Shown piece by piece: positions 1 through 64,000 of a stretch of DNA of 64,000 bases. A model generated the notes under the pieces. It saw only the letters and a list, made by a program, of their open reading frames with translations, searched no databases and was not told the origin of the DNA. The position numbers were made by a program, and so were the translations under genes. The DNA lies in contig OZ361256.1 of the NCBI GenBank assembly GCA_977018835.1, positions 5,332,001-5,396,000 on the forward strand, in the 5' to 3' direction. This stretch comes from Minutocellus sp. GHC0000111. Its lineage: Eukaryota. Position 1 is the stretch's first letter. Each line of letters starts with the position of its first letter.

Positions 1-990
1 CAGCACTGCCGAAAATAAGGCCAAATCATCCAGAGTGCCGAAGAATGCGACAACCAGCAGTGTCCAAAGAGTATGCTTTTGTTTGGCTGGTGTTTCTTCC
101 GATACTTTGCCTTTCTCGTCTGTTTGTTCGCTTTCGTTCTGTAACTCTGATTTTTCCTCACCACTAGAGTCAGTATCAACGGATGGTAAACTTTCATACT
201 TTGACCCCTGTCGAATCTGTACATGGGATGGCAAAGGTTTCATCGGGATGCCTTCATCTTGCTCGTTTAATTGTTGCGCCTCTTCGTCATCATCCGATGC
301 TGATTCACACTTTCTTACGGCGGCAACAAGAGATTCGTATTCTTCATCTGACGAATTGCTACTTCGTCGAGAGTAGGATTGCTGCGAAGTTTGAATTGTT
401 GGCACTTCATCATCCTCGGATGATTTAGATGCAATAATATTATTCTTTTCTTCAGCGCCGTCGCCACATTCATTGTCGTCGTTATCGTCATCGGAGTCTT
501 CTTCATCTCTCCAGTCCCTCCATTCTTTCAGCGCAAAGCCAGCGATACAAATGGAGGCTAAAATGCACAGCAACCTCGATGCCGTCCAGTAGAGCTCACG
601 TTCATCATCCTCGTCGTCGTCTGTGCCGTCGCTGCCGTCCTCCTTCTTCGGTGCCAGCGCCTGTAGAAGGGCCTCAAATCCATAATTTGCCGTCACCTTT
701 ATGAGCAAAGCCTCCATAGTCACTAAAATACACACTGCAGTATAAACCGCGCCGCAATGAAGCTTGTATACGACGTCTCCCTCCGTCATGGCAAGGAATG
801 GAGATAGCCACAATACATCGTCTACGCTTGTTGTTAGCTTCAATACGAAGAACATGGCTGTTCCTGTGAAGAAACTCGGCAGGTCAACTACAGGTGCAGG
901 GACGGCATCGGTGGACAGCATGGCCTCGCTTCCAGAGAGAAGCCCGGTCATATCTGCAGGTGCAAGCGCAGCATCGGTAGTGGACATCAT
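1..990 (-). CDS. Membrane protein, CadD/LysE-superfamily-like; partial, runs off the window start
   Basis: Read by hand: open minus-strand frame from ATG at 990 to base 1. Hydrophobic segments carry paired motifs LTTSVDDVLWLSPF and FFGTLDDLALF, separated by a long acidic loop. Confidence 0.5.
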   Translation of the reverse strand, partial: MMSTTDAALAPADMTGLLSGSEAMLSTDAVPAPVVDLPSFFTGTAMFFVLKLTTSVDDVLWLSPFLAMTEGDVVYKLHCGAVYTAVCILVTMEALLIKVTANYGFEALLQALAPKKEDGSDGTDDDEDDERELYWTASRLLCILASICIAGFALKEWRDWRDEEDSDDDNDDNECGDGAEEKNNIIASKSSEDDEVPTIQTSQQSYSRRSSNSSDEEYESLVAAVRKCESASDDDEEAQQLNEQDEGIPMKPLPSHVQIRQGSKYESLPSVDTDSSGEEKSELQNESEQTDEKGKVSEETPAKQKHTLWTLLVVAFFGTLDDLALFSAVL

Positions 991-1212
991 GTCCTATGAG
1001 ACCATGCAAGAACTGAAGATACTAGTAGCAGGGCCGCATGCATCATCGCCGCAATGTGCTCGCCAGTTTCGTTCAGTTGGTTTTCGTTTGATGATGAGCC
1101 GGCAGATGTTTGACAAGTGACGGCCAACGGACAGACACTACAAGCAATCAGATTTAGGAATGAGTTGCGACTGAAATATGCGGTCGTTTCACGATTTTTG
1201 GCACCTTGAAGC

Positions 1213-3459
1213 ATGGCTGACGCCACCCCTCTTTTGACTGTCCAGAAGAACAATGCCGCTCCCGCCGAGAGACCAGCGTTAGCAACAATCTCGCGGAAAA
1301 TGAGGGGCTCGAAATCAGCAACGAGCATCGTTTATCTGGCCCTTGGGCCGCTCATCGCATTGCAGGTCCAAAATGTGCAAGCCTTCACATCCATTTCACA
1401 TGACCACTGTCTTTCGAGAATGCGACAGAAATTGGTGTCACCGTCTGCTTGTGAGAATGTTGAGATCCCCGCCGCAACATTCACAAGTAGTTATGCCCAT
1501 TCAGCAGTGCCAGGAGCAAGCGAGCATTTTGACGAATCTATTCCAAATGATCTTCAAGAGACCACCACGACCACGGCATCAGCAACATCAGCGGAGGTAT
1601 CACGTCGCAGTGCTCTGACGACCTTGACCGCTCTTGCTCTCGGCGGACGGGCGTTGACACGAAAGCCCAAGCCCAGCTCGGCATCGTCAACGGCGAGCAT
1701 TGCCGTTACCAAGAGCATCCAGGAAAGTGCCGCCGCGGGGGGCACCGCTCTTCAGTCTCGCCCACCCGTCACGAAGAAGGGATTGGCGGCGACGGCGACA
1801 ATAGCGGCCGGTTGGGGTTCATCGGTGGATATGCCTACATATTCCACCGACAAGGCAAGGGGGTTGATTGCTGCTGCCAAGTCCAAGGCTACCGCCGTCG
1901 CTTCTGCACCACCTGTTATCAATCCCTTTCCCAACATTGAAACCGCAACATCTGGTGTAGGTAAAAGGATCAAGTCACGCATTTGCAATTGGACCAGCCG
2001 ATCCCAGCGAATTGCAAGAGCATTTATCCGTGTAGCGGAGGTCGTCGCTTTGGCGATGCCTGCCGCAATTCTGTATCCCGTGGTGGCCATGGCGAGAAAG
2101 TATCGGCCTAATATGGAACGGACACAGCGCTTGTTTGAAGCGTGGCTGAGCCTATGCATCCATTCGGCCGAACGGGGTGGCGCTGTCATTATAAAACTAT
2201 GTCAATGGGCAGCCTCGAGGCCAGATATATTTGGCACAGATTTTGCCGATAAATTCAAAAAGCTGCAGGACAGTACGACTCCCCACAAGTGGAACCATAC
2301 CGAAAGGTGCTTGAGGCAAGCCTATGGGGAAAATTGGAGAGATCATTTGCGAATAGAAGAAGACAACATCCTCGGTAGCGGTTGTATCGCGCAAGTTTAC
2401 AAGGGGTACATCAGCAACGACGAGGGTCAAGAACAACCGGTAGCAATCAAGGTTGTTCATCCACGCGTCCGATCAACAATTGCCAAGGACCTTGGGATTT
2501 TGAGATATTTGGCCAAAACTATGGAGCGTTTGCCCTTTGGAATTGGCGAGAAGCTCAAGTGGAACAACTTAAGCGGGGCCGTAGAAGAATTTGCTGCCAT
2601 GTTGGAGCCTCAGCTTGATTTGCGCAACGAAGCGAATCATATCGAAAGGTTCAATGAGGATTTTGCAAGCAATCCAGAAGTCATCTTTCCCGAGCTTGTG
2701 GATGGATATCAAAGTTCAGATAATGTTCTGGTTGAGACCTTTTGTTCCGGTGTCACACTGGAGGAATTCTGCGAGCAGCACAAGGACGATAAGGAGCTCC
2801 GAGCTAAGATGTGCGAATTGGGGGCGCGGACAATGTGCGAAATGATATTTAACAACAACTTCGTGCACGCCGACGTGCATCCCGGAAACATTTTGATGTC
2901 TCCGGACAATAAACTTATCCTTTTGGATTGCGGCATTGCTAACGAATACAGCGAGAGAGACCATGACCTTGCAATCAATGTCATCGCTGCATTTATTAGA
3001 ATGGACGGCAGAAGGGCTGCGGAATTCTTGATCGAAAATTCCAATCAACATATGAAAGAAACCACCGGCGAACAGGCACTGGAGGTAGAAAAGTACTTGG
3101 ATGAGATTGCAGAGATATCAAAGACTCCGGTACAGGGTGATTTTGCCTTCAAAAAGGTTTCAATGTACATCAATTTTATCATGAATGCAGCCAGTCAGCA
3201 TCACGTCCGAATCACCCCGGCCTTTGTTAGCATGGCACTAGCCATCAAGGTCCAAGAAGGAATTGCACTCAAGTTGAATCCACATGCCAGCATAATACGT
3301 GTTGCCAATCCCATCATTATGAAAGCTGAGGCGAAAAGATTTCAGAAGGGTGGTTTCCAACGGTGGAAAACAATTGCTGATGACACATGGAGAGATTTCA
3401 AGGTGCGAAGGGAACGAGAGCGGAATGCCAGACTATTGGGGGACGCTCAGAGCGTTTAA
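1213..3459 (+). CDS. ABC1/ADCK (UbiB-like) atypical kinase
   Basis: Motifs GAVIIKLCQWAASRPD, LGSGCIAQVY, VAIKV, LDLRNEA, FVHADVHPGN, LLDCG; signal-peptide-like segment ending VQAF. Confidence 0.9.
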   Translation: MADATPLLTVQKNNAAPAERPALATISRKMRGSKSATSIVYLALGPLIALQVQNVQAFTSISHDHCLSRMRQKLVSPSACENVEIPAATFTSSYAHSAVPGASEHFDESIPNDLQETTTTTASATSAEVSRRSALTTLTALALGGRALTRKPKPSSASSTASIAVTKSIQESAAAGGTALQSRPPVTKKGLAATATIAAGWGSSVDMPTYSTDKARGLIAAAKSKATAVASAPPVINPFPNIETATSGVGKRIKSRICNWTSRSQRIARAFIRVAEVVALAMPAAILYPVVAMARKYRPNMERTQRLFEAWLSLCIHSAERGGAVIIKLCQWAASRPDIFGTDFADKFKKLQDSTTPHKWNHTERCLRQAYGENWRDHLRIEEDNILGSGCIAQVYKGYISNDEGQEQPVAIKVVHPRVRSTIAKDLGILRYLAKTMERLPFGIGEKLKWNNLSGAVEEFAAMLEPQLDLRNEANHIERFNEDFASNPEVIFPELVDGYQSSDNVLVETFCSGVTLEEFCEQHKDDKELRAKMCELGARTMCEMIFNNNFVHADVHPGNILMSPDNKLILLDCGIANEYSERDHDLAINVIAAFIRMDGRRAAEFLIENSNQHMKETTGEQALEVEKYLDEIAEISKTPVQGDFAFKKVSMYINFIMNAASQHHVRITPAFVSMALAIKVQEGIALKLNPHASIIRVANPIIMKAEAKRFQKGGFQRWKTIADDTWRDFKVRRERERNARLLGDAQSV

Positions 3460-3533
3460 ATAAAGATAGGTCAATGTCTTAAATGTTAAACGTAGGAATA
3501 CGAAGCCGAATTTGAGGTTGTTCATGATTACGA

Positions 3534-4022
3534 TTACAGGAAAAAGTGCAACTGGCGTTTTTTCTTTTTCTTCCTGGTTGCCTCCCTCTGTTCCGCATCG
3601 AGGTCGATCTGCCTCATCGCAATGATGAATTCCGCCATTTCCCGACGCACACCCTTTGCTTCCTGCCGACCCTTCCATCCTCGCCAATAACGTGACATCG
3701 TAGTAGAGCAGGCAACACAAAGGGCGTGATGGGCTTGAATTCTGGAAAAATGGTCGCGCCACAAGCTGGCAGCTTTCCTTCCAATGTGCCCCCGGTAATA
3801 TCGCTGTATTGTGACTACTGCATTGTTCTGTTTGTTCCGTAATTTAACGTGGCATCTCAAATTATGAAGCCGGTCGAGCTCTTCCTCTTCGAGCCGCTTT
3901 TGCTTCCGAAGCTGGCCAGCTCTCACTTTTTCCATGACTTGATCCATACGATTCCGTCGCATCAAAGCATTTTCTTCTTCTTCATTGATCTTTTGCCTCT
4001 CATCAACGCTCTCAGAGCTCAT
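3534..4022 (-). CDS. Small IQ-motif/coiled-coil protein, possibly a terminal exon or fragment
   Basis: IQ motifs IQRYYRGHIGRK and MSRYWRGWKGR. Confidence 0.55.
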   Translation of the reverse strand: MSSESVDERQKINEEEENALMRRNRMDQVMEKVRAGQLRKQKRLEEEELDRLHNLRCHVKLRNKQNNAVVTIQRYYRGHIGRKAASLWRDHFSRIQAHHALCVACSTTMSRYWRGWKGRQEAKGVRREMAEFIIAMRQIDLDAEQREATRKKKKKRQLHFFL

Positions 4023-4249
4023 AGCGTTGCTAGTAGGTAGCTTGTACTAAGTCAAGTTATTTAAGCACTGCATCGGATCATACGAGTGAGTCGAGTCGCA
4101 TTCGCACTATACTACTGCATGTATGCTCAAGAATGCTGTCAGTTCCTAATATCATCTCACCGATCCGCCCTCTACTGTAGCTAATAGCTAACACTGCCAT
4201 CAACAAGTCTAGCTACGTAGTAGTCAGATAGAACATTCTTCAGTTCTTA

Positions 4250-7233
4250 ATGCGACCATACTTTGTGGTTCGTAATACGCGCAATTCCGGGCACTCGGGT
4301 GGTCAAAGTAGGGAAGATTGCCGTTCAACTGCCACCTTTGAAGCTTTGCCAGGACAAGAGTACAAAGAAGGCGTTGTCATTGCTTTTTCTGCCAAGAGTT
4401 GTGGTGCAGCAAAAGATGCGCTACATGTAGTACATGAGGGTGTTCCTAGTAGTACTGATGAATCTACCGAGACGGGTGAAAATAGTGTTGAAATCGAAAC
4501 CATAAACATCATTCCCGACTCTGTTGTCCCAATCATGCCAAAAGTTCAGCTTCGGAGCAATAAAGGTTCTCTTTGTCTTTCTTTTTCTCTAGACGATGGA
4601 ACGGATTTGAGCATATTCAACTCTACTAGTGCTGGCATTCGCGACGAATACAAAGGAATCGCTGAGGGAGATGGGACTCAACCTACCGAAACATTCAGCT
4701 TTGCCAGGGCGGCTTATCCGCATTTGCTGCATTTTTGTCGTCTTACAAATCAAACAGCTAATCTACCCGCCCATAGTCAGAACCACGATTATAAAATCAA
4801 CGGAGACAGCAACCCATCCGCTTCACAATACATACCAATCGACGCTCGATGCATTGAGACATTGAGTTCATTGACTGTGGAAGCATCTGTAGCTCTTGGC
4901 ACGGAGTCAGTTCGCAACGCTCACATCTATGATGATATCTCCTTTGCTGACCTTCACAGCATGGTACGAACAGTCCAAAAGCAAATCCCCATGGCCATTC
5001 CCGATCATGGACGTCTGGATCTAAATCAGTTCCTTGCATTCTCATGTCTACTGGAACAGCGTGTTGCATACGAAAGGGATGCAGCACCCCGGCTATCTGT
5101 CCGTGTACTAGAAAGATTTGATTCATCAATTCGTATTGTTGTATCCTCGTCCAACAAGGTGTGTCGCATTGCAGCAAATGTTCGTCCAATAGCAGCGATT
5201 GACAGTAATGACTCTAGACCACAAATTCAAACTAGTGTCGGAATTGCCAAAGCAAAGGAAGGAATCGTTGAGCTGAATGGCCTTGACGAAAACACTGAAT
5301 ATGAAATCGAAATTATCGGCTGTTGTCCTCTGAGTAGAAGTTCTTCAAAGAGAAGGATTGTTGTCAAGACGAAACTGTCCTCAAATGTTGAACCAGAGCT
5401 GTATCCTTTGTGGGATGATATGAGCAGAAACGACCAAGAGACGGAATTGCTCGCCGTGATAAAGGATCGAGCTATACGTAATCTTGCGGCAATGGAGAGA
5501 ATTTCAATAGATTCGATCGGTTTGACTCCAAATAGAGACAGTTCAGAAGACGCAAGAGGGCATTTCGCTCTTTGGTGGAGCCAAAATGACCGAGTGAGAA
5601 AAGACTTTTGTCTTCGAGAGGCGCAGCATGCATCAAAAGACCACACCATTCGAGAATCGGCCAAGAAGGAAGGCATTCTTATCAAGAATAGAGACTGGGA
5701 AACGACTGATCCTGCTGCCTTGCGTCGACGAAAGCGGTTCTGTTGGTGGTACTACGAGATCGATACAACGAAGAGGGACGGTGTAGCAAGTCATCACGGG
5801 CAAGATGGAAACGAGAGGAAGGAAGACAGCGGCGCCCCATTTGAGGTTGCCATTTCTCAGGCGTCCCTCGACTTTTTGCCACCTCAGATACCAAGCCGGC
5901 ATGAAACTGACCAAGTACTAGCAAAGTTGACACAGCAGACTCATCCAAAAAAAGCAGAGATGTATCACAGAAAGCCGAAGGCAGACCAAGAAATGGCATC
6001 AGTAGCAAATGATTTCGTCATATCAAACCGATCTGAAATTGCCGATGCTCTGCGTCCAGTATACGAGCTAGAGCGTAGATCGCCGGGAAAAGCGGATGTA
6101 TCCAAGGATCATACCAAGCATTCGGAAAAAGAATCTACCGCATCGAAGCAAGGCCAAGCGCCAGCAAGGCCAACAATCAGTCCTGAAAATGCTAATGACA
6201 CAAACATTTCTAATCTCAATGCTCAAGTTGACGCTAGCAGCAATAGTCCAAATATAATTATTCAAACCAAGGGAAGTGATCAAATCCGACCGACGGCGTC
6301 AACCAAAGAAGCCAACATGAGCATGAATGTCGAGCCCAAGTCGACAAACGATCAAGCAATGTATCCTTCTGCCGCTGAAATGACAGCACCTGATCCCACG
6401 AGCAGCCCACAGAAACCCTCTCAACGCAGTAAGAGAAGTACTTTCCTCGGCACCCAAACTGCAAAGACGGAAAAGACCGTTGGTGAGGTAGACAAAATGC
6501 TAGCATTCCAGAAAAGAGCAAACAACTCCGTGGCGTTGCACTCCTCAAAGCAAAGGTCAGACTCGTAATGATAACTGCTCGTCTTCAAGCTCTCCGAGAA
6601 AAGTCAGGATGCAAACATGATGCGTCAGCGCTAGACCATGTGGATTTGTTTGATAATGATGACGGCGACGAGGAGAACGACATCGAGCAGTCCTCCCATG
6701 GTGTTGAAAACAAAGTAGAGACAAAACCGCAGAGTGCGATTCCAACATGTAGGCCACCCATGCCGACAGTCGTAGACAATCACGAAATGCCACCCACCGA
6801 AGAAGACTCAAACGGCAAGTACACCAAGCCCCAGTCATTATTGGCAAATATTTACCAACATAACGTCACTCGTGGCAAAAGGCATGCCATCCAATCATGG
6901 AGGTTTTACGTCAATCAAGAGAAGAAATCCGAATCGCACCTGGTCGAATGCGATCGATCGAATGCACCAAGTGCATCGGCTGATACCTCTCTGACAGATG
7001 AAAATACAACGATGAGCCCACAAGCACTAGTGTCGCCCAGACGGGAAGGAATAAATGCAGTCGACCAAGCGGACGAATCTACGCTCAACCTGGATGAACG
7101 GCAAAGCAAAACAGTGGATGAAGATGATGCATGTGCCAGCACATCATCAATGGAACCCAGTGCATCAATCGATTCTCCGTTTGAACTGGTTAGCAATATA
7201 TCTCCTGCCGCTTCTGAATCCGTAGGGGCGGTG
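4250..7233 (+). pseudogene. Large hypothetical gene with an FN3-like segment; frameshift near 6565; interrupted by the mariner element
   Basis: 772-aa and 264-aa ORFs abut at 6568. VELNGLDENTEYEIEI resembles FN3. The frame runs into the left TIR at 7234. Confidence 0.5.
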
Positions 7234-7280
7234 CGAGGTCGCGGACAGCAGTTTCAGGGACCCGGTTTTCGGGTCTTTGG
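7234..7280 (+). repeat. Left terminal inverted repeat
   Basis: cgaggtcgcggacagcagtttcagggacccggttttcgggtctttgg matches the reverse complement of 10843-10890 with about 6 differences. Confidence 0.85.
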
Positions 7281-7813
7281 GCAAAATCTCATAAAAATCA
7301 GCACAAACGCACGCAGCAAGCAGCATTTATTTGTTATCGTCCTGTCTTCAAGATGGCGGTGACGGCAGTGCCGACGGCATCCGCTTCACGCAAGGGATAA
7401 GCGTGGTATCTCCAGAACGGGTTGGTCCTTGACCTTGGACCGACTCGGAGATATCGATTTCATCTTCCCATGCCAGCGTCTGGCCGATTCACCCCATCCA
7501 TCGCCCCTCCCTACTTCTGCCAGTTTTTCCGATGACAACCGGTCACCTCCTCCACCTCCCGACCCCACCACCACCTCCCAAATGCATTGATTCAAGTAGC
7601 CATATGGTTTGAGCTCCGATATCGGTCTCCATGGTCCCCATAATGGCGCATCTTATGCGGTCCGGGTGACCCCGCGCCAAAATCGAGCGGGCCAAAAAAA
7701 TCATCACCCGCCCGGCGCGCCCGCAACTCAATGAAACCTTCCTCATTTCCAACCCACCCGACATACAAACTGTTGCTCTACTGCCACAAAATACTGCATC
7801 CAACACCATATTA

Positions 7814-9456
7814 ATGCAAATGGCTGTTACTACTGCTGCCACCGCAGCTGATGCGCCAGCATGTCGCCGCTCCCGTCGGTCCGGCAGCTCCATCCCATGC
7901 TTTGATCATTTTGTCCATCGGAGCGGCACCATCGATGCCTCTACGATTCGTGGCAAGTCTCCTGGGATGATCCAGACCATAGCGAACCGGGCATGGGCGG
8001 GCCTCTCACTTCAGAAACAGCAGGATGTTGTGGAGCAAGCCCGAGAGGAGGAGCTGTGCTGTCCGAGCCAGACCGGTCCTGATCCGGCACAAGATGTGCC
8101 GATTTCTCAAATTCAAATTGCTCGGCGCAATTCGTCATCCAACAACGCCGATGCCAGCCCTGAGCCGACGGTCGAGGACAATGCTGGTGTCGCTGCTCGT
8201 CCTGGTGATGACAATGTCGAAGCTGGGGGCATCGCCGAGTCCATGGTGGTGGATGGAAGCGGAAACAGTGAAGAATCTGGCAATCCTGCCAGTGTCGGTG
8301 TTTCTGCTACCGGCACCGCCAATTCTGGTGGATCGACCGAGGAGAATTTGGATGTGCTGCTGGTTAAGGCCGAAGCGCAACACAAAGCTGCAGAGGAGGC
8401 TTTGAAAGGGCTAAGGGACACCTTGAAACGAGAAAAGCGGAAGGATGAAAAGGCCATGGCCGATGCCGAGAAGAAAAGGAACAAAATGAAGGATGAGAAC
8501 GGCAATTTACCGAATGGAAAGAAGCGAGTTCTCCTCGTGCATTACGATGAGAAATGGTTCTGGGGTCTCGTCCTCCGAGCTTTTGCGAAGGCTTGCGAGG
8601 AAATCGGCGTGAAAAAGCGAGATTACGCGGCCTTTCACAGGAGCCACATCAACAAGGTCATGGCCATTGCATTTGTTGCCGCTGTCTTTGTCGGTTCTCT
8701 TGAGAGTGGGTGCGAGGTTGTAAAACTGCCACTGGTACGAGCTCAAGCTCCTAAAATAGCGGAGTGAGCTCAGTGCGAAGCAGTGTCACAGCCTGATGGT
8801 TCAACACGGCACCCAAATACCAACCCCGATGGGACACCAAAGGAACCTCTTCGCCGGAAAGGAGAGTCGTTTCTTGTTGATTGTTGCGTTAATGGATCGA
8901 ACGAAGGCACCAAAAAGGATCCGAAATGCTCTTTGCTCCTCGTATTCAAGGAGACTATTTTCCCAGCGATTCTCAACCTTGTCGGTCCGGGCAAGCAATG
9001 CGAAGATTGCCATGTTATTTCCAGGGCGACCAGGCCGGGCCTCATGAGGACGGAACCTTCACGCAATTTGTTGCTAACTTCTGTGCTGAGCAAGGCTGGA
9101 CGTGGCAGCCACAGGCACCGCAGATGCCTCACGCCAACGTCCTTGACTTGAGCGTGTTCCCCGCGATGAGCCGGCGGCACTCGGAATGGGCACGAAAAAT
9201 GGTAGGCACCTCCGTCATTTCCACCGACCAGATCTGGGACACTGCCGAGGACGTTTACGATAGCATGCCTAACTGCAAAATTGCTTCGGCCTTCATTCAG
9301 TACTGGAGGATAATGGGCCTGGTGATTAAGGCCGGTGGTAGCAATGAGTTTGTTGGAAGGTTGGGTGACGAAAACTTGCACACTGGAATTAGGATCGACT
9401 TCAACGAAACGGCCAAGGGGATGGAGCCCTCAGCTCGTCATCCTTCTAAAAAATAG
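7814..9456 (+). pseudogene. Mariner-like transposase (DD38D) with an internal stop at 8765-8767 and a frameshift near 9019
   Basis: VHYDEKWF ... FQGDQAGPH ... QAPQMPHANVLDLSVF correspond to the HIDEKWF / QQDNARPH / PPNSPDLNVLDL motifs of plant- and oomycete-type mariners. Confidence 0.85.
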
Positions 9457-9501
9457 ATAGTGTTAATGTCTTTACACATGCATTAAATAAATGTTACACG
9501 T

Positions 9502-10608
9502 CTACAAATTATTTATAGATCTACATGCAAGATGCAGCAGCATTGGTTTGTTTATGTCACGGTTGGGCTTCTTTGTTCTTCTATTTCTACCGGTATTCTT
9601 TTTTGCCTCCTTGGCCTTCTTATGATCATTAGAAAGCCACACAGCGTGGAGGGACTGACAAATCTTTCCGCGCTTCACACCATATGCATCGGCAAGTTTA
9701 TTGTCAGTGAGGGCAGGGTGAGCAGTTGGTTGTTTACTCCCATCCTCATATCCCAACTTATATGCATCTAATGCAATCTTGTCAGTAGATAATGCAATAG
9801 AGAATTCTATTGTCTTGTTATCATACAATCCGAGTTCTCTGCTTCTCCACCCTTTCGGGTAGGCACCACGACCCTCTCTTGCTTGGCGATCGACTTCGAT
9901 CATGCCTAGCACTGTGGTGACCGCGACCTCGCTACCCCAACCAGGAACTTGTTTGAAGGGGAGGTAGACCCCTTTCTCTTTTCTTCTTGGTTCGGGCCTC
10001 TGACTACATGTGGGTGACTTGTAGTTCTTTATATCTTGTGGTAGTGGTGCTTCTCCGTACGTCAAAAAGCACGCAAGCCTCCGATGTTCCTCAACCTCTC
10101 GTTCAATCTGTCGTTCGGTTGGTTCGGTTGGAGGCAAGGGCTCCAAGATGGTAGGGGATGACAATTGAAGGTTGCTGAACGACGGGCATGAGCGGCTTGG
10201 GGTAAGAGCATACTGAGTATGAACTGACATTGGACTTGTTACCATGGGCGTGGCGGAGGGAAGGTCGAATGAGCTCACGGGCTTTCTCCTCTCGCCGCTT
10301 GGCTTTGCGTCGGCGGTTGCTATGCTCATCTCTGAGAATGAATCATCTTCATCAGAATGAGATGAAACGGTAGCGGTACCGCGAAAGTCGGCACGCAATG
10401 TGTCATGATGCAAGTACTTCCTTGCTTGGGCTTGTTCGGCGGCGAAGCCATCCTCTTCGTTGTGCTCGCGTCGATATTTCAACACACGAGGAGATGTGAG
10501 GTCTGACGATGCCGGTGGGACCCCTTGGTTGTCCTCCTCGTCATCGTTGTCCTTGTTCTCTCGACACCGCGGATGTTCCGGCGTTTTCGTTGGAAGTTTC
10601 CTTCTCAT
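9502..10608 (-). CDS. Unknown 368-aa ORF inside the transposon, convergent with the transposase
   Basis: Uninterrupted ORF lying wholly between the TIRs; no motif recognised. Confidence 0.55.
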   Translation of the reverse strand: MRRKLPTKTPEHPRCRENKDNDDEEDNQGVPPASSDLTSPRVLKYRREHNEEDGFAAEQAQARKYLHHDTLRADFRGTATVSSHSDEDDSFSEMSIATADAKPSGERRKPVSSFDLPSATPMVTSPMSVHTQYALTPSRSCPSFSNLQLSSPTILEPLPPTEPTERQIEREVEEHRRLACFLTYGEAPLPQDIKNYKSPTCSQRPEPRRKEKGVYLPFKQVPGWGSEVAVTTVLGMIEVDRQAREGRGAYPKGWRSRELGLYDNKTIEFSIALSTDKIALDAYKLGYEDGSKQPTAHPALTDNKLADAYGVKRGKICQSLHAVWLSNDHKKAKEAKKNTGRNRRTKKPNRDINKPMLLHLACRSINNL

Positions 10609-10842
10609 GGCGCGAGGGGCTGAATGCAGTCGCCTCGGCGCGTTTCGGTGGACGCGGTGGACTGAAGATGTGTCCCTTTGGAGTATCCATTTGCATGGAA
10701 GCTTCTTGAAGCGCCAGTCGGCAGAAGTTGCCCAGTCTATTTGTGGTAATTGCTTGGAGGTCGGTTGTTGACGGATGTGTTTTGATTTGCTTGCTTTGCC
10801 GCGTGTTTTTCAAGGTGCGCGCAAACCGCCGTGTCGGAAAGT

Positions 10843-10890
10843 CCAAAGACCCAAAAAACCGGGTCCCCGAAATTGCTGTCCCGGACCTCG
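10843..10890 (-). repeat. Right terminal inverted repeat
   Basis: Reverse complement reads cgaggtccgggacagcaatttcggggacccggttttttgggtctttgg; followed by TA at 10891. Confidence 0.85.
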
Positions 10891-10900
10891 TACCTAGGTA

Positions 10901-11170
10901 GCACCCAAAGAACAGGGCGTTTGCCCTTTCCATAGATATCGCATGCATGACGATGAAAGACTTGATGAAGATGACACTTGTAGCAGCTCAAAATATTTGG
11001 CCCAAAACGCAAAAATAATGGAGTTCGCCCTATCGGCAAGGGCTTTCTCCAATGGTTCTGGAGCCAGTGTCATCAGTAAACCGGAGTATGAGACTGAATT
11101 CAGAGGATTCATCGAGCACAGAACACCATTGCCAAGCATCAGAGTTCGCTTTTCGAAAACATTCGAATAA
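10901..11170 (+). pseudogene. Probable 3' remainder of the gene interrupted at 7233
   Basis: Removing 7234-10900 joins ...ESVGAV to APKEQGVCPFHRYRMHDD... in frame, ending at the stop at 11170. Confidence 0.5.
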
Positions 11171-11171
11171 A

Positions 11172-12000
11172 CTAAAGCTTGGATGGTCGGTCCAAAATCG
11201 ATTTCGATGGTAAAACAAATCCAGCTGGTTTCAACACTTGATGCAGAATTGGCCTTAGAACGATGGCGGTTAGGCCCCATATTTTCCCCTTACCATCGCC
11301 GTTGGGGAGAGGGAAAACCGGTCCCATCGTCCCCAATCGCTTTAGTTCCTCTGCTGTTTCTCCTTCCAGCAACTTGGCCACGCTCACTGCAAAAACCTCG
11401 TCAACTTCACCTGGATTGCCAGGGAAGATATGACGAACCGCATCATGCGATGGGATATCTCGAGTCAGTCAATGCGCCTACGATGGGGGTTACCATATTC
11501 CCGGTGACTGCAGGGACGGGCCCGGTCTGGTCAAGAATTTCCATATCCTCGTCGAAATCATAAGCAGCGTCAGGGTCATGGATGATCAGCGCATCGTGTC
11601 CCAAAAGCTCCTCCTTTGTTTCTCGGATGGCCGTCACGACGGAATCCTCTCGTTCCTCACCGATGCAGTCGGCATGTCCGCCAGGGAAGCTAATCTGGCC
11701 AGCGTGAGAGCTCAATGTCGCGGAGCGGAGGGTGAAAAGGATGGAAGGTTCGTTGTCGACGGTGCATAGTGGCACCAGCACTGCAGCAGGTCGTCGTTTC
11801 CTCACCGGTTTGCCATCCTCTGCCCTCTTGATGTTCACATCCGCTCCGTCATTCGAAGGGATCGTTCCATCTGGGCTTCTGTTAGGATTGACAAATAATC
11901 TGGGAGAAAGGAATTTAGGATCCGGCGGATCCTGGGGATCGAGGAGTTGATTGTGGTGGAGGGCTGGAGGCGCTGGAGGGGAGGAGGTGGTGCCATCATG
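11172..12000 (-). CDS. Nudix hydrolase, CoA-diphosphatase (NUDT7/8-like); apparent frameshifts near 11466 and 11836; start uncertain
   Basis: AAVLVPL, LFTLRSATLSSHAGQISFPGG, AIRETKEE, NPGEVDEVF, IWGLTA. Confidence 0.8.
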
Positions 12001-12359
12001 GTCATGATGGTGCTTCGCTCTGCTCCGCTGGGATGGGAAAATGGCCGGCCAAAATGCTGAAGTCTGGCTGACTACTAGTCTGTGCTTCGCCCGTCATCGA
12101 AAGCGCCAGCAGCACAACATGCAACAAGCCTGCATCGCTTTGATGGACCGTTTTTTTGTGACTGTTTTGGTGGGTCTGTGGTCTGTGCCCATTCTTGACA
12201 TTCAGCGAAAGATAAGAACGAATTGAAGTGTTCCTCCTCGCTCCTTTCCTGCAGCACGTTACATTTGCGCCATCTTCATTCTTTCAGCGAATAGCATCTC
12301 CCTCGTTGTGGGCAAGTAGGCGGGTCTACAATCGTTTATTGATTGTTGTCAAGTAAAAG

Positions 12360-14770
12360 ATGCGCTTCTCCTCTCGCACCGTCGTCGTGCTCCTGCTGGG
12401 AGGTATCGCCGGGACAGCATCGGCCGGATCCTGCCCCACTCAAGTCGCGGTGACCTTCAAGGCCTGCGTCGCGGGAATCAATTCCTACGATAAGTTCAGT
12501 TCGGCGGTGGAATCCGTAAAATCCGGTACTACCGTTTGCTTCGAACCCTTCAAGATTGCCAAGCCCGCCAGTGCTTCCCCGGTCACCATCGAGGGGGAGG
12601 ACGTCCGCATCGCCTGCAAGGTTCCCGGTAGCTGCCACATCGATGGGCTTGGAACACACATTCAAATTGAGGGCACGGATACGTCGGCTACTGTCCAGGG
12701 ATTTTATTTTACGGGTGCCGATGACAACGCCATCCAAGTCCGCAAGGACGCCGGAAGTCGAGCCGGCGGAAAGGAACAGAACATATGCAATTGCCGCTTT
12801 GAGGGGTGAGTGCTTTTCGAATATAATATTGTGAATCGAACTTGTGTGAAATAATTTACTCATCCGCTCCATTCCCTCTGCACTATTATTGACTTCTCTC
12901 TCTCTGCAGCAACAATTCCAACAACAAGGGTGCTGCCATCAAGTTCATGGAGAATAGCAAATCGTACGTCGAGGATTGCGACTTTCGCGAAAATGTCAGC
13001 GAAGCTGCCGGTGGTGCCATTTTCATTACTGGCGCCGAAGTTGAGGTTGTGGACTCGTACTTTGCCGACAACTCCGCCCAAAGTGGAGGCGCCATCTCTG
13101 TCGAGAACGACGGCGAATACGAAAGTGACTTCACCATGTCCGGATGTGAATTCACGGGCAACACAGCCCGAGGACGCGGGCCGGCAGTCTACATTGATGG
13201 CAGGGACGGCGGTGATCCCTACACGGACGGAGGAAACAATGCTGGTGACGACAATAGGCTGGACAGCGGCAACCGAGGCAGTCAGTGGGACTGCAATGGC
13301 GTAAACTTTCTCACCACAAGGAAGTGCGACAAGTTCGACTCGACCAATGTCAAGGTACGACCCGCCTTCAACGATAATGGCGGTGGTGGCACCAGCACGC
13401 CGAAGGTTGAAGATGACAGCGTCCCTGTTGTAAAGCCAAATGACTCTATTTGGCTCGGTAATCGACCCACTGTTCCCGCGCCAAGGCCAACGAATGCTCC
13501 ACCGACCAACAAGCCTTTCATCCCCAACTTCACATCGAGCACTCAAAACGGTGATATCCGTGATTCCGCCATCCCAGCTTCCGAGGTACCAAGGAACCCA
13601 GGCAGGGGCTACTTCAACTTTGATATCAATGACAAAGACTACGGACCGAACGCATGGGACGACGTGCATGCCAAATCAACTGACGAGTATGCGTATTGGA
13701 AGGAATACGACGAAAATCTAAAGCCCGACCTCACAGATAATTACTGCAGTCCAAAGAACAACAAGAGAGCATCTCCGATCGATCTAAACGAGAAAGTTAT
13801 CAACGAGGTTTGCCTAGAATACCATGAAATTCGGGACAAGCCTGGAGAATTCGGCCTGACAGATTCCAGAGTTGACATCGAAATTCTCAAGGACAGACTG
13901 CGTATTCAGTGGCCCAAGAGTGGCTGGTGGGACAATATCCGTGGGCCCAGTGCGGACATTCCAAAAGGGTGGGGCCACCATTTCCCGATCACCCATGCAG
14001 AGCTTGTTATGCCCTCTGCCCATACCCTCAACGGCAAACGATTCGCTGCTGAGTGGCAAATTTGGCTGATGACCGACCGCGGACGGGGCACACCTGCCAT
14101 CTCCATGCTCGTTGATATTGACGAGGTCAATCAGCGCGATAATTGGTACTTCGAGCAGGCCATCACTGCCTGGCAGGACAAATTTGATGAGAATCGGGAG
14201 CAGTGCCGACGAAAAATGCGTGGATTGCGTACAAACGATGGCAAGGGAGGAGGGGGGTCTCAAACGACAAGACTTCTCCTCGCTCCTGACGCTCCCGAGG
14301 GAGAAGAGGACTTGTTTGATTATGACTTCATGACGGCCATGAAGGGCGAAAAGGCTGCAAATGATGCTGAGCGAAAACTACAATCGAGAGCCTGGAACCC
14401 TTTCCACCCTAACACGATGCGTTCAATCTGGTTTTGGGGATACGAGGGATCGACACTCAATCCTCCCTGCTATCCTTTCGTCGAATGGCGCATCATCGAG
14501 AAGCCCTTCACCATCTCGCCCAAGCAGCACAATCAGTTGAAGAATATCCTATTCAACAATGTGGACAGCAACTGTGAGCCTACCAGCATCCACGCTGAGG
14601 GTGGTATTTCTGTCCCTCCTAGAGTTGGTGACAGGGGACAGAGTGTCCACAAGTGCGACTGCTTTGACTTTCTCAGCGATGCTTTCCGCAAACAGAACCC
14701 CCGAATTCGCGATTGTTCTGACTTTAAGAGAAATGAGAGACCATCCTGGGCTATTGACGATGGAAAGTAA
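12360..14770 (+). CDS. Secreted protein: pectin-lyase/Pmp-like beta-helix repeats plus alpha-carbonic-anhydrase-like domain; intron 12806-12909
   Basis: Signal peptide; FxxN/GGAI repeats; SPIDL, PSAHTLNGKRFAAE, YEGSTLNPPC, VEW. The GT-AG intron restores the frame. Confidence 0.85.
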
Positions 14771-15068
14771 GCATGCTAAAGGTTGGGGATCTTTCTTTCC
14801 TGTTTTGTGAGTTCTGATGCCGTGATTCATCACGGTACAAAGAGACTCTACAACAGTACGGTACCATCGCCGATGCAATTCTGGCATTAGCTATCTTCGA
14901 ACAGAAACAATACATGTATTAGGGCTTTATTTTATTCATAGGTATACACATTTATTAAAGCGACAACCTTTGAGGGCAACAGCGGCAGCAGGCAGGCAGG
15001 CAGGCATCGGAATTCAGAGAGGTCAGAGACCGAGAGACTTGCATGTTGTTGAGACTTGTGACTGACGC

Positions 15069-15248
15069 TGCGGCGCCGTGCACAAAGTATGGGCGCGCCC
15101 CATTCTTTAGAGTCCTCCCGCCGTACGCCAATGAAGAGATCTCTAATTTTACCTTGACACTTGGACTCTTATGAGGGGACCTCCTCTCTTTATCACACGG
15201 CCCCCGTACGGCTACGGCACGCAAAAAAACTGCAATGCGCGCAGAACT
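15069..15248 (-). repeat. ~180-bp dispersed repeat, copy 1
   Basis: Reverse complement aligns to 26459-26637. Confidence 0.85.
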
Positions 15249-15338
15249 TTCTTGACATTTCGTCGTCTGGCCGCCATCCGCCATGCGCTCTGCTCAGGCA
15301 ACCGTAACCCGCGCCCCTGCCTGCGACGATAAATCACC

Positions 15339-15920
15339 ATGTCCTCCTCCGTTGCCTCTGGCCCTGCGGAATTGCAGGAGCGACTGCATGCGCTCATCAA
15401 TAATCTCTATAATACCACGGAACTCGTGAAGAATTGGGAAGATAGCGAGAACGCCTCTGACCATGTTCAAACCACAACGAAGCTCCTCGCGTCGCTTCAA
15501 GAGGTCCTACAATCCGTCAAGGACGTGGAGACCAAGGTATTGAAGGGTGACGGCACCGAGGAAGATAAGAAGATCATCCAAGAGCTGAAAGATTCTCCCG
15601 TTCCTCTGGATCTGTTGGAGTTGATGGACTACGGCGGTGGAGTCAACCCCGACTGCTTTGCCCGTGGCCTGTTGCAGACCGCACTCCGTCAACTAGCGGG
15701 TCTGAAGAGGCGGAAGCTTGCGCTGGGCTTGCTGGGGAACGCTGTGAGCGAAGGCATGAAGCGACGAGAGAAAGAGCAGAAGAAGAAAGATGATGAAAAG
15801 AAACAAAGCGGAGAAGAAAGGGGCAAACGAAAACGGGGAGCAGGCGATGATGCAGGTACCGGTGGTACATGTGATAATGAGAAGGCAGAATCCCAACCGC
15901 CGGCGAAGAAGAGGGCATGA
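15339..15920 (+). CDS. MED10: Mediator subunit 10
   Basis: VPLDLLELMDYGGGVNPDCFARGLL matches the Med10/Nut2 signature. Confidence 0.75.
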   Translation: MSSSVASGPAELQERLHALINNLYNTTELVKNWEDSENASDHVQTTTKLLASLQEVLQSVKDVETKVLKGDGTEEDKKIIQELKDSPVPLDLLELMDYGGGVNPDCFARGLLQTALRQLAGLKRRKLALGLLGNAVSEGMKRREKEQKKKDDEKKQSGEERGKRKRGAGDDAGTGGTCDNEKAESQPPAKKRA

Positions 15921-16732
15921 GACATGATACAATGGCTGACTGCCTTTAAATATCTCGCAATCGGGGGGATCTATTTAATTCATAGATTGAAGAGTGTGAA
16001 TTATTGGACAAATGGACATCAACATGTGACATGATGATCGCCTGGCCTGTTTGAGGGCAAATATCTAGCCTACCGGTATGAAGCATATATTATAATGGGA
16101 TAGTACATTTTAGACGTTGAATTTACTTGAAATAGACTACCGTACACGTAGGTTGATATTGTGCGTATCTATCGGTAGCTCCTACAGTACATGCATGTAC
16201 GAGTAGTATTTGCATATTGTTCATTGTGTCCTTCATGCATGGGCCAATAGCCCATGGTGTCCTTCCCATTATTTCCCCAGCCACTGGCGAAAAATGCTTT
16301 CGACAGACCCGGCAGCCCGGCAGGCTCGCGCTTTTCGACCGGCGGGCTCGCAGCAACAACCCAGTTTGAAGTTTGCTTGCCCGGCGATGCGAGAAAATCG
16401 ACATCAACATCAACAGAACAAAGACGCACGCGAAAACAATTCGGCTCAAAGCATTGCTTCAACATACACATACTCTAATCGCGCGACAGAGAAGCGAAGA
16501 CAATCTCTAGTGCAGCGGAACGTTGTGGTACCAGCGTCGTTCAGTTGCTCCTTCGTGGTCAGCTTGCGTCGTTTTGAGCACATCACGTGCGTGCTTTGCC
16601 CCCGTTGTTCTCGCTTGGCGTCAGAAAATTCTTTCTCGACAGTCATCGCTCCAATCAGGTGTCGAGTCCACGTAGCCATCAACTTCAATACACAATATCT
16701 TCTTATTTGATTTCAACTCCTTGCTCAATACG

Positions 16733-18874
16733 ATGGCAGTAAGCGTTGTCGCCTCGGTGCATCGCCGTGGGTCAGTCGACGGGAGAGACGCGTCCACGCC
16801 CAGTAGCGGTGTCGACGCCTGTGACACCACGGTCACGTTCTCGGCTACTCCAGGATCGACATCCGGCTTTGGTCGTTCGGCCAGCATTCAACGCCGAGAA
16901 TCGCTACTTCGCAAGCGTCTTCCCAACAAGTCGTCACCATTCGTTGGAACATTCCGCCACGCCCCACCTTCCTCTTCATCTACTTCGTCGACATCGACTG
17001 TATTCCGCAATGTGCTCAGTCGTAGTCGAGGAAACACATCACCTCAGTTCAAGCCAGCACGTCCAAATTCTCTCGCCGAAGCCAAGGAATTGTTTCGCTC
17101 TACTATTACGTCGACAGCATACGGTCCTTCTTCCTTGCCCATGGAAGCATCGCCATATGTTGGAATGTTTCGACATGCCCCATCGACCAGTCTCGGCAAC
17201 ATGATGAAGAAGCGTCAATGCTCCAACTCCTCTCTTCGCGATATGATTGATTCTGCTTTTACAAGTAAGAAACACATCAAGCTATCGAGCACATCGGAAA
17301 CGACGACTGAAAGAATGCACACCCGCACCGATGGCGTAGAGAATGTCAATGTCATCTACGTAGACGGAAGGTTGCCAGGCGGTCAGCCACTTCCTGATCG
17401 AAGAATCGCTCGAGGCAGTGCCGAGAATTTGGCGACGAATCACGCAACATTTCCGCCCTTGACGTTCCTTGATCAAAGGATTTCCTCTTCCCTTCAGTCC
17501 AATCTGAACTCTGTATCGAGCACTAGTTGCATGAATGATAAATGTACAACTGGCAAAGAAATCAACGACGCCGCATCCTACACGACTTCAACTTCTGCCT
17601 TTGCTGGGAATGCCGAAACCCCTTCAGCAACTTTCGGCATTCTCGATCGCCTGGTGCACTGGCTTCTCTTCCCCATGACCAGTAGTACAATTTCTGGAGC
17701 AGGCATTGCATTTTCCACCTACGATCACAACCAAGGCCGCATCGGATATGGTCTCCTAAACGCTATCCTCCCTTACTTCCATAGTTTCATCAAGAATATC
17801 ATGCTTTTGGAGAATGGTAAAGCTGAAGAGGGCTGTGAGACAAATATTTCAAACGATGGTCAACAAAACGACGAAGATTCCGTCTCTTCATCCGAATCGG
17901 ATCAAGATGAGACGTCTTCCGTTGCGTCTTCCGATGCTTCCGATGCCAGTGGCTTCATGAGTCCTCTAGCTTCTTCCCCTCAAGATCATGCCGCTGGGGG
18001 ACTGGCACAGCTGCTTGCCCTCGATGTCTCAGTCTCGTCCCTCGCTGAGCGTTATTATGCCCACGAAGCCTTCAAGGAGCTTGTTGGGAGCTCCAGTATA
18101 TCATCAGGCGACCCTTCGTCGTCTCCCGGAGCCTCTGGAGTCAATTCAGACAACAGTACCGGCACGGATCCAACGAATGCAAATGCACCCCTATCATCTT
18201 CGCCGGAATCTTTGGACTACGTAATTTCTCAAATCGACATAGCCAGGATGGTCCGCAATGCCTCGAGGCATTTAGATGTTGAAAGTATTCTTAGTCTCCC
18301 AACTATTACCTACAAGTCCAAGAAAAAACAGTCGGAAGAAGATCACCGAAAAGAGGGTTATTCCAATGATCGAGCCCATCATGATCAAGGCACTACTTCA
18401 AGTAAAGAAGATATCAACGAGGAAGATTTGAATTGGAGCTGGATGATGGTCGGCGAAATGGATGGCCTTGATGAATGCGAACCACCCTCTCCAGAAGCCC
18501 CAAGGGCATTCAAGTCCAAAGAACCACACGCTTCAGAGAATGAAGATGCCCCGACCGAAGAAGGCCAACTGATCTCTGACATTGACGAGGATACCTGCGT
18601 CATCTGTCTGGAACATTTCATCGATGGCGATAGGCTCCGAGTCCTCCCATGCGATCACTCTTTCCACGTGGGCTGCATCGACAAGTGGCTTTCTGGCTCC
18701 CTTTCTGACGAAGAATGTTTTACCTCCGGTTGTCCTACTTGTAAGAAGCATCCTGTTCCTATTTACGAAGAGGAGGATGAAATTGCTGAGAGCACTAGTA
18801 ATGATGGTAGCGTTCCGAGTTGGGCCTATGCAAGGCTCGGTGGTGTATTGGCTGATTCTGGATCAACTAAATAG
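16733..18874 (+). CDS. RING-H2 E3 ubiquitin ligase
   Basis: [32 protein letters not shown]...CPTC. Confidence 0.9.
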
Positions 18875-19088
18875 CTTTTGCAATCATTTATTTTATTTGT
18901 TTGTTGGCAAGGGAGACTAGCGTATGGCGGATGCAAACTCAATAGAAAAGTCTGCTGAGAGGTTTCCTTTGTGCAATTGTTGAAGAGAAGCGCCAAGTGT
19001 CTTTGCGGCCCGCTCTGAACATTATGTAGCTACGCAGTATAAATTGAATACATAATTGCATATAAATTGTTTCCGAGAAGAGGTGATT

Positions 19089-20881
19089 CTACAGGAGACA
19101 ATCTACGTATTCAGACGGCTCGGGGCGGAGGGGAATAAGTCTCTCTCCGAATACTTCTGACATTGCATCCCAGTCAACCCGTTCACTCTGCTCCTCGGGA
19201 CTAACAGACTGCATGAACAAGGCCAATCCCTCCAAGAGAGCCCGCTGACATTGTTGGAGTTCGAAACGCCCGTTGATGTCGTTGTACGCGCTTGCTTTCA
19301 GTGCTCCCTCCCAGCGGGTCCAGTACGAGGTGGCAAGCGGGAGGAGGAAGGCATCGACAGCCTTGGGCCCAAAGCGAGAGATGCCAACGATACCACCGAA
19401 TTGCGTGGTGAGAGGCATGTCTGGAGACAGTGCTTCACAGAGTGTGCGAAGGACTCTGGCTTTCAGTGTTGTGTATTGCTCACCAAATCTGTTTGGCGCA
19501 CACGGTTGAAAATGTGGGCAGCCATTGAGGAAACGAAAGGAGAAGGGGACATTAGTAAATTTGCCAAAACAATAATAAATGAGAAAACGAACGACTGCAT
19601 ACATGCATGTACTTACGTTGAGCAAGCTGCCATCAGTACTTCCGCCGCCTCTTCTCGCAGAGCCCAATGATTACCCCCATCTCCGCCGGCCAGTCTTCTT
19701 GCGACGACACACGTGATGAGAGGGGGTAGGAGCTGGTGCAAATTCAACTCCAAGTGCAGGTGAGGGTTGGAAACCAACTTCTTGGCCAATCGCACCAGAG
19801 TCCGACAATACTCCACCCGGCCGACATTGTCGTAGATCTGCCGCGAAACGAAGCGAACGAAGAAGGGCACCAATTCCTGGATGCCCGAATCCCTCCCAAT
19901 GGCTGCAAGGGCCGATTCGATCTGCGATGGGTTGCCCCGCTCAACAGCCAGCGTTATGCGGGTGAAGTACAGGCGAAGCTCCTCCGATAGGAGACGGGGC
20001 AACAGCTGCCGCACCGAAACACCGCCGGCACCTCCTCCGCCGGAACCAGCGGACGGACCGCCCCCGCCTCCTGCAGAGTCGGCCTTGTTGTCCTCACCGG
20101 CTGCAGCCGCTACTGCCTCGAGATCTTCGTCGTCCTCAACTCGGTGGACGGTCAAGTCCCGCTGCTGGTAGGAGCGGAGGGCCCCGACGCCGACCTGGGG
20201 AACGGCGGCTCCTCCGGCACCCATCGCACCACCGGCCGGTCCATCATCCGCTTCTATTACGGCACCAATCGGAGGTGGGTTCTCGGGAATGTCCGGCTGA
20301 ACTCCGTCGACGGCCAGCCAGTGCGCGCGAAGACCAATCTCCGACGGGGGTCGGAGCGTCATCTCCGTCTTGAGGTATTCATTCAAGTCAACGACGGACG
20401 TCAGCGCTCCGGCGGCGTCCTTCCTCTTCTTGCTGCCGTTGCCATTGTTGGTGCTGCCGTCCTCGTCCTTGGGGGCGGTGGTGACTGTCGGTCCGCCGAT
20501 TTGCCCCGCGTTGGTCAGGTACAGCTTCTCGCTGCCCCGATGAGCCAGGGCGAGGTTGATATCGTCGGCGTGTAGGAGACGGCGGCGCTTCGGACCTCCT
20601 CCCCCGCCAGCAGCTCCAGCCACGGCGCCAGACGAACCCGATGACGACGCCGCACCAACTCTCCCGGCAAGGGCGGCAGCTGCGGGGGAGTTGGGATCAA
20701 CGCCTTCGGGTAGGAGGGGACCGCCTCCTCCGGTACCACCGGCCGTCGGCCCGGCGGCGTTGGTGGTGGGTCGGAACCGCGCCCGGCGGGAGTGCCGCTG
20801 GACGGTCGCAGCCTCCCGGATGAGGGACGTCAGATTGTCCTCGACGAGGTTGCAGAGGGTTGCCCGGGTGGAGGACTGCAT
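19089..20881 (-). CDS. TAF6: TFIID subunit 6; intron 19489-19616; start approximate
   Basis: Histone fold (RHSRR...DDINLAL), AHWLAVDGVQPDIPENP, LSEELRLYF, DSGIQELVPFF, HWALREEAA. Confidence 0.9.
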
Positions 20882-21157
20882 GGTCGTGGTGTGGTTGGAG
20901 TCAACAGGGACTGGAAGATACGCACACGCACACAGTGCAGAAGATGATGCGAAAATAAATAAAAAGGCAACACAAGATGTGGTCCGTCCGCCGTCAGGTT
21001 CAACCATGAACAACAATCAGTGCTTCTTGCTCACTCATTATTTTAGCCCATGGTCTCTTTCATGGGCTAATAAAATGGTCTCTTTCTTTTTTGTACACGA
21101 TGAAGGGATGGCTGCCTCACCTGTAGATCTAGGCTCGACTTAGATTTAGCAAAAATA

Positions 21158-22987
21158 TTACATTACAACAACATGTTGATTCTCAATGTGTGTATCCTCC
21201 AAACGACTCACGATGCACATGTCGGAATTGCTATTGTGCAAAGGCGCTTCTCCGCCGCACGTGAATGCTACCTGCAATCGCTCGGATGCGCAGGATTGCA
21301 AAGCAAAGGTGGACAAACCCATATCGCCGACCTTGGTCCATTTCTTCTCGCACACATCCAGCGAACGGATCATACTGAATTTGATCTTGTGACGCTTTCG
21401 GCCAGTCGCTCTGTGCTCGTCCATGGAAATGTCGTGCGCCTGACCTCCAAAGTTTAAAACGTTGTGCCCACCATTAGTAACCACAATACCGGCGGCATCT
21501 CGAGGAACATCCACTGGCCGAGCAAAGGGATCAGTTATGTTGTGATAGATGTACCAGTCTCCCTTCCTGTTGGGTTCGCTACCCATCGTCTCTAGCTGAT
21601 CCAGCGTCCATCGATCGTCCGCCAAGTCATGGGCTAATATTTCTGGGTGAATGTCGCCGTACGGTTCAGTTCGAAAGTTCATAATAATGATCCGAGCTGG
21701 ATCGCTGTTGTTACAAGCTCCCATAGGGATGATTGCAGCATTTCCATTATCCAATCCAAATGGCATCCCTCCGAAGGGACTCCACCACCGTTCTCTCATC
21801 CTATCGTAGCATTGAGTTTGCGGTAGAAACTCGCCGGAATCGTGTTGACCCCTCGTTCCGGCAAAGCTGCAAATCATGGGTGGCTCATCGGGCAAAACAT
21901 GAATCGCCAGCGATGTGCAAGCTCCGCCTGAGCTTGGTAATTTGGGCCCCACCCGGATGGTCATTGTGTCCATGTCAACAATTCGAACGTACTCCGAAGA
22001 GGTTTCGCTGTTGACGGCATCTCCGTGGAAGCCGCAGGGAAGCCAAACCTCTTGCTTGGAGCGTCCCCCACCCATGGAAGACGGTACCGTCGTTCCGTCG
22101 GCATCAATGGCATCGACTAGCACCGCCGAGACGTGATTCAGGTCCGCAAGCAATGCTCCCGATGGATCCGCCCCCTCCGTCGTCTTGGATCTATGCTGGC
22201 CGGTGATCATGTCGATTACCTCGACGTGCCGAGAGTATCTCCCTAGGAGGTTGACGATATGGACATGATCGCCGCGCTTTTTGGACTCCTCGTCGTCGAA
22301 CAGAGCGACGCAGTCATGATTCCGAATACCGTGCAAAAGCGGCGAATTGAGGGCCCACGTTTGCGCTTTGGGGAGCAGGACGTCAGTGTGATCCTCAAAC
22401 AATTTCCGTGATGATGATGTTGACATTCCATCGACTGCCGACTGAAGAGCAAGCATGTCACTACCACCGATACCGTTGCTGCCTTTGCCATCGCCGAGCG
22501 CGGTGTTTACAAGAGAACGTGTCGGTGCATCATAAATTGAACGAATAATTGCTTTGCGCTCTTCGGCCGATTGGTATTTGCCACCAGTTTCAGCATTGGA
22601 GGTGGTCAACAATTCTGGCGGGACAGTTGTTCCGCTTTCCTCGGAGAATTTGCCGTAAACGTAGTATGGAAAGTGGAGGTGTGGCACGTGCTGGTCTTCC
22701 TTGCCTTCCTTGTTGTTTGCTTGGGCGATCGTCGAATGTTCGGGCGTCTTGCCCCCTTTCCTTCTCATATCGTGCCGCAACTTTGCCGACGCCACGGCAG
22801 AACCAACGGACGAATGGGTCGGTATCGGCGCCGCATGCGCAGTGGTGATACTCGTTGAATCATCGTCAGTGGTGCTTTTTTGGTTCTTCTCCAGAATAAA
22901 AATGCAGGCGAACACGCTGGCGAAGCAAAGAGTCGCCCCTACGAACAGAACGGTCCAGACAGAAGCGCCCCTTACAGCATTCGCCAT
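21158..22987 (-). CDS. Membrane-anchored Kelch/beta-propeller-like protein
   Basis: N-terminal TM helix; repeated GG doublets with downstream aromatic residues (CYDRMRERWW, KKWTKVGDM). Confidence 0.65.
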   Translation of the reverse strand: MANAVRGASVWTVLFVGATLCFASVFACIFILEKNQKSTTDDDSTSITTAHAAPIPTHSSVGSAVASAKLRHDMRRKGGKTPEHSTIAQANNKEGKEDQHVPHLHFPYYVYGKFSEESGTTVPPELLTTSNAETGGKYQSAEERKAIIRSIYDAPTRSLVNTALGDGKGSNGIGGSDMLALQSAVDGMSTSSSRKLFEDHTDVLLPKAQTWALNSPLLHGIRNHDCVALFDDEESKKRGDHVHIVNLLGRYSRHVEVIDMITGQHRSKTTEGADPSGALLADLNHVSAVLVDAIDADGTTVPSSMGGGRSKQEVWLPCGFHGDAVNSETSSEYVRIVDMDTMTIRVGPKLPSSGGACTSLAIHVLPDEPPMICSFAGTRGQHDSGEFLPQTQCYDRMRERWWSPFGGMPFGLDNGNAAIIPMGACNNSDPARIIIMNFRTEPYGDIHPEILAHDLADDRWTLDQLETMGSEPNRKGDWYIYHNITDPFARPVDVPRDAAGIVVTNGGHNVLNFGGQAHDISMDEHRATGRKRHKIKFSMIRSLDVCEKKWTKVGDMGLSTFALQSCASERLQVAFTCGGEAPLHNSNSDMCIVSRLEDTHIENQHVVVM

Positions 22988-23410
22988 GGCCACGACAAAA
23001 TGGAGGGGATTGGGAGGGGGGGTTTCGGACAGACCAAGGACCAAAAATAAGCCTCGAGCTATTTCATTCTACTCCAAGTTGCAAAGTCAACTCTCACTCT
23101 CAAACCAATTAATTGCTCAAACTCCACTCCATCCAAGCAACGCAAGGACATTATTGAAGCACCATACCAAGTATTGGTGCAGATTTAATTAACTTAATTG
23201 GTCGCGCATCATCAGCAAGCTTTGCTTTGATCCAAACTTGGCATCGCTGGTAGATCTACATGTACCGGTACTGCCCGTTTCGTGATTCTTCTCGCACTTG
23301 CAGACTATTTTAAATAGGGCCTCAACACTTGTCTAGCTAGCTAGTAGGTTCCTAGTACCGACCTACATGTACAGCAGACTCATTATCGAATTCACTACCT
23401 ACCGGTACTT

Positions 23411-24641
23411 TTAATAGTCATCACTCTCACTGTAATCTTCGTATGTATCCCCATCGTCGTCGTTATCGTCCAGCATACCAAAGTCAAAACTCATCTTCCT
23501 CGTCTTCTAATGCATCTTCATTGTCATCAATTTCTGCTCCCGGACCGACGGTTAGCGGTACGCACTCCTCCAACATGGCAGATTCCATGTCCACGACGTA
23601 ATCTCGAATCTGTCCCTCCAATTTGCCAAACCCTCGCGCAGTCGCCTTCCATGCCAATTGGCCCATGATCAGCTTGAGAGGGAGCGAGGCATGGACGAAC
23701 GTCCTCCACGAAATCCACTTGGCCCAGAACGGACCACTCACCAGCAATCGGTTGACCATGTATTCCAACGCCGGCATCGATACGATGAGAGCTGTCAAGA
23801 TCGACAGCACCACGAGAGATCGAAGGACGATGCCGCCACCTAGATCCAGCAAAATATTGCTCAGGAGAAAACCACGGAATCCGGTATGTTGCAAGAAGGA
23901 GAACTCGGACTCGTCACTGAACCACGATCTCAATATGGCATACTTGGAATGCCACATGGGCTCGACCTTGGCCGTGTCGGTCCGACGGAGTCTGTTGAGG
24001 GCGGTGATGGAAATCCAATTCTCCGTCCCGATCGGGGCCACCACTTTGGAGTTGGGCTCGGCATCGAACGAAAACAGGCAGGATTTGGGCTGCTCTTCCG
24101 TGGCCATGGCGCAGTCCCAATCGGTGGGTTCAGGTGGCTTGTCCCCATCAGCGATGGAAACGTCGGCAATGGTGGTGATTGGAAGGCCTCGCTTAGCCAG
24201 AGCCTCGCTAAGGAACGTCGACCGCAAGTTTAGCAGTAGTTGCTGTTCCGTCTTCCACTTTTGCAGCTTGGCAGCTTCCTCCTTGGCTGCGGCTGCCACT
24301 TTTTCCTGCTCTTCGGCATCCTCCTCCTCCACATCTTCGTCTTCCTCATCTGACTCTTCTACGTATTCGTCAGGACGGGCCGCTGCCGCCGTCGAACCAC
24401 CGCGTGGAATACCATACAAAATCGACGATGATGATATCGGCTTTATTCTATGCGTCGCCACTGATTTGGAAGGTACATGTTGGGCGAAAGGAGCAATGAA
24501 TGATTTTCGAAAGGTGCCACCTGGAGCAGGTGTTGAAGTTGCTGTGACGGAGGCAGAGGTTGCCACAATTGCCAGCACAAGCCATGTGGACACACGTGCG
24601 GCGCTTTGAGACGATGCAGAGCAAGGCCTTCGAGAAATCAT
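23411..24641 (-). CDS. Hypothetical membrane protein with signal peptide and RGG motif; 1-nt homopolymer frameshift near 23487
   Basis: 385-aa ORF. The acidic tail continues in the neighbouring frame (FDFGMLDDNDDDGDTYEDYSESDDY*) to 23411. Confidence 0.7.
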
Positions 24642-25157
24642 ATTAGTTGCTTCTGTTCCATTCGATGTGCAAGTTCTCGTTTATCTTTGCCGGAGAGAGA
24701 GCAGAGGAGGTTGCATCTATCGTATCGATCGGCCTGGCTGATGCGATGAGCCGAGCGAGCGGCCGAGCCAGTGACGTTCGATCCTGACGACGAAAAGACC
24801 TGGCTGAGAAGTGCGTAGCACGTGCTCGTGTTTCCCCTGCGTGCGTCGAGGATGCCGCGGCCGCGCGCGCGGCGGCGGCAAACAAAATTCGAAAATTTGG
24901 CGCCACTCGGCCCGCGCTGTGTGAGATGCGGCGGTAATTGTTGCTGCTGCTGTCAACAAGCACCTAGGTGAGCTCTTTTGACAACCGGTCTTGATCGTGC
25001 TCGTCTTCGATCTGCCCCCTTGACACCCACGTCGACATCTTTTCATGTTGTCAGCGCCAGTCGTCTCTTGCACAGCTTGCTAGCACGTTGTCCCCGTCAT
25101 TCTTGCTTCCAGTCCAAACATCCTAACACATCACATCGACATCGACACATCGACACC

Positions 25158-25775
25158 ACGACTCGCCTGTTCACCTTCGTTGTCGTCGTCGCTCTTCTTG
25201 GCGCGACGAACCTTCCCACCACTCAAGCCAAGATCGACTGTGAGTCCATGGCCAAGACTAACCTCAACGAAGCCAAGAGTCTTGCCCGCAACGCCGCCGA
25301 CGAGGCCACTCAAAAGGCCAACGCCAAGGCCGCCGAAGCCAAGGCGCTCCTTGAGGAGTCGCCTGCCAAGGCCAAGGACGTCGCCAACAAGAGCGTGGCG
25401 GCCGCCAAGGAGTTGGCCTCCAAGGCCAAGACCGAGGCCTTGCAGGTCCAAAAGGGTGCTGCCAAACATGCCGCCGAGCTGCAGAAGGAGGCCAAGGAAC
25501 AGGCCGACGCTCTCCTGCGCGACTCCAAGAGTCTCGACGCCGACTCCCTCGAGGCGGCCAAGAAGAAGGCTGCGCAGCTCAAGGATCGCGCCAAGGTCAA
25601 GGCGTCGGCCCTGATGGACGATGCCAAGGTCAAGGCCGCATCTCTCAAGGAGGATGCCAAGAGCGCCGTGGCGAACGCCAAGCGGGAACTCAAGGACTCG
25701 TCCTCGGGTGGAGGAGGGTTTGGTGGGACCTTTGACAAGTTCAAGGGCCTGTTTGATGCTGGAAGAGAGCTGTGG
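25158..25775 (+). pseudogene. LEA-like Ala/Lys helical-repeat protein with signal peptide; start and stop appear mutated
   Basis: AK-rich helical repeats. Signal-like TRLFTFVVVVALLGA is preceded by ACG. ...GREL is followed by TGG and then UTR-like sequence. Confidence 0.6.
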
Positions 25776-26458
25776 ACAAGACAACTAGATGCGACAGGGA
25801 GCAGATCACACGTGCAACACATGTGTGCAGACTTGAAAATCCGGATGACCACTAAATGAGAGAGAGAAGATGTGTGCGCTGCCTGGCTGCATCTTTGTGG
25901 CAACTTGCGTGCCAAGAAACAACAACAACAAACTGCTAATAGATCTAATTGACTAAAAGATTGCAAACAGAGCAAAAGGACAAAGCGTCACATGACGCAA
26001 TGGAAAAATTAACTCATGGATGGATTGCTCAGAAGAGTGCCATGTTTGCCCATGTTCCCTTTATTGAACTCTTGAAACATGTGGGTGACGGCAACGAAGA
26101 TTAAAGATGGGATCCAATGCAGCCACGAACACGCCAATTCGTTTTTACATCACCGAAGTGAAAGCAGTGCTGGCAGAGGGGGATTTGCAGATTGAAAAGA
26201 GACATTGCTAAAACAGCGCATGATTTACAAATAGGTGTGCTATCAAGCATTCACTAGTCACTCAATGCGTTTAACTGGTGCATGCATTGGTTGGCTTGGA
26301 GCACTTTGTCATGCAGCAATGCGTTGCAATTTATGGGCATTTTGTCAGTGGTCGTTGGAGAGCAAATCGAGTCCTTTTCCTTCTTTTTCTCTCCTTCTCT
26401 CTTTTCTCTTTTGCGAAATCAAAAATTGACCCCCCGCGCCGCACGAAAACATGTTCGA

Positions 26459-26637
26459 ACTCTGCGCGCATTGCAGTTTTTTTGCTTGCCGTGGCCGCAC
26501 GGGGGCCGTGTTATGAAGAGAGGAGGTCCCCTCACAAGAGTCCTAGTCTCAAGGCAAAGTTAGAGATCTGTTTGTGGACGCACGGCGGGAGGACTCTTAA
26601 CAATGGGGCGCGCCTGCACTTTGTGCACGGCACCGCA
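26459..26637 (+). repeat. ~180-bp dispersed repeat, copy 2 (TA-depleted)
   Basis: Inverted copy of 15069-15248. Confidence 0.85.
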
Positions 26638-26688
26638 CGGCTGCGGCGAGGAAAAACCCTGCGTTGCGCGCAGCAGAGAATGTGCCGC

Positions 26689-26756
26689 GATGATGCATCG
26701 AACACAGCACCTCCCTCCGCTGATTCTCCCAACTCTATGCAACTTAGTAGAACATG
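26689..26756. repeat. Split direct repeat B2
   Basis: Direct copy of 27010-27080. Confidence 0.9.
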
Positions 26757-26772
26757 GCGGTTTGAGGGAATT

Positions 26773-27009
26773 TAAAACTAACTAACTGCTGAGAGAGAGA
26801 GAGACAGGCTCTGGGAGCCGGCACTGCAAGCTCTGACTTAGCAATTGCAACGGCAGCAATCGCAGATGGTTGGTTGTGGCTTGGTCAGTTGAGACGAGAG
26901 GAGGCGAAGGTGGTGGTCAGCAGAAAAACTGGGCACTGCAGGAATGCAGTTTTAGTGCCTGCTGCTAACCACCGTCGCCAGCTCATCCCCACCGTGCGGT
27001 GCCCACAAC
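26773..27009. repeat. Split direct repeat A2
   Basis: Direct copy of 33625-33853 with 5 substitutions and short indels. Confidence 0.95.
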
Positions 27010-27080
27010 GATGACGCATCGAACACAGTGCTGCCTCCCTCCGCTGATTCTCCCAACTCTGTGCAACTTAGCAGAACATG
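27010..27080. repeat. Split direct repeat B1
   Basis: Abuts A2, reproducing the circle-junction sequence. Confidence 0.9.
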
Positions 27081-28487
27081 AAATGCAGTTTAACTACGTG
27101 AACTGGAGCTGGCATTGGCGGTAAATGAAACTTCTTAGAGGGTGAGGTCCCTCTCCCCCTCCTCCTTTCCGCAGCACAGATCGGCCAACAATGTGTGTCG
27201 TGCTTAGGTGAACAGGGCGAAGGGGGGCATTGGAGTCCCCCGAAGCCGGCATTTCGGCCAATGCTGTTGATGCCGGCGGAGGATTGGCGGCAATTTGGGG
27301 TCCTTGGGTCTTCGCGATGGCTCGTCGAGTGTGCGTGGGGCACGTTGAAGAAGGAACCTCGTTGGATCATGCGTGTGGAGACTCCGGATGTAAATTCTTG
27401 GACCTGGCGACGGATGTGCTTGAGGAAGGCGTCACTGGACCACCGCCCTGCCAGCATGGTTGTGTGCGTGGGAACATCATCATTTAGTTGCATTGCCATT
27501 GCTGCTCCGCTGCGAATGGAGCGTGATCCGAATTCAGAGGGATGGCAGCCCAGGACGTCCTCTCCAATCACTGTGGCCGACGCTCGGATCTTGTCAACTG
27601 TTCGGGTGGCAGGAATGTGTTTTAACACGCCGTTGACCACGAAGGCATTTGCCGGCGTGTCGCTGTTGGTGCTAGGGCACCCTAGGACTCGTTTCACCAG
27701 GGCAGCCCAAGCTCGAACTGGGCAGAGGGTGGTGTCGTGGGTGCAGTGTTGCGCAATTGTGACGTCACGCTCGTCGTTCTTCTGGAACTCAAAGGTGACG
27801 GAGACAGAGTCTGCTGAGAGGAGGGACCGGTCGTTGTGACACATGCGCCGTCGGCCGCGGCAGAACTGGATGTTGCGGAGGCGGAGCAGCTTGGTCCTGC
27901 GCTCACCGCTGCCTCTGGAGCATTCGCAAGACCTCATCGCGAAGAAGAAGGCGCCGACGGCTAGTTGCCCGACTGCACGGTCCTCTTCCGTTTCCCTGAC
28001 GGAGGCGATCTCTCGGAGGAGCCGGCAGGTGATCGCCTTCTCCGGCCGCTCGGCCGGCCGGGTCGGACTGGCTGTGTCCTCGGAACTGCCGCTGTAGAAG
28101 GAATGAAGGCTGGCCGATGTCGTCTTTCCCTGGGTCCCTGCGCTGGTTGTGCCGGAAGGACGAGCATGCACATGAGACGGCATCTCGGACTGTCGACGCA
28201 GCCAGTCGCGAAAACTTTGGCCCCGAAAAGCTGGCCTGTCGGACGGCGTGGGCAAAGGCGCCGAGAATGACTGTTCGGTCTCGGGGTGATGCCTTGTCGA
28301 GGAAGACGTCGTCCCCGGTCCCGATGAGCTGCAGGAACTCAGTCCAGCGGCTCCACGCGAGAGCGTGCTTCTCGGCAGTGGCCGTTGTAACTGCTTCCTG
28401 ACGGGCAGCGTCCGCGCCTGCGAGACAATCCAGGAAGCAATCTCGTTGGGCAGTGGTGCAATCCTGAAGTTTGAGGGAAGCTGACAT
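27068..28487 (-). pseudogene. Tyrosine recombinase; frameshift near 28055; catalytic Tyr replaced by His
   Basis: AFFFAMRSCE, FEFQKND, LCPVRAW, SIRSGAAMA, GRWSSDAFLK(H)IR. Confidence 0.9.
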
Positions 28488-30270
28488 TCGGGAGATGACA
28501 GAAGCAATTTCGTGAGGTCAGCATCAGAGAGATCGGTGTCACGAGAAAGAGAATCGGCCTCCGGATTGCGCTTCCCCTGGAACCGGATGAGGACCATCCG
28601 CCGATGCCGTGCTCGCAGGCGTCACTTATGTGCTCGTGGGTGGGGCAACGGCACGTGAGGAGGTTCATGCTCATGCCATCGGCGGCCCTTCGGAGGAAGC
28701 GGAGCCACAGGTTGAGGTCTTCTGCATCCTCAGAGTCGAACCGTTGGCGGCCGTGGCGGCGGGCCTTCCAGAGCCGATCCCGAAGGCGGCTGAGGAAGTG
28801 TCGTGCGGCTGGAGTGATGTGTCCGACGTGGTTTAGCCTTCCGACCAAGGTGTCCAGCTCTGATCTGGTGGCGCCGCGGGCTCTGAGGAGCCGAAGCATG
28901 TCATCATCGCGCCAGGCCAGGTGCTTGCTCCAAGGGAGCCTCAGCAGGAGCCGCCGGGTGTCAGCATCCCACCCCAAGAGACACAGCACTTCGGAAGGCG
29001 TCCCCTCGGCGAGCAGCTTCTTGATGGAGGCAAGGTCATCTCTGGGCAGTGGCTCGCTGTCGGACACCGGTCGGCCAAGCGCGTGGATGGCGAGGAGGGT
29101 GGCAGCGGACATCCGATCCTTGTTGTCGCCCAGGTCAGGGGCTGCGGCGATGAGGTCATCGATGTGCGGCTCGACGATGCCATCCTTGTTGTCGGGAAGG
29201 GTTACGATCATGTCCAGGGCCGGCGCGAACGGCACATCGTCGCCCTCCACCTTGGGGCGACCCAAGTGCTTCTGCTGGGGGCCATGGAGCTCTGACGGGT
29301 CCCAGTCCGAGCATTGCAGGAGGGCCCTGGCCAGGTCGGCCGCCGATTCGGACATGTTGCACCATTCGCTCGGGCAAGGGCGGCCGCCGAAAGTCAGCCG
29401 GAGGGACATGAGGGCAATGCCATCCAGGGTGGTGATCGTTTTGACGGCCGTGCTGGGAGCCAAGTGGGCCCGGCGATGCGCAGCCTTGAAATCAACCTTC
29501 TGCAGGAGGATGGGAGCACGGGGATGCTTGTGACGGGCGTCTGCGATGTAGTGGATCACTCGCCGGAGGGCATGGCCGAACACCACTGGCTGGTGGTCCT
29601 CCATGCGCACTCTGTTGTTGACGGACCGTGCGGCACCGATCTCGAAGGATTGGTCGTGAGTCAGGCGGTCCTTGGGCATGATCTCGCCAGAGCCTCGCTG
29701 ATCGTGTTCTGTGCTACCAAACCCATCGGAGCCACCTCCGCTCCAGGAATGAGGGGCGCGACCTTTGCTGGCAGAGGGAGGGCGAAACCGCGGGTCACGT
29801 CGTCGAGAACTTGGTCCTTGAGTGCCTCCGGCCTGTCCCTGGCCGATTTGTGGTTGCCTCGGCCGATGTTCTTTATCACGCTGTCCAGTCTGCTTTCGTC
29901 GCTCACCGGATCGAGGGCCCAGTCGGATCCACTGTCGAGAATGGATGGAGCGGAAGTGGGGCCACAGCGGGTGCCGGCCAAGAATCGGCTCCAGAAGACT
30001 CAGGTCTCTGAACTCCGATCCCGGTTGGAGTGGCGACCCGCCCTGCGCCTCGAGTGCCCTGCTCAGAGAACGATCGTGTTTCTTGAGGACCGACCAATTG
30101 TGAGCGGCGGCCTCCGTCAAGAGCTCAAATCTGAACTCCGTGGGCTTCGGTGTGGCCGACGGGGACTCGACTGCTCGTCGGACGCACTGTGCCAAGGTGG
30201 AAACATCGAAGATGGGCTCTAGTTCCCACGTGGAATTGCACAAGGCGAGGAAAAGGTGAGACATGCACAT
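28480..30270 (-). pseudogene. Reverse transcriptase / RNase H; frameshifts; RNase H core deleted near 28590
   Basis: KDRLTHDQSF, KVDFKAA(H)RR, LRLTFGGRPCP, (H)IDD, LLGW. SDACEHGIGG is joined directly to GKRNPEADSLSR. Confidence 0.9.
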
Positions 30271-30874
30271 GCTGCACGTTCACGAGCATGCGGGTCTGTC
30301 CGACCGTGGTGGGCCCATTGTGGGCGCTGGGCTGCCCCGTTTGTTGTAGGTGTTTCTTCACCTGTTGGTCTCACTTACCATTTTGGCGCATCGGTTCTGC
30401 TTCCTTGCTGTGCGCAGGGGAACCAGGGGGAGACTGTGCTTCGGGTTGGGGCTGCTTGCCTAGGAGATCCTTCTCTCGCTGGCCTAGCCGGTCGAAGAGG
30501 TTGTCGGTGGCTTCCGCACCGCCAGCGTTAGTGGTGCTGGAGCCAGAGCCTGAGATGCTGTTGTCGGCGCAGGCATCACCGCTGGTGTTAGGGGGACCAG
30601 GACCCGACCGAAGGTCACTGCTAACGCCTCGGCCTTCTGCTCCGGTGTTAGGGGCACCGGAGAGCCTGGATTGGTTGCTGATGTCGTTGCGACCGCACAC
30701 GCCGGATTTTGGGGCACCGGATGACCTTGGGCGGCTGGAGCCACCGGGGCGGATCGACGCCGACGCATCTGGCTGCACTCGACGGCGCTTGGAGGGACGA
30801 GCTCGGCCGGCTGGCCGAGATGTTTCTCCAGCATCCTCCGAGGGTGGGCCACGCCTCCGTGCCCACCCGATCCG

Positions 30875-33616
30875 TCATTCCTCCGCCTCCTCGTGCTTCC
30901 GATCGCGTTTCTCGACGTGCTGCTCGACGGGTCCTCTCTCCGATGCCTTAAGAGGCCTCTTGACATGCGACTTCTTGAGCTCACTCGAGGATCCGGCGCC
31001 GCAGACACCTGTCAGGATGAATGGAGGGCAGAGTTTACAGCCATTAATTTCAGGTCTGTCCTCACAGGGCTCGGATTTCTTGCCATGCCGTTTTGCAAAG
31101 TTGCCGGGGTTGATGTCGAACGTGATGAAGTGTTCGCACTGGTGGGCTCTGCCGCTGGCGCCGCCCGTCTTTTGCTTCTTTTTCGGACTGGTTCTTGGCT
31201 CTGATTTGTCGGAGTCGGAATCCGAGGAAGGGGTGGGAGCGTCGGCCGATTGGACGAGCTTGATGTGGCTGGGGTAGACGAAAGGATTCTGAGTCTTCAT
31301 TGTCTTTTTGGACTCGTCGGCCATTGAGAAGCAAGAGAGGTCGTTGCCGGCGTCGTCGGGGGAACGGAGACAAGCTTTCCAGAGTGCATGCATGGATAGA
31401 GGCGTCGACATTGTGGAACATCGCCAGCCAGAACTTCTCGCCATGGCTCTCGGCGATGTCGCGGTGCTGGTCCTCGTGTGTCTTCATGTGACTGAGGACC
31501 CTGGCGACGCAGCGAGCGGGCTCGGAATCCTCTCCGGCAAGGAAGGAAATGCCAGCGCCGAAGGCCGAGATGAGACGTTTGGCACCGTCGTGCTCGGTTG
31601 GGGACCGGTAGTTCTGCTTCAGAAGAGCCTTCACCTGAGTCGAGGTGTGTCCTTTCTTTTGAGAGGCGGCGAGGCACAGGGGCGCATTGCTGCTGCTGGA
31701 GTTTACCGGGCCAAAGGCGAAGACAGAGAAGCCATCGCAGATTTTCTTGTCGCTCTTCCCGAAGCCAAAGAGGCGGACGTAAGTGAGGCCCTGGAGAGAT
31801 GTCCTGACTCCGGTCTTGCCCTTTACATGCAGCTCGAGGCCGACGGCTGCTTGCGTGAGGTTTGACTCTTCCAGCAGTGCTTTCAATCCTTCGGGAAGAT
31901 TCGAGTCGATCGCTGCTGCATCATCGTCATGCTCGGTCGAGACCCGGCAGAAAGCGGCACAGGCCTTGAGGATGGCGCCATTCATCGAGTGCTTCTTGTC
32001 GACCTTGTCAGTGCAGGCCATGACTGCGCCGGTGAGGGAGGATGCTTTGGACGCGGCCCTAGTCATGGCGTTGGCCGCGGCAGCAACTGCAGAGTCGGTC
32101 GGGGCGCCACCGGCTGGTGGTCCGTCGCCACTGGCGCCAGTGATGCACCGAGCGTGCATCTCACGGGCGCATGTCTTGAGAGCCGGTGACATCTCGCAGG
32201 CGGATAGGTGCCTCGAGATCGTCGGGGCGCCGGTGAATTGATGCTCTTGGCCAGACGCGGCAGTGGGTGCCCTCCCAGCGATTTGGATCGGCCGTGTCGT
32301 CTAGCCACCTCGGATAGACTCGATGGCAGGTGCCTACCCAGCGGTGTGAGGGGGACGCCGTTAGGTCTGCCAGCCTTCCCCAGCATTCGTACGGGTTGAC
32401 CTCCACTCGGTGTCCAAGAGGATTGCTGTCAGGCCGAGTGTGTCGGAGTCGAGCGCTGGTGAGGCTCTCGAATCCACTGTCCCAGTTGATAACAGCTTCA
32501 GTGAGTTGGTCCGGTCGTAGGTGCTGCCGTCTCTGGAACGGGTGCGGCGAATCCAGCGGGAACTGGGTGATCAGGGCGAAAGGGCCGATGAGATCTCCTC
32601 GCTCCAATCAATGCCACACTGACGCCAGCCCGCTCGGATCGGTCGTGTGCGTCACGTGGGTAGAAGAGTGGCCTTACCTCCCACTCGAAATAAGTGAGCG
32701 GCAGCGTTGGTGGAAGCTCGCTCCCCCGTGAACCTGTGCAAGCGCACGGTGTCGGCTCTAGAGGTCTGCCCTCTCTGGCCGCGATGCGCCGTCTTTCTTT
32801 TCGGTCGGCCTGGTAGTGGAGGATGCACTGCGTGAGCCGGCAGAGCTGGGGCCAGATGCAATGGTGTTGCCGCGCTGCTGCTACCGATGCCTCCGGACAC
32901 CTTCGCCCCCGATGCTGTTGAACCACGACGCCTCCGTCTGCCCGTGGTAGTCGGCACAGTGCACTGCTCAGGTCCAACTCAGTTGCCGTCTCGTGTGCCC
33001 GGCGGATCTCAGGCTCGGTAAGGCGCGTGGCTATCAGCCAGATGTTGACGAGGTACGTGGGCCAGTCCGGTGACACCAAGAAGGCTTGTTGCTCGAGGTA
33101 CTCGGCGACCAGACCGTGCGCTACTGGAGCAAGGTGTGAAACGGCTGCTGCTGGGGATGGCTGGCACCCCGTGGCTCTCGATGGGAGGTAGCAGCCTGTG
33201 GCGCGCTCGACGAGATCGGTGAGGCACTCGGTAACGTCGATTCGGCCCTCGGCAAAACTTTTCCACCAATCCAGTGCGTCTGTGGTCAGTCTCTCGGACG
33301 ACGCCCTGGCTGTGAAGAAACTTCTGCGCCCGGGCCGAATCTGACGTCTGAGTCTGTCCCAGCCTCGTGGAAGGTCAGGAGAGTCTCCTCTCGGACGATG
33401 AGGTCTCTTGCCACTCCGAACAACACGTGATCCAGTTCCGGTCGATCTGGTTCGGCCATGCACTGTTCTGCCGTCGCAGAGACTGGTATCGGATCTACGT
33501 GCACTATCAACGGAGCTGAGCCGTGGCCGTTTGACTCCGGAGTCGACTGCGGTCTCTGGACTAACAGCAGTGGTGGTGTGTCGGCCAACAATTACGAACT
33601 CGTAGAGTAGCACCAA
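30875..33616 (-). pseudogene. gag-like ORF1 region, fragmented by frameshifts
   Basis: Chain of overlapping minus-strand ORFs between A1 and RT, ending in a Cys cluster (CKLCPPFILTGVC). Assigned mainly by position. Confidence 0.6.
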
Positions 33617-33624
33617 CCTAATGC

Positions 33625-33853
33625 TAAAACTAACTAACTACTGAGAGAGAGAGACAGGCTCTGGGAGCCGGTACTGTAAGCTGACTTAGCAATTGCAACG
33701 GCAGCAATCGCAGATGGTTGTGGCTTGGTCAGTTGAGACGAGAGGAGGCGAAGGTGGTGGTCAGCAGAAAAACTGGGCACTACAGGAATGCAGTTTTAGT
33801 GCCTGCTGCTAACCACCGTCGCCAGCTCATCCCCACCGTGCGGTACCCACAAC
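33625..33853. repeat. Split direct repeat A1 (5' end of the element)
   Basis: Direct copy of 26773-27009 that retains its TA sites. Confidence 0.95.
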
Positions 33854-33943
33854 CACGCCAGCCAGGCGTCTCGATCGGCGCGTGATCGGCGCGCGGGCGG
33901 CGGCGGCGGCGGCATCGCATCGGTACTTGATACATCACGAACC

Positions 33944-35659
33944 ATGATGAGCATGGCCACTAAGGACAAGGTAACGACGGTGTGCTGCCCTGGCAAGGTA
34001 CTAGTCGCTGGTGGCTACCTGGTCCTGGAACAACCAAATGCTGGTATTGTCCTTGGCTCGGACGGCGAGGGGGGTTCATCACGCTTCTTTTCCTCCATCA
34101 CATGCCTTCAAAATACCAATGATGCCGATGTTGATGGCATAAGTACCGCCAACGCCGATGGCGTTCCAACCTACACGCGGCAGCGTCTCGACGTGCACAG
34201 CCCTCAGTTCGACACTGTCTTTTGCTACTGGTGTGACTATGCAACCAGTAATGCTAGGTCCGCCGACGGTGGTATCTTGCTCAAACTAAGTTCGAGGAAT
34301 CCTGAGAAGCACCGACCAAATCCATTTGTTGAAAAGGCTCTGGCCCTGACGCTGTCGTACATTCAGTGCACTTTGGGCATCGATAAATTCGCTGAAACAA
34401 TGCTGGGGGCGACGGGTGGTGGTGCCAAAATTCTCAGCGTCAAGTTACGAGCTGGCAATGACTTCTACTCTCCACTCGCTCACCTGAAAGATCGGAAGTT
34501 GAATGCGACTCCGAACAATGTTGCGTCTTTGCCTCAATTCTTAGCCTGTCCCAAAATGAAAGATGAAACAAGTGGGGAGGAGGAAGTCGTAGTCAATAAG
34601 ACTGGCATGGGCAGTAGCGCCGCCCTTGTTACCAGTGTCGTGGGAGCCGTCCTATCCTACTTTGACATAGTGACTCTGCCATCTTCATCACAGCCACATG
34701 GGACTGAAAGTACCAATCAAGGATCTACCATCGTCCATAACTTGGCTCAGATATGTCATTGTTCAGCGCAAGGCAAGGTCGGGTCGGGATTTGATGTCTC
34801 GGCGGCCGTGTATGGTTCCCACATTTACCGCCGATTCAGCAAGTCAATCCTCTCCGAGCTTTTGAATGATATTGAAATTTCTAATTCAGACCATGACAAT
34901 AAATGTTTTGGTATTTCGGCCAGTGTTGCGAAAGAACTGACCCGGATTTCCGACGATAAAGACCATTGTATATGGGATGCAAAAATGACACCACTGCATT
35001 TGCCACCCGGTCTGGAATTGCTGATGGCGGACGTTTGTGGGGGAAGCGAGTCGCCATCTATGGCGAGAAAGGTTCTTGCATGGAAGAAGGAGATCGAGGG
35101 CGACGACAATCCATGGGAGAAGCTGAAGGCCATCAATTTGAACCTCGAAGAATTATTTCGCGGTGAATTCTGCGAACCTGCATTTCTAGAATTCTTGCGC
35201 CTAAATGCCGTGGTTTTATCGAAGATCCCAGCCAGCAAATGGGCGACGAGTAACGAAGTGACCGATGGGCGGAAGAACCATGTCGCCACACTGGTCAAGG
35301 CACGTGATCTCTTTTTGCAATCAAGGGAGCAACTCAAGGCAATGGGAGAAGCAGCTAGTGTTCCCATTGAACCGTCTGGTCAGACAACCCTTGCGGATGC
35401 AACTATGGCCCTTCCGGGAGTTATCGCAGCCGGCGTACCAGGCGCTGGAGGTTATGACGCCCTGTTTGTTCTCTACGCCAAAGGCAAAGATATAGATGAC
35501 TGTGGCCGAAGCGATGAAACCCGAGAGCGCATTGGAGCGTTATGGAGGAGTTGGGCTAGTTTGCATCCCGGTGGTGACGTAGAGGTCGTTTGTCCCCTCG
35601 CAGTACGATGCGCCGGCAGCGAAGGTAACGGTATATGGACTAGTGATTTGGGGTGGTAG
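33944..35659 (+). CDS. PMK: Phosphomevalonate kinase (ERG8/plant type, GHMP family)
   Basis: PGKVLVAGGYLVL, KTGMGSSAAL, HCSAQGKVGSGFDVSAA, GVPGAGGYDA. Confidence 0.95.
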   Translation: MMSMATKDKVTTVCCPGKVLVAGGYLVLEQPNAGIVLGSDGEGGSSRFFSSITCLQNTNDADVDGISTANADGVPTYTRQRLDVHSPQFDTVFCYWCDYATSNARSADGGILLKLSSRNPEKHRPNPFVEKALALTLSYIQCTLGIDKFAETMLGATGGGAKILSVKLRAGNDFYSPLAHLKDRKLNATPNNVASLPQFLACPKMKDETSGEEEVVVNKTGMGSSAALVTSVVGAVLSYFDIVTLPSSSQPHGTESTNQGSTIVHNLAQICHCSAQGKVGSGFDVSAAVYGSHIYRRFSKSILSELLNDIEISNSDHDNKCFGISASVAKELTRISDDKDHCIWDAKMTPLHLPPGLELLMADVCGGSESPSMARKVLAWKKEIEGDDNPWEKLKAINLNLEELFRGEFCEPAFLEFLRLNAVVLSKIPASKWATSNEVTDGRKNHVATLVKARDLFLQSREQLKAMGEAASVPIEPSGQTTLADATMALPGVIAAGVPGAGGYDALFVLYAKGKDIDDCGRSDETRERIGALWRSWASLHPGGDVEVVCPLAVRCAGSEGNGIWTSDLGW

Positions 35660-35854
35660 GCAAGAAGGAGACTCTACTGGCAAGTAATACATTTGACTAT
35701 AAAATAATAATGTTAACACACAAGGCGAGAATAGATATCATTGAAGCCAAGCATATGAAACATGTGTGTATTCATCGTCCAAAATCGCCAAGAGGCTGAA
35801 TGGTTTGGGGTGAGAGTGATTGAATTTTATACATATGAAACCTTGGGGCAATGC

Positions 35855-37558
35855 TTATGCACTGACAGTCTTCTCCTCTCCCCGACGTCTAAAGCCGGGA
35901 ATTCGAGAGAATACCCGTCGAATCCTCTGAGCGAGCAACCGCCATACGCTCTTTGTTCCTGGTCGGCCGAAACCACCAAAGGCTCTGGAGTGGAAATTGA
36001 TCAGTGCCTTTTCATACTGGACGTTGCGAAGGACCGAGGTCGCCGCCTCCCAGCCCCATCTTTCGGCTTCTGCTCGTGCGGCCTTGCCCATCTTGGTCCT
36101 GAACTCGGGATCCTGCAGCTGCTTCAGGCGCTCGACGTAGTCATCCGTGTCACCTGGCTCGACAAGGAAGCTAGTCTTCTCATCATCAATAATTGCGGGG
36201 ATGCCACCAGCCTTGCAGCCGACGACAGGGACACCGGAAGCCATACTTTCCAAAACGACAAATCCCAACGTCTCGGAATCACTGGGCATGATGAAGGTGT
36301 CGGCCGAGGCAAATGCCGAGCTGAGATCATCGCCACTCAGCTGGCCCGTGAAGACAGTCTTGGTTCCCTTGAAGTACTGGTGCAGTTCCTCCTCCTGAGG
36401 TCCACCACCGACGATGCAAAGCCTGGCGTTGGGCATGCGCTCGAGCATGGCCTTGATGTCCTTGAGGCGCTTCTCTGCGCCGAGACGTCCTACGTAAACC
36501 ATCAAGAAATCGTCGGGGTTGCCATCAGACATCTTGCTCCTCCATTCGTCCGACTTGAATTTGGGGTTGAACCGCTCGGTGTCGATTCCCTTGCGCCAAA
36601 CATCGACACGGGGGATACCATTCGAGGTAAGCTCATCGCGCATCTGCGGGCTGGTAACGAGGGTCAGATCGGCACGAGAGTGGACGAAGCGGAGAAGGAA
36701 CCAGGCAAACTCCTCAATGCCGGGAATGAATCCAAGATAATTCTTTCCGTAACTCGGGAGGTGGGTGTGATAACTAATGACAAGCGGGATGCGCATCACG
36801 CGAGAATAGAAAAGAGCCGCCATGACCATGAAACCACTTTTGTAGCACAACATGAGACAGACAGGACAAAGAGTTGTGAGATAAGCGTTGAATGAAAAGT
36901 CTGATGTGAAAGCTTGAGGATGATGTAAAAACATGTTACTAGCTAGTACAAACACAATTTTGACTCACGGGCTGGTAACATGGATCAAATCGGGCTTGAA
37001 CTTCTCCATAATTTTGGCGCCCTTCATCTCGGGCAAATCGAAGGTGAGGGTAATGTGGTTGTAGAGGGGGAAGGTGAATCCCTGGGTATGCTCAATGCTG
37101 TAGCCAAACTTCTCGGTGGGGAGCTTCTCCTGATCGGTCTTGCCATCGACGGTAAGGACCTTAACGTCGTCCCCGGCCTTGGCAAGGAACTTGAGCATCT
37201 CGTTGAACCGATTGGCGTAGCCGGACACGTGCGTAAACGGCGTGGGTTCGACCATGAGGGCAATTTTGCGGGGCTTGTGCCGACGCAGAGGCGGAGCGTC
37301 GGCATCGTCCCAACCACCCGACTTATCAGATGCGACAGAAGCAGCGGCAGCATTGAGCTGTGAAGGCATCCGGATGGCCGATGCCGGTGCAGCAGCAGCA
37401 GCGGTCCGAGCCGATGGTCGGCTGGCAGCAGCAGCAACACGAGAGGTGAAGAGGGGGCTGGCTGCGGCGGGCGAAGGGACATATCCCTCGACGGCGGACC
37501 TGCTCAACACGCAGGCCCCGACGAGGGCGAGAGGGAGAGCTTTGACGCTAATCTTCAT
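35855..37558 (-). CDS. SQD2: Sulfoquinovosyltransferase (GT4); intron 36837-36968
   Basis: VEPTPFTHVSGYANRF, SYHTHLP, WRKGIDTERF, PSDSETLGFVVLESMASG; plastid-type presequence. Confidence 0.93.
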
Positions 37559-38015
37559 GACTCCCGTGAGCGTATCTTTGCTCTTTCTTCTCCCCAATGG
37601 GTTCGGCCGAGGCAAAAGTGATGGTTTGACGAGCAACGTGCGCAAGCACCAGCCAAAAATGAGCGAGAACCAATGCCGACGAAAAGGCGACCTCGCGACC
37701 TCGTGAATCTACTGAATCTACGTAGCTTTTTACGCAAAACTCCTGGAAAGTAAAAAATCATTCAACTGGTAAATATTTTTTAGTTCCTTCGCCTATTGAA
37801 CGTATCCTTTCTTTGAATCCTCATGATGACACATCAGAAATGAATGGTCAAGTCTTTTTTGGTTTGGCAAGCGGCAGGAGCACCATGTCGGGGGGGGGGG
37901 GGGGGGGGGTACCGGTATCAAGGCATGGGCCAGCCAAGAGTACTCCTTGTTGCGAACATTTACCTATGGAAATTCCTATATAATATTCAATTATTAGCCT
38001 TAGAGCACTCTACAT

Positions 38016-40049
38016 TTATACCATAGCCAACTCTTCTTCCTTTGCCGCTGCTGCCTTTTCTTCTCCTGAAACCGCAGAAGAAGAAGAACCGCTGCTGCCA
38101 TTTGTCTGCATGCTCTTCTCAAATTTCACCTTGAAAGCAGTCCACGGTGTCTTCTTGTCACTCTTTTGGAAAGCTGCAAAGGCTGCGTCAATTTCTGCTT
38201 CTTCTGTCACGGCTGGTGGTGTGGTCGTTGCCGCCGCTACTGGGGTAGGCGATTCAACTGCTGCCGGTGCAGCAGCAGCAGGAGGCGCCTCAGCTTCATC
38301 CAAAAATTGCTTCACAACCTTGGCATGCTCGTAACCAAAGGTGACACAATCAGGGAAGGCCACACCAGACCGATAATTTCCGCATATCCAGAGACCGGGA
38401 GTATCCTTCTCAGCCTTCTCGAGCTGGTCGATAATCTCCAAATGGCCCAGCTCGTACTGAGGGATGGCAGTTGGCCAGAGCTTAAGTCCAACGACCTTGG
38501 GTTCCGGGGCATCGGGCTTCAAGAGGACTTTTCTGCAACCCTTGTCGACCTCGGCAACAATCTCTTCATCCGAAAGATCGGCAATGCCAACATCTCTTGA
38601 ACCGCCAATATAGTTGAGAAGAAGGTTGTATTCAGGAGGGCAGCGACCAGGGAAGAGGGAGGAGCTCCAAAGAGTACCCAGAGTGCGAACACCTTCCGTT
38701 CGAGGGTTGAGACTGCCAAAGCCAGGGAGATTCTGAAGGTTGCCAAATCCGTTGGGAAGCTCCACATCCTTGAAAGAGGACTTGGGGTAGGCAACGGTCA
38801 CGGCACAGACGGGAGGATAGTACACACCGATTCGGTCGATTTCCTTACGGACCTTGTCGAGGAGGACAGATGACTCGGGCATAACCGGCGTGAAGACATC
38901 CTTTAGGGCGTGGGCAGGTGCAGTGCACACCACGGTGCGAGTACGAACAGTCTTTTGGCCGTCAGGAGTGTCGAATGAGACGGTGTACATACCTCCACTG
39001 TCCTTATCGACCTTGGTCACCTTCCACTCCAGCCGAATCTTATCACCGAGCTCCTTGGAGATGGCATTGGGCAATGTCGATAGACCATTTCGGAAGGAGC
39101 CCGGGTTGCCGTACTCAAAGTCCACCCATTGTGGTTCCGGCGGATTGGCCTTACGCTCCTTGGTCAGCTCAACCTGCCTCTTGAGACCACCGTAGAAGAT
39201 AGCGCCGAACTTGTTCCAGGCAATAGAGTACGCATACTCCTCAATGCGCGCAATTTTCGGCAGAGCGGCCTTCATCGACAGCGTTTCGGGATTGCCAGCA
39301 TAAACGCCGGAGACGAATGGATCGATACACCGAAGAAATACCTCCTCGCCGAGAATGCGAGTCACCCATTCGCGGATGGTTTCCTCCTTCCCCTCCGGTG
39401 CGGGGAAGTGGCCCAGAAAGGCACCGATGCCAGCCCGAATCTTACCCGGCCACGAAAGAAGCTGACCCTTGAAGGCAAAGTTCAGAACACCGTTGGGTCC
39501 AAAGACCAATTCCAGCTGTCCCTTGGGTCCCTTGCCTCCCTGTCCCTTGGGGAGGGGATGGAGCATACCATTATGATTGACCCACGGGGGGAGCGATTCG
39601 TCGGCAAAGACAAGCTGATCGTCGATGTCCAGTTCATTGGCAATCCGAACAATGCTGGGCTGCGTGGCGAATGAGTTGGGTCCCTCCTCCCATATGAATC
39701 CGTCGTCGTTGTGCGACTTGACATTGCCGCCGAGATAGTCGCGCGCCTCGGCCAACACAACATCGACGCCGTTTCGGTTCAGATTGTGGGCCAGGGTCGA
39801 GCCAGAGATTCCACCGCCGATCACAAGACAATCCACAGTATTAGAATCACCGCCCGATGACATGTGCAGCGATGAGCGGGAGCGCACTCGAGTTGACGAA
39901 GCAGTTGATGTGGCACCAGCGCCGATGGATGAGGTAAGTTTGGATGCCGTCGAAGATGTGACGAATGAGCTGGGCGTGAAGGCCGCACCCGACGAGACGG
40001 CAAAGGCCGACGCCACTACCAGGAAGAGTGCCGACGTTGTTGGCCTCAT
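38016..40049 (-). CDS. PPOX: Protoporphyrinogen oxidase (HemY type), plastid-targeted
   Basis: VIGGGISG, WEEGPNSF, PFVSGVYAG, TLGTLWSSSLFPGR, AIPQY. Confidence 0.95.
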   Translation of the reverse strand: MRPTTSALFLVVASAFAVSSGAAFTPSSFVTSSTASKLTSSIGAGATSTASSTRVRSRSSLHMSSGGDSNTVDCLVIGGGISGSTLAHNLNRNGVDVVLAEARDYLGGNVKSHNDDGFIWEEGPNSFATQPSIVRIANELDIDDQLVFADESLPPWVNHNGMLHPLPKGQGGKGPKGQLELVFGPNGVLNFAFKGQLLSWPGKIRAGIGAFLGHFPAPEGKEETIREWVTRILGEEVFLRCIDPFVSGVYAGNPETLSMKAALPKIARIEEYAYSIAWNKFGAIFYGGLKRQVELTKERKANPPEPQWVDFEYGNPGSFRNGLSTLPNAISKELGDKIRLEWKVTKVDKDSGGMYTVSFDTPDGQKTVRTRTVVCTAPAHALKDVFTPVMPESSVLLDKVRKEIDRIGVYYPPVCAVTVAYPKSSFKDVELPNGFGNLQNLPGFGSLNPRTEGVRTLGTLWSSSLFPGRCPPEYNLLLNYIGGSRDVGIADLSDEEIVAEVDKGCRKVLLKPDAPEPKVVGLKLWPTAIPQYELGHLEIIDQLEKAEKDTPGLWICGNYRSGVAFPDCVTFGYEHAKVVKQFLDEAEAPPAAAAPAAVESPTPVAAATTTPPAVTEEAEIDAAFAAFQKSDKKTPWTAFKVKFEKSMQTNGSSGSSSSAVSGEEKAAAAKEEELAMV

Positions 40050-40600
40050 GTTTGCTATATTGCTGCTATGAGGCAGGCTGGGTTATTCTTGGTTTGTGCC
40101 GTATCTTCTTTGGTTGAGGCGGCCGGTTAGCGTGATGGGGGGCGCTGCTGCAGCACTCATGAGCGATGACGAACTTCGAAACTTGCGCCGCACTGAAGTT
40201 CAAGTTGGGTTTATGAAAACTTGAGGGAAAGGTGAGGAAAAAGAGGAAAATACCCACCCCCGCCCCCAGTGGGGAGCCCGGTCGGTGGTGAGTTACCGGT
40301 GCATGTATGTGTTATAGACTCCTCACTGTACCTACGGTAGATCTACCGGAAACCGGTCGATCTACATGCAGATTACAGTTTTGCAATATCGCAAACACTT
40401 CACATGTAACAAAAATGATTAGGAACACTTATCGACTGAGCTCGCTCCTCCTTCTTCATAAGCGAAGGATTCTCATGCGCTCAGCTTCATTCTCTATGTT
40501 GTCTATGAACCTTCTTTTGATCTGTTGCAGCCACCTCGCGACGGAAAGTTGTATATACACACCGTAAAAGTTACGGTGCAAATTCATCAGCTACGAAGCT

Positions 40601-43072
40601 CTATGAGAGCTTTCCCGCACCACCACCGAGGTCACCGGTTCCTTCTGGTGGGAAGAAATCTGTGTGCGTCTTTCGTGTTATTTCCGTTGTAGGGTTGGAC
40701 TGTCGGGTGATCTCTGAATCTTCATCGTTTTCAAGGAGGAAGGCTTCTCGGCTCTTCTCGACGTAGTAATTGAGTATTCTTGACGTTGCAGGGTTGGCAG
40801 CTCGGACGGGGGCCTGATTGGGATCAGTCCTTGCTGTTATCAGCTTCTTCCTGATATCAATGGCAAGCTTCTTCCCCAGCTCCACTCCCCATTGGTCGAA
40901 AGAGTTGATTTCCCACATGAAACCTTGCACCGCCGTGCGGTGCTCGTAGATAGCAAGCAGCTGTCCAGCTGCGTAGGCTGTCAGCCTTGGTAGCAGAAGC
41001 GACATGCTCGGTCGGTTGCCGTCGAAAGTTCGGTGGGCGACCAGATCGCCCGTGATGCCTTCCGCTCGTACCTCCTCTGTGGTCTTCCCGTTGGCGAGTG
41101 CATCGGGCTGTGCAAAGAAGTTGGCCATCAACTCATCATGAGATGATATTTGTTCTTCGTCAATGCAGAGGTCGTGCTGACTGTCGACGAAGCCAATAAA
41201 GTCGGCCGCAACGGTCTGGCCCATGTGCAGTAGCTGGTAGAAGGAGTGCTGCCCGTTGGTTCCAGGCTCACCGAAGTCCACCTCTCCCACTGGATAATCA
41301 ATCACTTGACCATCCTTGTTCACGCTCTTGCCATTAGACTCCATGTCGAGCTGTTGAATGTGCGCGGGAAATTTCAACAACGCCTCGGCATATGGCAGAG
41401 TTGCTCTTGTATTGTATCCGAGAAAGGACATATTCCACACACCCAAAAGGCCCATCAGAACAGGTATGTTCTTCTCGAAGGGTGCATTGATGAAGTGTTC
41501 ATCAATGGAATGAGCTCCCTCGAGGAAATTCTCGAAAATATCAAAGCCATAGAGCAAGCTGATGGGGACAGCACCTGCAGCACTGCACACACTGTACCGG
41601 CCACCGACCCAGTCCCAGAAACGGAAAAAGTACTTTTCGGTGTCAATGCCAAAGTCACGCACAAGAGCGGTTGAGGATACTGATGCGCAGGCAACGACGT
41701 GCTTACGGACTACCTCCTTGTCATTGCCCATGAAGTCCCAGAGCCATTGTCTCATTGTTCGGGCGTTGAGCATGGTTTCGGCTGTGGTAAAGGTCTTGGA
41801 AACAATGACGATGAGTGTCTCTTCGGGGTCTAGGTCTGCGCAGGTACGCTCGACATCGACTGGATCGACGTTGGCAAGGAATCGAAGGCTGTATCCCAGG
41901 GACGAATTGATGCCGTCGGGCTCGGTCTTGAGAACCTCGTGCAGAAACTCCGGGCCGAGGTAGCTACCACCGATACCGACTGAAACAATATTTCGAAGTC
42001 TCTTTCCAGTGTATCCACGAAGCTCGCCCGATCGAACGGCATCGGTGAATTCTCGGATACTCTCCAGCACCTCGTGGACCTCCTCGACGGCATCGACTCC
42101 ATCGTGAGCAATGATCGTACCTGCCTCTTCAGGCGGTGCTCGGAGGGCAGTGTGAAGGACCGACCGCTCCTCCGTGAAGTTGATGGGATCACCTCGGACC
42201 ATGGCATCAATTTTACCCCTCAAATCGCACCGCTCGGCAAGGTCAAATAATAGATCCAACGTTTCCTGCGTCGCCCTTTGCCGGGAGTAGTCCAAATATG
42301 CCCCATCATGCGATGCAAACATCGAATCGCATCTCTTTGCATCCTTGAGCAGATCTCGCAAATGAGTCTCACTCTTGATATATTCGGTGTGTCTCTGCAA
42401 CTTCTTCCACTCGGGGGTGGATGAGATAAGCGGAGGTCGTGGCTTTCGATCACCAGGTATTATGTTCTTGAGCAGCGGTGGAAGCCGTTCCTGAGGACCA
42501 CCGCCACCACCACTTCTGTGTCCTTCGAGTCCTTCTGTTCCTACAGTAGTGGAGTGTTCCAAATCATGCTGAGTCTGTATAGCCCCGGGAATGCCCACCT
42601 GCGACGCCGTCTGGTGGTGGAACTGACTTTGGTGTCCATCCCGATGATGCTGGTGACGATGAGTCGTCATGTCCTCGTCATGGTGGAGGCCTTCTTCGAT
42701 GACGCGCATCCTTGGCTCGGACGGCGACGACATGTGTTCCGCCACCTCATCGACTACCTGCTGATCCGATGGCCGCGCCACCACCACCTGCGGCCTCTGC
42801 GACCTCATCGACCCACCAGGGTGGCCGAAACCCCGCCCCTTCCTCGCTCGATGCGTCTTGCTCAATTTGCCAGCCTTGCTGGCTGCTCCATTCTTCTTCT
42901 TTGCCATAAATAATGAGCTTTCGCAATTACTGTATCTGTAGCATTGTCTATATCTTTCATCATTTTGGTCCGGTTGTTGTATCCGTATTCTGTGCAAACC
43001 TTTTGGAGGCACATGGGATGATGGACCAAAGCTGGAGGAGGGAGCAGGGAACAAAAAAATGAAAGACATCAA
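40601..43072 (-). CDS. GPI: Glucose-6-phosphate isomerase with long N-terminal extension; start uncertain
   Basis: VGIGGSYLGP, SKTFTTAET, WDWVGGRYS, QQLDMESNGK, GEPGTNGQHSFYQL, INSFDQWGVELGK. Confidence 0.95.
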   Translation of the reverse strand: MMSFIFLFPAPSSSFGPSSHVPPKGLHRIRIQQPDQNDERYRQCYRYSNCESSLFMAKKKNGAASKAGKLSKTHRARKGRGFGHPGGSMRSQRPQVVVARPSDQQVVDEVAEHMSSPSEPRMRVIEEGLHHDEDMTTHRHQHHRDGHQSQFHHQTASQVGIPGAIQTQHDLEHSTTVGTEGLEGHRSGGGGGPQERLPPLLKNIIPGDRKPRPPLISSTPEWKKLQRHTEYIKSETHLRDLLKDAKRCDSMFASHDGAYLDYSRQRATQETLDLLFDLAERCDLRGKIDAMVRGDPINFTEERSVLHTALRAPPEEAGTIIAHDGVDAVEEVHEVLESIREFTDAVRSGELRGYTGKRLRNIVSVGIGGSYLGPEFLHEVLKTEPDGINSSLGYSLRFLANVDPVDVERTCADLDPEETLIVIVSKTFTTAETMLNARTMRQWLWDFMGNDKEVVRKHVVACASVSSTALVRDFGIDTEKYFFRFWDWVGGRYSVCSAAGAVPISLLYGFDIFENFLEGAHSIDEHFINAPFEKNIPVLMGLLGVWNMSFLGYNTRATLPYAEALLKFPAHIQQLDMESNGKSVNKDGQVIDYPVGEVDFGEPGTNGQHSFYQLLHMGQTVAADFIGFVDSQHDLCIDEEQISSHDELMANFFAQPDALANGKTTEEVRAEGITGDLVAHRTFDGNRPSMSLLLPRLTAYAAGQLLAIYEHRTAVQGFMWEINSFDQWGVELGKKLAIDIRKKLITARTDPNQAPVRAANPATSRILNYYVEKSREAFLLENDEDSEITRQSNPTTEITRKTHTDFFPPEGTGDLGGGAGKLS

Positions 43073-43734
43073 AATCCGTCATTAGTGTGCGTAGAAAATG
43101 TACCAGAAACAAGGGCGAGGCCGGCTCGCTTGAAGATGGGATCGATGGCGAAGTGGAGGATACTGCTGGGAAATGGCCATCGGATACGACCATTCGGCAC
43201 CATCTGCCCACCATTGCAGCAGCGCAGCACCACAGCAATGACCACAACGACAAGTGCATATCAACCTCACACCGATGGTCATGAACAACACATGATGCGC
43301 CAAGCAAACTTTCACCTGGTTGCAAAAAAAGGAAGAAATGCAATAAGCGTTCTGATGGCTTTCCAATCAACTCACCTCTGGGCCAATGGGCAGAGCCATG
43401 CGGCAACCATGAGCGCTACGTTGCAAACGGCGGCCTTGTAGGTGGCAGTACCGATCGCATCGTGCCGTCTCCTCTCCATCTTGTGCTCCATTTGCTGCTG
43501 CATTACAGCTTCAACACATCTCTTGCTTGAAAAATGCGCCTGACATAATAAGGAGGCTGCTGAATAATAGGACGCCTATGGTGACAATTAGGAGATTTCG
43601 AGACGAGGTCGCAAAGTCGCAAAACCGCGAGCGAGGAAGCGGAGTGGAAGCAAGTCAAGCAAGAAGCAAGAAGTCAAGTCAAAGCCAAGCCGACGCCGAC
43701 GACTGGAGAGCCACCTCAAGCTCTCTATTCGAAA

Positions 43735-45171
43735 ATGAAGCCCATGGGTACAATGAAAGACCAGTTGCTGCTCATGTCGTCGGCATCATCCTCTTACCGA
43801 GAAGAGTATGCATGCCGCCCTTGTGGAAGTCGAAGAGCCATGAGGAAGAAGAAGAGAAGAAGTGGTCAGGAGTCTGAGCACCTATCGCATCGGTTGAAAC
43901 CCGCTGCATCGTTCCTCTGCGCTTTGCTGATTCTTTCTGCTTGCGCTTGCGTTTCACGCGCGGCGGATTCAAGGGCACGGCAGCAACAACAACAGAGACA
44001 GCATTCTCGTCAAAATGCTCGAACGAACCTCAGCCCTGGCAATCACACCCGCAACGCTGCCGTGTTGGTGTCCTCCTCACGTTACTGGCACAACTATCGA
44101 CACGTATCCAACGTTCTGTCCCTCTACAATGTACTCAAAACCGGTGGAAAGTTTACAGATGACAATATCATTCTCATGATCGCGGATGACATACCGTGCG
44201 ATGGACGCAATCCGCACAAGAATGGCATCTTCCCTGAATATGCTCGAACGGGAACTGGCAATTCCGTCTACAATGCCGACGTGGAGATTGATTATCGTGG
44301 CACCGATGTGACGGTGGAAAACTTTCTTCGGGTCTTGGTGGGGCGTCATGAAGAGGGCGAAACTCCGAGTCGAATGCTGGACTTGACCCCCGATACCAAT
44401 TTGGTAGTATTCTTGGTGAGGACAGCATGTGTGGATTACCCTCGATCGCTTTGTTTTGTTTCCCAGCTGATTGCTCAATCGTCATCTTCCATCTCTTTCA
44501 CATCACAGACTGGCCACGGCGGCGAAAGCTTTTTTAAATTTCAGGACGGAGAGGAACTCATGACGCAAGATATTACGGATGCTTTTCAACAAATGAACCG
44601 AATTGGAAGGTACAAGGAGATATTGTTCATAGCAGATACTTGCCAGGCCTTCACGTTGAACCCCACCGATCCCAAGGTGCTGCCGGACATTGGAGCACTT
44701 CCCAACGTCATGACCGTGGCGTCTAGCCTACAAGGTCAAAATTCCTATGCGCATCATTCCGATCCAGAGATTGGTCAGAGCGTGGTGGATCGGTATACCT
44801 ATAATTTTGTGGAAAATCTCAAGAATTTGGCCATGCGGCAGCCGGATTCGCAGGTGGACATGTCGTCGGCATTGTGGAGGTCGATGGAGCAAATCTCTGT
44901 GAAAACAGCGTGGGTGGATGCCTTGCCCCGTAAAAAGCTCGGTGCCGATGTTGGTTGGACGGACAAAGGTTGCACTAGACCTATGAGAAATAATCCTCTC
45001 AGTGACTTTTTGTGTGATATGGAACATCGGAATTTTGCTGCTGCTGCTGCGTCTCCAACTCTTGGCGGCGACGACTTTATTTTGCATTCGAATTGCGATG
45101 ATGATTCATCAGAGGCATCATCATGTGTTGATTCCGAGGTATTACAGAGTGTAGTCTCATCTATGAGATGA
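43735..45171 (+). CDS. GPI8: GPI-anchor transamidase catalytic subunit (peptidase C13); in-frame intron 44416-44508
   Basis: SSRYWHNYRH, EIDYRG, TGHGG..FFKFQD, ADTCQA. Confidence 0.9.
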   Translation: MKPMGTMKDQLLLMSSASSSYREEYACRPCGSRRAMRKKKRRSGQESEHLSHRLKPAASFLCALLILSACACVSRAADSRARQQQQQRQHSRQNARTNLSPGNHTRNAAVLVSSSRYWHNYRHVSNVLSLYNVLKTGGKFTDDNIILMIADDIPCDGRNPHKNGIFPEYARTGTGNSVYNADVEIDYRGTDVTVENFLRVLVGRHEEGETPSRMLDLTPDTNLVVFLVRTACVDYPRSLCFVSQLIAQSSSSISFTSQTGHGGESFFKFQDGEELMTQDITDAFQQMNRIGRYKEILFIADTCQAFTLNPTDPKVLPDIGALPNVMTVASSLQGQNSYAHHSDPEIGQSVVDRYTYNFVENLKNLAMRQPDSQVDMSSALWRSMEQISVKTAWVDALPRKKLGADVGWTDKGCTRPMRNNPLSDFLCDMEHRNFAAAAASPTLGGDDFILHSNCDDDSSEASSCVDSEVLQSVVSSMR

Positions 45172-45397
45172 TGCAATAGCAGTATCGATAAAATCAATTA
45201 CTTTTTCACTTTCATGCCGGCGTGCTTGTGGTGGTTCTCCTCTCGGTCTCTCGGTCGCTTTTGCCCGCCTCGCGCTTGCTTACGCTTAGCGCTTGACGCA
45301 GTTACCAATGTACCAACGCCTCTCCTCGACGGACTGAAGGACAGACCAAACTTCTGCGAGGAAACGCTCGGCATTTTGTTCCATTGAGACCGCCAAG

Positions 45398-46712
45398 ATG
45401 CTCTCTTCTTTCAGCGCCGCCGCTCTGAGGACCACCGCGCGGCAACGCCAGGCGGTAAGTTTGATTTATCAGTGGTTATTGGTATACTGTGTTGGCCGGA
45501 GCTGATAATTTTGTGCCTGCGACATATGCCACCGAGGAAATGCACCACCACGAAAAATGGCTTGCTCCACTTCCGTTGGTTCTGAGTTCTTTTATTATTA
45601 TTAAATTATGTGCTATCTCTTTGCTCACCTTGGAATTTCTTTCATCGCGCTCATACATATGCCTACAGGCTGGCCTTGCGTTCCAGAATGCCACCCGAGG
45701 CATGGCCACAGTCGACATGACGGTCCGTGAGGCCATCAACCAGGGCATCGACGAGGAGATGGAGGCCGACGAGCGAGTTTTCATCCTCGGCGAGGAGGTG
45801 GCGCAGTACCAGGGTGCCTACAAGGTGACCGAGGGCCTGTACCAAAAGTATGGCGACAAGCGCGTCATCGACACGCCGATCACAGAGATGGGCTTCGCCG
45901 GCCTTGCCATCGGTGCCTCCTTCAAGGAGCTCCGGCCCATCGTCGAGTTCATGACGATGAACTTCGCCATGCAGGCCATCGATCAGGTTATCATCTCGGC
46001 CGCCAAGCAGTACTACATGTCTGCCGGTGACATTGCCTGCCCGATCGTTTTCCGTGGCCCCAACGGCAACGCCGCCGGTACCGCCGCACAGCACTCGCAG
46101 TGCTTCGCGTCGTGGTACTCCAACTGCCCCGGCCTCAAGGTTGTGGCGCCCTACTCGTCGGAGGATGCCAAGGGTCTGATGAAGGCAGCGATCCGCGATC
46201 CCAACCCCGTCGTCGTTTTGGAGCACGAGCTCATGTACGGTGTTAGCTTCCCCATGTCGGACGAGGCGCAGAGCAAGGATTTTGTCATCCCCATCGGCCA
46301 GGCCAAGATTGAGCGGGAGGGATCTGACGTTACCATCGTCACCTTTTCGAAGATGACCGGCCTGGCCCTCGAGGCTGCCGAGGCGATGGCTGCCAAGGGC
46401 ATTTCCGTGGAGGTGATCAATCTCCTTTCCATCCGACCACTCGATCGTGATACCATCATCAACTCGGCCAAGAAGACCGGACGCGTCATTTCTCTCGAGA
46501 CTGGTTGGCCGCAGTGTGGTGTGGGATCCGAGATTGCCGCCCTGCTCATGGAGTCCGACGCCTTCAATTACCTCGATGCCCCGTTGGAACGCATCACCGG
46601 TGCCGATGTTCCCATGCCTTACGCCAAGGAGTTGGAGGATGCCGCTCTTCCGCAGCTTGAGGATGTTTGCAACACCATCGATCGTATTATGTACCGCAAT
46701 ATTGCGGCATAA
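45398..46712 (+). CDS. PDHB: Mitochondrial pyruvate dehydrogenase E1 beta; intron 45455-45668
   Basis: [42 protein letters not shown]. Confidence 0.96.
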
Positions 46713-46971
46713 ATTTCCACGAAGGCACGCGAACAGGTTTGATTTCCGCTAGATCATCGTAATGTAATCATGTGAAGGAGTATGTCTACGTACGTAGTAA
46801 TAGAAATAGACCTCATCTTACTTGTACGTAGCTAGATGTGTTCTGTACTTCATGTATCGTAGACTACGAATAGATTTTAGCTGAATTTATTTTAAAACTT
46901 AATACACCCTATAAGATAAGGTCATAGTAGATCTAGCCCGAGATATCTTACTGCCAAGACGAGCTAGCGAG

Positions 46972-49900
46972 CTAGCTGGTCTTCGCCTTCTTGCTCGCTG
47001 GCTTGGCATCATCCAAGATATCATCCATGTTGTACAGATCGTCGTCATCGTCTCCGCCATCTCCTGCAGTTGCCTCCAGGAGCATTGCCTTGCGCTTGGT
47101 CTCCTTCTCGCCACTTGACTTCTGGAGCAAACCACGGCGATTTGAAGGCGACCTTGCCGATGATCCGCCAGACTTGCTGAGATCCTTATCGAGCAGCACC
47201 GAGTCTCTCAAACTCATCCAGTCCTTGACGAATTGATTACGGTACTCTGCGGACTTAATCTTGTCCTTATGCTTGATCATGAACTCATGCTGAAGCGCGT
47301 CAGCTGGTGTGATGCGCTCGGCCGGGTCCAGATGGAGCATCTGCTCCAGGAGATCCAAGGCACCGGCATAGTCTTCCTCGACATCGAGGCCGCTGTCCTT
47401 GAGCAAGTACCGTAAGGCCTTTTCCACTCCTCTCTTATACTTCTTCTCGGGCTTGGTCCTTTCGTAGTGTGGAAAATGTTTGCCGTCGGGGTAATTAGTC
47501 GACCCTGGGCTTCCAACAACCTTGTACATTGCTGCAATCTTGGAAGCTCGATCTTTGCCGGAAAAGACGGGTTTGTTGAGGAGAATCTGCGCCATGAGAC
47601 ATCCGAGAGAAAAAATATCAGTCTCCTTGGTGTATCTAGATGATCCGAGAAGGATTTCCGGAGCGATAAAAGGATCGGTAGGGATCTCATCGTGTTCCTT
47701 CGCGCCTCGAGAACTCTTCAGGGGATTGATCTGGCGTCTTCGGTCCTCCGGGTGGAGGACAATGGATCTATTGAATCCGCTCAACATAGCAACGCCACTG
47801 TAGTCGACAAGAATCTGATCAGGATTGATGTTGCGGATGACAATGTGGTTGGAATGGCACATGGCCATGGCAGTCAACAGGTCGTGAAACCAACATGCAA
47901 AGATCGAGGGAGTGACAAGCCTCGACCCTCGCTTCCCATAACCAGAAGAGCCACGCTTCTTTATGGTCCGCGAAACGACCTTCTGGAGGATGAGAGGGGT
48001 CGGTTGGAATACGAGATGAGATACTGTGCTTGCCTTCCGCTTGTTTCTTTCGTCGAGGGGGTTGCTCTTGATCATGGTAAGAAGTGACATCACGTCGTTA
48101 TTCGACGATGAGGCGGTAGGAGAAAGCCCGCTGATACCACCCCCCCCTGCAGTATCATTATTTTCTTCTCGTGTGGATTCCTCGATGGCAATGGCGACTG
48201 GAAGAACAAAGTTTGGATGCCCCTGTGGGGCAGGAATCACATGATGCAGCTGCTGGAGAAGTTGCATCTCCTGCAGGGCTGAGGGCGAGAAGCCAACCCG
48301 CATTGCTCCCTTTTTGGCTTTCTCCTTCTGCCCAATCTTCTCAGGAGGCCACTGCTGCACTGATACGGCCACGGAACGATCTCTGATGGCGATGGCGTCG
48401 GCGTTCGATAAATGGGTTCTCAGGGACGAGAAAGAGGCGCCGCCTTGACTGGTGGAGGAGCCGTCGACATCTAAAGAAGATGCAAGCTTGGCAAGCTCTT
48501 GCATACGGGAAGTTTCGCTGGATGATTTTGGAGGTTTCCGGATAGAGAGGATATCACAAAGAGATCCCGATAGACTCGGTCCGTACTGCGGTGGTATCCA
48601 CCAACGCAGGCCGGCTGTTTTCAGTTGAGCCTCAGATGCCACTGCAGGCAGACAGGTCTTTCCGCCGATCTTGGCCGCCTTGCCACGACTCCTTGGCTCC
48701 TCTCCAATTCCATCGCCAGATCGGACCCAACCATCGCCGATCTCAATGTCGCTCATTTTCATCACACCGGGCTTGAGCTTTGCCTGAGTTTTATCCAGAC
48801 TTTCGACGGCGGTATCAAGATTCTCAGCAGGTGGAAGCGAATGTGAGGTCGACTGAGATGGCTGTGTAGTAGTAGTGGTAGTAGTAGTAGAAGAAGAAGG
48901 CCCAGGTGCCAGAGGCGACACCGCCATCTTGGACGAACCAAACGAAGCAGATGATTTGGATGATGCCTTGAGATCCATTGAGGAATCCGTCCGAGGAGTG
49001 AGTCCGAGGGAACGTGACTGTTCTGAAGCTGCTTGTTCCAGAGATTCGGTCACGGCAGATTGTAGAAGGAACTCTGCGATTGCGAGAGCCCTCCAGCTAC
49101 CTTTCAAGACGATGTTCTCAGCGTCCTGGTGGTTGGACTGCTGAAAGTAGATGTCACACCTGCTTTCGGCGCAAATGCCATCAAGCACCGGCAAAATACG
49201 CTCCTGAATCAGACTTAGACTCACATTCCGAAAGATGCGAGACTGACGAGATTGCTTTCCGATGGCATCATAGGTCTGTTGCCAAGTCGATGAGCTCGAC
49301 TTCTGAATACCCGAGGCCTCCATTTGCTCTACCTTGGCTATCACAGACGAGACATTTGTGAGGAGAGAAGCTTGGCTGCCCTGGAAACGTTGTGCACTGG
49401 CAGCCTTGGAATACTTCTTCGCAACCGACTCATTCTGCTTGATCGAATCCACAATCAGTTGGATTACCTTCTTTAACTTGTCCAGATCAAGAGGCAAAAC
49501 ACCGAGGACCAATTCCATGTTGATAGAGAGAAGACCAGCAATCGCAACAAAGGCGTATTCGGGACCATACTTGAGCCATACAGCCTCCCCGGCCGCAAGC
49601 ACAGGTCCACTCAGGGTGAGCTCCATGGCATTGTCTGCTGGAGGTTCCGCTATTTTTCCTGACTCGACAACCGACGCCAGGATCCAATCAACTCCTGGCC
49701 AAAAGATGTCGTATTGAAGAGTAGTGAGAATCTCTGACTCGGCCGATATGACTCGTTTCTCCCAATTCTTTGCTTCTTCGCTCTTCTCGTCGAACTTGGA
49801 GGCTGCATAGAAGGCCTTGTAGGCTGCAGCGAGGACGTGCTCGAGGCGCTTCCACTTATGTATCTTCTGCGCCTTATTCGCGAGGAACAGGCAAGCCAGA

Positions 49901-52695
49901 GCAGCCTCGCGCAGTTTGACGTTGGAGGCAGACGTAGTCGAGGCGTCTGTGAGCTGGTTCAGGAAACGATAGAAAATGATACAGGCATGCGCCGCAACCT
50001 CGCGATCAAGTTCGAGCAAGGAACTAATCTCAACAATCTCCATGCATGAACTAGCCCTCGCCCGGCCGTCTGCTGCATGCCGAACCGCCGAAAACGAGCC
50101 AGGAGTAGGACTCGCTCTCGAGGGGGCAGATGCCGAGAGGTCCTTCTTCTTGACTTCAGGGTCGACATCCATAAGCAGAGACCAATCTCTGCCGAATGCC
50201 CAGCTCTGCTTACGAACAAAATGATCGCGCAAAAGTTCGATCTGGAGTCGAATCAAGTCTTCGGCGAGAGCAATGCGACGGTCGACCTCCTCAGCCTTGT
50301 CATCACCATTGGTCTTGTCGCCGCCGTCAATGCGCAAATGGTTGCGGGTAAGCTCATCGACGGATACCGTGGCACCGGATGTGCGCTTGATGTATCCAAA
50401 GAAATCACCACCACCCAACGCGGCATTGTTTGGAGCATTGCCATTTGTCCTCGTGTTACTGCTTGGTGACAGGAGAGGGAAGTAGACTCGATCGGTCCCC
50501 AGATTGAGGAACTTGACGCCTCGCTTCAGTGCATTCACGCGGCCACGGATGTGTCCCCATAGGACATCGACCTTCTCCGGCTCTGTGACGAGAACGGCGA
50601 TGTAAAACTTCCGAGGCACATCCTCACCAGCTTCACCGACGATGCGATTCTGGGAGTTGATTCTACCCATATCGAACGCCGACTGGACCCAAATGGAACA
50701 TTTGTGCTCGTTCTCGAAGGCAGAGAAGAAAGGATTCTGTCGCAAATTTTCGCTGCAATCCTGGCTCAAGCTCGGCCCTGCGTTCTGGAACAGCAAATTG
50801 AATTCCTTACTGGACAGTTCACCGGCATAGATACCGGAATCCTTGATGTAGCCCATGGCCGTGTACCCGATGTTACCACTATCGTTGCAGATTTTGAACA
50901 GTGCCGCCCAAACATTCCGAAGGGCACTCTTGAGATCGTGCTCGGTCTCGGCCAAGATAGTCATCTTGGCAAACTGCTTGCTCTTGCTCTCGGAATGAGT
51001 AAAGTTCACCTCGACGTTTCGTCCGGCACCGAATCGGATGGTATGGAGCTTCCTCTTGACGTCGTCGACGACGACCCTCGAAATGACCACGTCACGACTG
51101 TGAACGATACCACTACCGGCGCTGCCGAGGGCGCCCCTGGCGGCCTCCTTGGCCTGCTGCTCTGCAGTCTTGGTAATGATAGTCTGAACATTGTTCTCCA
51201 GATACTTGCGCGCCTTGATGGGGTCCATCCCAGTAATCACAAGCTTCCACAGCTTGCCATCAGCCGATCCCTTGACGGCCTCGACGCCCTCCGGACTGGC
51301 AATCTCGGTGGCATCGCAGGGCACAACGGCGACATGGACACGGCAGTGATTCTGACACCGGATAATCATCTTACGAACCTCGAGCGCCTCCTTGACGTAG
51401 GTATGGACCAGGAGGAAATTCTTCGCCATGGACTGCTGCGTTACCGACGGTCCGACCGGCGTACCGAACGGAGCACTCGCGGTGCCTCCTGTCTTGGCAC
51501 TCTTCTTGGAGATGATGAACTGCTCGTACTCTCGATCCAGGATCATCCACTGCAGCTTCGACAGATCCTCCCACGCATCGGACAGATCAGATTTGTAGAT
51601 GATCTGATGCTTCCCGGTCCGCTCGTCATACTGCGCGACGTCGGCGGCGTAGTACTCCCGATCGCCGTCGAAGTAGACCTTGATGACGCGGTTGATGATC
51701 TCATTGCCGGGATTTTGTGTGATGGGGACCTTCCAATGACCGCTCAGCTTGAGATCGAGCTCCTCGTCCTCCAGGGACACGTCCTTGGGCATCTCCAGCG
51801 TTCCACGGCAGGCGGCGGCGCCGCAGTGGCACTTGGTCGGGGCCCGGCCGCGCTTGCGGGTCCACTTGTAATCGAAGGACAGCTCCGTCCCGGCATCGAT
51901 GTCGCACATGGCAAAGACGCAGGCGCGGGAGACGCCACGGACCTTCCACCGATCGACCATGCAGTTGGGCTCGCAGGAGTGGTTGATGTAGCGAGCGATG
52001 CCCCCCTTCTTCCGCGCGTCGATGTACACATCGTTGTCGAGGGCCATGATGTAGAGCATCCGCTCACCCTGGTAGCGGGCGAAGAGGGAATCGAGATGGT
52101 CCTTCTTGATGGCCACTCCGACGTACTCGCAGATGAAGTCTCCCTTCTTCACGGGCTCCATGATGCGCAGTCCACGGCCCTTCGGTCCGGCGTCGAACAC
52201 CTGCAGCTTCTTCCACTCCTTGCGCTGGATGCGTTTGTTGCCGCACAAATCGCCGGCCTCGCAGTTGGATCGGCATTCCTCCTGACAGGCGAAGAGGACG
52301 CAGGACATGTCCATGCAGCAGATTGATCCGGTACCATCGGCGAAGCACCCGCAAGGGTCGGAGTTGCGATCGAGAGGAGGACGCGCGGCCTTGTCGGTGT
52401 ATCGGCCAGGCTGCAAATCCTCCGGATTGGCCCATTCCACCTCCTCAATGTGTTCCACGTCAGTAGGCAGTCCAATCTCCTTGCCCATGGTCTCATACGA
52501 CGGTTCCGACGAGTCCTGTGGCGCGGCCTTGGTGCCGTCGGTCGGGCCGCTCTTGGTCGGCGATTCATCGTCACTGAACAAGTCGTCATTGTCCCCTCCA
52601 TTGGCTGGCGGTTGACCGGATGCAATTGCGGCACCACCAGGAGCAGCCCTTGGGTCCGCCGGCGGCCATTCCCTGGGCAGTTGCTGCTGATCCAT
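46972..52695 (-). CDS. 1907-aa fusion: AWS-SET-postSET methyltransferase, Tudor-like domain, cyclin box and CDK-like pseudokinase
   Basis: ARYINHSCEPN, ELSFDY, CHCGAAACRG; ACIIFYRF...LACLFLANKA...ESEILTTLQY; SALQEMQLL, APEILLG, DIFSLGC. Confidence 0.9.
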   Translation of the reverse strand: MDQQQLPREWPPADPRAAPGGAAIASGQPPANGGDNDDLFSDDESPTKSGPTDGTKAAPQDSSEPSYETMGKEIGLPTDVEHIEEVEWANPEDLQPGRYTDKAARPPLDRNSDPCGCFADGTGSICCMDMSCVLFACQEECRSNCEAGDLCGNKRIQRKEWKKLQVFDAGPKGRGLRIMEPVKKGDFICEYVGVAIKKDHLDSLFARYQGERMLYIMALDNDVYIDARKKGGIARYINHSCEPNCMVDRWKVRGVSRACVFAMCDIDAGTELSFDYKWTRKRGRAPTKCHCGAAACRGTLEMPKDVSLEDEELDLKLSGHWKVPITQNPGNEIINRVIKVYFDGDREYYAADVAQYDERTGKHQIIYKSDLSDAWEDLSKLQWMILDREYEQFIISKKSAKTGGTASAPFGTPVGPSVTQQSMAKNFLLVHTYVKEALEVRKMIIRCQNHCRVHVAVVPCDATEIASPEGVEAVKGSADGKLWKLVITGMDPIKARKYLENNVQTIITKTAEQQAKEAARGALGSAGSGIVHSRDVVISRVVVDDVKRKLHTIRFGAGRNVEVNFTHSESKSKQFAKMTILAETEHDLKSALRNVWAALFKICNDSGNIGYTAMGYIKDSGIYAGELSSKEFNLLFQNAGPSLSQDCSENLRQNPFFSAFENEHKCSIWVQSAFDMGRINSQNRIVGEAGEDVPRKFYIAVLVTEPEKVDVLWGHIRGRVNALKRGVKFLNLGTDRVYFPLLSPSSNTRTNGNAPNNAALGGGDFFGYIKRTSGATVSVDELTRNHLRIDGGDKTNGDDKAEEVDRRIALAEDLIRLQIELLRDHFVRKQSWAFGRDWSLLMDVDPEVKKKDLSASAPSRASPTPGSFSAVRHAADGRARASSCMEIVEISSLLELDREVAAHACIIFYRFLNQLTDASTTSASNVKLREAALACLFLANKAQKIHKWKRLEHVLAAAYKAFYAASKFDEKSEEAKNWEKRVISAESEILTTLQYDIFWPGVDWILASVVESGKIAEPPADNAMELTLSGPVLAAGEAVWLKYGPEYAFVAIAGLLSINMELVLGVLPLDLDKLKKVIQLIVDSIKQNESVAKKYSKAASAQRFQGSQASLLTNVSSVIAKVEQMEASGIQKSSSSTWQQTYDAIGKQSRQSRIFRNVSLSLIQERILPVLDGICAESRCDIYFQQSNHQDAENIVLKGSWRALAIAEFLLQSAVTESLEQAASEQSRSLGLTPRTDSSMDLKASSKSSASFGSSKMAVSPLAPGPSSSTTTTTTTTQPSQSTSHSLPPAENLDTAVESLDKTQAKLKPGVMKMSDIEIGDGWVRSGDGIGEEPRSRGKAAKIGGKTCLPAVASEAQLKTAGLRWWIPPQYGPSLSGSLCDILSIRKPPKSSSETSRMQELAKLASSLDVDGSSTSQGGASFSSLRTHLSNADAIAIRDRSVAVSVQQWPPEKIGQKEKAKKGAMRVGFSPSALQEMQLLQQLHHVIPAPQGHPNFVLPVAIAIEESTREENNDTAGGGGISGLSPTASSSNNDVMSLLTMIKSNPLDERNKRKASTVSHLVFQPTPLILQKVVSRTIKKRGSSGYGKRGSRLVTPSIFACWFHDLLTAMAMCHSNHIVIRNINPDQILVDYSGVAMLSGFNRSIVLHPEDRRRQINPLKSSRGAKEHDEIPTDPFIAPEILLGSSRYTKETDIFSLGCLMAQILLNKPVFSGKDRASKIAAMYKVVGSPGSTNYPDGKHFPHYERTKPEKKYKRGVEKALRYLLKDSGLDVEEDYAGALDLLEQMLHLDPAERITPADALQHEFMIKHKDKIKSAEYRNQFVKDWMSLRDSVLLDKDLSKSGGSSARSPSNRRGLLQKSSGEKETKRKAMLLEATAGDGGDDDDDLYNMDDILDDAKPASKKAKTS

Positions 52696-53441
52696 TGCTT
52701 CGCCTCCAACCCAGAATTACCGTTATCGATATACTTTGATGTCCAATGAAGCACGGTATCTTTCCCTGTTCAGAACTTTTGCACGCACAAAACAAATCAA
52801 ATGAACAAAAATTCAGCGAGAGGGGTGAGTGATGATCATGACCTCCGGTTGTAGCACGTGCCGGAAAAATAGCGAAAGATACGATATCATCCCAATGTCC
52901 AATCGGACTCCAAATTTAGACAATGAATGCCCTACCTCCGGACAAAGGGTTGATATGGTCAGGTTGGATCAACGCCGAAGGCTTGGCAACATAAGGTGTG
53001 TCCCTTTGCTGCCGTATCCGCCACCGGACCTTTTGCCGAAGTTTGATCAACTGATCATCTGGAGACACAGATTTCGACTGCTGGCGGGTCAAACTTTTGA
53101 CTTGTTCGACCAATCGACTCCCGGGAAACGCAAACACGATTTATCGCGCATGCCAGTGATTTCTGCTCGTGCGAAGAGGTATAATTGAGTAAGGGGGAAA
53201 TTTTGAATTTTATGGATAAACCCCTAATATCCGTATAGACGAGCCAGAGATTTAGGGGGCTCGCCCATTATTGTGTTAGCCCCTTATTCTGAAAATGCAC
53301 AAAGGACCCCCGTGGAACGAGAACGCTTGAAACAGCACGAGTTACAATGAATTTCGAATTCGTCTTGAAGCGACCACATATCTATCAGATTTACGACAAT
53401 CATTCACCGCAAACAAAGCACATCCCAACTTGCAGTGAACC

Positions 53442-54673
53442 ATGAGAGCCCCTGACGACTTTCCTGAAGCATCTGGCGATGAGGTGAAATCCTCCAGCCC
53501 CCATCCACCTTCTCCTGTCGATGCCGTCGATGGCGCCAAAAACGAAGAAGACGTCAACCATTCTTTCGAACCACCAAATACGACCGAACGCCGAACACCG
53601 CCCCGCCCTGTCTATCGGCATGCTGCCGCGGCAGCTACTGCTACTTCTGCCCCTCCTCGACCACCTATGCCCCCTAACACCTCCTCCTCTCGTCACGGCT
53701 ACTACAATCCTGGATACTACGCCTATGGACAGTACAGTCCGCACTACTATCATGCGGCCGGCTACAATTTCGGCCATCATCATCATCACCATCCAGCTGG
53801 ATATCGTCCCACCATCACCCAGGGTAAGGATGGAGCTGATGTGAACACTGTTGATGCTACGCCCATTACTCCTCGAGATGATGATCAGCTCCCTCCCAGC
53901 GTCACCATGTCACCCACCCCTCCGGCATCAGTTCAGCCTCAGCGACGCGACGACACCGGTTCCAACTCTGCTCGCCCATCGACACCTCCTCCAGTGTCCA
54001 GCGAGGCCATCCCTGATTCCGATATTAACGACAAGGACGTCCTCAGTGGCAGAGGCGGGGGGACTAACAATCATCCTGGCAACAAGGAGTTCCGTTCCCT
54101 CGTCGATCAGTACCGTTCCGAGTACGTTCTGAGCAAAAAGTGGGCCAAGCGTCAGATTGCAAGGGTGGCCGATTCCTCAAGAAGGAGGGCGGCGTGTGGT
54201 ACGATATTGGTGATCAGAAGGCACGCGAAAAGACCTCACAGGCTCTACGCGAGGGACTGGCGGCCAAAATGAGAGCTGCCTACGCGGAAAGTAGCGGTGC
54301 CTCGACGGCAGCTACCCATCAAGCGCCATCCACTTCTCAACGGAATCATCCAGAGCCGGCACCTGCCGAAGCACCAACGCCATCGCCAATGACATCAACC
54401 CATCACCACGAGGCAGATTATTATCACATTCCTCCTCATGGCTACCAGCATTACTCTCCCGACTCGGTCACTGGTCACGTCCATCCTCAATCAGCAGATT
54501 ATCATCTCGACCCCACCAGCAGTGCATCCTACGAGCCATATGATTACGCCCACCCGTACGAGTACAGTCCCGAGGCATATGGCCCACCTCCTCCCTCCTC
54601 TCCCATCAAGAGACGAAGGTTGTCATACTCGACATACTCGAGTGGTGAGCCGAAGCAGACGGAGGCTGTGTAG
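53442..54673 (+). CDS. DUF6824-type diatom protein; small deletion/frameshift near 54160
   Basis: DVLSGRGGGTNNHPGN and GGRFLK...AREKTSQALRE lie in different frames. Confidence 0.75.
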
Positions 54674-55210
54674 AGAGGTATTTTCCAACAGAAGATGGAA
54701 ATTTATGTTTAGAAAAAAAGCTATGTTGTGGCTGCGCATTCCTTGCACGTACGCAGCTAGAAAGAGCAATTTAACTGGGATAATTGAAAGATTAGATTAT
54801 GTATCAAAGTAGATCTACCCTTAGCTCTTTGGTTGCCAAATCGTCATTTTCTTGATATTGCTGGCTGACTGCGGCTTCTTTGCATCGCCTGCGATTGAAT
54901 AATGACAAATGCGATTATATGTTTGATTTGAATTGATATGCTGCTATATTATTAGAAGCCTACTTCGAAGAAACGAAAACCTTCAATAACAAAACTGAAC
55001 CCAAACAAATCGGGTTGCAAACCTCGACTTGTGAGAACATTTTGTGGGTCTCTCTTTTTCCTTCGCCCTTTTATTATTTTGGAACATTGCTGGCTGCCGC
55101 AACTGACTGAACAGCGCAGTGCCGCAGACACGTAGAATTGATGTGATGAAACTCATCACCTTCGAACCCCCATTCGTTTAAACATTTTGGAACACAAACG
55201 GCTGCGCAAA

Positions 55211-56634
55211 TTAGATGCTGTCCTTGTCCAAATCGTCGAAATACGGATGGTTGATGGAATCCTTGGCGGTGATGCGGTCCTTGGGACTGTAGGCCAAGAG
55301 GCGGTCGAGAAGGTCGATGCCGTTGTGGTCGAGGTTGTCCAGGACGTTCTTGGTGTAGTCCGACCGGACCCATCGGGGGAAGGCGGGATTCCAGTCCTGG
55401 AGCTGGGTGCATCCGGGCCACAAGTCCTCGGAGGGGGTGCCGAGCTGGCGGAAGATCTTGTAGAGCTGGTCGATCTCGGAATCGCCGGGGAACAGGGGGC
55501 GCTTGGTCACCATCTCGACGAAGATGGTGCCGATGGCCCACACGTCGACGGGGGGGGCGTAGGTCTGCGATCCGAGGAGGATTTCGGGAGGGCGGTACCA
55601 CAGGGTAACGACCTCGTGGGTGAGAGGTCGGATGGGGGGGCAGAAGGCCCGGGCCAGACCAAAGTCGGCCAGCTTGAGGCGTCCGTCGCGGGAAACGAGG
55701 AGGTTCTGCGGCTTGAGGTCGCGGTGCATGACGCCCCGGGAGTGGCAGAAGGCCAATCCGCGGACGCACTGGAAGAGGTAGGACTTGACAAGGTCCGGGG
55801 TGAGCATGCCGTTGACGCTTTCCATGTACTTCTTGAGGTCCTTGTCGAGGAACTCAAAGACGAGGTACAGCTTGCCGTCGGACTGGACGCAGTCCTTGAG
55901 CTCGACGATGTTGTCGTGCTTGAGCTCGCGGAGGAGGCTGATCTCCCGAAGGGCCGTGGAGGGGATGCCCTCATCCTCGACCTCGAGGCGGATGCGCTTC
56001 AGGGCGACGATCTCATTGTTGGTCCGGTCCCGGGCCTTGTAGACAACGCCGTACGTGCCCTCGCCGAGGTTGGAGCCTGGCTTTTCGATTTTTTGGTAGC
56101 TGTTATTAGAGGAGAGGAGAGGAGTGGGAGGAATATGTAGGTGTGAGATATATATGTGGTTGGTGGCAGGTGAAATATTGCATTCAAATGCTCGTGGGTG
56201 GGACCGACCCCGATGGCTGCTGGGATTGGTATGGTCTGTCCGTTCAAAATGCCGATACACCGCCGATACACGTGCCCGGCCAGCACATCCAACGAGTAAA
56301 AAATGACGGGCCCACCACCCGCGAAAAGCAATCAGGTAGCCTTGGTAGGATCATTCCGTCCAATTGCAGCTGCTTCATCCCCAAACCACCGAGGCAACCG
56401 ATACCCTGAACGACCCCATCAAGCAGCTGGCTTGCTTGGCAAACTGGGGGAACCGTCAAAACAAGCCCTCCCGACTCTTTTCCCCGCTGCAACGATGCCA
56501 ACGTCGCCGCATTTCGCCAGGCCGATCCAGCACAAGATGAGGCATGTCACTACCATACAGATACCGTCTCAGCCATCACCGCTACACGCGCCACCGCCGC
56601 TGGGCCCAGCTGGGTTCCCGACGTACCGCTCCAT
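55211..56634 (-). CDS. CDKA2: Cyclin-dependent kinase with PSTALRE motif; intron 56100-56626
   Basis: Spliced [46 protein letters not shown]. Confidence 0.9.
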
Positions 56635-57819
56635 GGTGTTTCCCCTGCCGTCAATGCGATTGACCGCTGTTGCCGGTCGGGCAACCGAAAAATTGGGCTG
56701 AGGCACCCGGAAAGTAAAAAAACGGCCGGTTGCGAGCCTGCCGTCTCGATTTTTATTCAAATTCTCGCGTTTTGCCAAAAAAAGGCAACTTTCGGGGCGC
56801 AGCCCCGAACTTTCGGAAGCTTTCGGAATCCCCGGAGGTGCGAAGCACCGACACACAAGCAACGAGAGAGAGAGGAGGAGACGACTGAACCAACACAACA
56901 GCGGCACTCGCTCGCTACCATCCCCAAAGGAGACGACATAGAGTCGACTCTTTTGCAACTGGGCGTGGCGCCGAAGGCGCCGGTAGCAGGCGGCGGACGA
57001 TCAGCGTGGCACCGCGGTCGGTGCCGCAGCTCATCAGAGAGGGGGCTGGCTTCCGCCCCTCCACGTCGAATATTGCTTCGGTCCCGGTGCTGTCTGCTGA
57101 CGGAGAATGCCGGCATCCTGGCTATTCCTGATTGGCTTGGTGCTATTTGATCGTGCTTCGCTGTTGGCTCGCTTTTTGGTGCCCGCCGCTATCGTTGAAC
57201 TGCTGCAGGCTGCTGATGATCAACCCTGTCGAGGGGGGCTCCCGATATTGGCTGCCGACAACATCTACGCATAGATCTAGCTACCAGGTACATGTACGTA
57301 GATCTAGGTACCAGCGGTATACAAAAACATGCTTTGCCATGGTTGTGGCATTGGTGTGTACATGTGTGGGTTAATTGCTTTTATTTTTATGTGTTTACGT
57401 GCTGCTGCTGTTGAGATTGGTCTTGCCTCCGCAGCTAGGATTGTCTTTGAGGTATTTCTCGGAAGCACGAATTCTGCACCCCAATCCAGTATACTTGGCA
57501 CTGCCCTTCGTTTTGGGTTCCATGCCTGCACTTTTTTCATATTCAATCATTTCTGATAGGCATCTCTTCTGAATTGCATCTGCTGCTATCATCAACTCTT
57601 CTTTCTTGATCATGTCTGTACCAACCGGAGGACGGTAGATAATATTCTTTTCCTCTTCAGTCCAAACCTTTTTCACTAGGCGAAGGCAGTTATTCATCAA
57701 CTTGCCATTTTTGGATACATCGATGAACGGAACGGCAAATCTCAACTTGAACCGAGAACAACAGAACGCCAAGTGCCATCGGCGGCGGAAGCGGACCTAT
57801 TAATATTACGAGTAGTATC

Positions 57820-59472
57820 ATGTCGATCTCGGTCTCGGCGGCAGCTCGTGGCAGCAGCGGCGTTAGCGCCGGCGGTCGGTCCACCGCCAGCGTCACCTCC
57901 GCTCGGCGTCCCCGCGCTCCATCCTCATCAGCTCCAGCAACAACAACAACAACCTCGGCGGCGCCCATCATCCCGTACCAATCGCGGCAGCTGGCCAAGG
58001 CCTCCGGGCAGGACGCCACCCTCCGCTCGGCCCTGGCCTTTGTCGTTTTCCGCCGCCGTTTGGCTGCCAAGGCCAAGGCTGCGGCGACGGCAAATGCGAA
58101 CCATGGTGTCGTGGATCTGACCGGCAAAAAGCGGTCTCGTGGCGATGAGAACAGTAAAGCACGTCGCGGCAAAAGCTTGGCGTCGACGCCAGCGATGATG
58201 GTGTCTCCGCTGCCCCGCCGGCCCGTCGTTCCTGACAAGTCCCACGTCAGCCACCTGGTCCGGCTGGCCATCACCACGGCGCTGCCTCTGGGAGATGACA
58301 TCCTCGGCATTGGTGCTGGCTCTGCTACCACCAGCGGCGGACGCCGCGGACCGGTCGTCTACAACCATCAGCTGGCCTCGTCCCGTGGGATCGGCGGTAC
58401 CAGTGCCAGTACCACAGCCGCACCCACAGTCACGGCTCGGCAACTGGCCATCCTGGACGGGCTGCTGACCCACCTGTCGGCCCAGCTGTCCATCGTGGCC
58501 CGCGCGTCGCCGGGGGATGCCCGGACCATCATCCGGAGGGAGTTTCTGGACATACTGCTCGTCAAGGCCGATGCTTTCGAATATCGCAGCACCCGTGGTG
58601 GTAATATTGGTGGTGGTGAACATGGCCGCCTGATGTTTTCGAGCGAGGAGGACGACGATGACTACTACGCGTGTGGTGGTGAAGGCAACGACAGCCCTAC
58701 AGCGGTCAGTGCCCGCCTCCTCCTCGATCGGACGAAGCTGGTCCTGGCCGTATGCACCGTCCTGCACCGTCTGATCGTCTGCGGGGCCGACAGCGAGGCC
58801 ATCCCGGCGGCCATTGTTGGAGCCGCGTCGTCCTATCTGCGACATGTGTACGATGGGTCGTATCCCGATGGATTCGATGTGAGTACCGATGGTGATGGTG
58901 ATAATGATTGTGCGAATGCCAACGGTATCGGTGCTGGCGGACGCAGCAGGAAGAAGGTGAGCTTCCAAGAGGACTATGATGATGAAGACGATGAGGAGGA
59001 TGATGACGAAGACGAGGATGACGAGGATGGGGTCACCACCATCACCGCGCAGGTGATTTCCCTCCCCCGTATCGGCGACACCGTGGCGGTCAATCTACTC
59101 ATCCTCCTCGAGGAGGAGGGTCTGACCACTCACTATCGTTCGTACCATGGCCGTCCTCTGCCGTCCAGCGGCAATCTCATTCTAGGTGCCTTGCGGGGTG
59201 GATTTGGACAAGACCTGACGCTGTCGCCCCCCCTGACGGTCACCAGTGACGCTGCCATGTTCGTCCGTGAGGAGGAGTTGAGAATTGTTGCAGAGATTCG
59301 AAGGAGGAAGAGACGGATGAAGAAGAAGAGAGGAGCGGCTGGTGCCGGTGCTGGTGCTACTGCTATGGGAGCAGGAAGTGACACGGTGAACTATGTACCC
59401 CTGCTGGATCCCGGTGCCAAGCTCATGCTCCGACTGGCCATTTGGGATCTTGTGGAGAAGCTTTCGGTCTAA
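57820..59472 (+). CDS. Hypothetical protein (low complexity, acidic tract, basic NLS-like patches)
   Basis: 550-aa ORF with coding-like composition; no motif recognised. Confidence 0.6.
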   Translation: MSISVSAAARGSSGVSAGGRSTASVTSARRPRAPSSSAPATTTTTSAAPIIPYQSRQLAKASGQDATLRSALAFVVFRRRLAAKAKAAATANANHGVVDLTGKKRSRGDENSKARRGKSLASTPAMMVSPLPRRPVVPDKSHVSHLVRLAITTALPLGDDILGIGAGSATTSGGRRGPVVYNHQLASSRGIGGTSASTTAAPTVTARQLAILDGLLTHLSAQLSIVARASPGDARTIIRREFLDILLVKADAFEYRSTRGGNIGGGEHGRLMFSSEEDDDDYYACGGEGNDSPTAVSARLLLDRTKLVLAVCTVLHRLIVCGADSEAIPAAIVGAASSYLRHVYDGSYPDGFDVSTDGDGDNDCANANGIGAGGRSRKKVSFQEDYDDEDDEEDDDEDEDDEDGVTTITAQVISLPRIGDTVAVNLLILLEEEGLTTHYRSYHGRPLPSSGNLILGALRGGFGQDLTLSPPLTVTSDAAMFVREEELRIVAEIRRRKRRMKKKRGAAGAGAGATAMGAGSDTVNYVPLLDPGAKLMLRLAIWDLVEKLSV

Positions 59473-60042
59473 TGATATTTTCCCTCGTGCTATCGTAGGA
59501 CATTGCGCTGGTGTAGATCTATGATATATACCGGTATAGTAATATATATAAGTGTCTATGGGAAATCTACAGTGGCACCGCACCAATTGAAGTCTGGATA
59601 TAGATCTAGACTCTACAACAATTCGATATTTGATGATGCCTTGCAGGCGAAAGGAGGAGGAGGAGGAGTTACCGCCGGCACGCCCACACGTTCGTCCCAA
59701 CATCAGCCAATTCCTCATCATTCATCACGCTTGTTGCAAGCAAGCTGCGTCTGCGATCCACCAGCCCTATCCTCTTTCATGCGAAATAGGAATGGAATGA
59801 GATCTGTCTGATGATATCATCATCAAAATTGCCACCACGATTCGATTGATTCATTCCATTCGATTCATTCGACCGAGACTTCCAGGGCGAACTCGGGACT
59901 ACATGTAATGTAGAACAGTCGAATGAATCAGATCATTTCTGACTCATCGTGTGCAACGTGTTTTTCCGCCACAGCCATGACGACGACGAACACTCATCGC
60001 ATTCCCTCCACACCATTTCTTCTCTATCCCAATACATCCAAA

Positions 60043-61002
60043 ATGAAGCTCGCAGCGGCAATCCTCCTTCCCATCGTCTCGACGTCGGCATTTCATGCTG
60101 CCGTTCCTCGGACAAACGCCAACAAAGTCCAATTGTCCATGAGTACGACGCTGGCCGACGAAGTAGTGACTGCCGAAGAAGCCACGCCCAAGAGCTACCT
60201 CGACGATGGCTTCGTCTTTGGGTTGGAGGGTTCTGGCATCGAACGGCCCAAGGGCGGCGAGGCCAATGTGGTCGTCGAGGGTGATTCGCTCGAAACGCAG
60301 CCGTATCAGGTTGCCGCCGTCGGCGCCACGTTCCTTGGCCATGCCGCCTTTGCGACCATGGCGATCAGCCAAATGATGAACCTCAACGATGGCAACGCAG
60401 CTCTCACCTCCGTGGAGTCTCTTGCCATTATCGCTTCCAGTTGGGTATTGGCCGATTTGGGATCCGGATTGCTCCACTTTGGGGTCGACAACTACGGCAA
60501 TGGACGCACTCCTGTCATGGGCAGCATCATTGCTGCCTTCCAGGGGCATCACTCGGCGCCATGGACCATCACCTACAGAGGCTTTTGCAACAATGTGTAC
60601 AAATTATGTGTTCCTTTTGGTATTCCCACCATGGCTCTCATCAGTACCCTCGCTGGCTCGGAGCATCCTGGGGTTACTCTCTTCTTCACTGTCTTTTGCG
60701 CTATGGAGATTCTTTCCCAAGAGATGCACAAGTGGAGTCACATGCGAAAGAGTGAGGTGCCCTCCTGGGTCAACTGGCTCCAAGATACAGGATTGTCAAT
60801 TGGTCGCGGGCCGCATGCCCAACATCATCTGGCCCCATATGACGGCAATTATTGCATCATCTCTGGAATTTGCAACGAGCCATTGGACAAGTCGGGCTTC
60901 TTCAGAAGGCTAGAGCACAACGGGGTAGAGAGCAATGCTTGGAAGCTCGACCCGGAGCTTCGAGCGCGGACACTCAGGGGTGAGTACAGGCTGGAGGCAT
61001 AA
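60043..61002 (+). CDS. FAD4: FAD4/TMEM189-family fatty acid desaturase, plastid-targeted
   Basis: ADLGSGLLHFGVDNYG, AFQGHH, HKWSH, HAQHH, YCIISG; presequence ending TSAF. Confidence 0.85.
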   Translation: MKLAAAILLPIVSTSAFHAAVPRTNANKVQLSMSTTLADEVVTAEEATPKSYLDDGFVFGLEGSGIERPKGGEANVVVEGDSLETQPYQVAAVGATFLGHAAFATMAISQMMNLNDGNAALTSVESLAIIASSWVLADLGSGLLHFGVDNYGNGRTPVMGSIIAAFQGHHSAPWTITYRGFCNNVYKLCVPFGIPTMALISTLAGSEHPGVTLFFTVFCAMEILSQEMHKWSHMRKSEVPSWVNWLQDTGLSIGRGPHAQHHLAPYDGNYCIISGICNEPLDKSGFFRRLEHNGVESNAWKLDPELRARTLRGEYRLEA

Positions 61003-61183
61003 GCATGAACAAACGAAATACCTGTAAAATTAATTTTGCCAGCAATTTTATTCATGTTATCAATAGCAATCTATTAATCGATTTTCTCCTGACGAGTTAG
61101 CTCTGTGATTGGTTGTAGCTAGTTAGCTGCATTTTAGTACAGCTCGAACACGCACGTACGGTAGCTAGGTATCCTCTATCAGC

Positions 61184-63471
61184 CTATGAAATGCTCTGGA
61201 AGAAGGAATCGACGCTGGGCTCTCTGCCCAATACTGTTGACAACATGACATTTGGATCCCTTGCGCCGCCATGCCTCAATAGTTCCTTCCAAAGCATCTT
61301 GCCTTCAGTACTTGACAAGGGATTGGCCGAAAAACATTTTTGCCAAATATCTGCAGAAAAAATTGCGAGTACAGGTATCCGTAGTAGCCAGAACCGTACG
61401 TTACCAAGTGACCGAATCTGCTATGCCAATGAGTTCCTGGCGCATAGGGAACCGCGTGATCTTTATGGAGTCTGGCAAATATATCCGTGGTAGAGGTGTG
61501 ACCTGCTTGCGGGCCAAATATTTCTTGGTCGAATCTGGAATAAACAATCTGCGTCTGAACTTCCAAGGCACGGAACGCATTGCGTGAGAAAATCAAGGAT
61601 GAGACTGCCCCTTCGGAAATGTGCTCGCCAGTACTGTAGTGCTTGCCAATGAAATTCAAAAAGGTAGGATCCCACACATAAGATTCAAACAGATGGCTGG
61701 GCGTTTCGATAAAGTCCATCGCAGCCCGGGTACCAGAAAGGTGCTGAAAGACCGTGCGGGAGAGGAGAGAGTGGTGCAAAGCATGGCCGAATTGATGGAA
61801 CAAAGTCTCGACTTCAGAATGCGAGAGCAGACAGGTCGAACCCACGTTGGCATATGCGGGCGAAAGGTTGCAAACAAGAGCAACGATTGGCAGCTGGTAG
61901 TCGTTGGAATTCCTCAACTGGCACCCGCACTTTACGGTGAAGTGGGCTGCATGGGCATACTTGCTTTCTCTAGGATGCAAGTCCAAGTACAATACGCCAA
62001 GCGGCCCTTCCTCTTCATGGGACAGCTGAAAGTTACGTATTGGCTGACCATCGGGGCCGTCCCACCTTTCCTGAGCAGTCAAATCTTGCTCTGCCATTTG
62101 AATGCCAAACAAATCTCTCACGAGGATCTTCATCCCGTCAAGACAATTGTCTACAGTGAAGTACCCTCCAACCTCATTGGCATCTCCACCCTGACCACTA
62201 CTATTCTTCGCCTTCAACGCCCCAGTGTAGAAAGGAACATCCCAGGCTTCAATCGGACCAGAGCCGGCACCCTCGACCTGGCTTTTGGCCAAGCTTAGCA
62301 ATTCCATATCGGCCTTGTACTGACGCTCGCATCCCTTTCCCATTTGGGTCAAGAATTTTGACACGTTCTCAGAATTCTTCGCCATCTTATCTTGCAGAAA
62401 TCTCTCAGCGTACGAAGAAAATCCCAGCATCGTTGCCAGCTTGTGCCGCTGAGCGACGAGCCCATCCAACACATCAAGGTTGTGAGAACAGGCCGTATTG
62501 ACCTCCATGTATATCTCCTTTCGAAGGACGGGATCTGCGGAATACTTCAAGAGCGAATTGGCAATGTGATTGTCCGTCGATACCGTAATCTTGGTGCTGC
62601 CAAATTTGCTGCTTTCCTCGCTCTGTGGCACATGATCCACCAATACGTTGCGGGGGATGACAGCTTCGACTCGATGAGAATCCACATCAAACAATTTCCG
62701 ACTTCCGGTGGTGATGTTCTGGTTGAACATGCCCTCCAATTGTGTGATGTGTCCAATCACTTCACGAACTTTGGCCCGTTCCTCGGCAGGCAGGTGTATG
62801 CCGTCGCGTTCGAATTCATACTGGAGTAGCATGGCCACCCGCTGTTCCTCCTCGGACATTTCAGCAAAGTATGGCCCAGCTGTTACCGTTACCAGGGCCC
62901 GGTACAACGTATCATCACCATTGAGTTCGGCAATGTAGTCGCTCAGAAGGGCAAAGGCGTTGTCGGCTGCCTCGCGCCATTGAGCGGAGCTGTGAGCCGA
63001 CCGACAAAGTTCGGCGGCATCAATGACCGAGCAAACCTCGTTGGATATATCGTCGAGGGTGTGCAGCGTGTCTACTGCGGCTGAGGCGGAGCTGGCGGTC
63101 GATTCGCTCTCGAGGGCCGAGGAAAGCTGGGCACGCAAATGGTTGCAGTTGGATATGGCAGTAGAGGCGAGGGATAAGAAGTCAGATGGCTGATTCAGAC
63201 CGGAGATTGAGAAGAGACCCGGTGAGCTTTTAGATCCCTCCGCGTTACTACTGGGCGGATTGGTCTGAATTGACCTTTTGCTGCTGCCGATGGCGTTGTT
63301 GACACCATTGGATTGTCGATTAGTGGTGGTGGTGGTGGTGATACACCATGATGTGCCGGAGAGAGAGCGTGCAGCAGCACGAACGCCGCCGAATGATATC
63401 GATCTATCAGCTGCAATGAGAGTGGATCGGAGAGAGGATGCCGCTGCTGTGGCGGAGCGGCGGAATGCCAT
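61184..63471 (-). CDS. MIP: Mitochondrial intermediate peptidase (M3A); 1-nt frameshift near 61365
   Basis: ISNEVCSVIDAAELCR, YLDLHPR, AAHFT, ETLFH(Q)FGHA, SGTR, FGHLVTYGSGYYGYL. Confidence 0.88.
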
Positions 63472-63705
63472 CTTGGGGCAGGAGATGAACGAGGAATTGC
63501 AAAATGAGGCGACTTGCAGGCTCTTGCTCTGTCCTTCGTCCGTCCCATCATCACTTTCGAAAGCTTGCCGACAGCTTGCCGAAGGCCCGGAAGATCGGAG
63601 AGGCAGCAGCGAAGCCTCCTCGGCCTCCTCCAGTAGTGACTTTACATAACAAAGCTCCCCAGTTACAGTTGACAGGATAGTCCCCTGATAATTGCACATA
63701 AAAAA

Positions 63706-64000
63706 ATGGTTGAGATTGAAGAAGTATCCGAGCAGCAGCCCAAAGTGCTGTCGCCTTCCTTAGAGCGGGAGGCCGATGCCGATGCCATTGAGAAGGTCAT
63801 CTCGATGGTCGATCGACCCAGTGCCGTGGCCCAGCTCGAGGCGCTGGTCAAGAAGATTCGCAGAGATGCCAGCGCCCTGAAGAGGGTCGAGGAATCCCGT
63901 GCCAAGATGGAGGGCGTTGAGATTACTGGCAGTGGGGAGGCCGCTCCGCCTGCTGCTGCCCCGGTCCCTGCACCTGCTCCAACTCCTGTCGCCGCCGCCG
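63706..64000 (+). CDS. Partial gene, possibly the N-terminus of calcyclin-binding protein (Siah-interacting)
   Basis: Open frame MVEIEEVSE...DRPSAVAQLEALVKKIRR followed by a Pro/Ala linker; runs off the window. Confidence 0.45.
   Translation, partial: MVEIEEVSEQQPKVLSPSLEREADADAIEKVISMVDRPSAVAQLEALVKKIRRDASALKRVEESRAKMEGVEITGSGEAAPPAAAPVPAPAPTPVAAA

What the first reader, a model, noticed from the sequence alone, without database searches (positions are those of the whole stretch)
24800..32200. Regional TpA>TpG/CpA (TAY>TGY) hypermutation centred on a retrotransposon: a possible reverse-polarity RIP-like defence system
Seen in sequence: (1) All 5 substitutions between A1 and A2 remove a TA in A2: ctact>ctgct, gtact>gcact, gtaag>gcaag, ctaca>ctgca, gtacc>gtgcc. 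Each reads TAC>TGC on one strand or the other. (2) B2 vs B1 adds ctatg>ctgtg and gtaga>gcaga. (3) The repeat copy at 26459 has lost about 6 TA sites that the copy at 15069 retains. (4) Hand count gives about 4 TA in 28141-29340 (1200 nt) versus about 12 in 33001-33600 (600 nt) of the same element. (5) Conserved Tyr codons have become His or Cys: RT YIDD>HIDD (29164-29166), AYRR>AHRR, YR catalytic YIR>HIR (27416-27418), RSCEY>RSCEC. Surviving TAs in A2 are mostly TAA/TTA. Established: fungal RIP is CpA>TpA, the opposite direction; CpG decay and single-strand RNA editing do not give both A>G and T>C at TA. Inference: A1 and A2 should start out identical, and flanking non-element DNA is also hit, so the changes arose in genomic DNA after insertion. 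One candidate is a chromatin-directed adenine deaminase or modifier; TAC is the context preferred by TadA-type deaminases.
Basis: partly seen in the sequence, partly recalled or inferred. Interest (0 to 1): 0.93.

Follow-up and report, generated by a model that had tools for sequence, protein, structure and literature searches.

The report
TAY-to-TGY hypermutation of diatom transposons
In this probable diatom, dozens of copies of two unrelated transposon families, and likely 2 kb of host DNA beside one copy, have had the A of TAC/TAT changed to G on both strands, copy by copy and hundreds of times faster than other changes, which likely reflects a genome-defence mutator (possibly a natural DNA adenine deaminase, enzyme unidentified) working in the opposite direction to fungal RIP.

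Summary
Confirmed and extended. No RTAY occurs in 24,723-32,388 (about 83 expected). Illumina contigs from other studies agree, so this is not a base-calling artefact.

Proteins from 54 family copies show it is family-wide. At ten inferred R-TAY tyrosine codons there are 160 His, 112 Cys, 5 Tyr and no Arg among 279 calls. Each copy has its own mosaic (235 of 256 site pairs four-gamete positive), so the changes came after insertion.

A Tc1-like DNA transposon in the same window shows the same spectrum, which argues against reverse transcription or RNA editing. Changes are pure transitions (TAY > RTAR > YTAR), about 670-fold over other A>G. They are not strand-clustered and CpG decay is minor. 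Small tandem duplications accompany them.

Best reading: a distributive, likely chromatin-directed adenine mutator, probably a deaminase (enzyme unidentified). It works like RIP but is not RIP. Earlier scan notes cite a 2026 Bigelowiella preprint with TpA hypermutation, which I could not read, and report the same signature in other diatom windows. So this is a variant of a barely described kind.

The parts
24723..32388 (.). Hypermutated zone: no RTAY site, single TAY sites strongly reduced, YTAR spared; fades over about 32.3-33.8 kb
24725..26460 (.). Single-copy host flank inside the zone: RTAY 0 vs 17.3 expected; RTGY+RCAY o/e 1.32 (1.73 in 25860-26460) vs 0.96 in background
   Evidence: single-copy depth, and contigs with 0 differences incl. 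Illumina X6 record 17 (24906-26053); ancestral state inferred from composition, not read
25248..25859 (+). Host ORF (Ala/Lys/Glu-rich, no Pfam hit) convergent with the element and inside the zone
26461..26637 (-). 177-bp dispersed repeat copy that has lost 7 of 7 TAY/RTA sites kept at 15069-15245
   Evidence: other copies keep TA at 26555, 26570, 26581
26688..26759 (-). Terminal B repeat (3' end of the element)
   Evidence: joints and loose end
26773..27009 (-). A2 repeat: 5 TA-removing transitions and 3 insertions (2, 2, 4 nt) relative to A1
27009..27147 (-). Internal B repeat
   Evidence: 27009-27080; joints at 27139/27147
27239..28517 (-). Tyrosine recombinase, frameshifted; the Tyr that 10 of 10 relatives have in the YIR motif is His (27416-27418)
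   Evidence: relatives match PF00589, 7 of 11 alignment members, best 4e-7
28196..30279 (-). RT-RNase H ORF, broken by small insertions and a deletion near 28583; AYRR>AHRR, YIDD>HIDD
   Evidence: a model of a 70%-identical relative matches retroelement RT structures, best E 5e-7
30875..33637 (-). 5' ORFs of the element (gag-like by position only; no Pfam hit), broken
33625..33853 (-). A1 repeat (5' end of the element), largely unmutated
7230..10894 (+). Second element: Tc1/mariner-like DNA transposon with 52-bp inverted ends, broken transposase (7814-9456) and the same TAY>TGY spectrum at lower load
   Evidence: PF01498 on family member P0289
15069..15245 (+). Copy of the 177-bp repeat outside the zone that keeps its TA sites (internal control)

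Best explanation
Transposon copies in this probable diatom genome carry A>G changes at TAY on both strands that differ from copy to copy, and the cause is likely a genome-defence mutator that acts on transposon chromatin after insertion, most likely by deaminating that adenine to inosine. Shown: pure transitions; context TAY > RTAR > YTAR; both strands; independent in each copy; two unrelated transposon classes; loss of conserved Tyr residues in RT and recombinase; no strand or per-copy clustering. Inferred: targeting is by a silenced chromatin domain, not by repeat pairing. The zone runs 2 kb downstream into single-copy DNA, through a convergent host gene up to a likely promoter region, and fades in the element's repeated 5' end. 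Hits accumulate singly over many cell generations, and each hit destroys the opposite-strand target. Guessed: the enzyme is a TadA/ADAT-fold or other zinc deaminase, with inosine fixed as G at replication. The 2-4 bp duplications would come from nick or break repair in the same chromatin.
For: RTAY-free 7667 bp. A1/A2 5 of 5 and repeat 7 of 7. Family Tyr tally H160/C112/Y5/R0/other 2 of 279. None of 38 proteins covering both RT motifs keeps both Tyr. Four-gamete 235 of 256, and only 11 of 256 pairs linked at p<0.05. Tc1 family, using only sites the window still holds: 16 of 20 TAY sites hit vs 31 of 483 non-TA adenines, Fisher p=9e-15. Transversions at TA 0 of 484 and 1 of 2763; per-site rates in the YR family YTAY 55/124, RTAR 12/86, YTAR 1/59. 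AAN contexts at background. About 670-fold over non-TA A>G at 44/14651. CpG decay only 3.6-fold over other G>A in the YR family and absent in Tc1. Illumina contigs of two other studies lack TA at the same sites and match the flank. Controls keep Tyr and RTAY: 33 loci, 110 homologs, 143 of 150 representatives with no C/H at four conserved Tyr columns.
Against: No enzyme was found: no whole genome is held and no deaminase domain appeared among the window frames scanned. Sequence cannot tell an adenine lesion from a thymine lesion. A 2020 review states that no natural DNA adenosine deaminase is known (PMC7481536, passage). The duplications do not sit at TAY sites (11 within 8 bp vs 10.2 expected, p=0.45), so they do not support inosine excision as their cause. 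The flank's ancestral state rests on composition only. The family spectrum is read from predicted proteins, and YR ex-TA sites were called from polymorphism, which inflates the TAY rates; the Tc1 and tests avoid this. A crude adjacency test showed slight same-strand excess (338 vs 311+/-12) that vanished after control for site bias (p=0.68 and 0.145).
Confidence: 0.5

Rival explanations
1. A silencing mark that miscodes. A modifying enzyme marks T or A of RTA/TAY in transposon chromatin (for example TET/JBP-type thymine oxidation, or an adenine adduct), and the mark decays or mispairs to give T>C/A>G, as 5mC decays to T. Mutation is then a by-product of the mark.
For: Distributive, unclustered, equal load across copies of the RT core (p=0.44), as expected of chronic decay. 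Domain-like spread into the flank. Same end product as deamination. The enzyme classes are recalled, not from a call.
Against: About 670-fold is far above the 3.6-fold CpG decay in the same family and above typical 5mC decay (recalled). No modification data.
Confidence: 0.27
2. Error-prone repair synthesis by a Y-family polymerase (eta or iota type) in transposon chromatin puts G opposite T after a TA step. Slippage or nick fill-in gives the small duplications.
For: Would explain both signatures: 31 of 34 in-frame insertion sites repeat a neighbouring residue, and 9 of 10 window-specific insertions checked are tandem 2-4 nt duplications. Pol eta favours WA motifs (recalled).
Against: AA contexts are at background (AAA 0/352, AAG 0/1130, AAC 3/607, AAT 2/324). 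Transversions at TA are 0/484 and 1/2763. No patch-like strand clustering.
Confidence: 0.12
3. True homology-triggered reverse RIP: repeat pairing in a sexual stage recruits the mutator, with leakage into flanks.
For: Three repeated families are hit while genes are spared. [quoted passage not shown]
Against: The single-copy flank has 0 of 17 expected RTAY while the repeated 5' 1.5 kb keeps 6 of 11 expected. The repeat copy at 15069 is unmutated. No same-strand clusters, whereas a section heading of PMC7296669 describes RIP mutations as clustered on one strand; many cycles could blur this.
Confidence: 0.08
4. RNA editing or RT infidelity during retrotransposition, inherited by daughter copies.
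For: The load is higher in the retroelement than in the DNA transposon.
Against: The Tc1-like DNA transposon has the same spectrum. Both strands are hit equally (345 vs 346). Alleles are unlinked among copies. A1 and A2 differ, and the flank is depleted.
Confidence: 0.02
5. Base-calling or assembly artefact at modified TAY sites.
For: The window's platform is unknown, and the library of run X1 is not on record.
Against: Illumina contigs X6 and X7 (other studies) show CA where the window has TG and the reverse, never TA, at 28290, 28537, 29065 and 30715. X6 matches 24906-26053 with 0 differences.
Confidence: 0.01

Closest known systems
TpA>TpG/CpA hypermutation of integrated giant-virus and virophage DNA in Bigelowiella natans (Mettrop et al., bioRxiv 2026; known to me only through unchecked earlier scan notes; paper not seen)
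   Same: As summarised in those notes: A:T>G:C transitions restricted to TpA, on integrated foreign or selfish DNA, in genomic DNA, enzyme unknown.
   Different: Here: a probable diatom (another supergroup); targets are a YR retrotransposon, a Tc1-like DNA transposon and a short repeat; clear TAY preference; spread into a host gene; tandem micro-duplications. Whether the preprint reports TAY preference, flank spread or an enzyme I could not check.
Repeat-induced point mutation (RIP; RID/DIM-2) of ascomycetes
   Same: Repeat-focused, context-specific transition hypermutation in genomic DNA that destroys transposon ORFs and leaks into flanks (PMC7296669, PMC5148876 passages).
   Different: RIP is C>T, mainly CpA>TpA, and creates TpA; this removes TpA. 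No same-strand clusters here. Homology and sexual-stage dependence are not shown.
TadA/ADAT2-3 tRNA deaminases and engineered adenine base editors
   Same: A>I>G chemistry would give exactly these pure transitions; a 5'-T, 3'-pyrimidine preference is recalled for TadA derivatives.
   Different: Natural TadA/Tad2 edit tRNA (PMC3239186 passage); DNA activity had to be evolved in the lab (PMC7481536 passage). No such enzyme was identified here.
APOBEC editing of retrotransposons (PMC4866542, search listing and abstract start only)
   Same: Deaminase-type hypermutation restricting retroelements.
   Different: C>U on reverse-transcription intermediates, confined to retroelements; here A>G on both strands after insertion, including a DNA transposon.
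Ngaro/DIRS tyrosine-recombinase retrotransposons (the host element)
   Same: RT-RNase H plus YR ORFs and split direct repeats A1-ORFs-B-A2-B (layout name recalled).
   Different: Ordinary element class; only its mutation load is unusual.

Membership tests
Fungal RIP | C>T transitions, mainly CpA>TpA | tested here: not met
   The spectrum is A>G at TAY; G>A at TGN is 0-1 per 286-847 after site polarisation; TpA is depleted.
Fungal RIP | Concentrated on repeated DNA, with flank leakage | tested here: met
   Three repeat families hit; background keeps RTAY (minimum 5 per 1736-bp window among 512 windows).
Fungal RIP | Same-strand clusters from processive action | tested here: not met
   Strand correlation among 15 saturated sites p=0.68; multiple rounds could mask it.
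Fungal RIP | Homology pairing, premeiotic timing, RID/DIM-2 dependence | not testable with these tools
   Needs crosses and the genome.
Bigelowiella-type TpA hypermutation (features from earlier AI notes, paper not seen) | TpA>TpG/CpA transitions on both strands | tested here: met
Bigelowiella-type TpA hypermutation (features from earlier AI notes, paper not seen) | Acts on integrated foreign or selfish DNA after insertion and spares genes | tested here: met
   one adjacent host gene is inside the zone
Bigelowiella-type TpA hypermutation (features from earlier AI notes, paper not seen) | Ongoing in culture; same machinery | not testable with these tools
   No time series, no enzyme.
TadA/ADAT-type DNA deaminase activity | Pure A>G transitions with 5'-T context | tested here: met
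   Transversions at TA 0/484 and 1/2763; non-TA A>G 44/14651. Compatible, not diagnostic.
TadA/ADAT-type DNA deaminase activity | A deaminase-fold gene, and inosine in DNA | not testable with these tools
   No genome held; none among the frames scanned in the window.
Ngaro/DIRS YR retrotransposon | Reverse transcriptase | tested here: met
   Model of relative P0127 (70% identical over the RT region) matches foamy-virus, CaMV and Ty3 RT structures, best E 5e-7; Pfam and PDB sequence searches gave nothing.
Ngaro/DIRS YR retrotransposon | Tyrosine recombinase | tested here: met
   40% identity to the L004 ORF; relatives match PF00589, one shown above the cut-off.
Ngaro/DIRS YR retrotransposon | Split direct repeats A1...B-A2-B | tested here: met
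   layout name recalled
Tc1/mariner DNA transposon (second element) | Terminal inverted repeats and a Tc3-type transposase | tested here: met
   52-bp inverted ends; PF01498 above the cut-off in P0289 and P0293; the window's own copy had no Pfam hit.

The most novel reading that the evidence does not exclude
This diatom has a dedicated, chromatin-guided DNA adenosine deaminase that edits TAY in genomic DNA of transposons: a natural adenine base editor and an adenine-based genome-defence pathway shared by distant algal lineages.
Probability: 0.4. Interest if true: 0.92.

Novelty: new variant of a known kind. Interest (0 to 1): 0.72.

Why it matters
Known targeted genome-defence mutators (RIP, APOBEC, 5mC decay) all act on cytosine. 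This one acts on A:T pairs, about 670-fold above background, and leaves no retrieved RT copy with both motif tyrosines. If it is a deaminase, it is the natural DNA adenosine deaminase that a 2020 review says is unknown, and a possible base-editing tool. If it is a miscoding mark, it is a new eukaryotic DNA modification. It would also distort transposon dating and GC content in diatom genomes, and could damage transgenes and neighbouring genes. This genome adds a young-family data set in which CpG decay is minor, and gives context, independence and non-processivity constraints for finding the enzyme.

Tried and rejected
No whole genome is held, so there was no genome-wide scan and no deaminase search. 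Pfam of 41 window frames found no deaminase. IMG/VR had no relative. Pfam and PDB sequence searches did not recognise the RT; the YR profile gave only weak Cre hits, E about 0.6, among GFP noise.

The idea that RTAY is a specially recognised palindrome was dropped: per-strand rates at RTAY (14/232) and YTAY (42/477) are similar in Tc1, so two targets per site suffice. Duplications at TAY sites: rejected. Strand-coordinated bursts and per-copy load differences: not supported.

Expression of the element: depth over flank is about 50-60-fold in both RNA runs and about 52-fold in X1, so DNA carry-over is not excluded and no expression is claimed. The second haplotype's flank alleles were not read beyond the rows, so the flank's ancestral state stays inferred.

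Spread to other species was not seen in 110 homologs, 33 loci, 3 relative clusters (Tyr 91/91, 33/33, 133/137) or 150 representatives. These sets favour intact or collapsed sequences, so absence is weak. One ORF line was in the wrong frame and is not used.

Ten literature searches (terms around A-to-G, hypermutation, TpA, transposable element, diatom, RIP-like, adenine deaminase) listed no report of this process. They also missed the Bigelowiella preprint, so they do not show that it is unpublished. UV TA photoproducts were considered from memory and rejected (transversions, not regional).
Full report
Setting. The window is gene-dense eukaryotic DNA. The gene at 33.9-35.7 kb has GHMP-kinase domains; its best named relatives are Thalassiosirales proteins at 45-46% identity, with unnamed relatives at 58-91%. 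I infer a diatom without a close named relative. No whole genome is held. The stretch is held by 20 of 22 listed runs from 8 studies; four were laid, two of them labelled sponge metagenome.

Observation. RTAY (GTAC, ATAC/GTAT, ATAT) is absent between 24722 and 32389, a gap of 7667 bp. The next largest gap in the window is 927 bp and the background is 10.9 per kb. In 25001-32000, ATA/TAT stands at 0.08 and GTA/TAC at 0.14 of the rest of the window, against CTA/TAG 0.58 and TAA/TTA 0.72. A1 vs A2 differ by five substitutions, all removing TA, and by three insertions in A2; all five TAY/RTA sites are lost and all six YTAR sites keep a TA. The 177-bp repeat at 26461 has lost all seven TAY/RTA sites that the 15069 copy keeps.

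The element. It reads on the minus strand as A1 - ORFs - B - A2 - B, the split-direct-repeat layout I recall for Ngaro-type elements. The RT is supported by a predicted model of a 70%-identical relative that matches retroelement RT structures. The recombinase is supported by PF00589 matches in 7 of 11 aligned sequences. Tyrosines conserved in relatives are His or Cys here, including the YIR tyrosine held by 10 of 10 relatives.

Not an artefact. In one search, Illumina contigs from two other studies show the opposite non-TA allele (CA for TG, or TG for CA) at 28290, 28537, 29065 and 30715, and X6 matches 24906-26053 without a difference. X1 may be the source sample and is not counted as independent. 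Only 40 of 139 substitution rows and 12 of 56 indel rows were shown. Of the 19 shown rows where the window has G or C against A or T, 11 restore a TAY/RTA directly and 4 are the two-way sites; the other 4 are not TAY. Five shown rows are CpG decay in the window.

Family-wide. I used 54 predicted proteins: 10 cluster representatives and 44 listed members, with only 15 of 31 listed for one cluster. They lie mostly on long ENA contigs, one of the same length as the contig of the window's own kinase gene, so I infer the same assembly. They hold 0-0.8% Tyr against 0.8-3% in 110 more distant homologs. At ten inferred R-TAY Tyr codons the tally is His 160, Cys 112, Tyr 5, other 2, Arg 0 of 279. None of 38 proteins covering both AYRR and YIDD keeps both tyrosines. 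Among 24 common biallelic sites, 235 of 256 pairs show all four gametes and 11 are linked at p<0.05, about chance; four protein pairs were identical. The copies were therefore mutated independently after insertion. Non-TA A>G is 44 of 14651, which implies roughly 670-fold acceleration per target adenine. Caveat: sites were polarised from polymorphism, which inflates the TAY rates. Using only TA sites that the window retains, the rates are YTAY 55/124, RTAR 12/86, YTAR 1/59, with transversions 0/484; these sites lean towards the less mutable.

A second class. A Tc1/mariner-like element with 52-bp inverted ends lies at 7230-10894. I took 100 of 127 retrieved proteins, leaving out 27 from more distant or short-contig clusters; 98 aligned. 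Sixteen of 20 retained TAY sites are mutated in at least one copy against 31 of 483 non-TA adenines (p=9e-15). At Tyr columns the tally is Tyr 281, His 65, Cys 36. YTAR is 0 of 325 apart from one site where all 47 other copies differ from the window. A DNA transposon has no RT step, so RNA editing and RT error are disfavoured. CpG decay is 3.6-fold in the YR family and absent in Tc1, so TAY loss is not a side effect of CpG decay.

Mode. Strands are hit equally (345 vs 346) and every well-covered copy carries both. A crude adjacency test gave a small same-strand excess (338 vs 311+/-12). With site bias controlled there is no strand correlation (p=0.68, adjacent p=0.145) and no per-copy load difference in the RT core (p=0.44). 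The process looks distributive and repeated, not a processive burst. The absence of Arg (CGY) fits a 5'-T requirement: one hit removes the partner target.

Targeting. The single-copy flank 24725-26460 has 0 RTAY against 17.3 expected; the products RTGY/RCAY are enriched (o/e 1.32, and 1.73 in the intergenic part, vs 0.96). The repeated 5' 1.5 kb keeps 6 of 11 expected. Family majorities keep TA at several places near both ends but not at the core sites shown. I infer a chromatin domain rather than strict repeat pairing. Here it extends downstream of the element's transcription, across a convergent host ORF, and stops between two divergent ORFs near 24.7 kb; read-through or convergent transcription may set it (inference). 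A second haplotype in X1 and X5 joins 25383 to 33859 and lacks the element and 1.3 kb of flank; its flank alleles were mostly not shown.

Second signature. Nine of ten window-specific insertions checked are tandem duplications of 2-4 nt. In-frame insertions in family proteins repeat a neighbouring residue at 17 of 18 and 14 of 16 sites. In-frame deletions not attributable to window insertions are rare: two events in the YR set and none in Tc1. The duplications are not near TAY sites (p=0.45), and whether they are transposon-specific is untested.

Other species. 33 related loci have RTAY o/e 0.37-0.85 vs 0.09 here. Of 150 best representatives, 143 have no C/H at four conserved Tyr columns and only this family's member has under 0.6% Tyr. 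These sets favour intact or collapsed copies.

Mechanism. The first choice is adenine deamination in silenced chromatin (0.5): pure transitions, a tight trinucleotide context and very high fold. Rivals are a miscoding T or A mark (0.27), an error-prone polymerase (0.12; AA contexts and transversions argue against), homology-triggered reverse RIP (0.08), RT/RNA editing (0.02) and artefact (0.01). The process itself is about 0.95 secure; the chemistry is open.

Literature. [quoted passage not shown] Other papers were seen as listings only, and no supplements were read. My ten searches found no report of this process. Earlier scan notes, which are unchecked AI text, describe the same signature with TAY preference in other diatom-like windows and cite a 2026 bioRxiv preprint (Mettrop et al.) on TpA hypermutation of integrated viral DNA in Bigelowiella natans. 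I could not obtain its identifier and have not seen it. This lowered my novelty call from categorically new to a new variant.

Verdict. Real, strong and targeted; works like RIP, is not RIP; enzyme unknown; interest 0.72.

Noticed in passing
window 7230-10894: Tc1/mariner-like transposon with a broken transposase and a second ORF on the minus strand (9502-10809). The left inverted end has GGTGC where the right has GGTAC. Load is higher in the 5' part of the transposase than in the 3' part, and chimeric family members exist (P0289 and P0296 clusters).
   Followed up: yes
window 25383 joined to 33859 (runs X1, X5): A second haplotype lacks 8475 bp: the whole element plus 1.3 kb including the 3' part of the host ORF, with 6 letters between. 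It could be a deletion that removed the insertion.
   Followed up: partly
window 25760-25780: The host ORF reads ...DAGREL then TGG and runs on into intergenic-looking sequence, and an upstream in-frame stretch looks like a signal peptide. The TGG may be a former TAG stop lost to the same process (speculation).
   Followed up: no
window 11543-12403: An 860-bp RTAY gap over a NUDIX gene, 650 bp from the Tc1 element. It is the only background locus besides the Tc1 gap with RTAY-free 600-bp windows; chance or spreading.
   Followed up: partly
element and Tc1 families: Frequent 2-4 bp tandem duplications with few deletions, not located at TAY sites; a possible second mutational process.
   Followed up: partly
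window 46975-52716 (minus): A 1914-aa frame with SET, cyclin-N and protein-kinase domains: an unusual chromatin/cell-cycle fusion or adjacent genes.
   Followed up: no
window 15069-15245 and 26461-26637: A 177-bp dispersed repeat, multi-copy by depth at 26544-26581; unclassified, possibly a MITE or a solo end.
   Followed up: partly
window 28583-28584: The window copy lacks about 285 bp of the RNase H region that other copies have.
   Followed up: partly
proteins P0135, P0159, P0617: Distant RT relatives with one or two Tyr>Cys/His changes at conserved columns but normal Tyr content; possibly light hits in other species.
   Followed up: no
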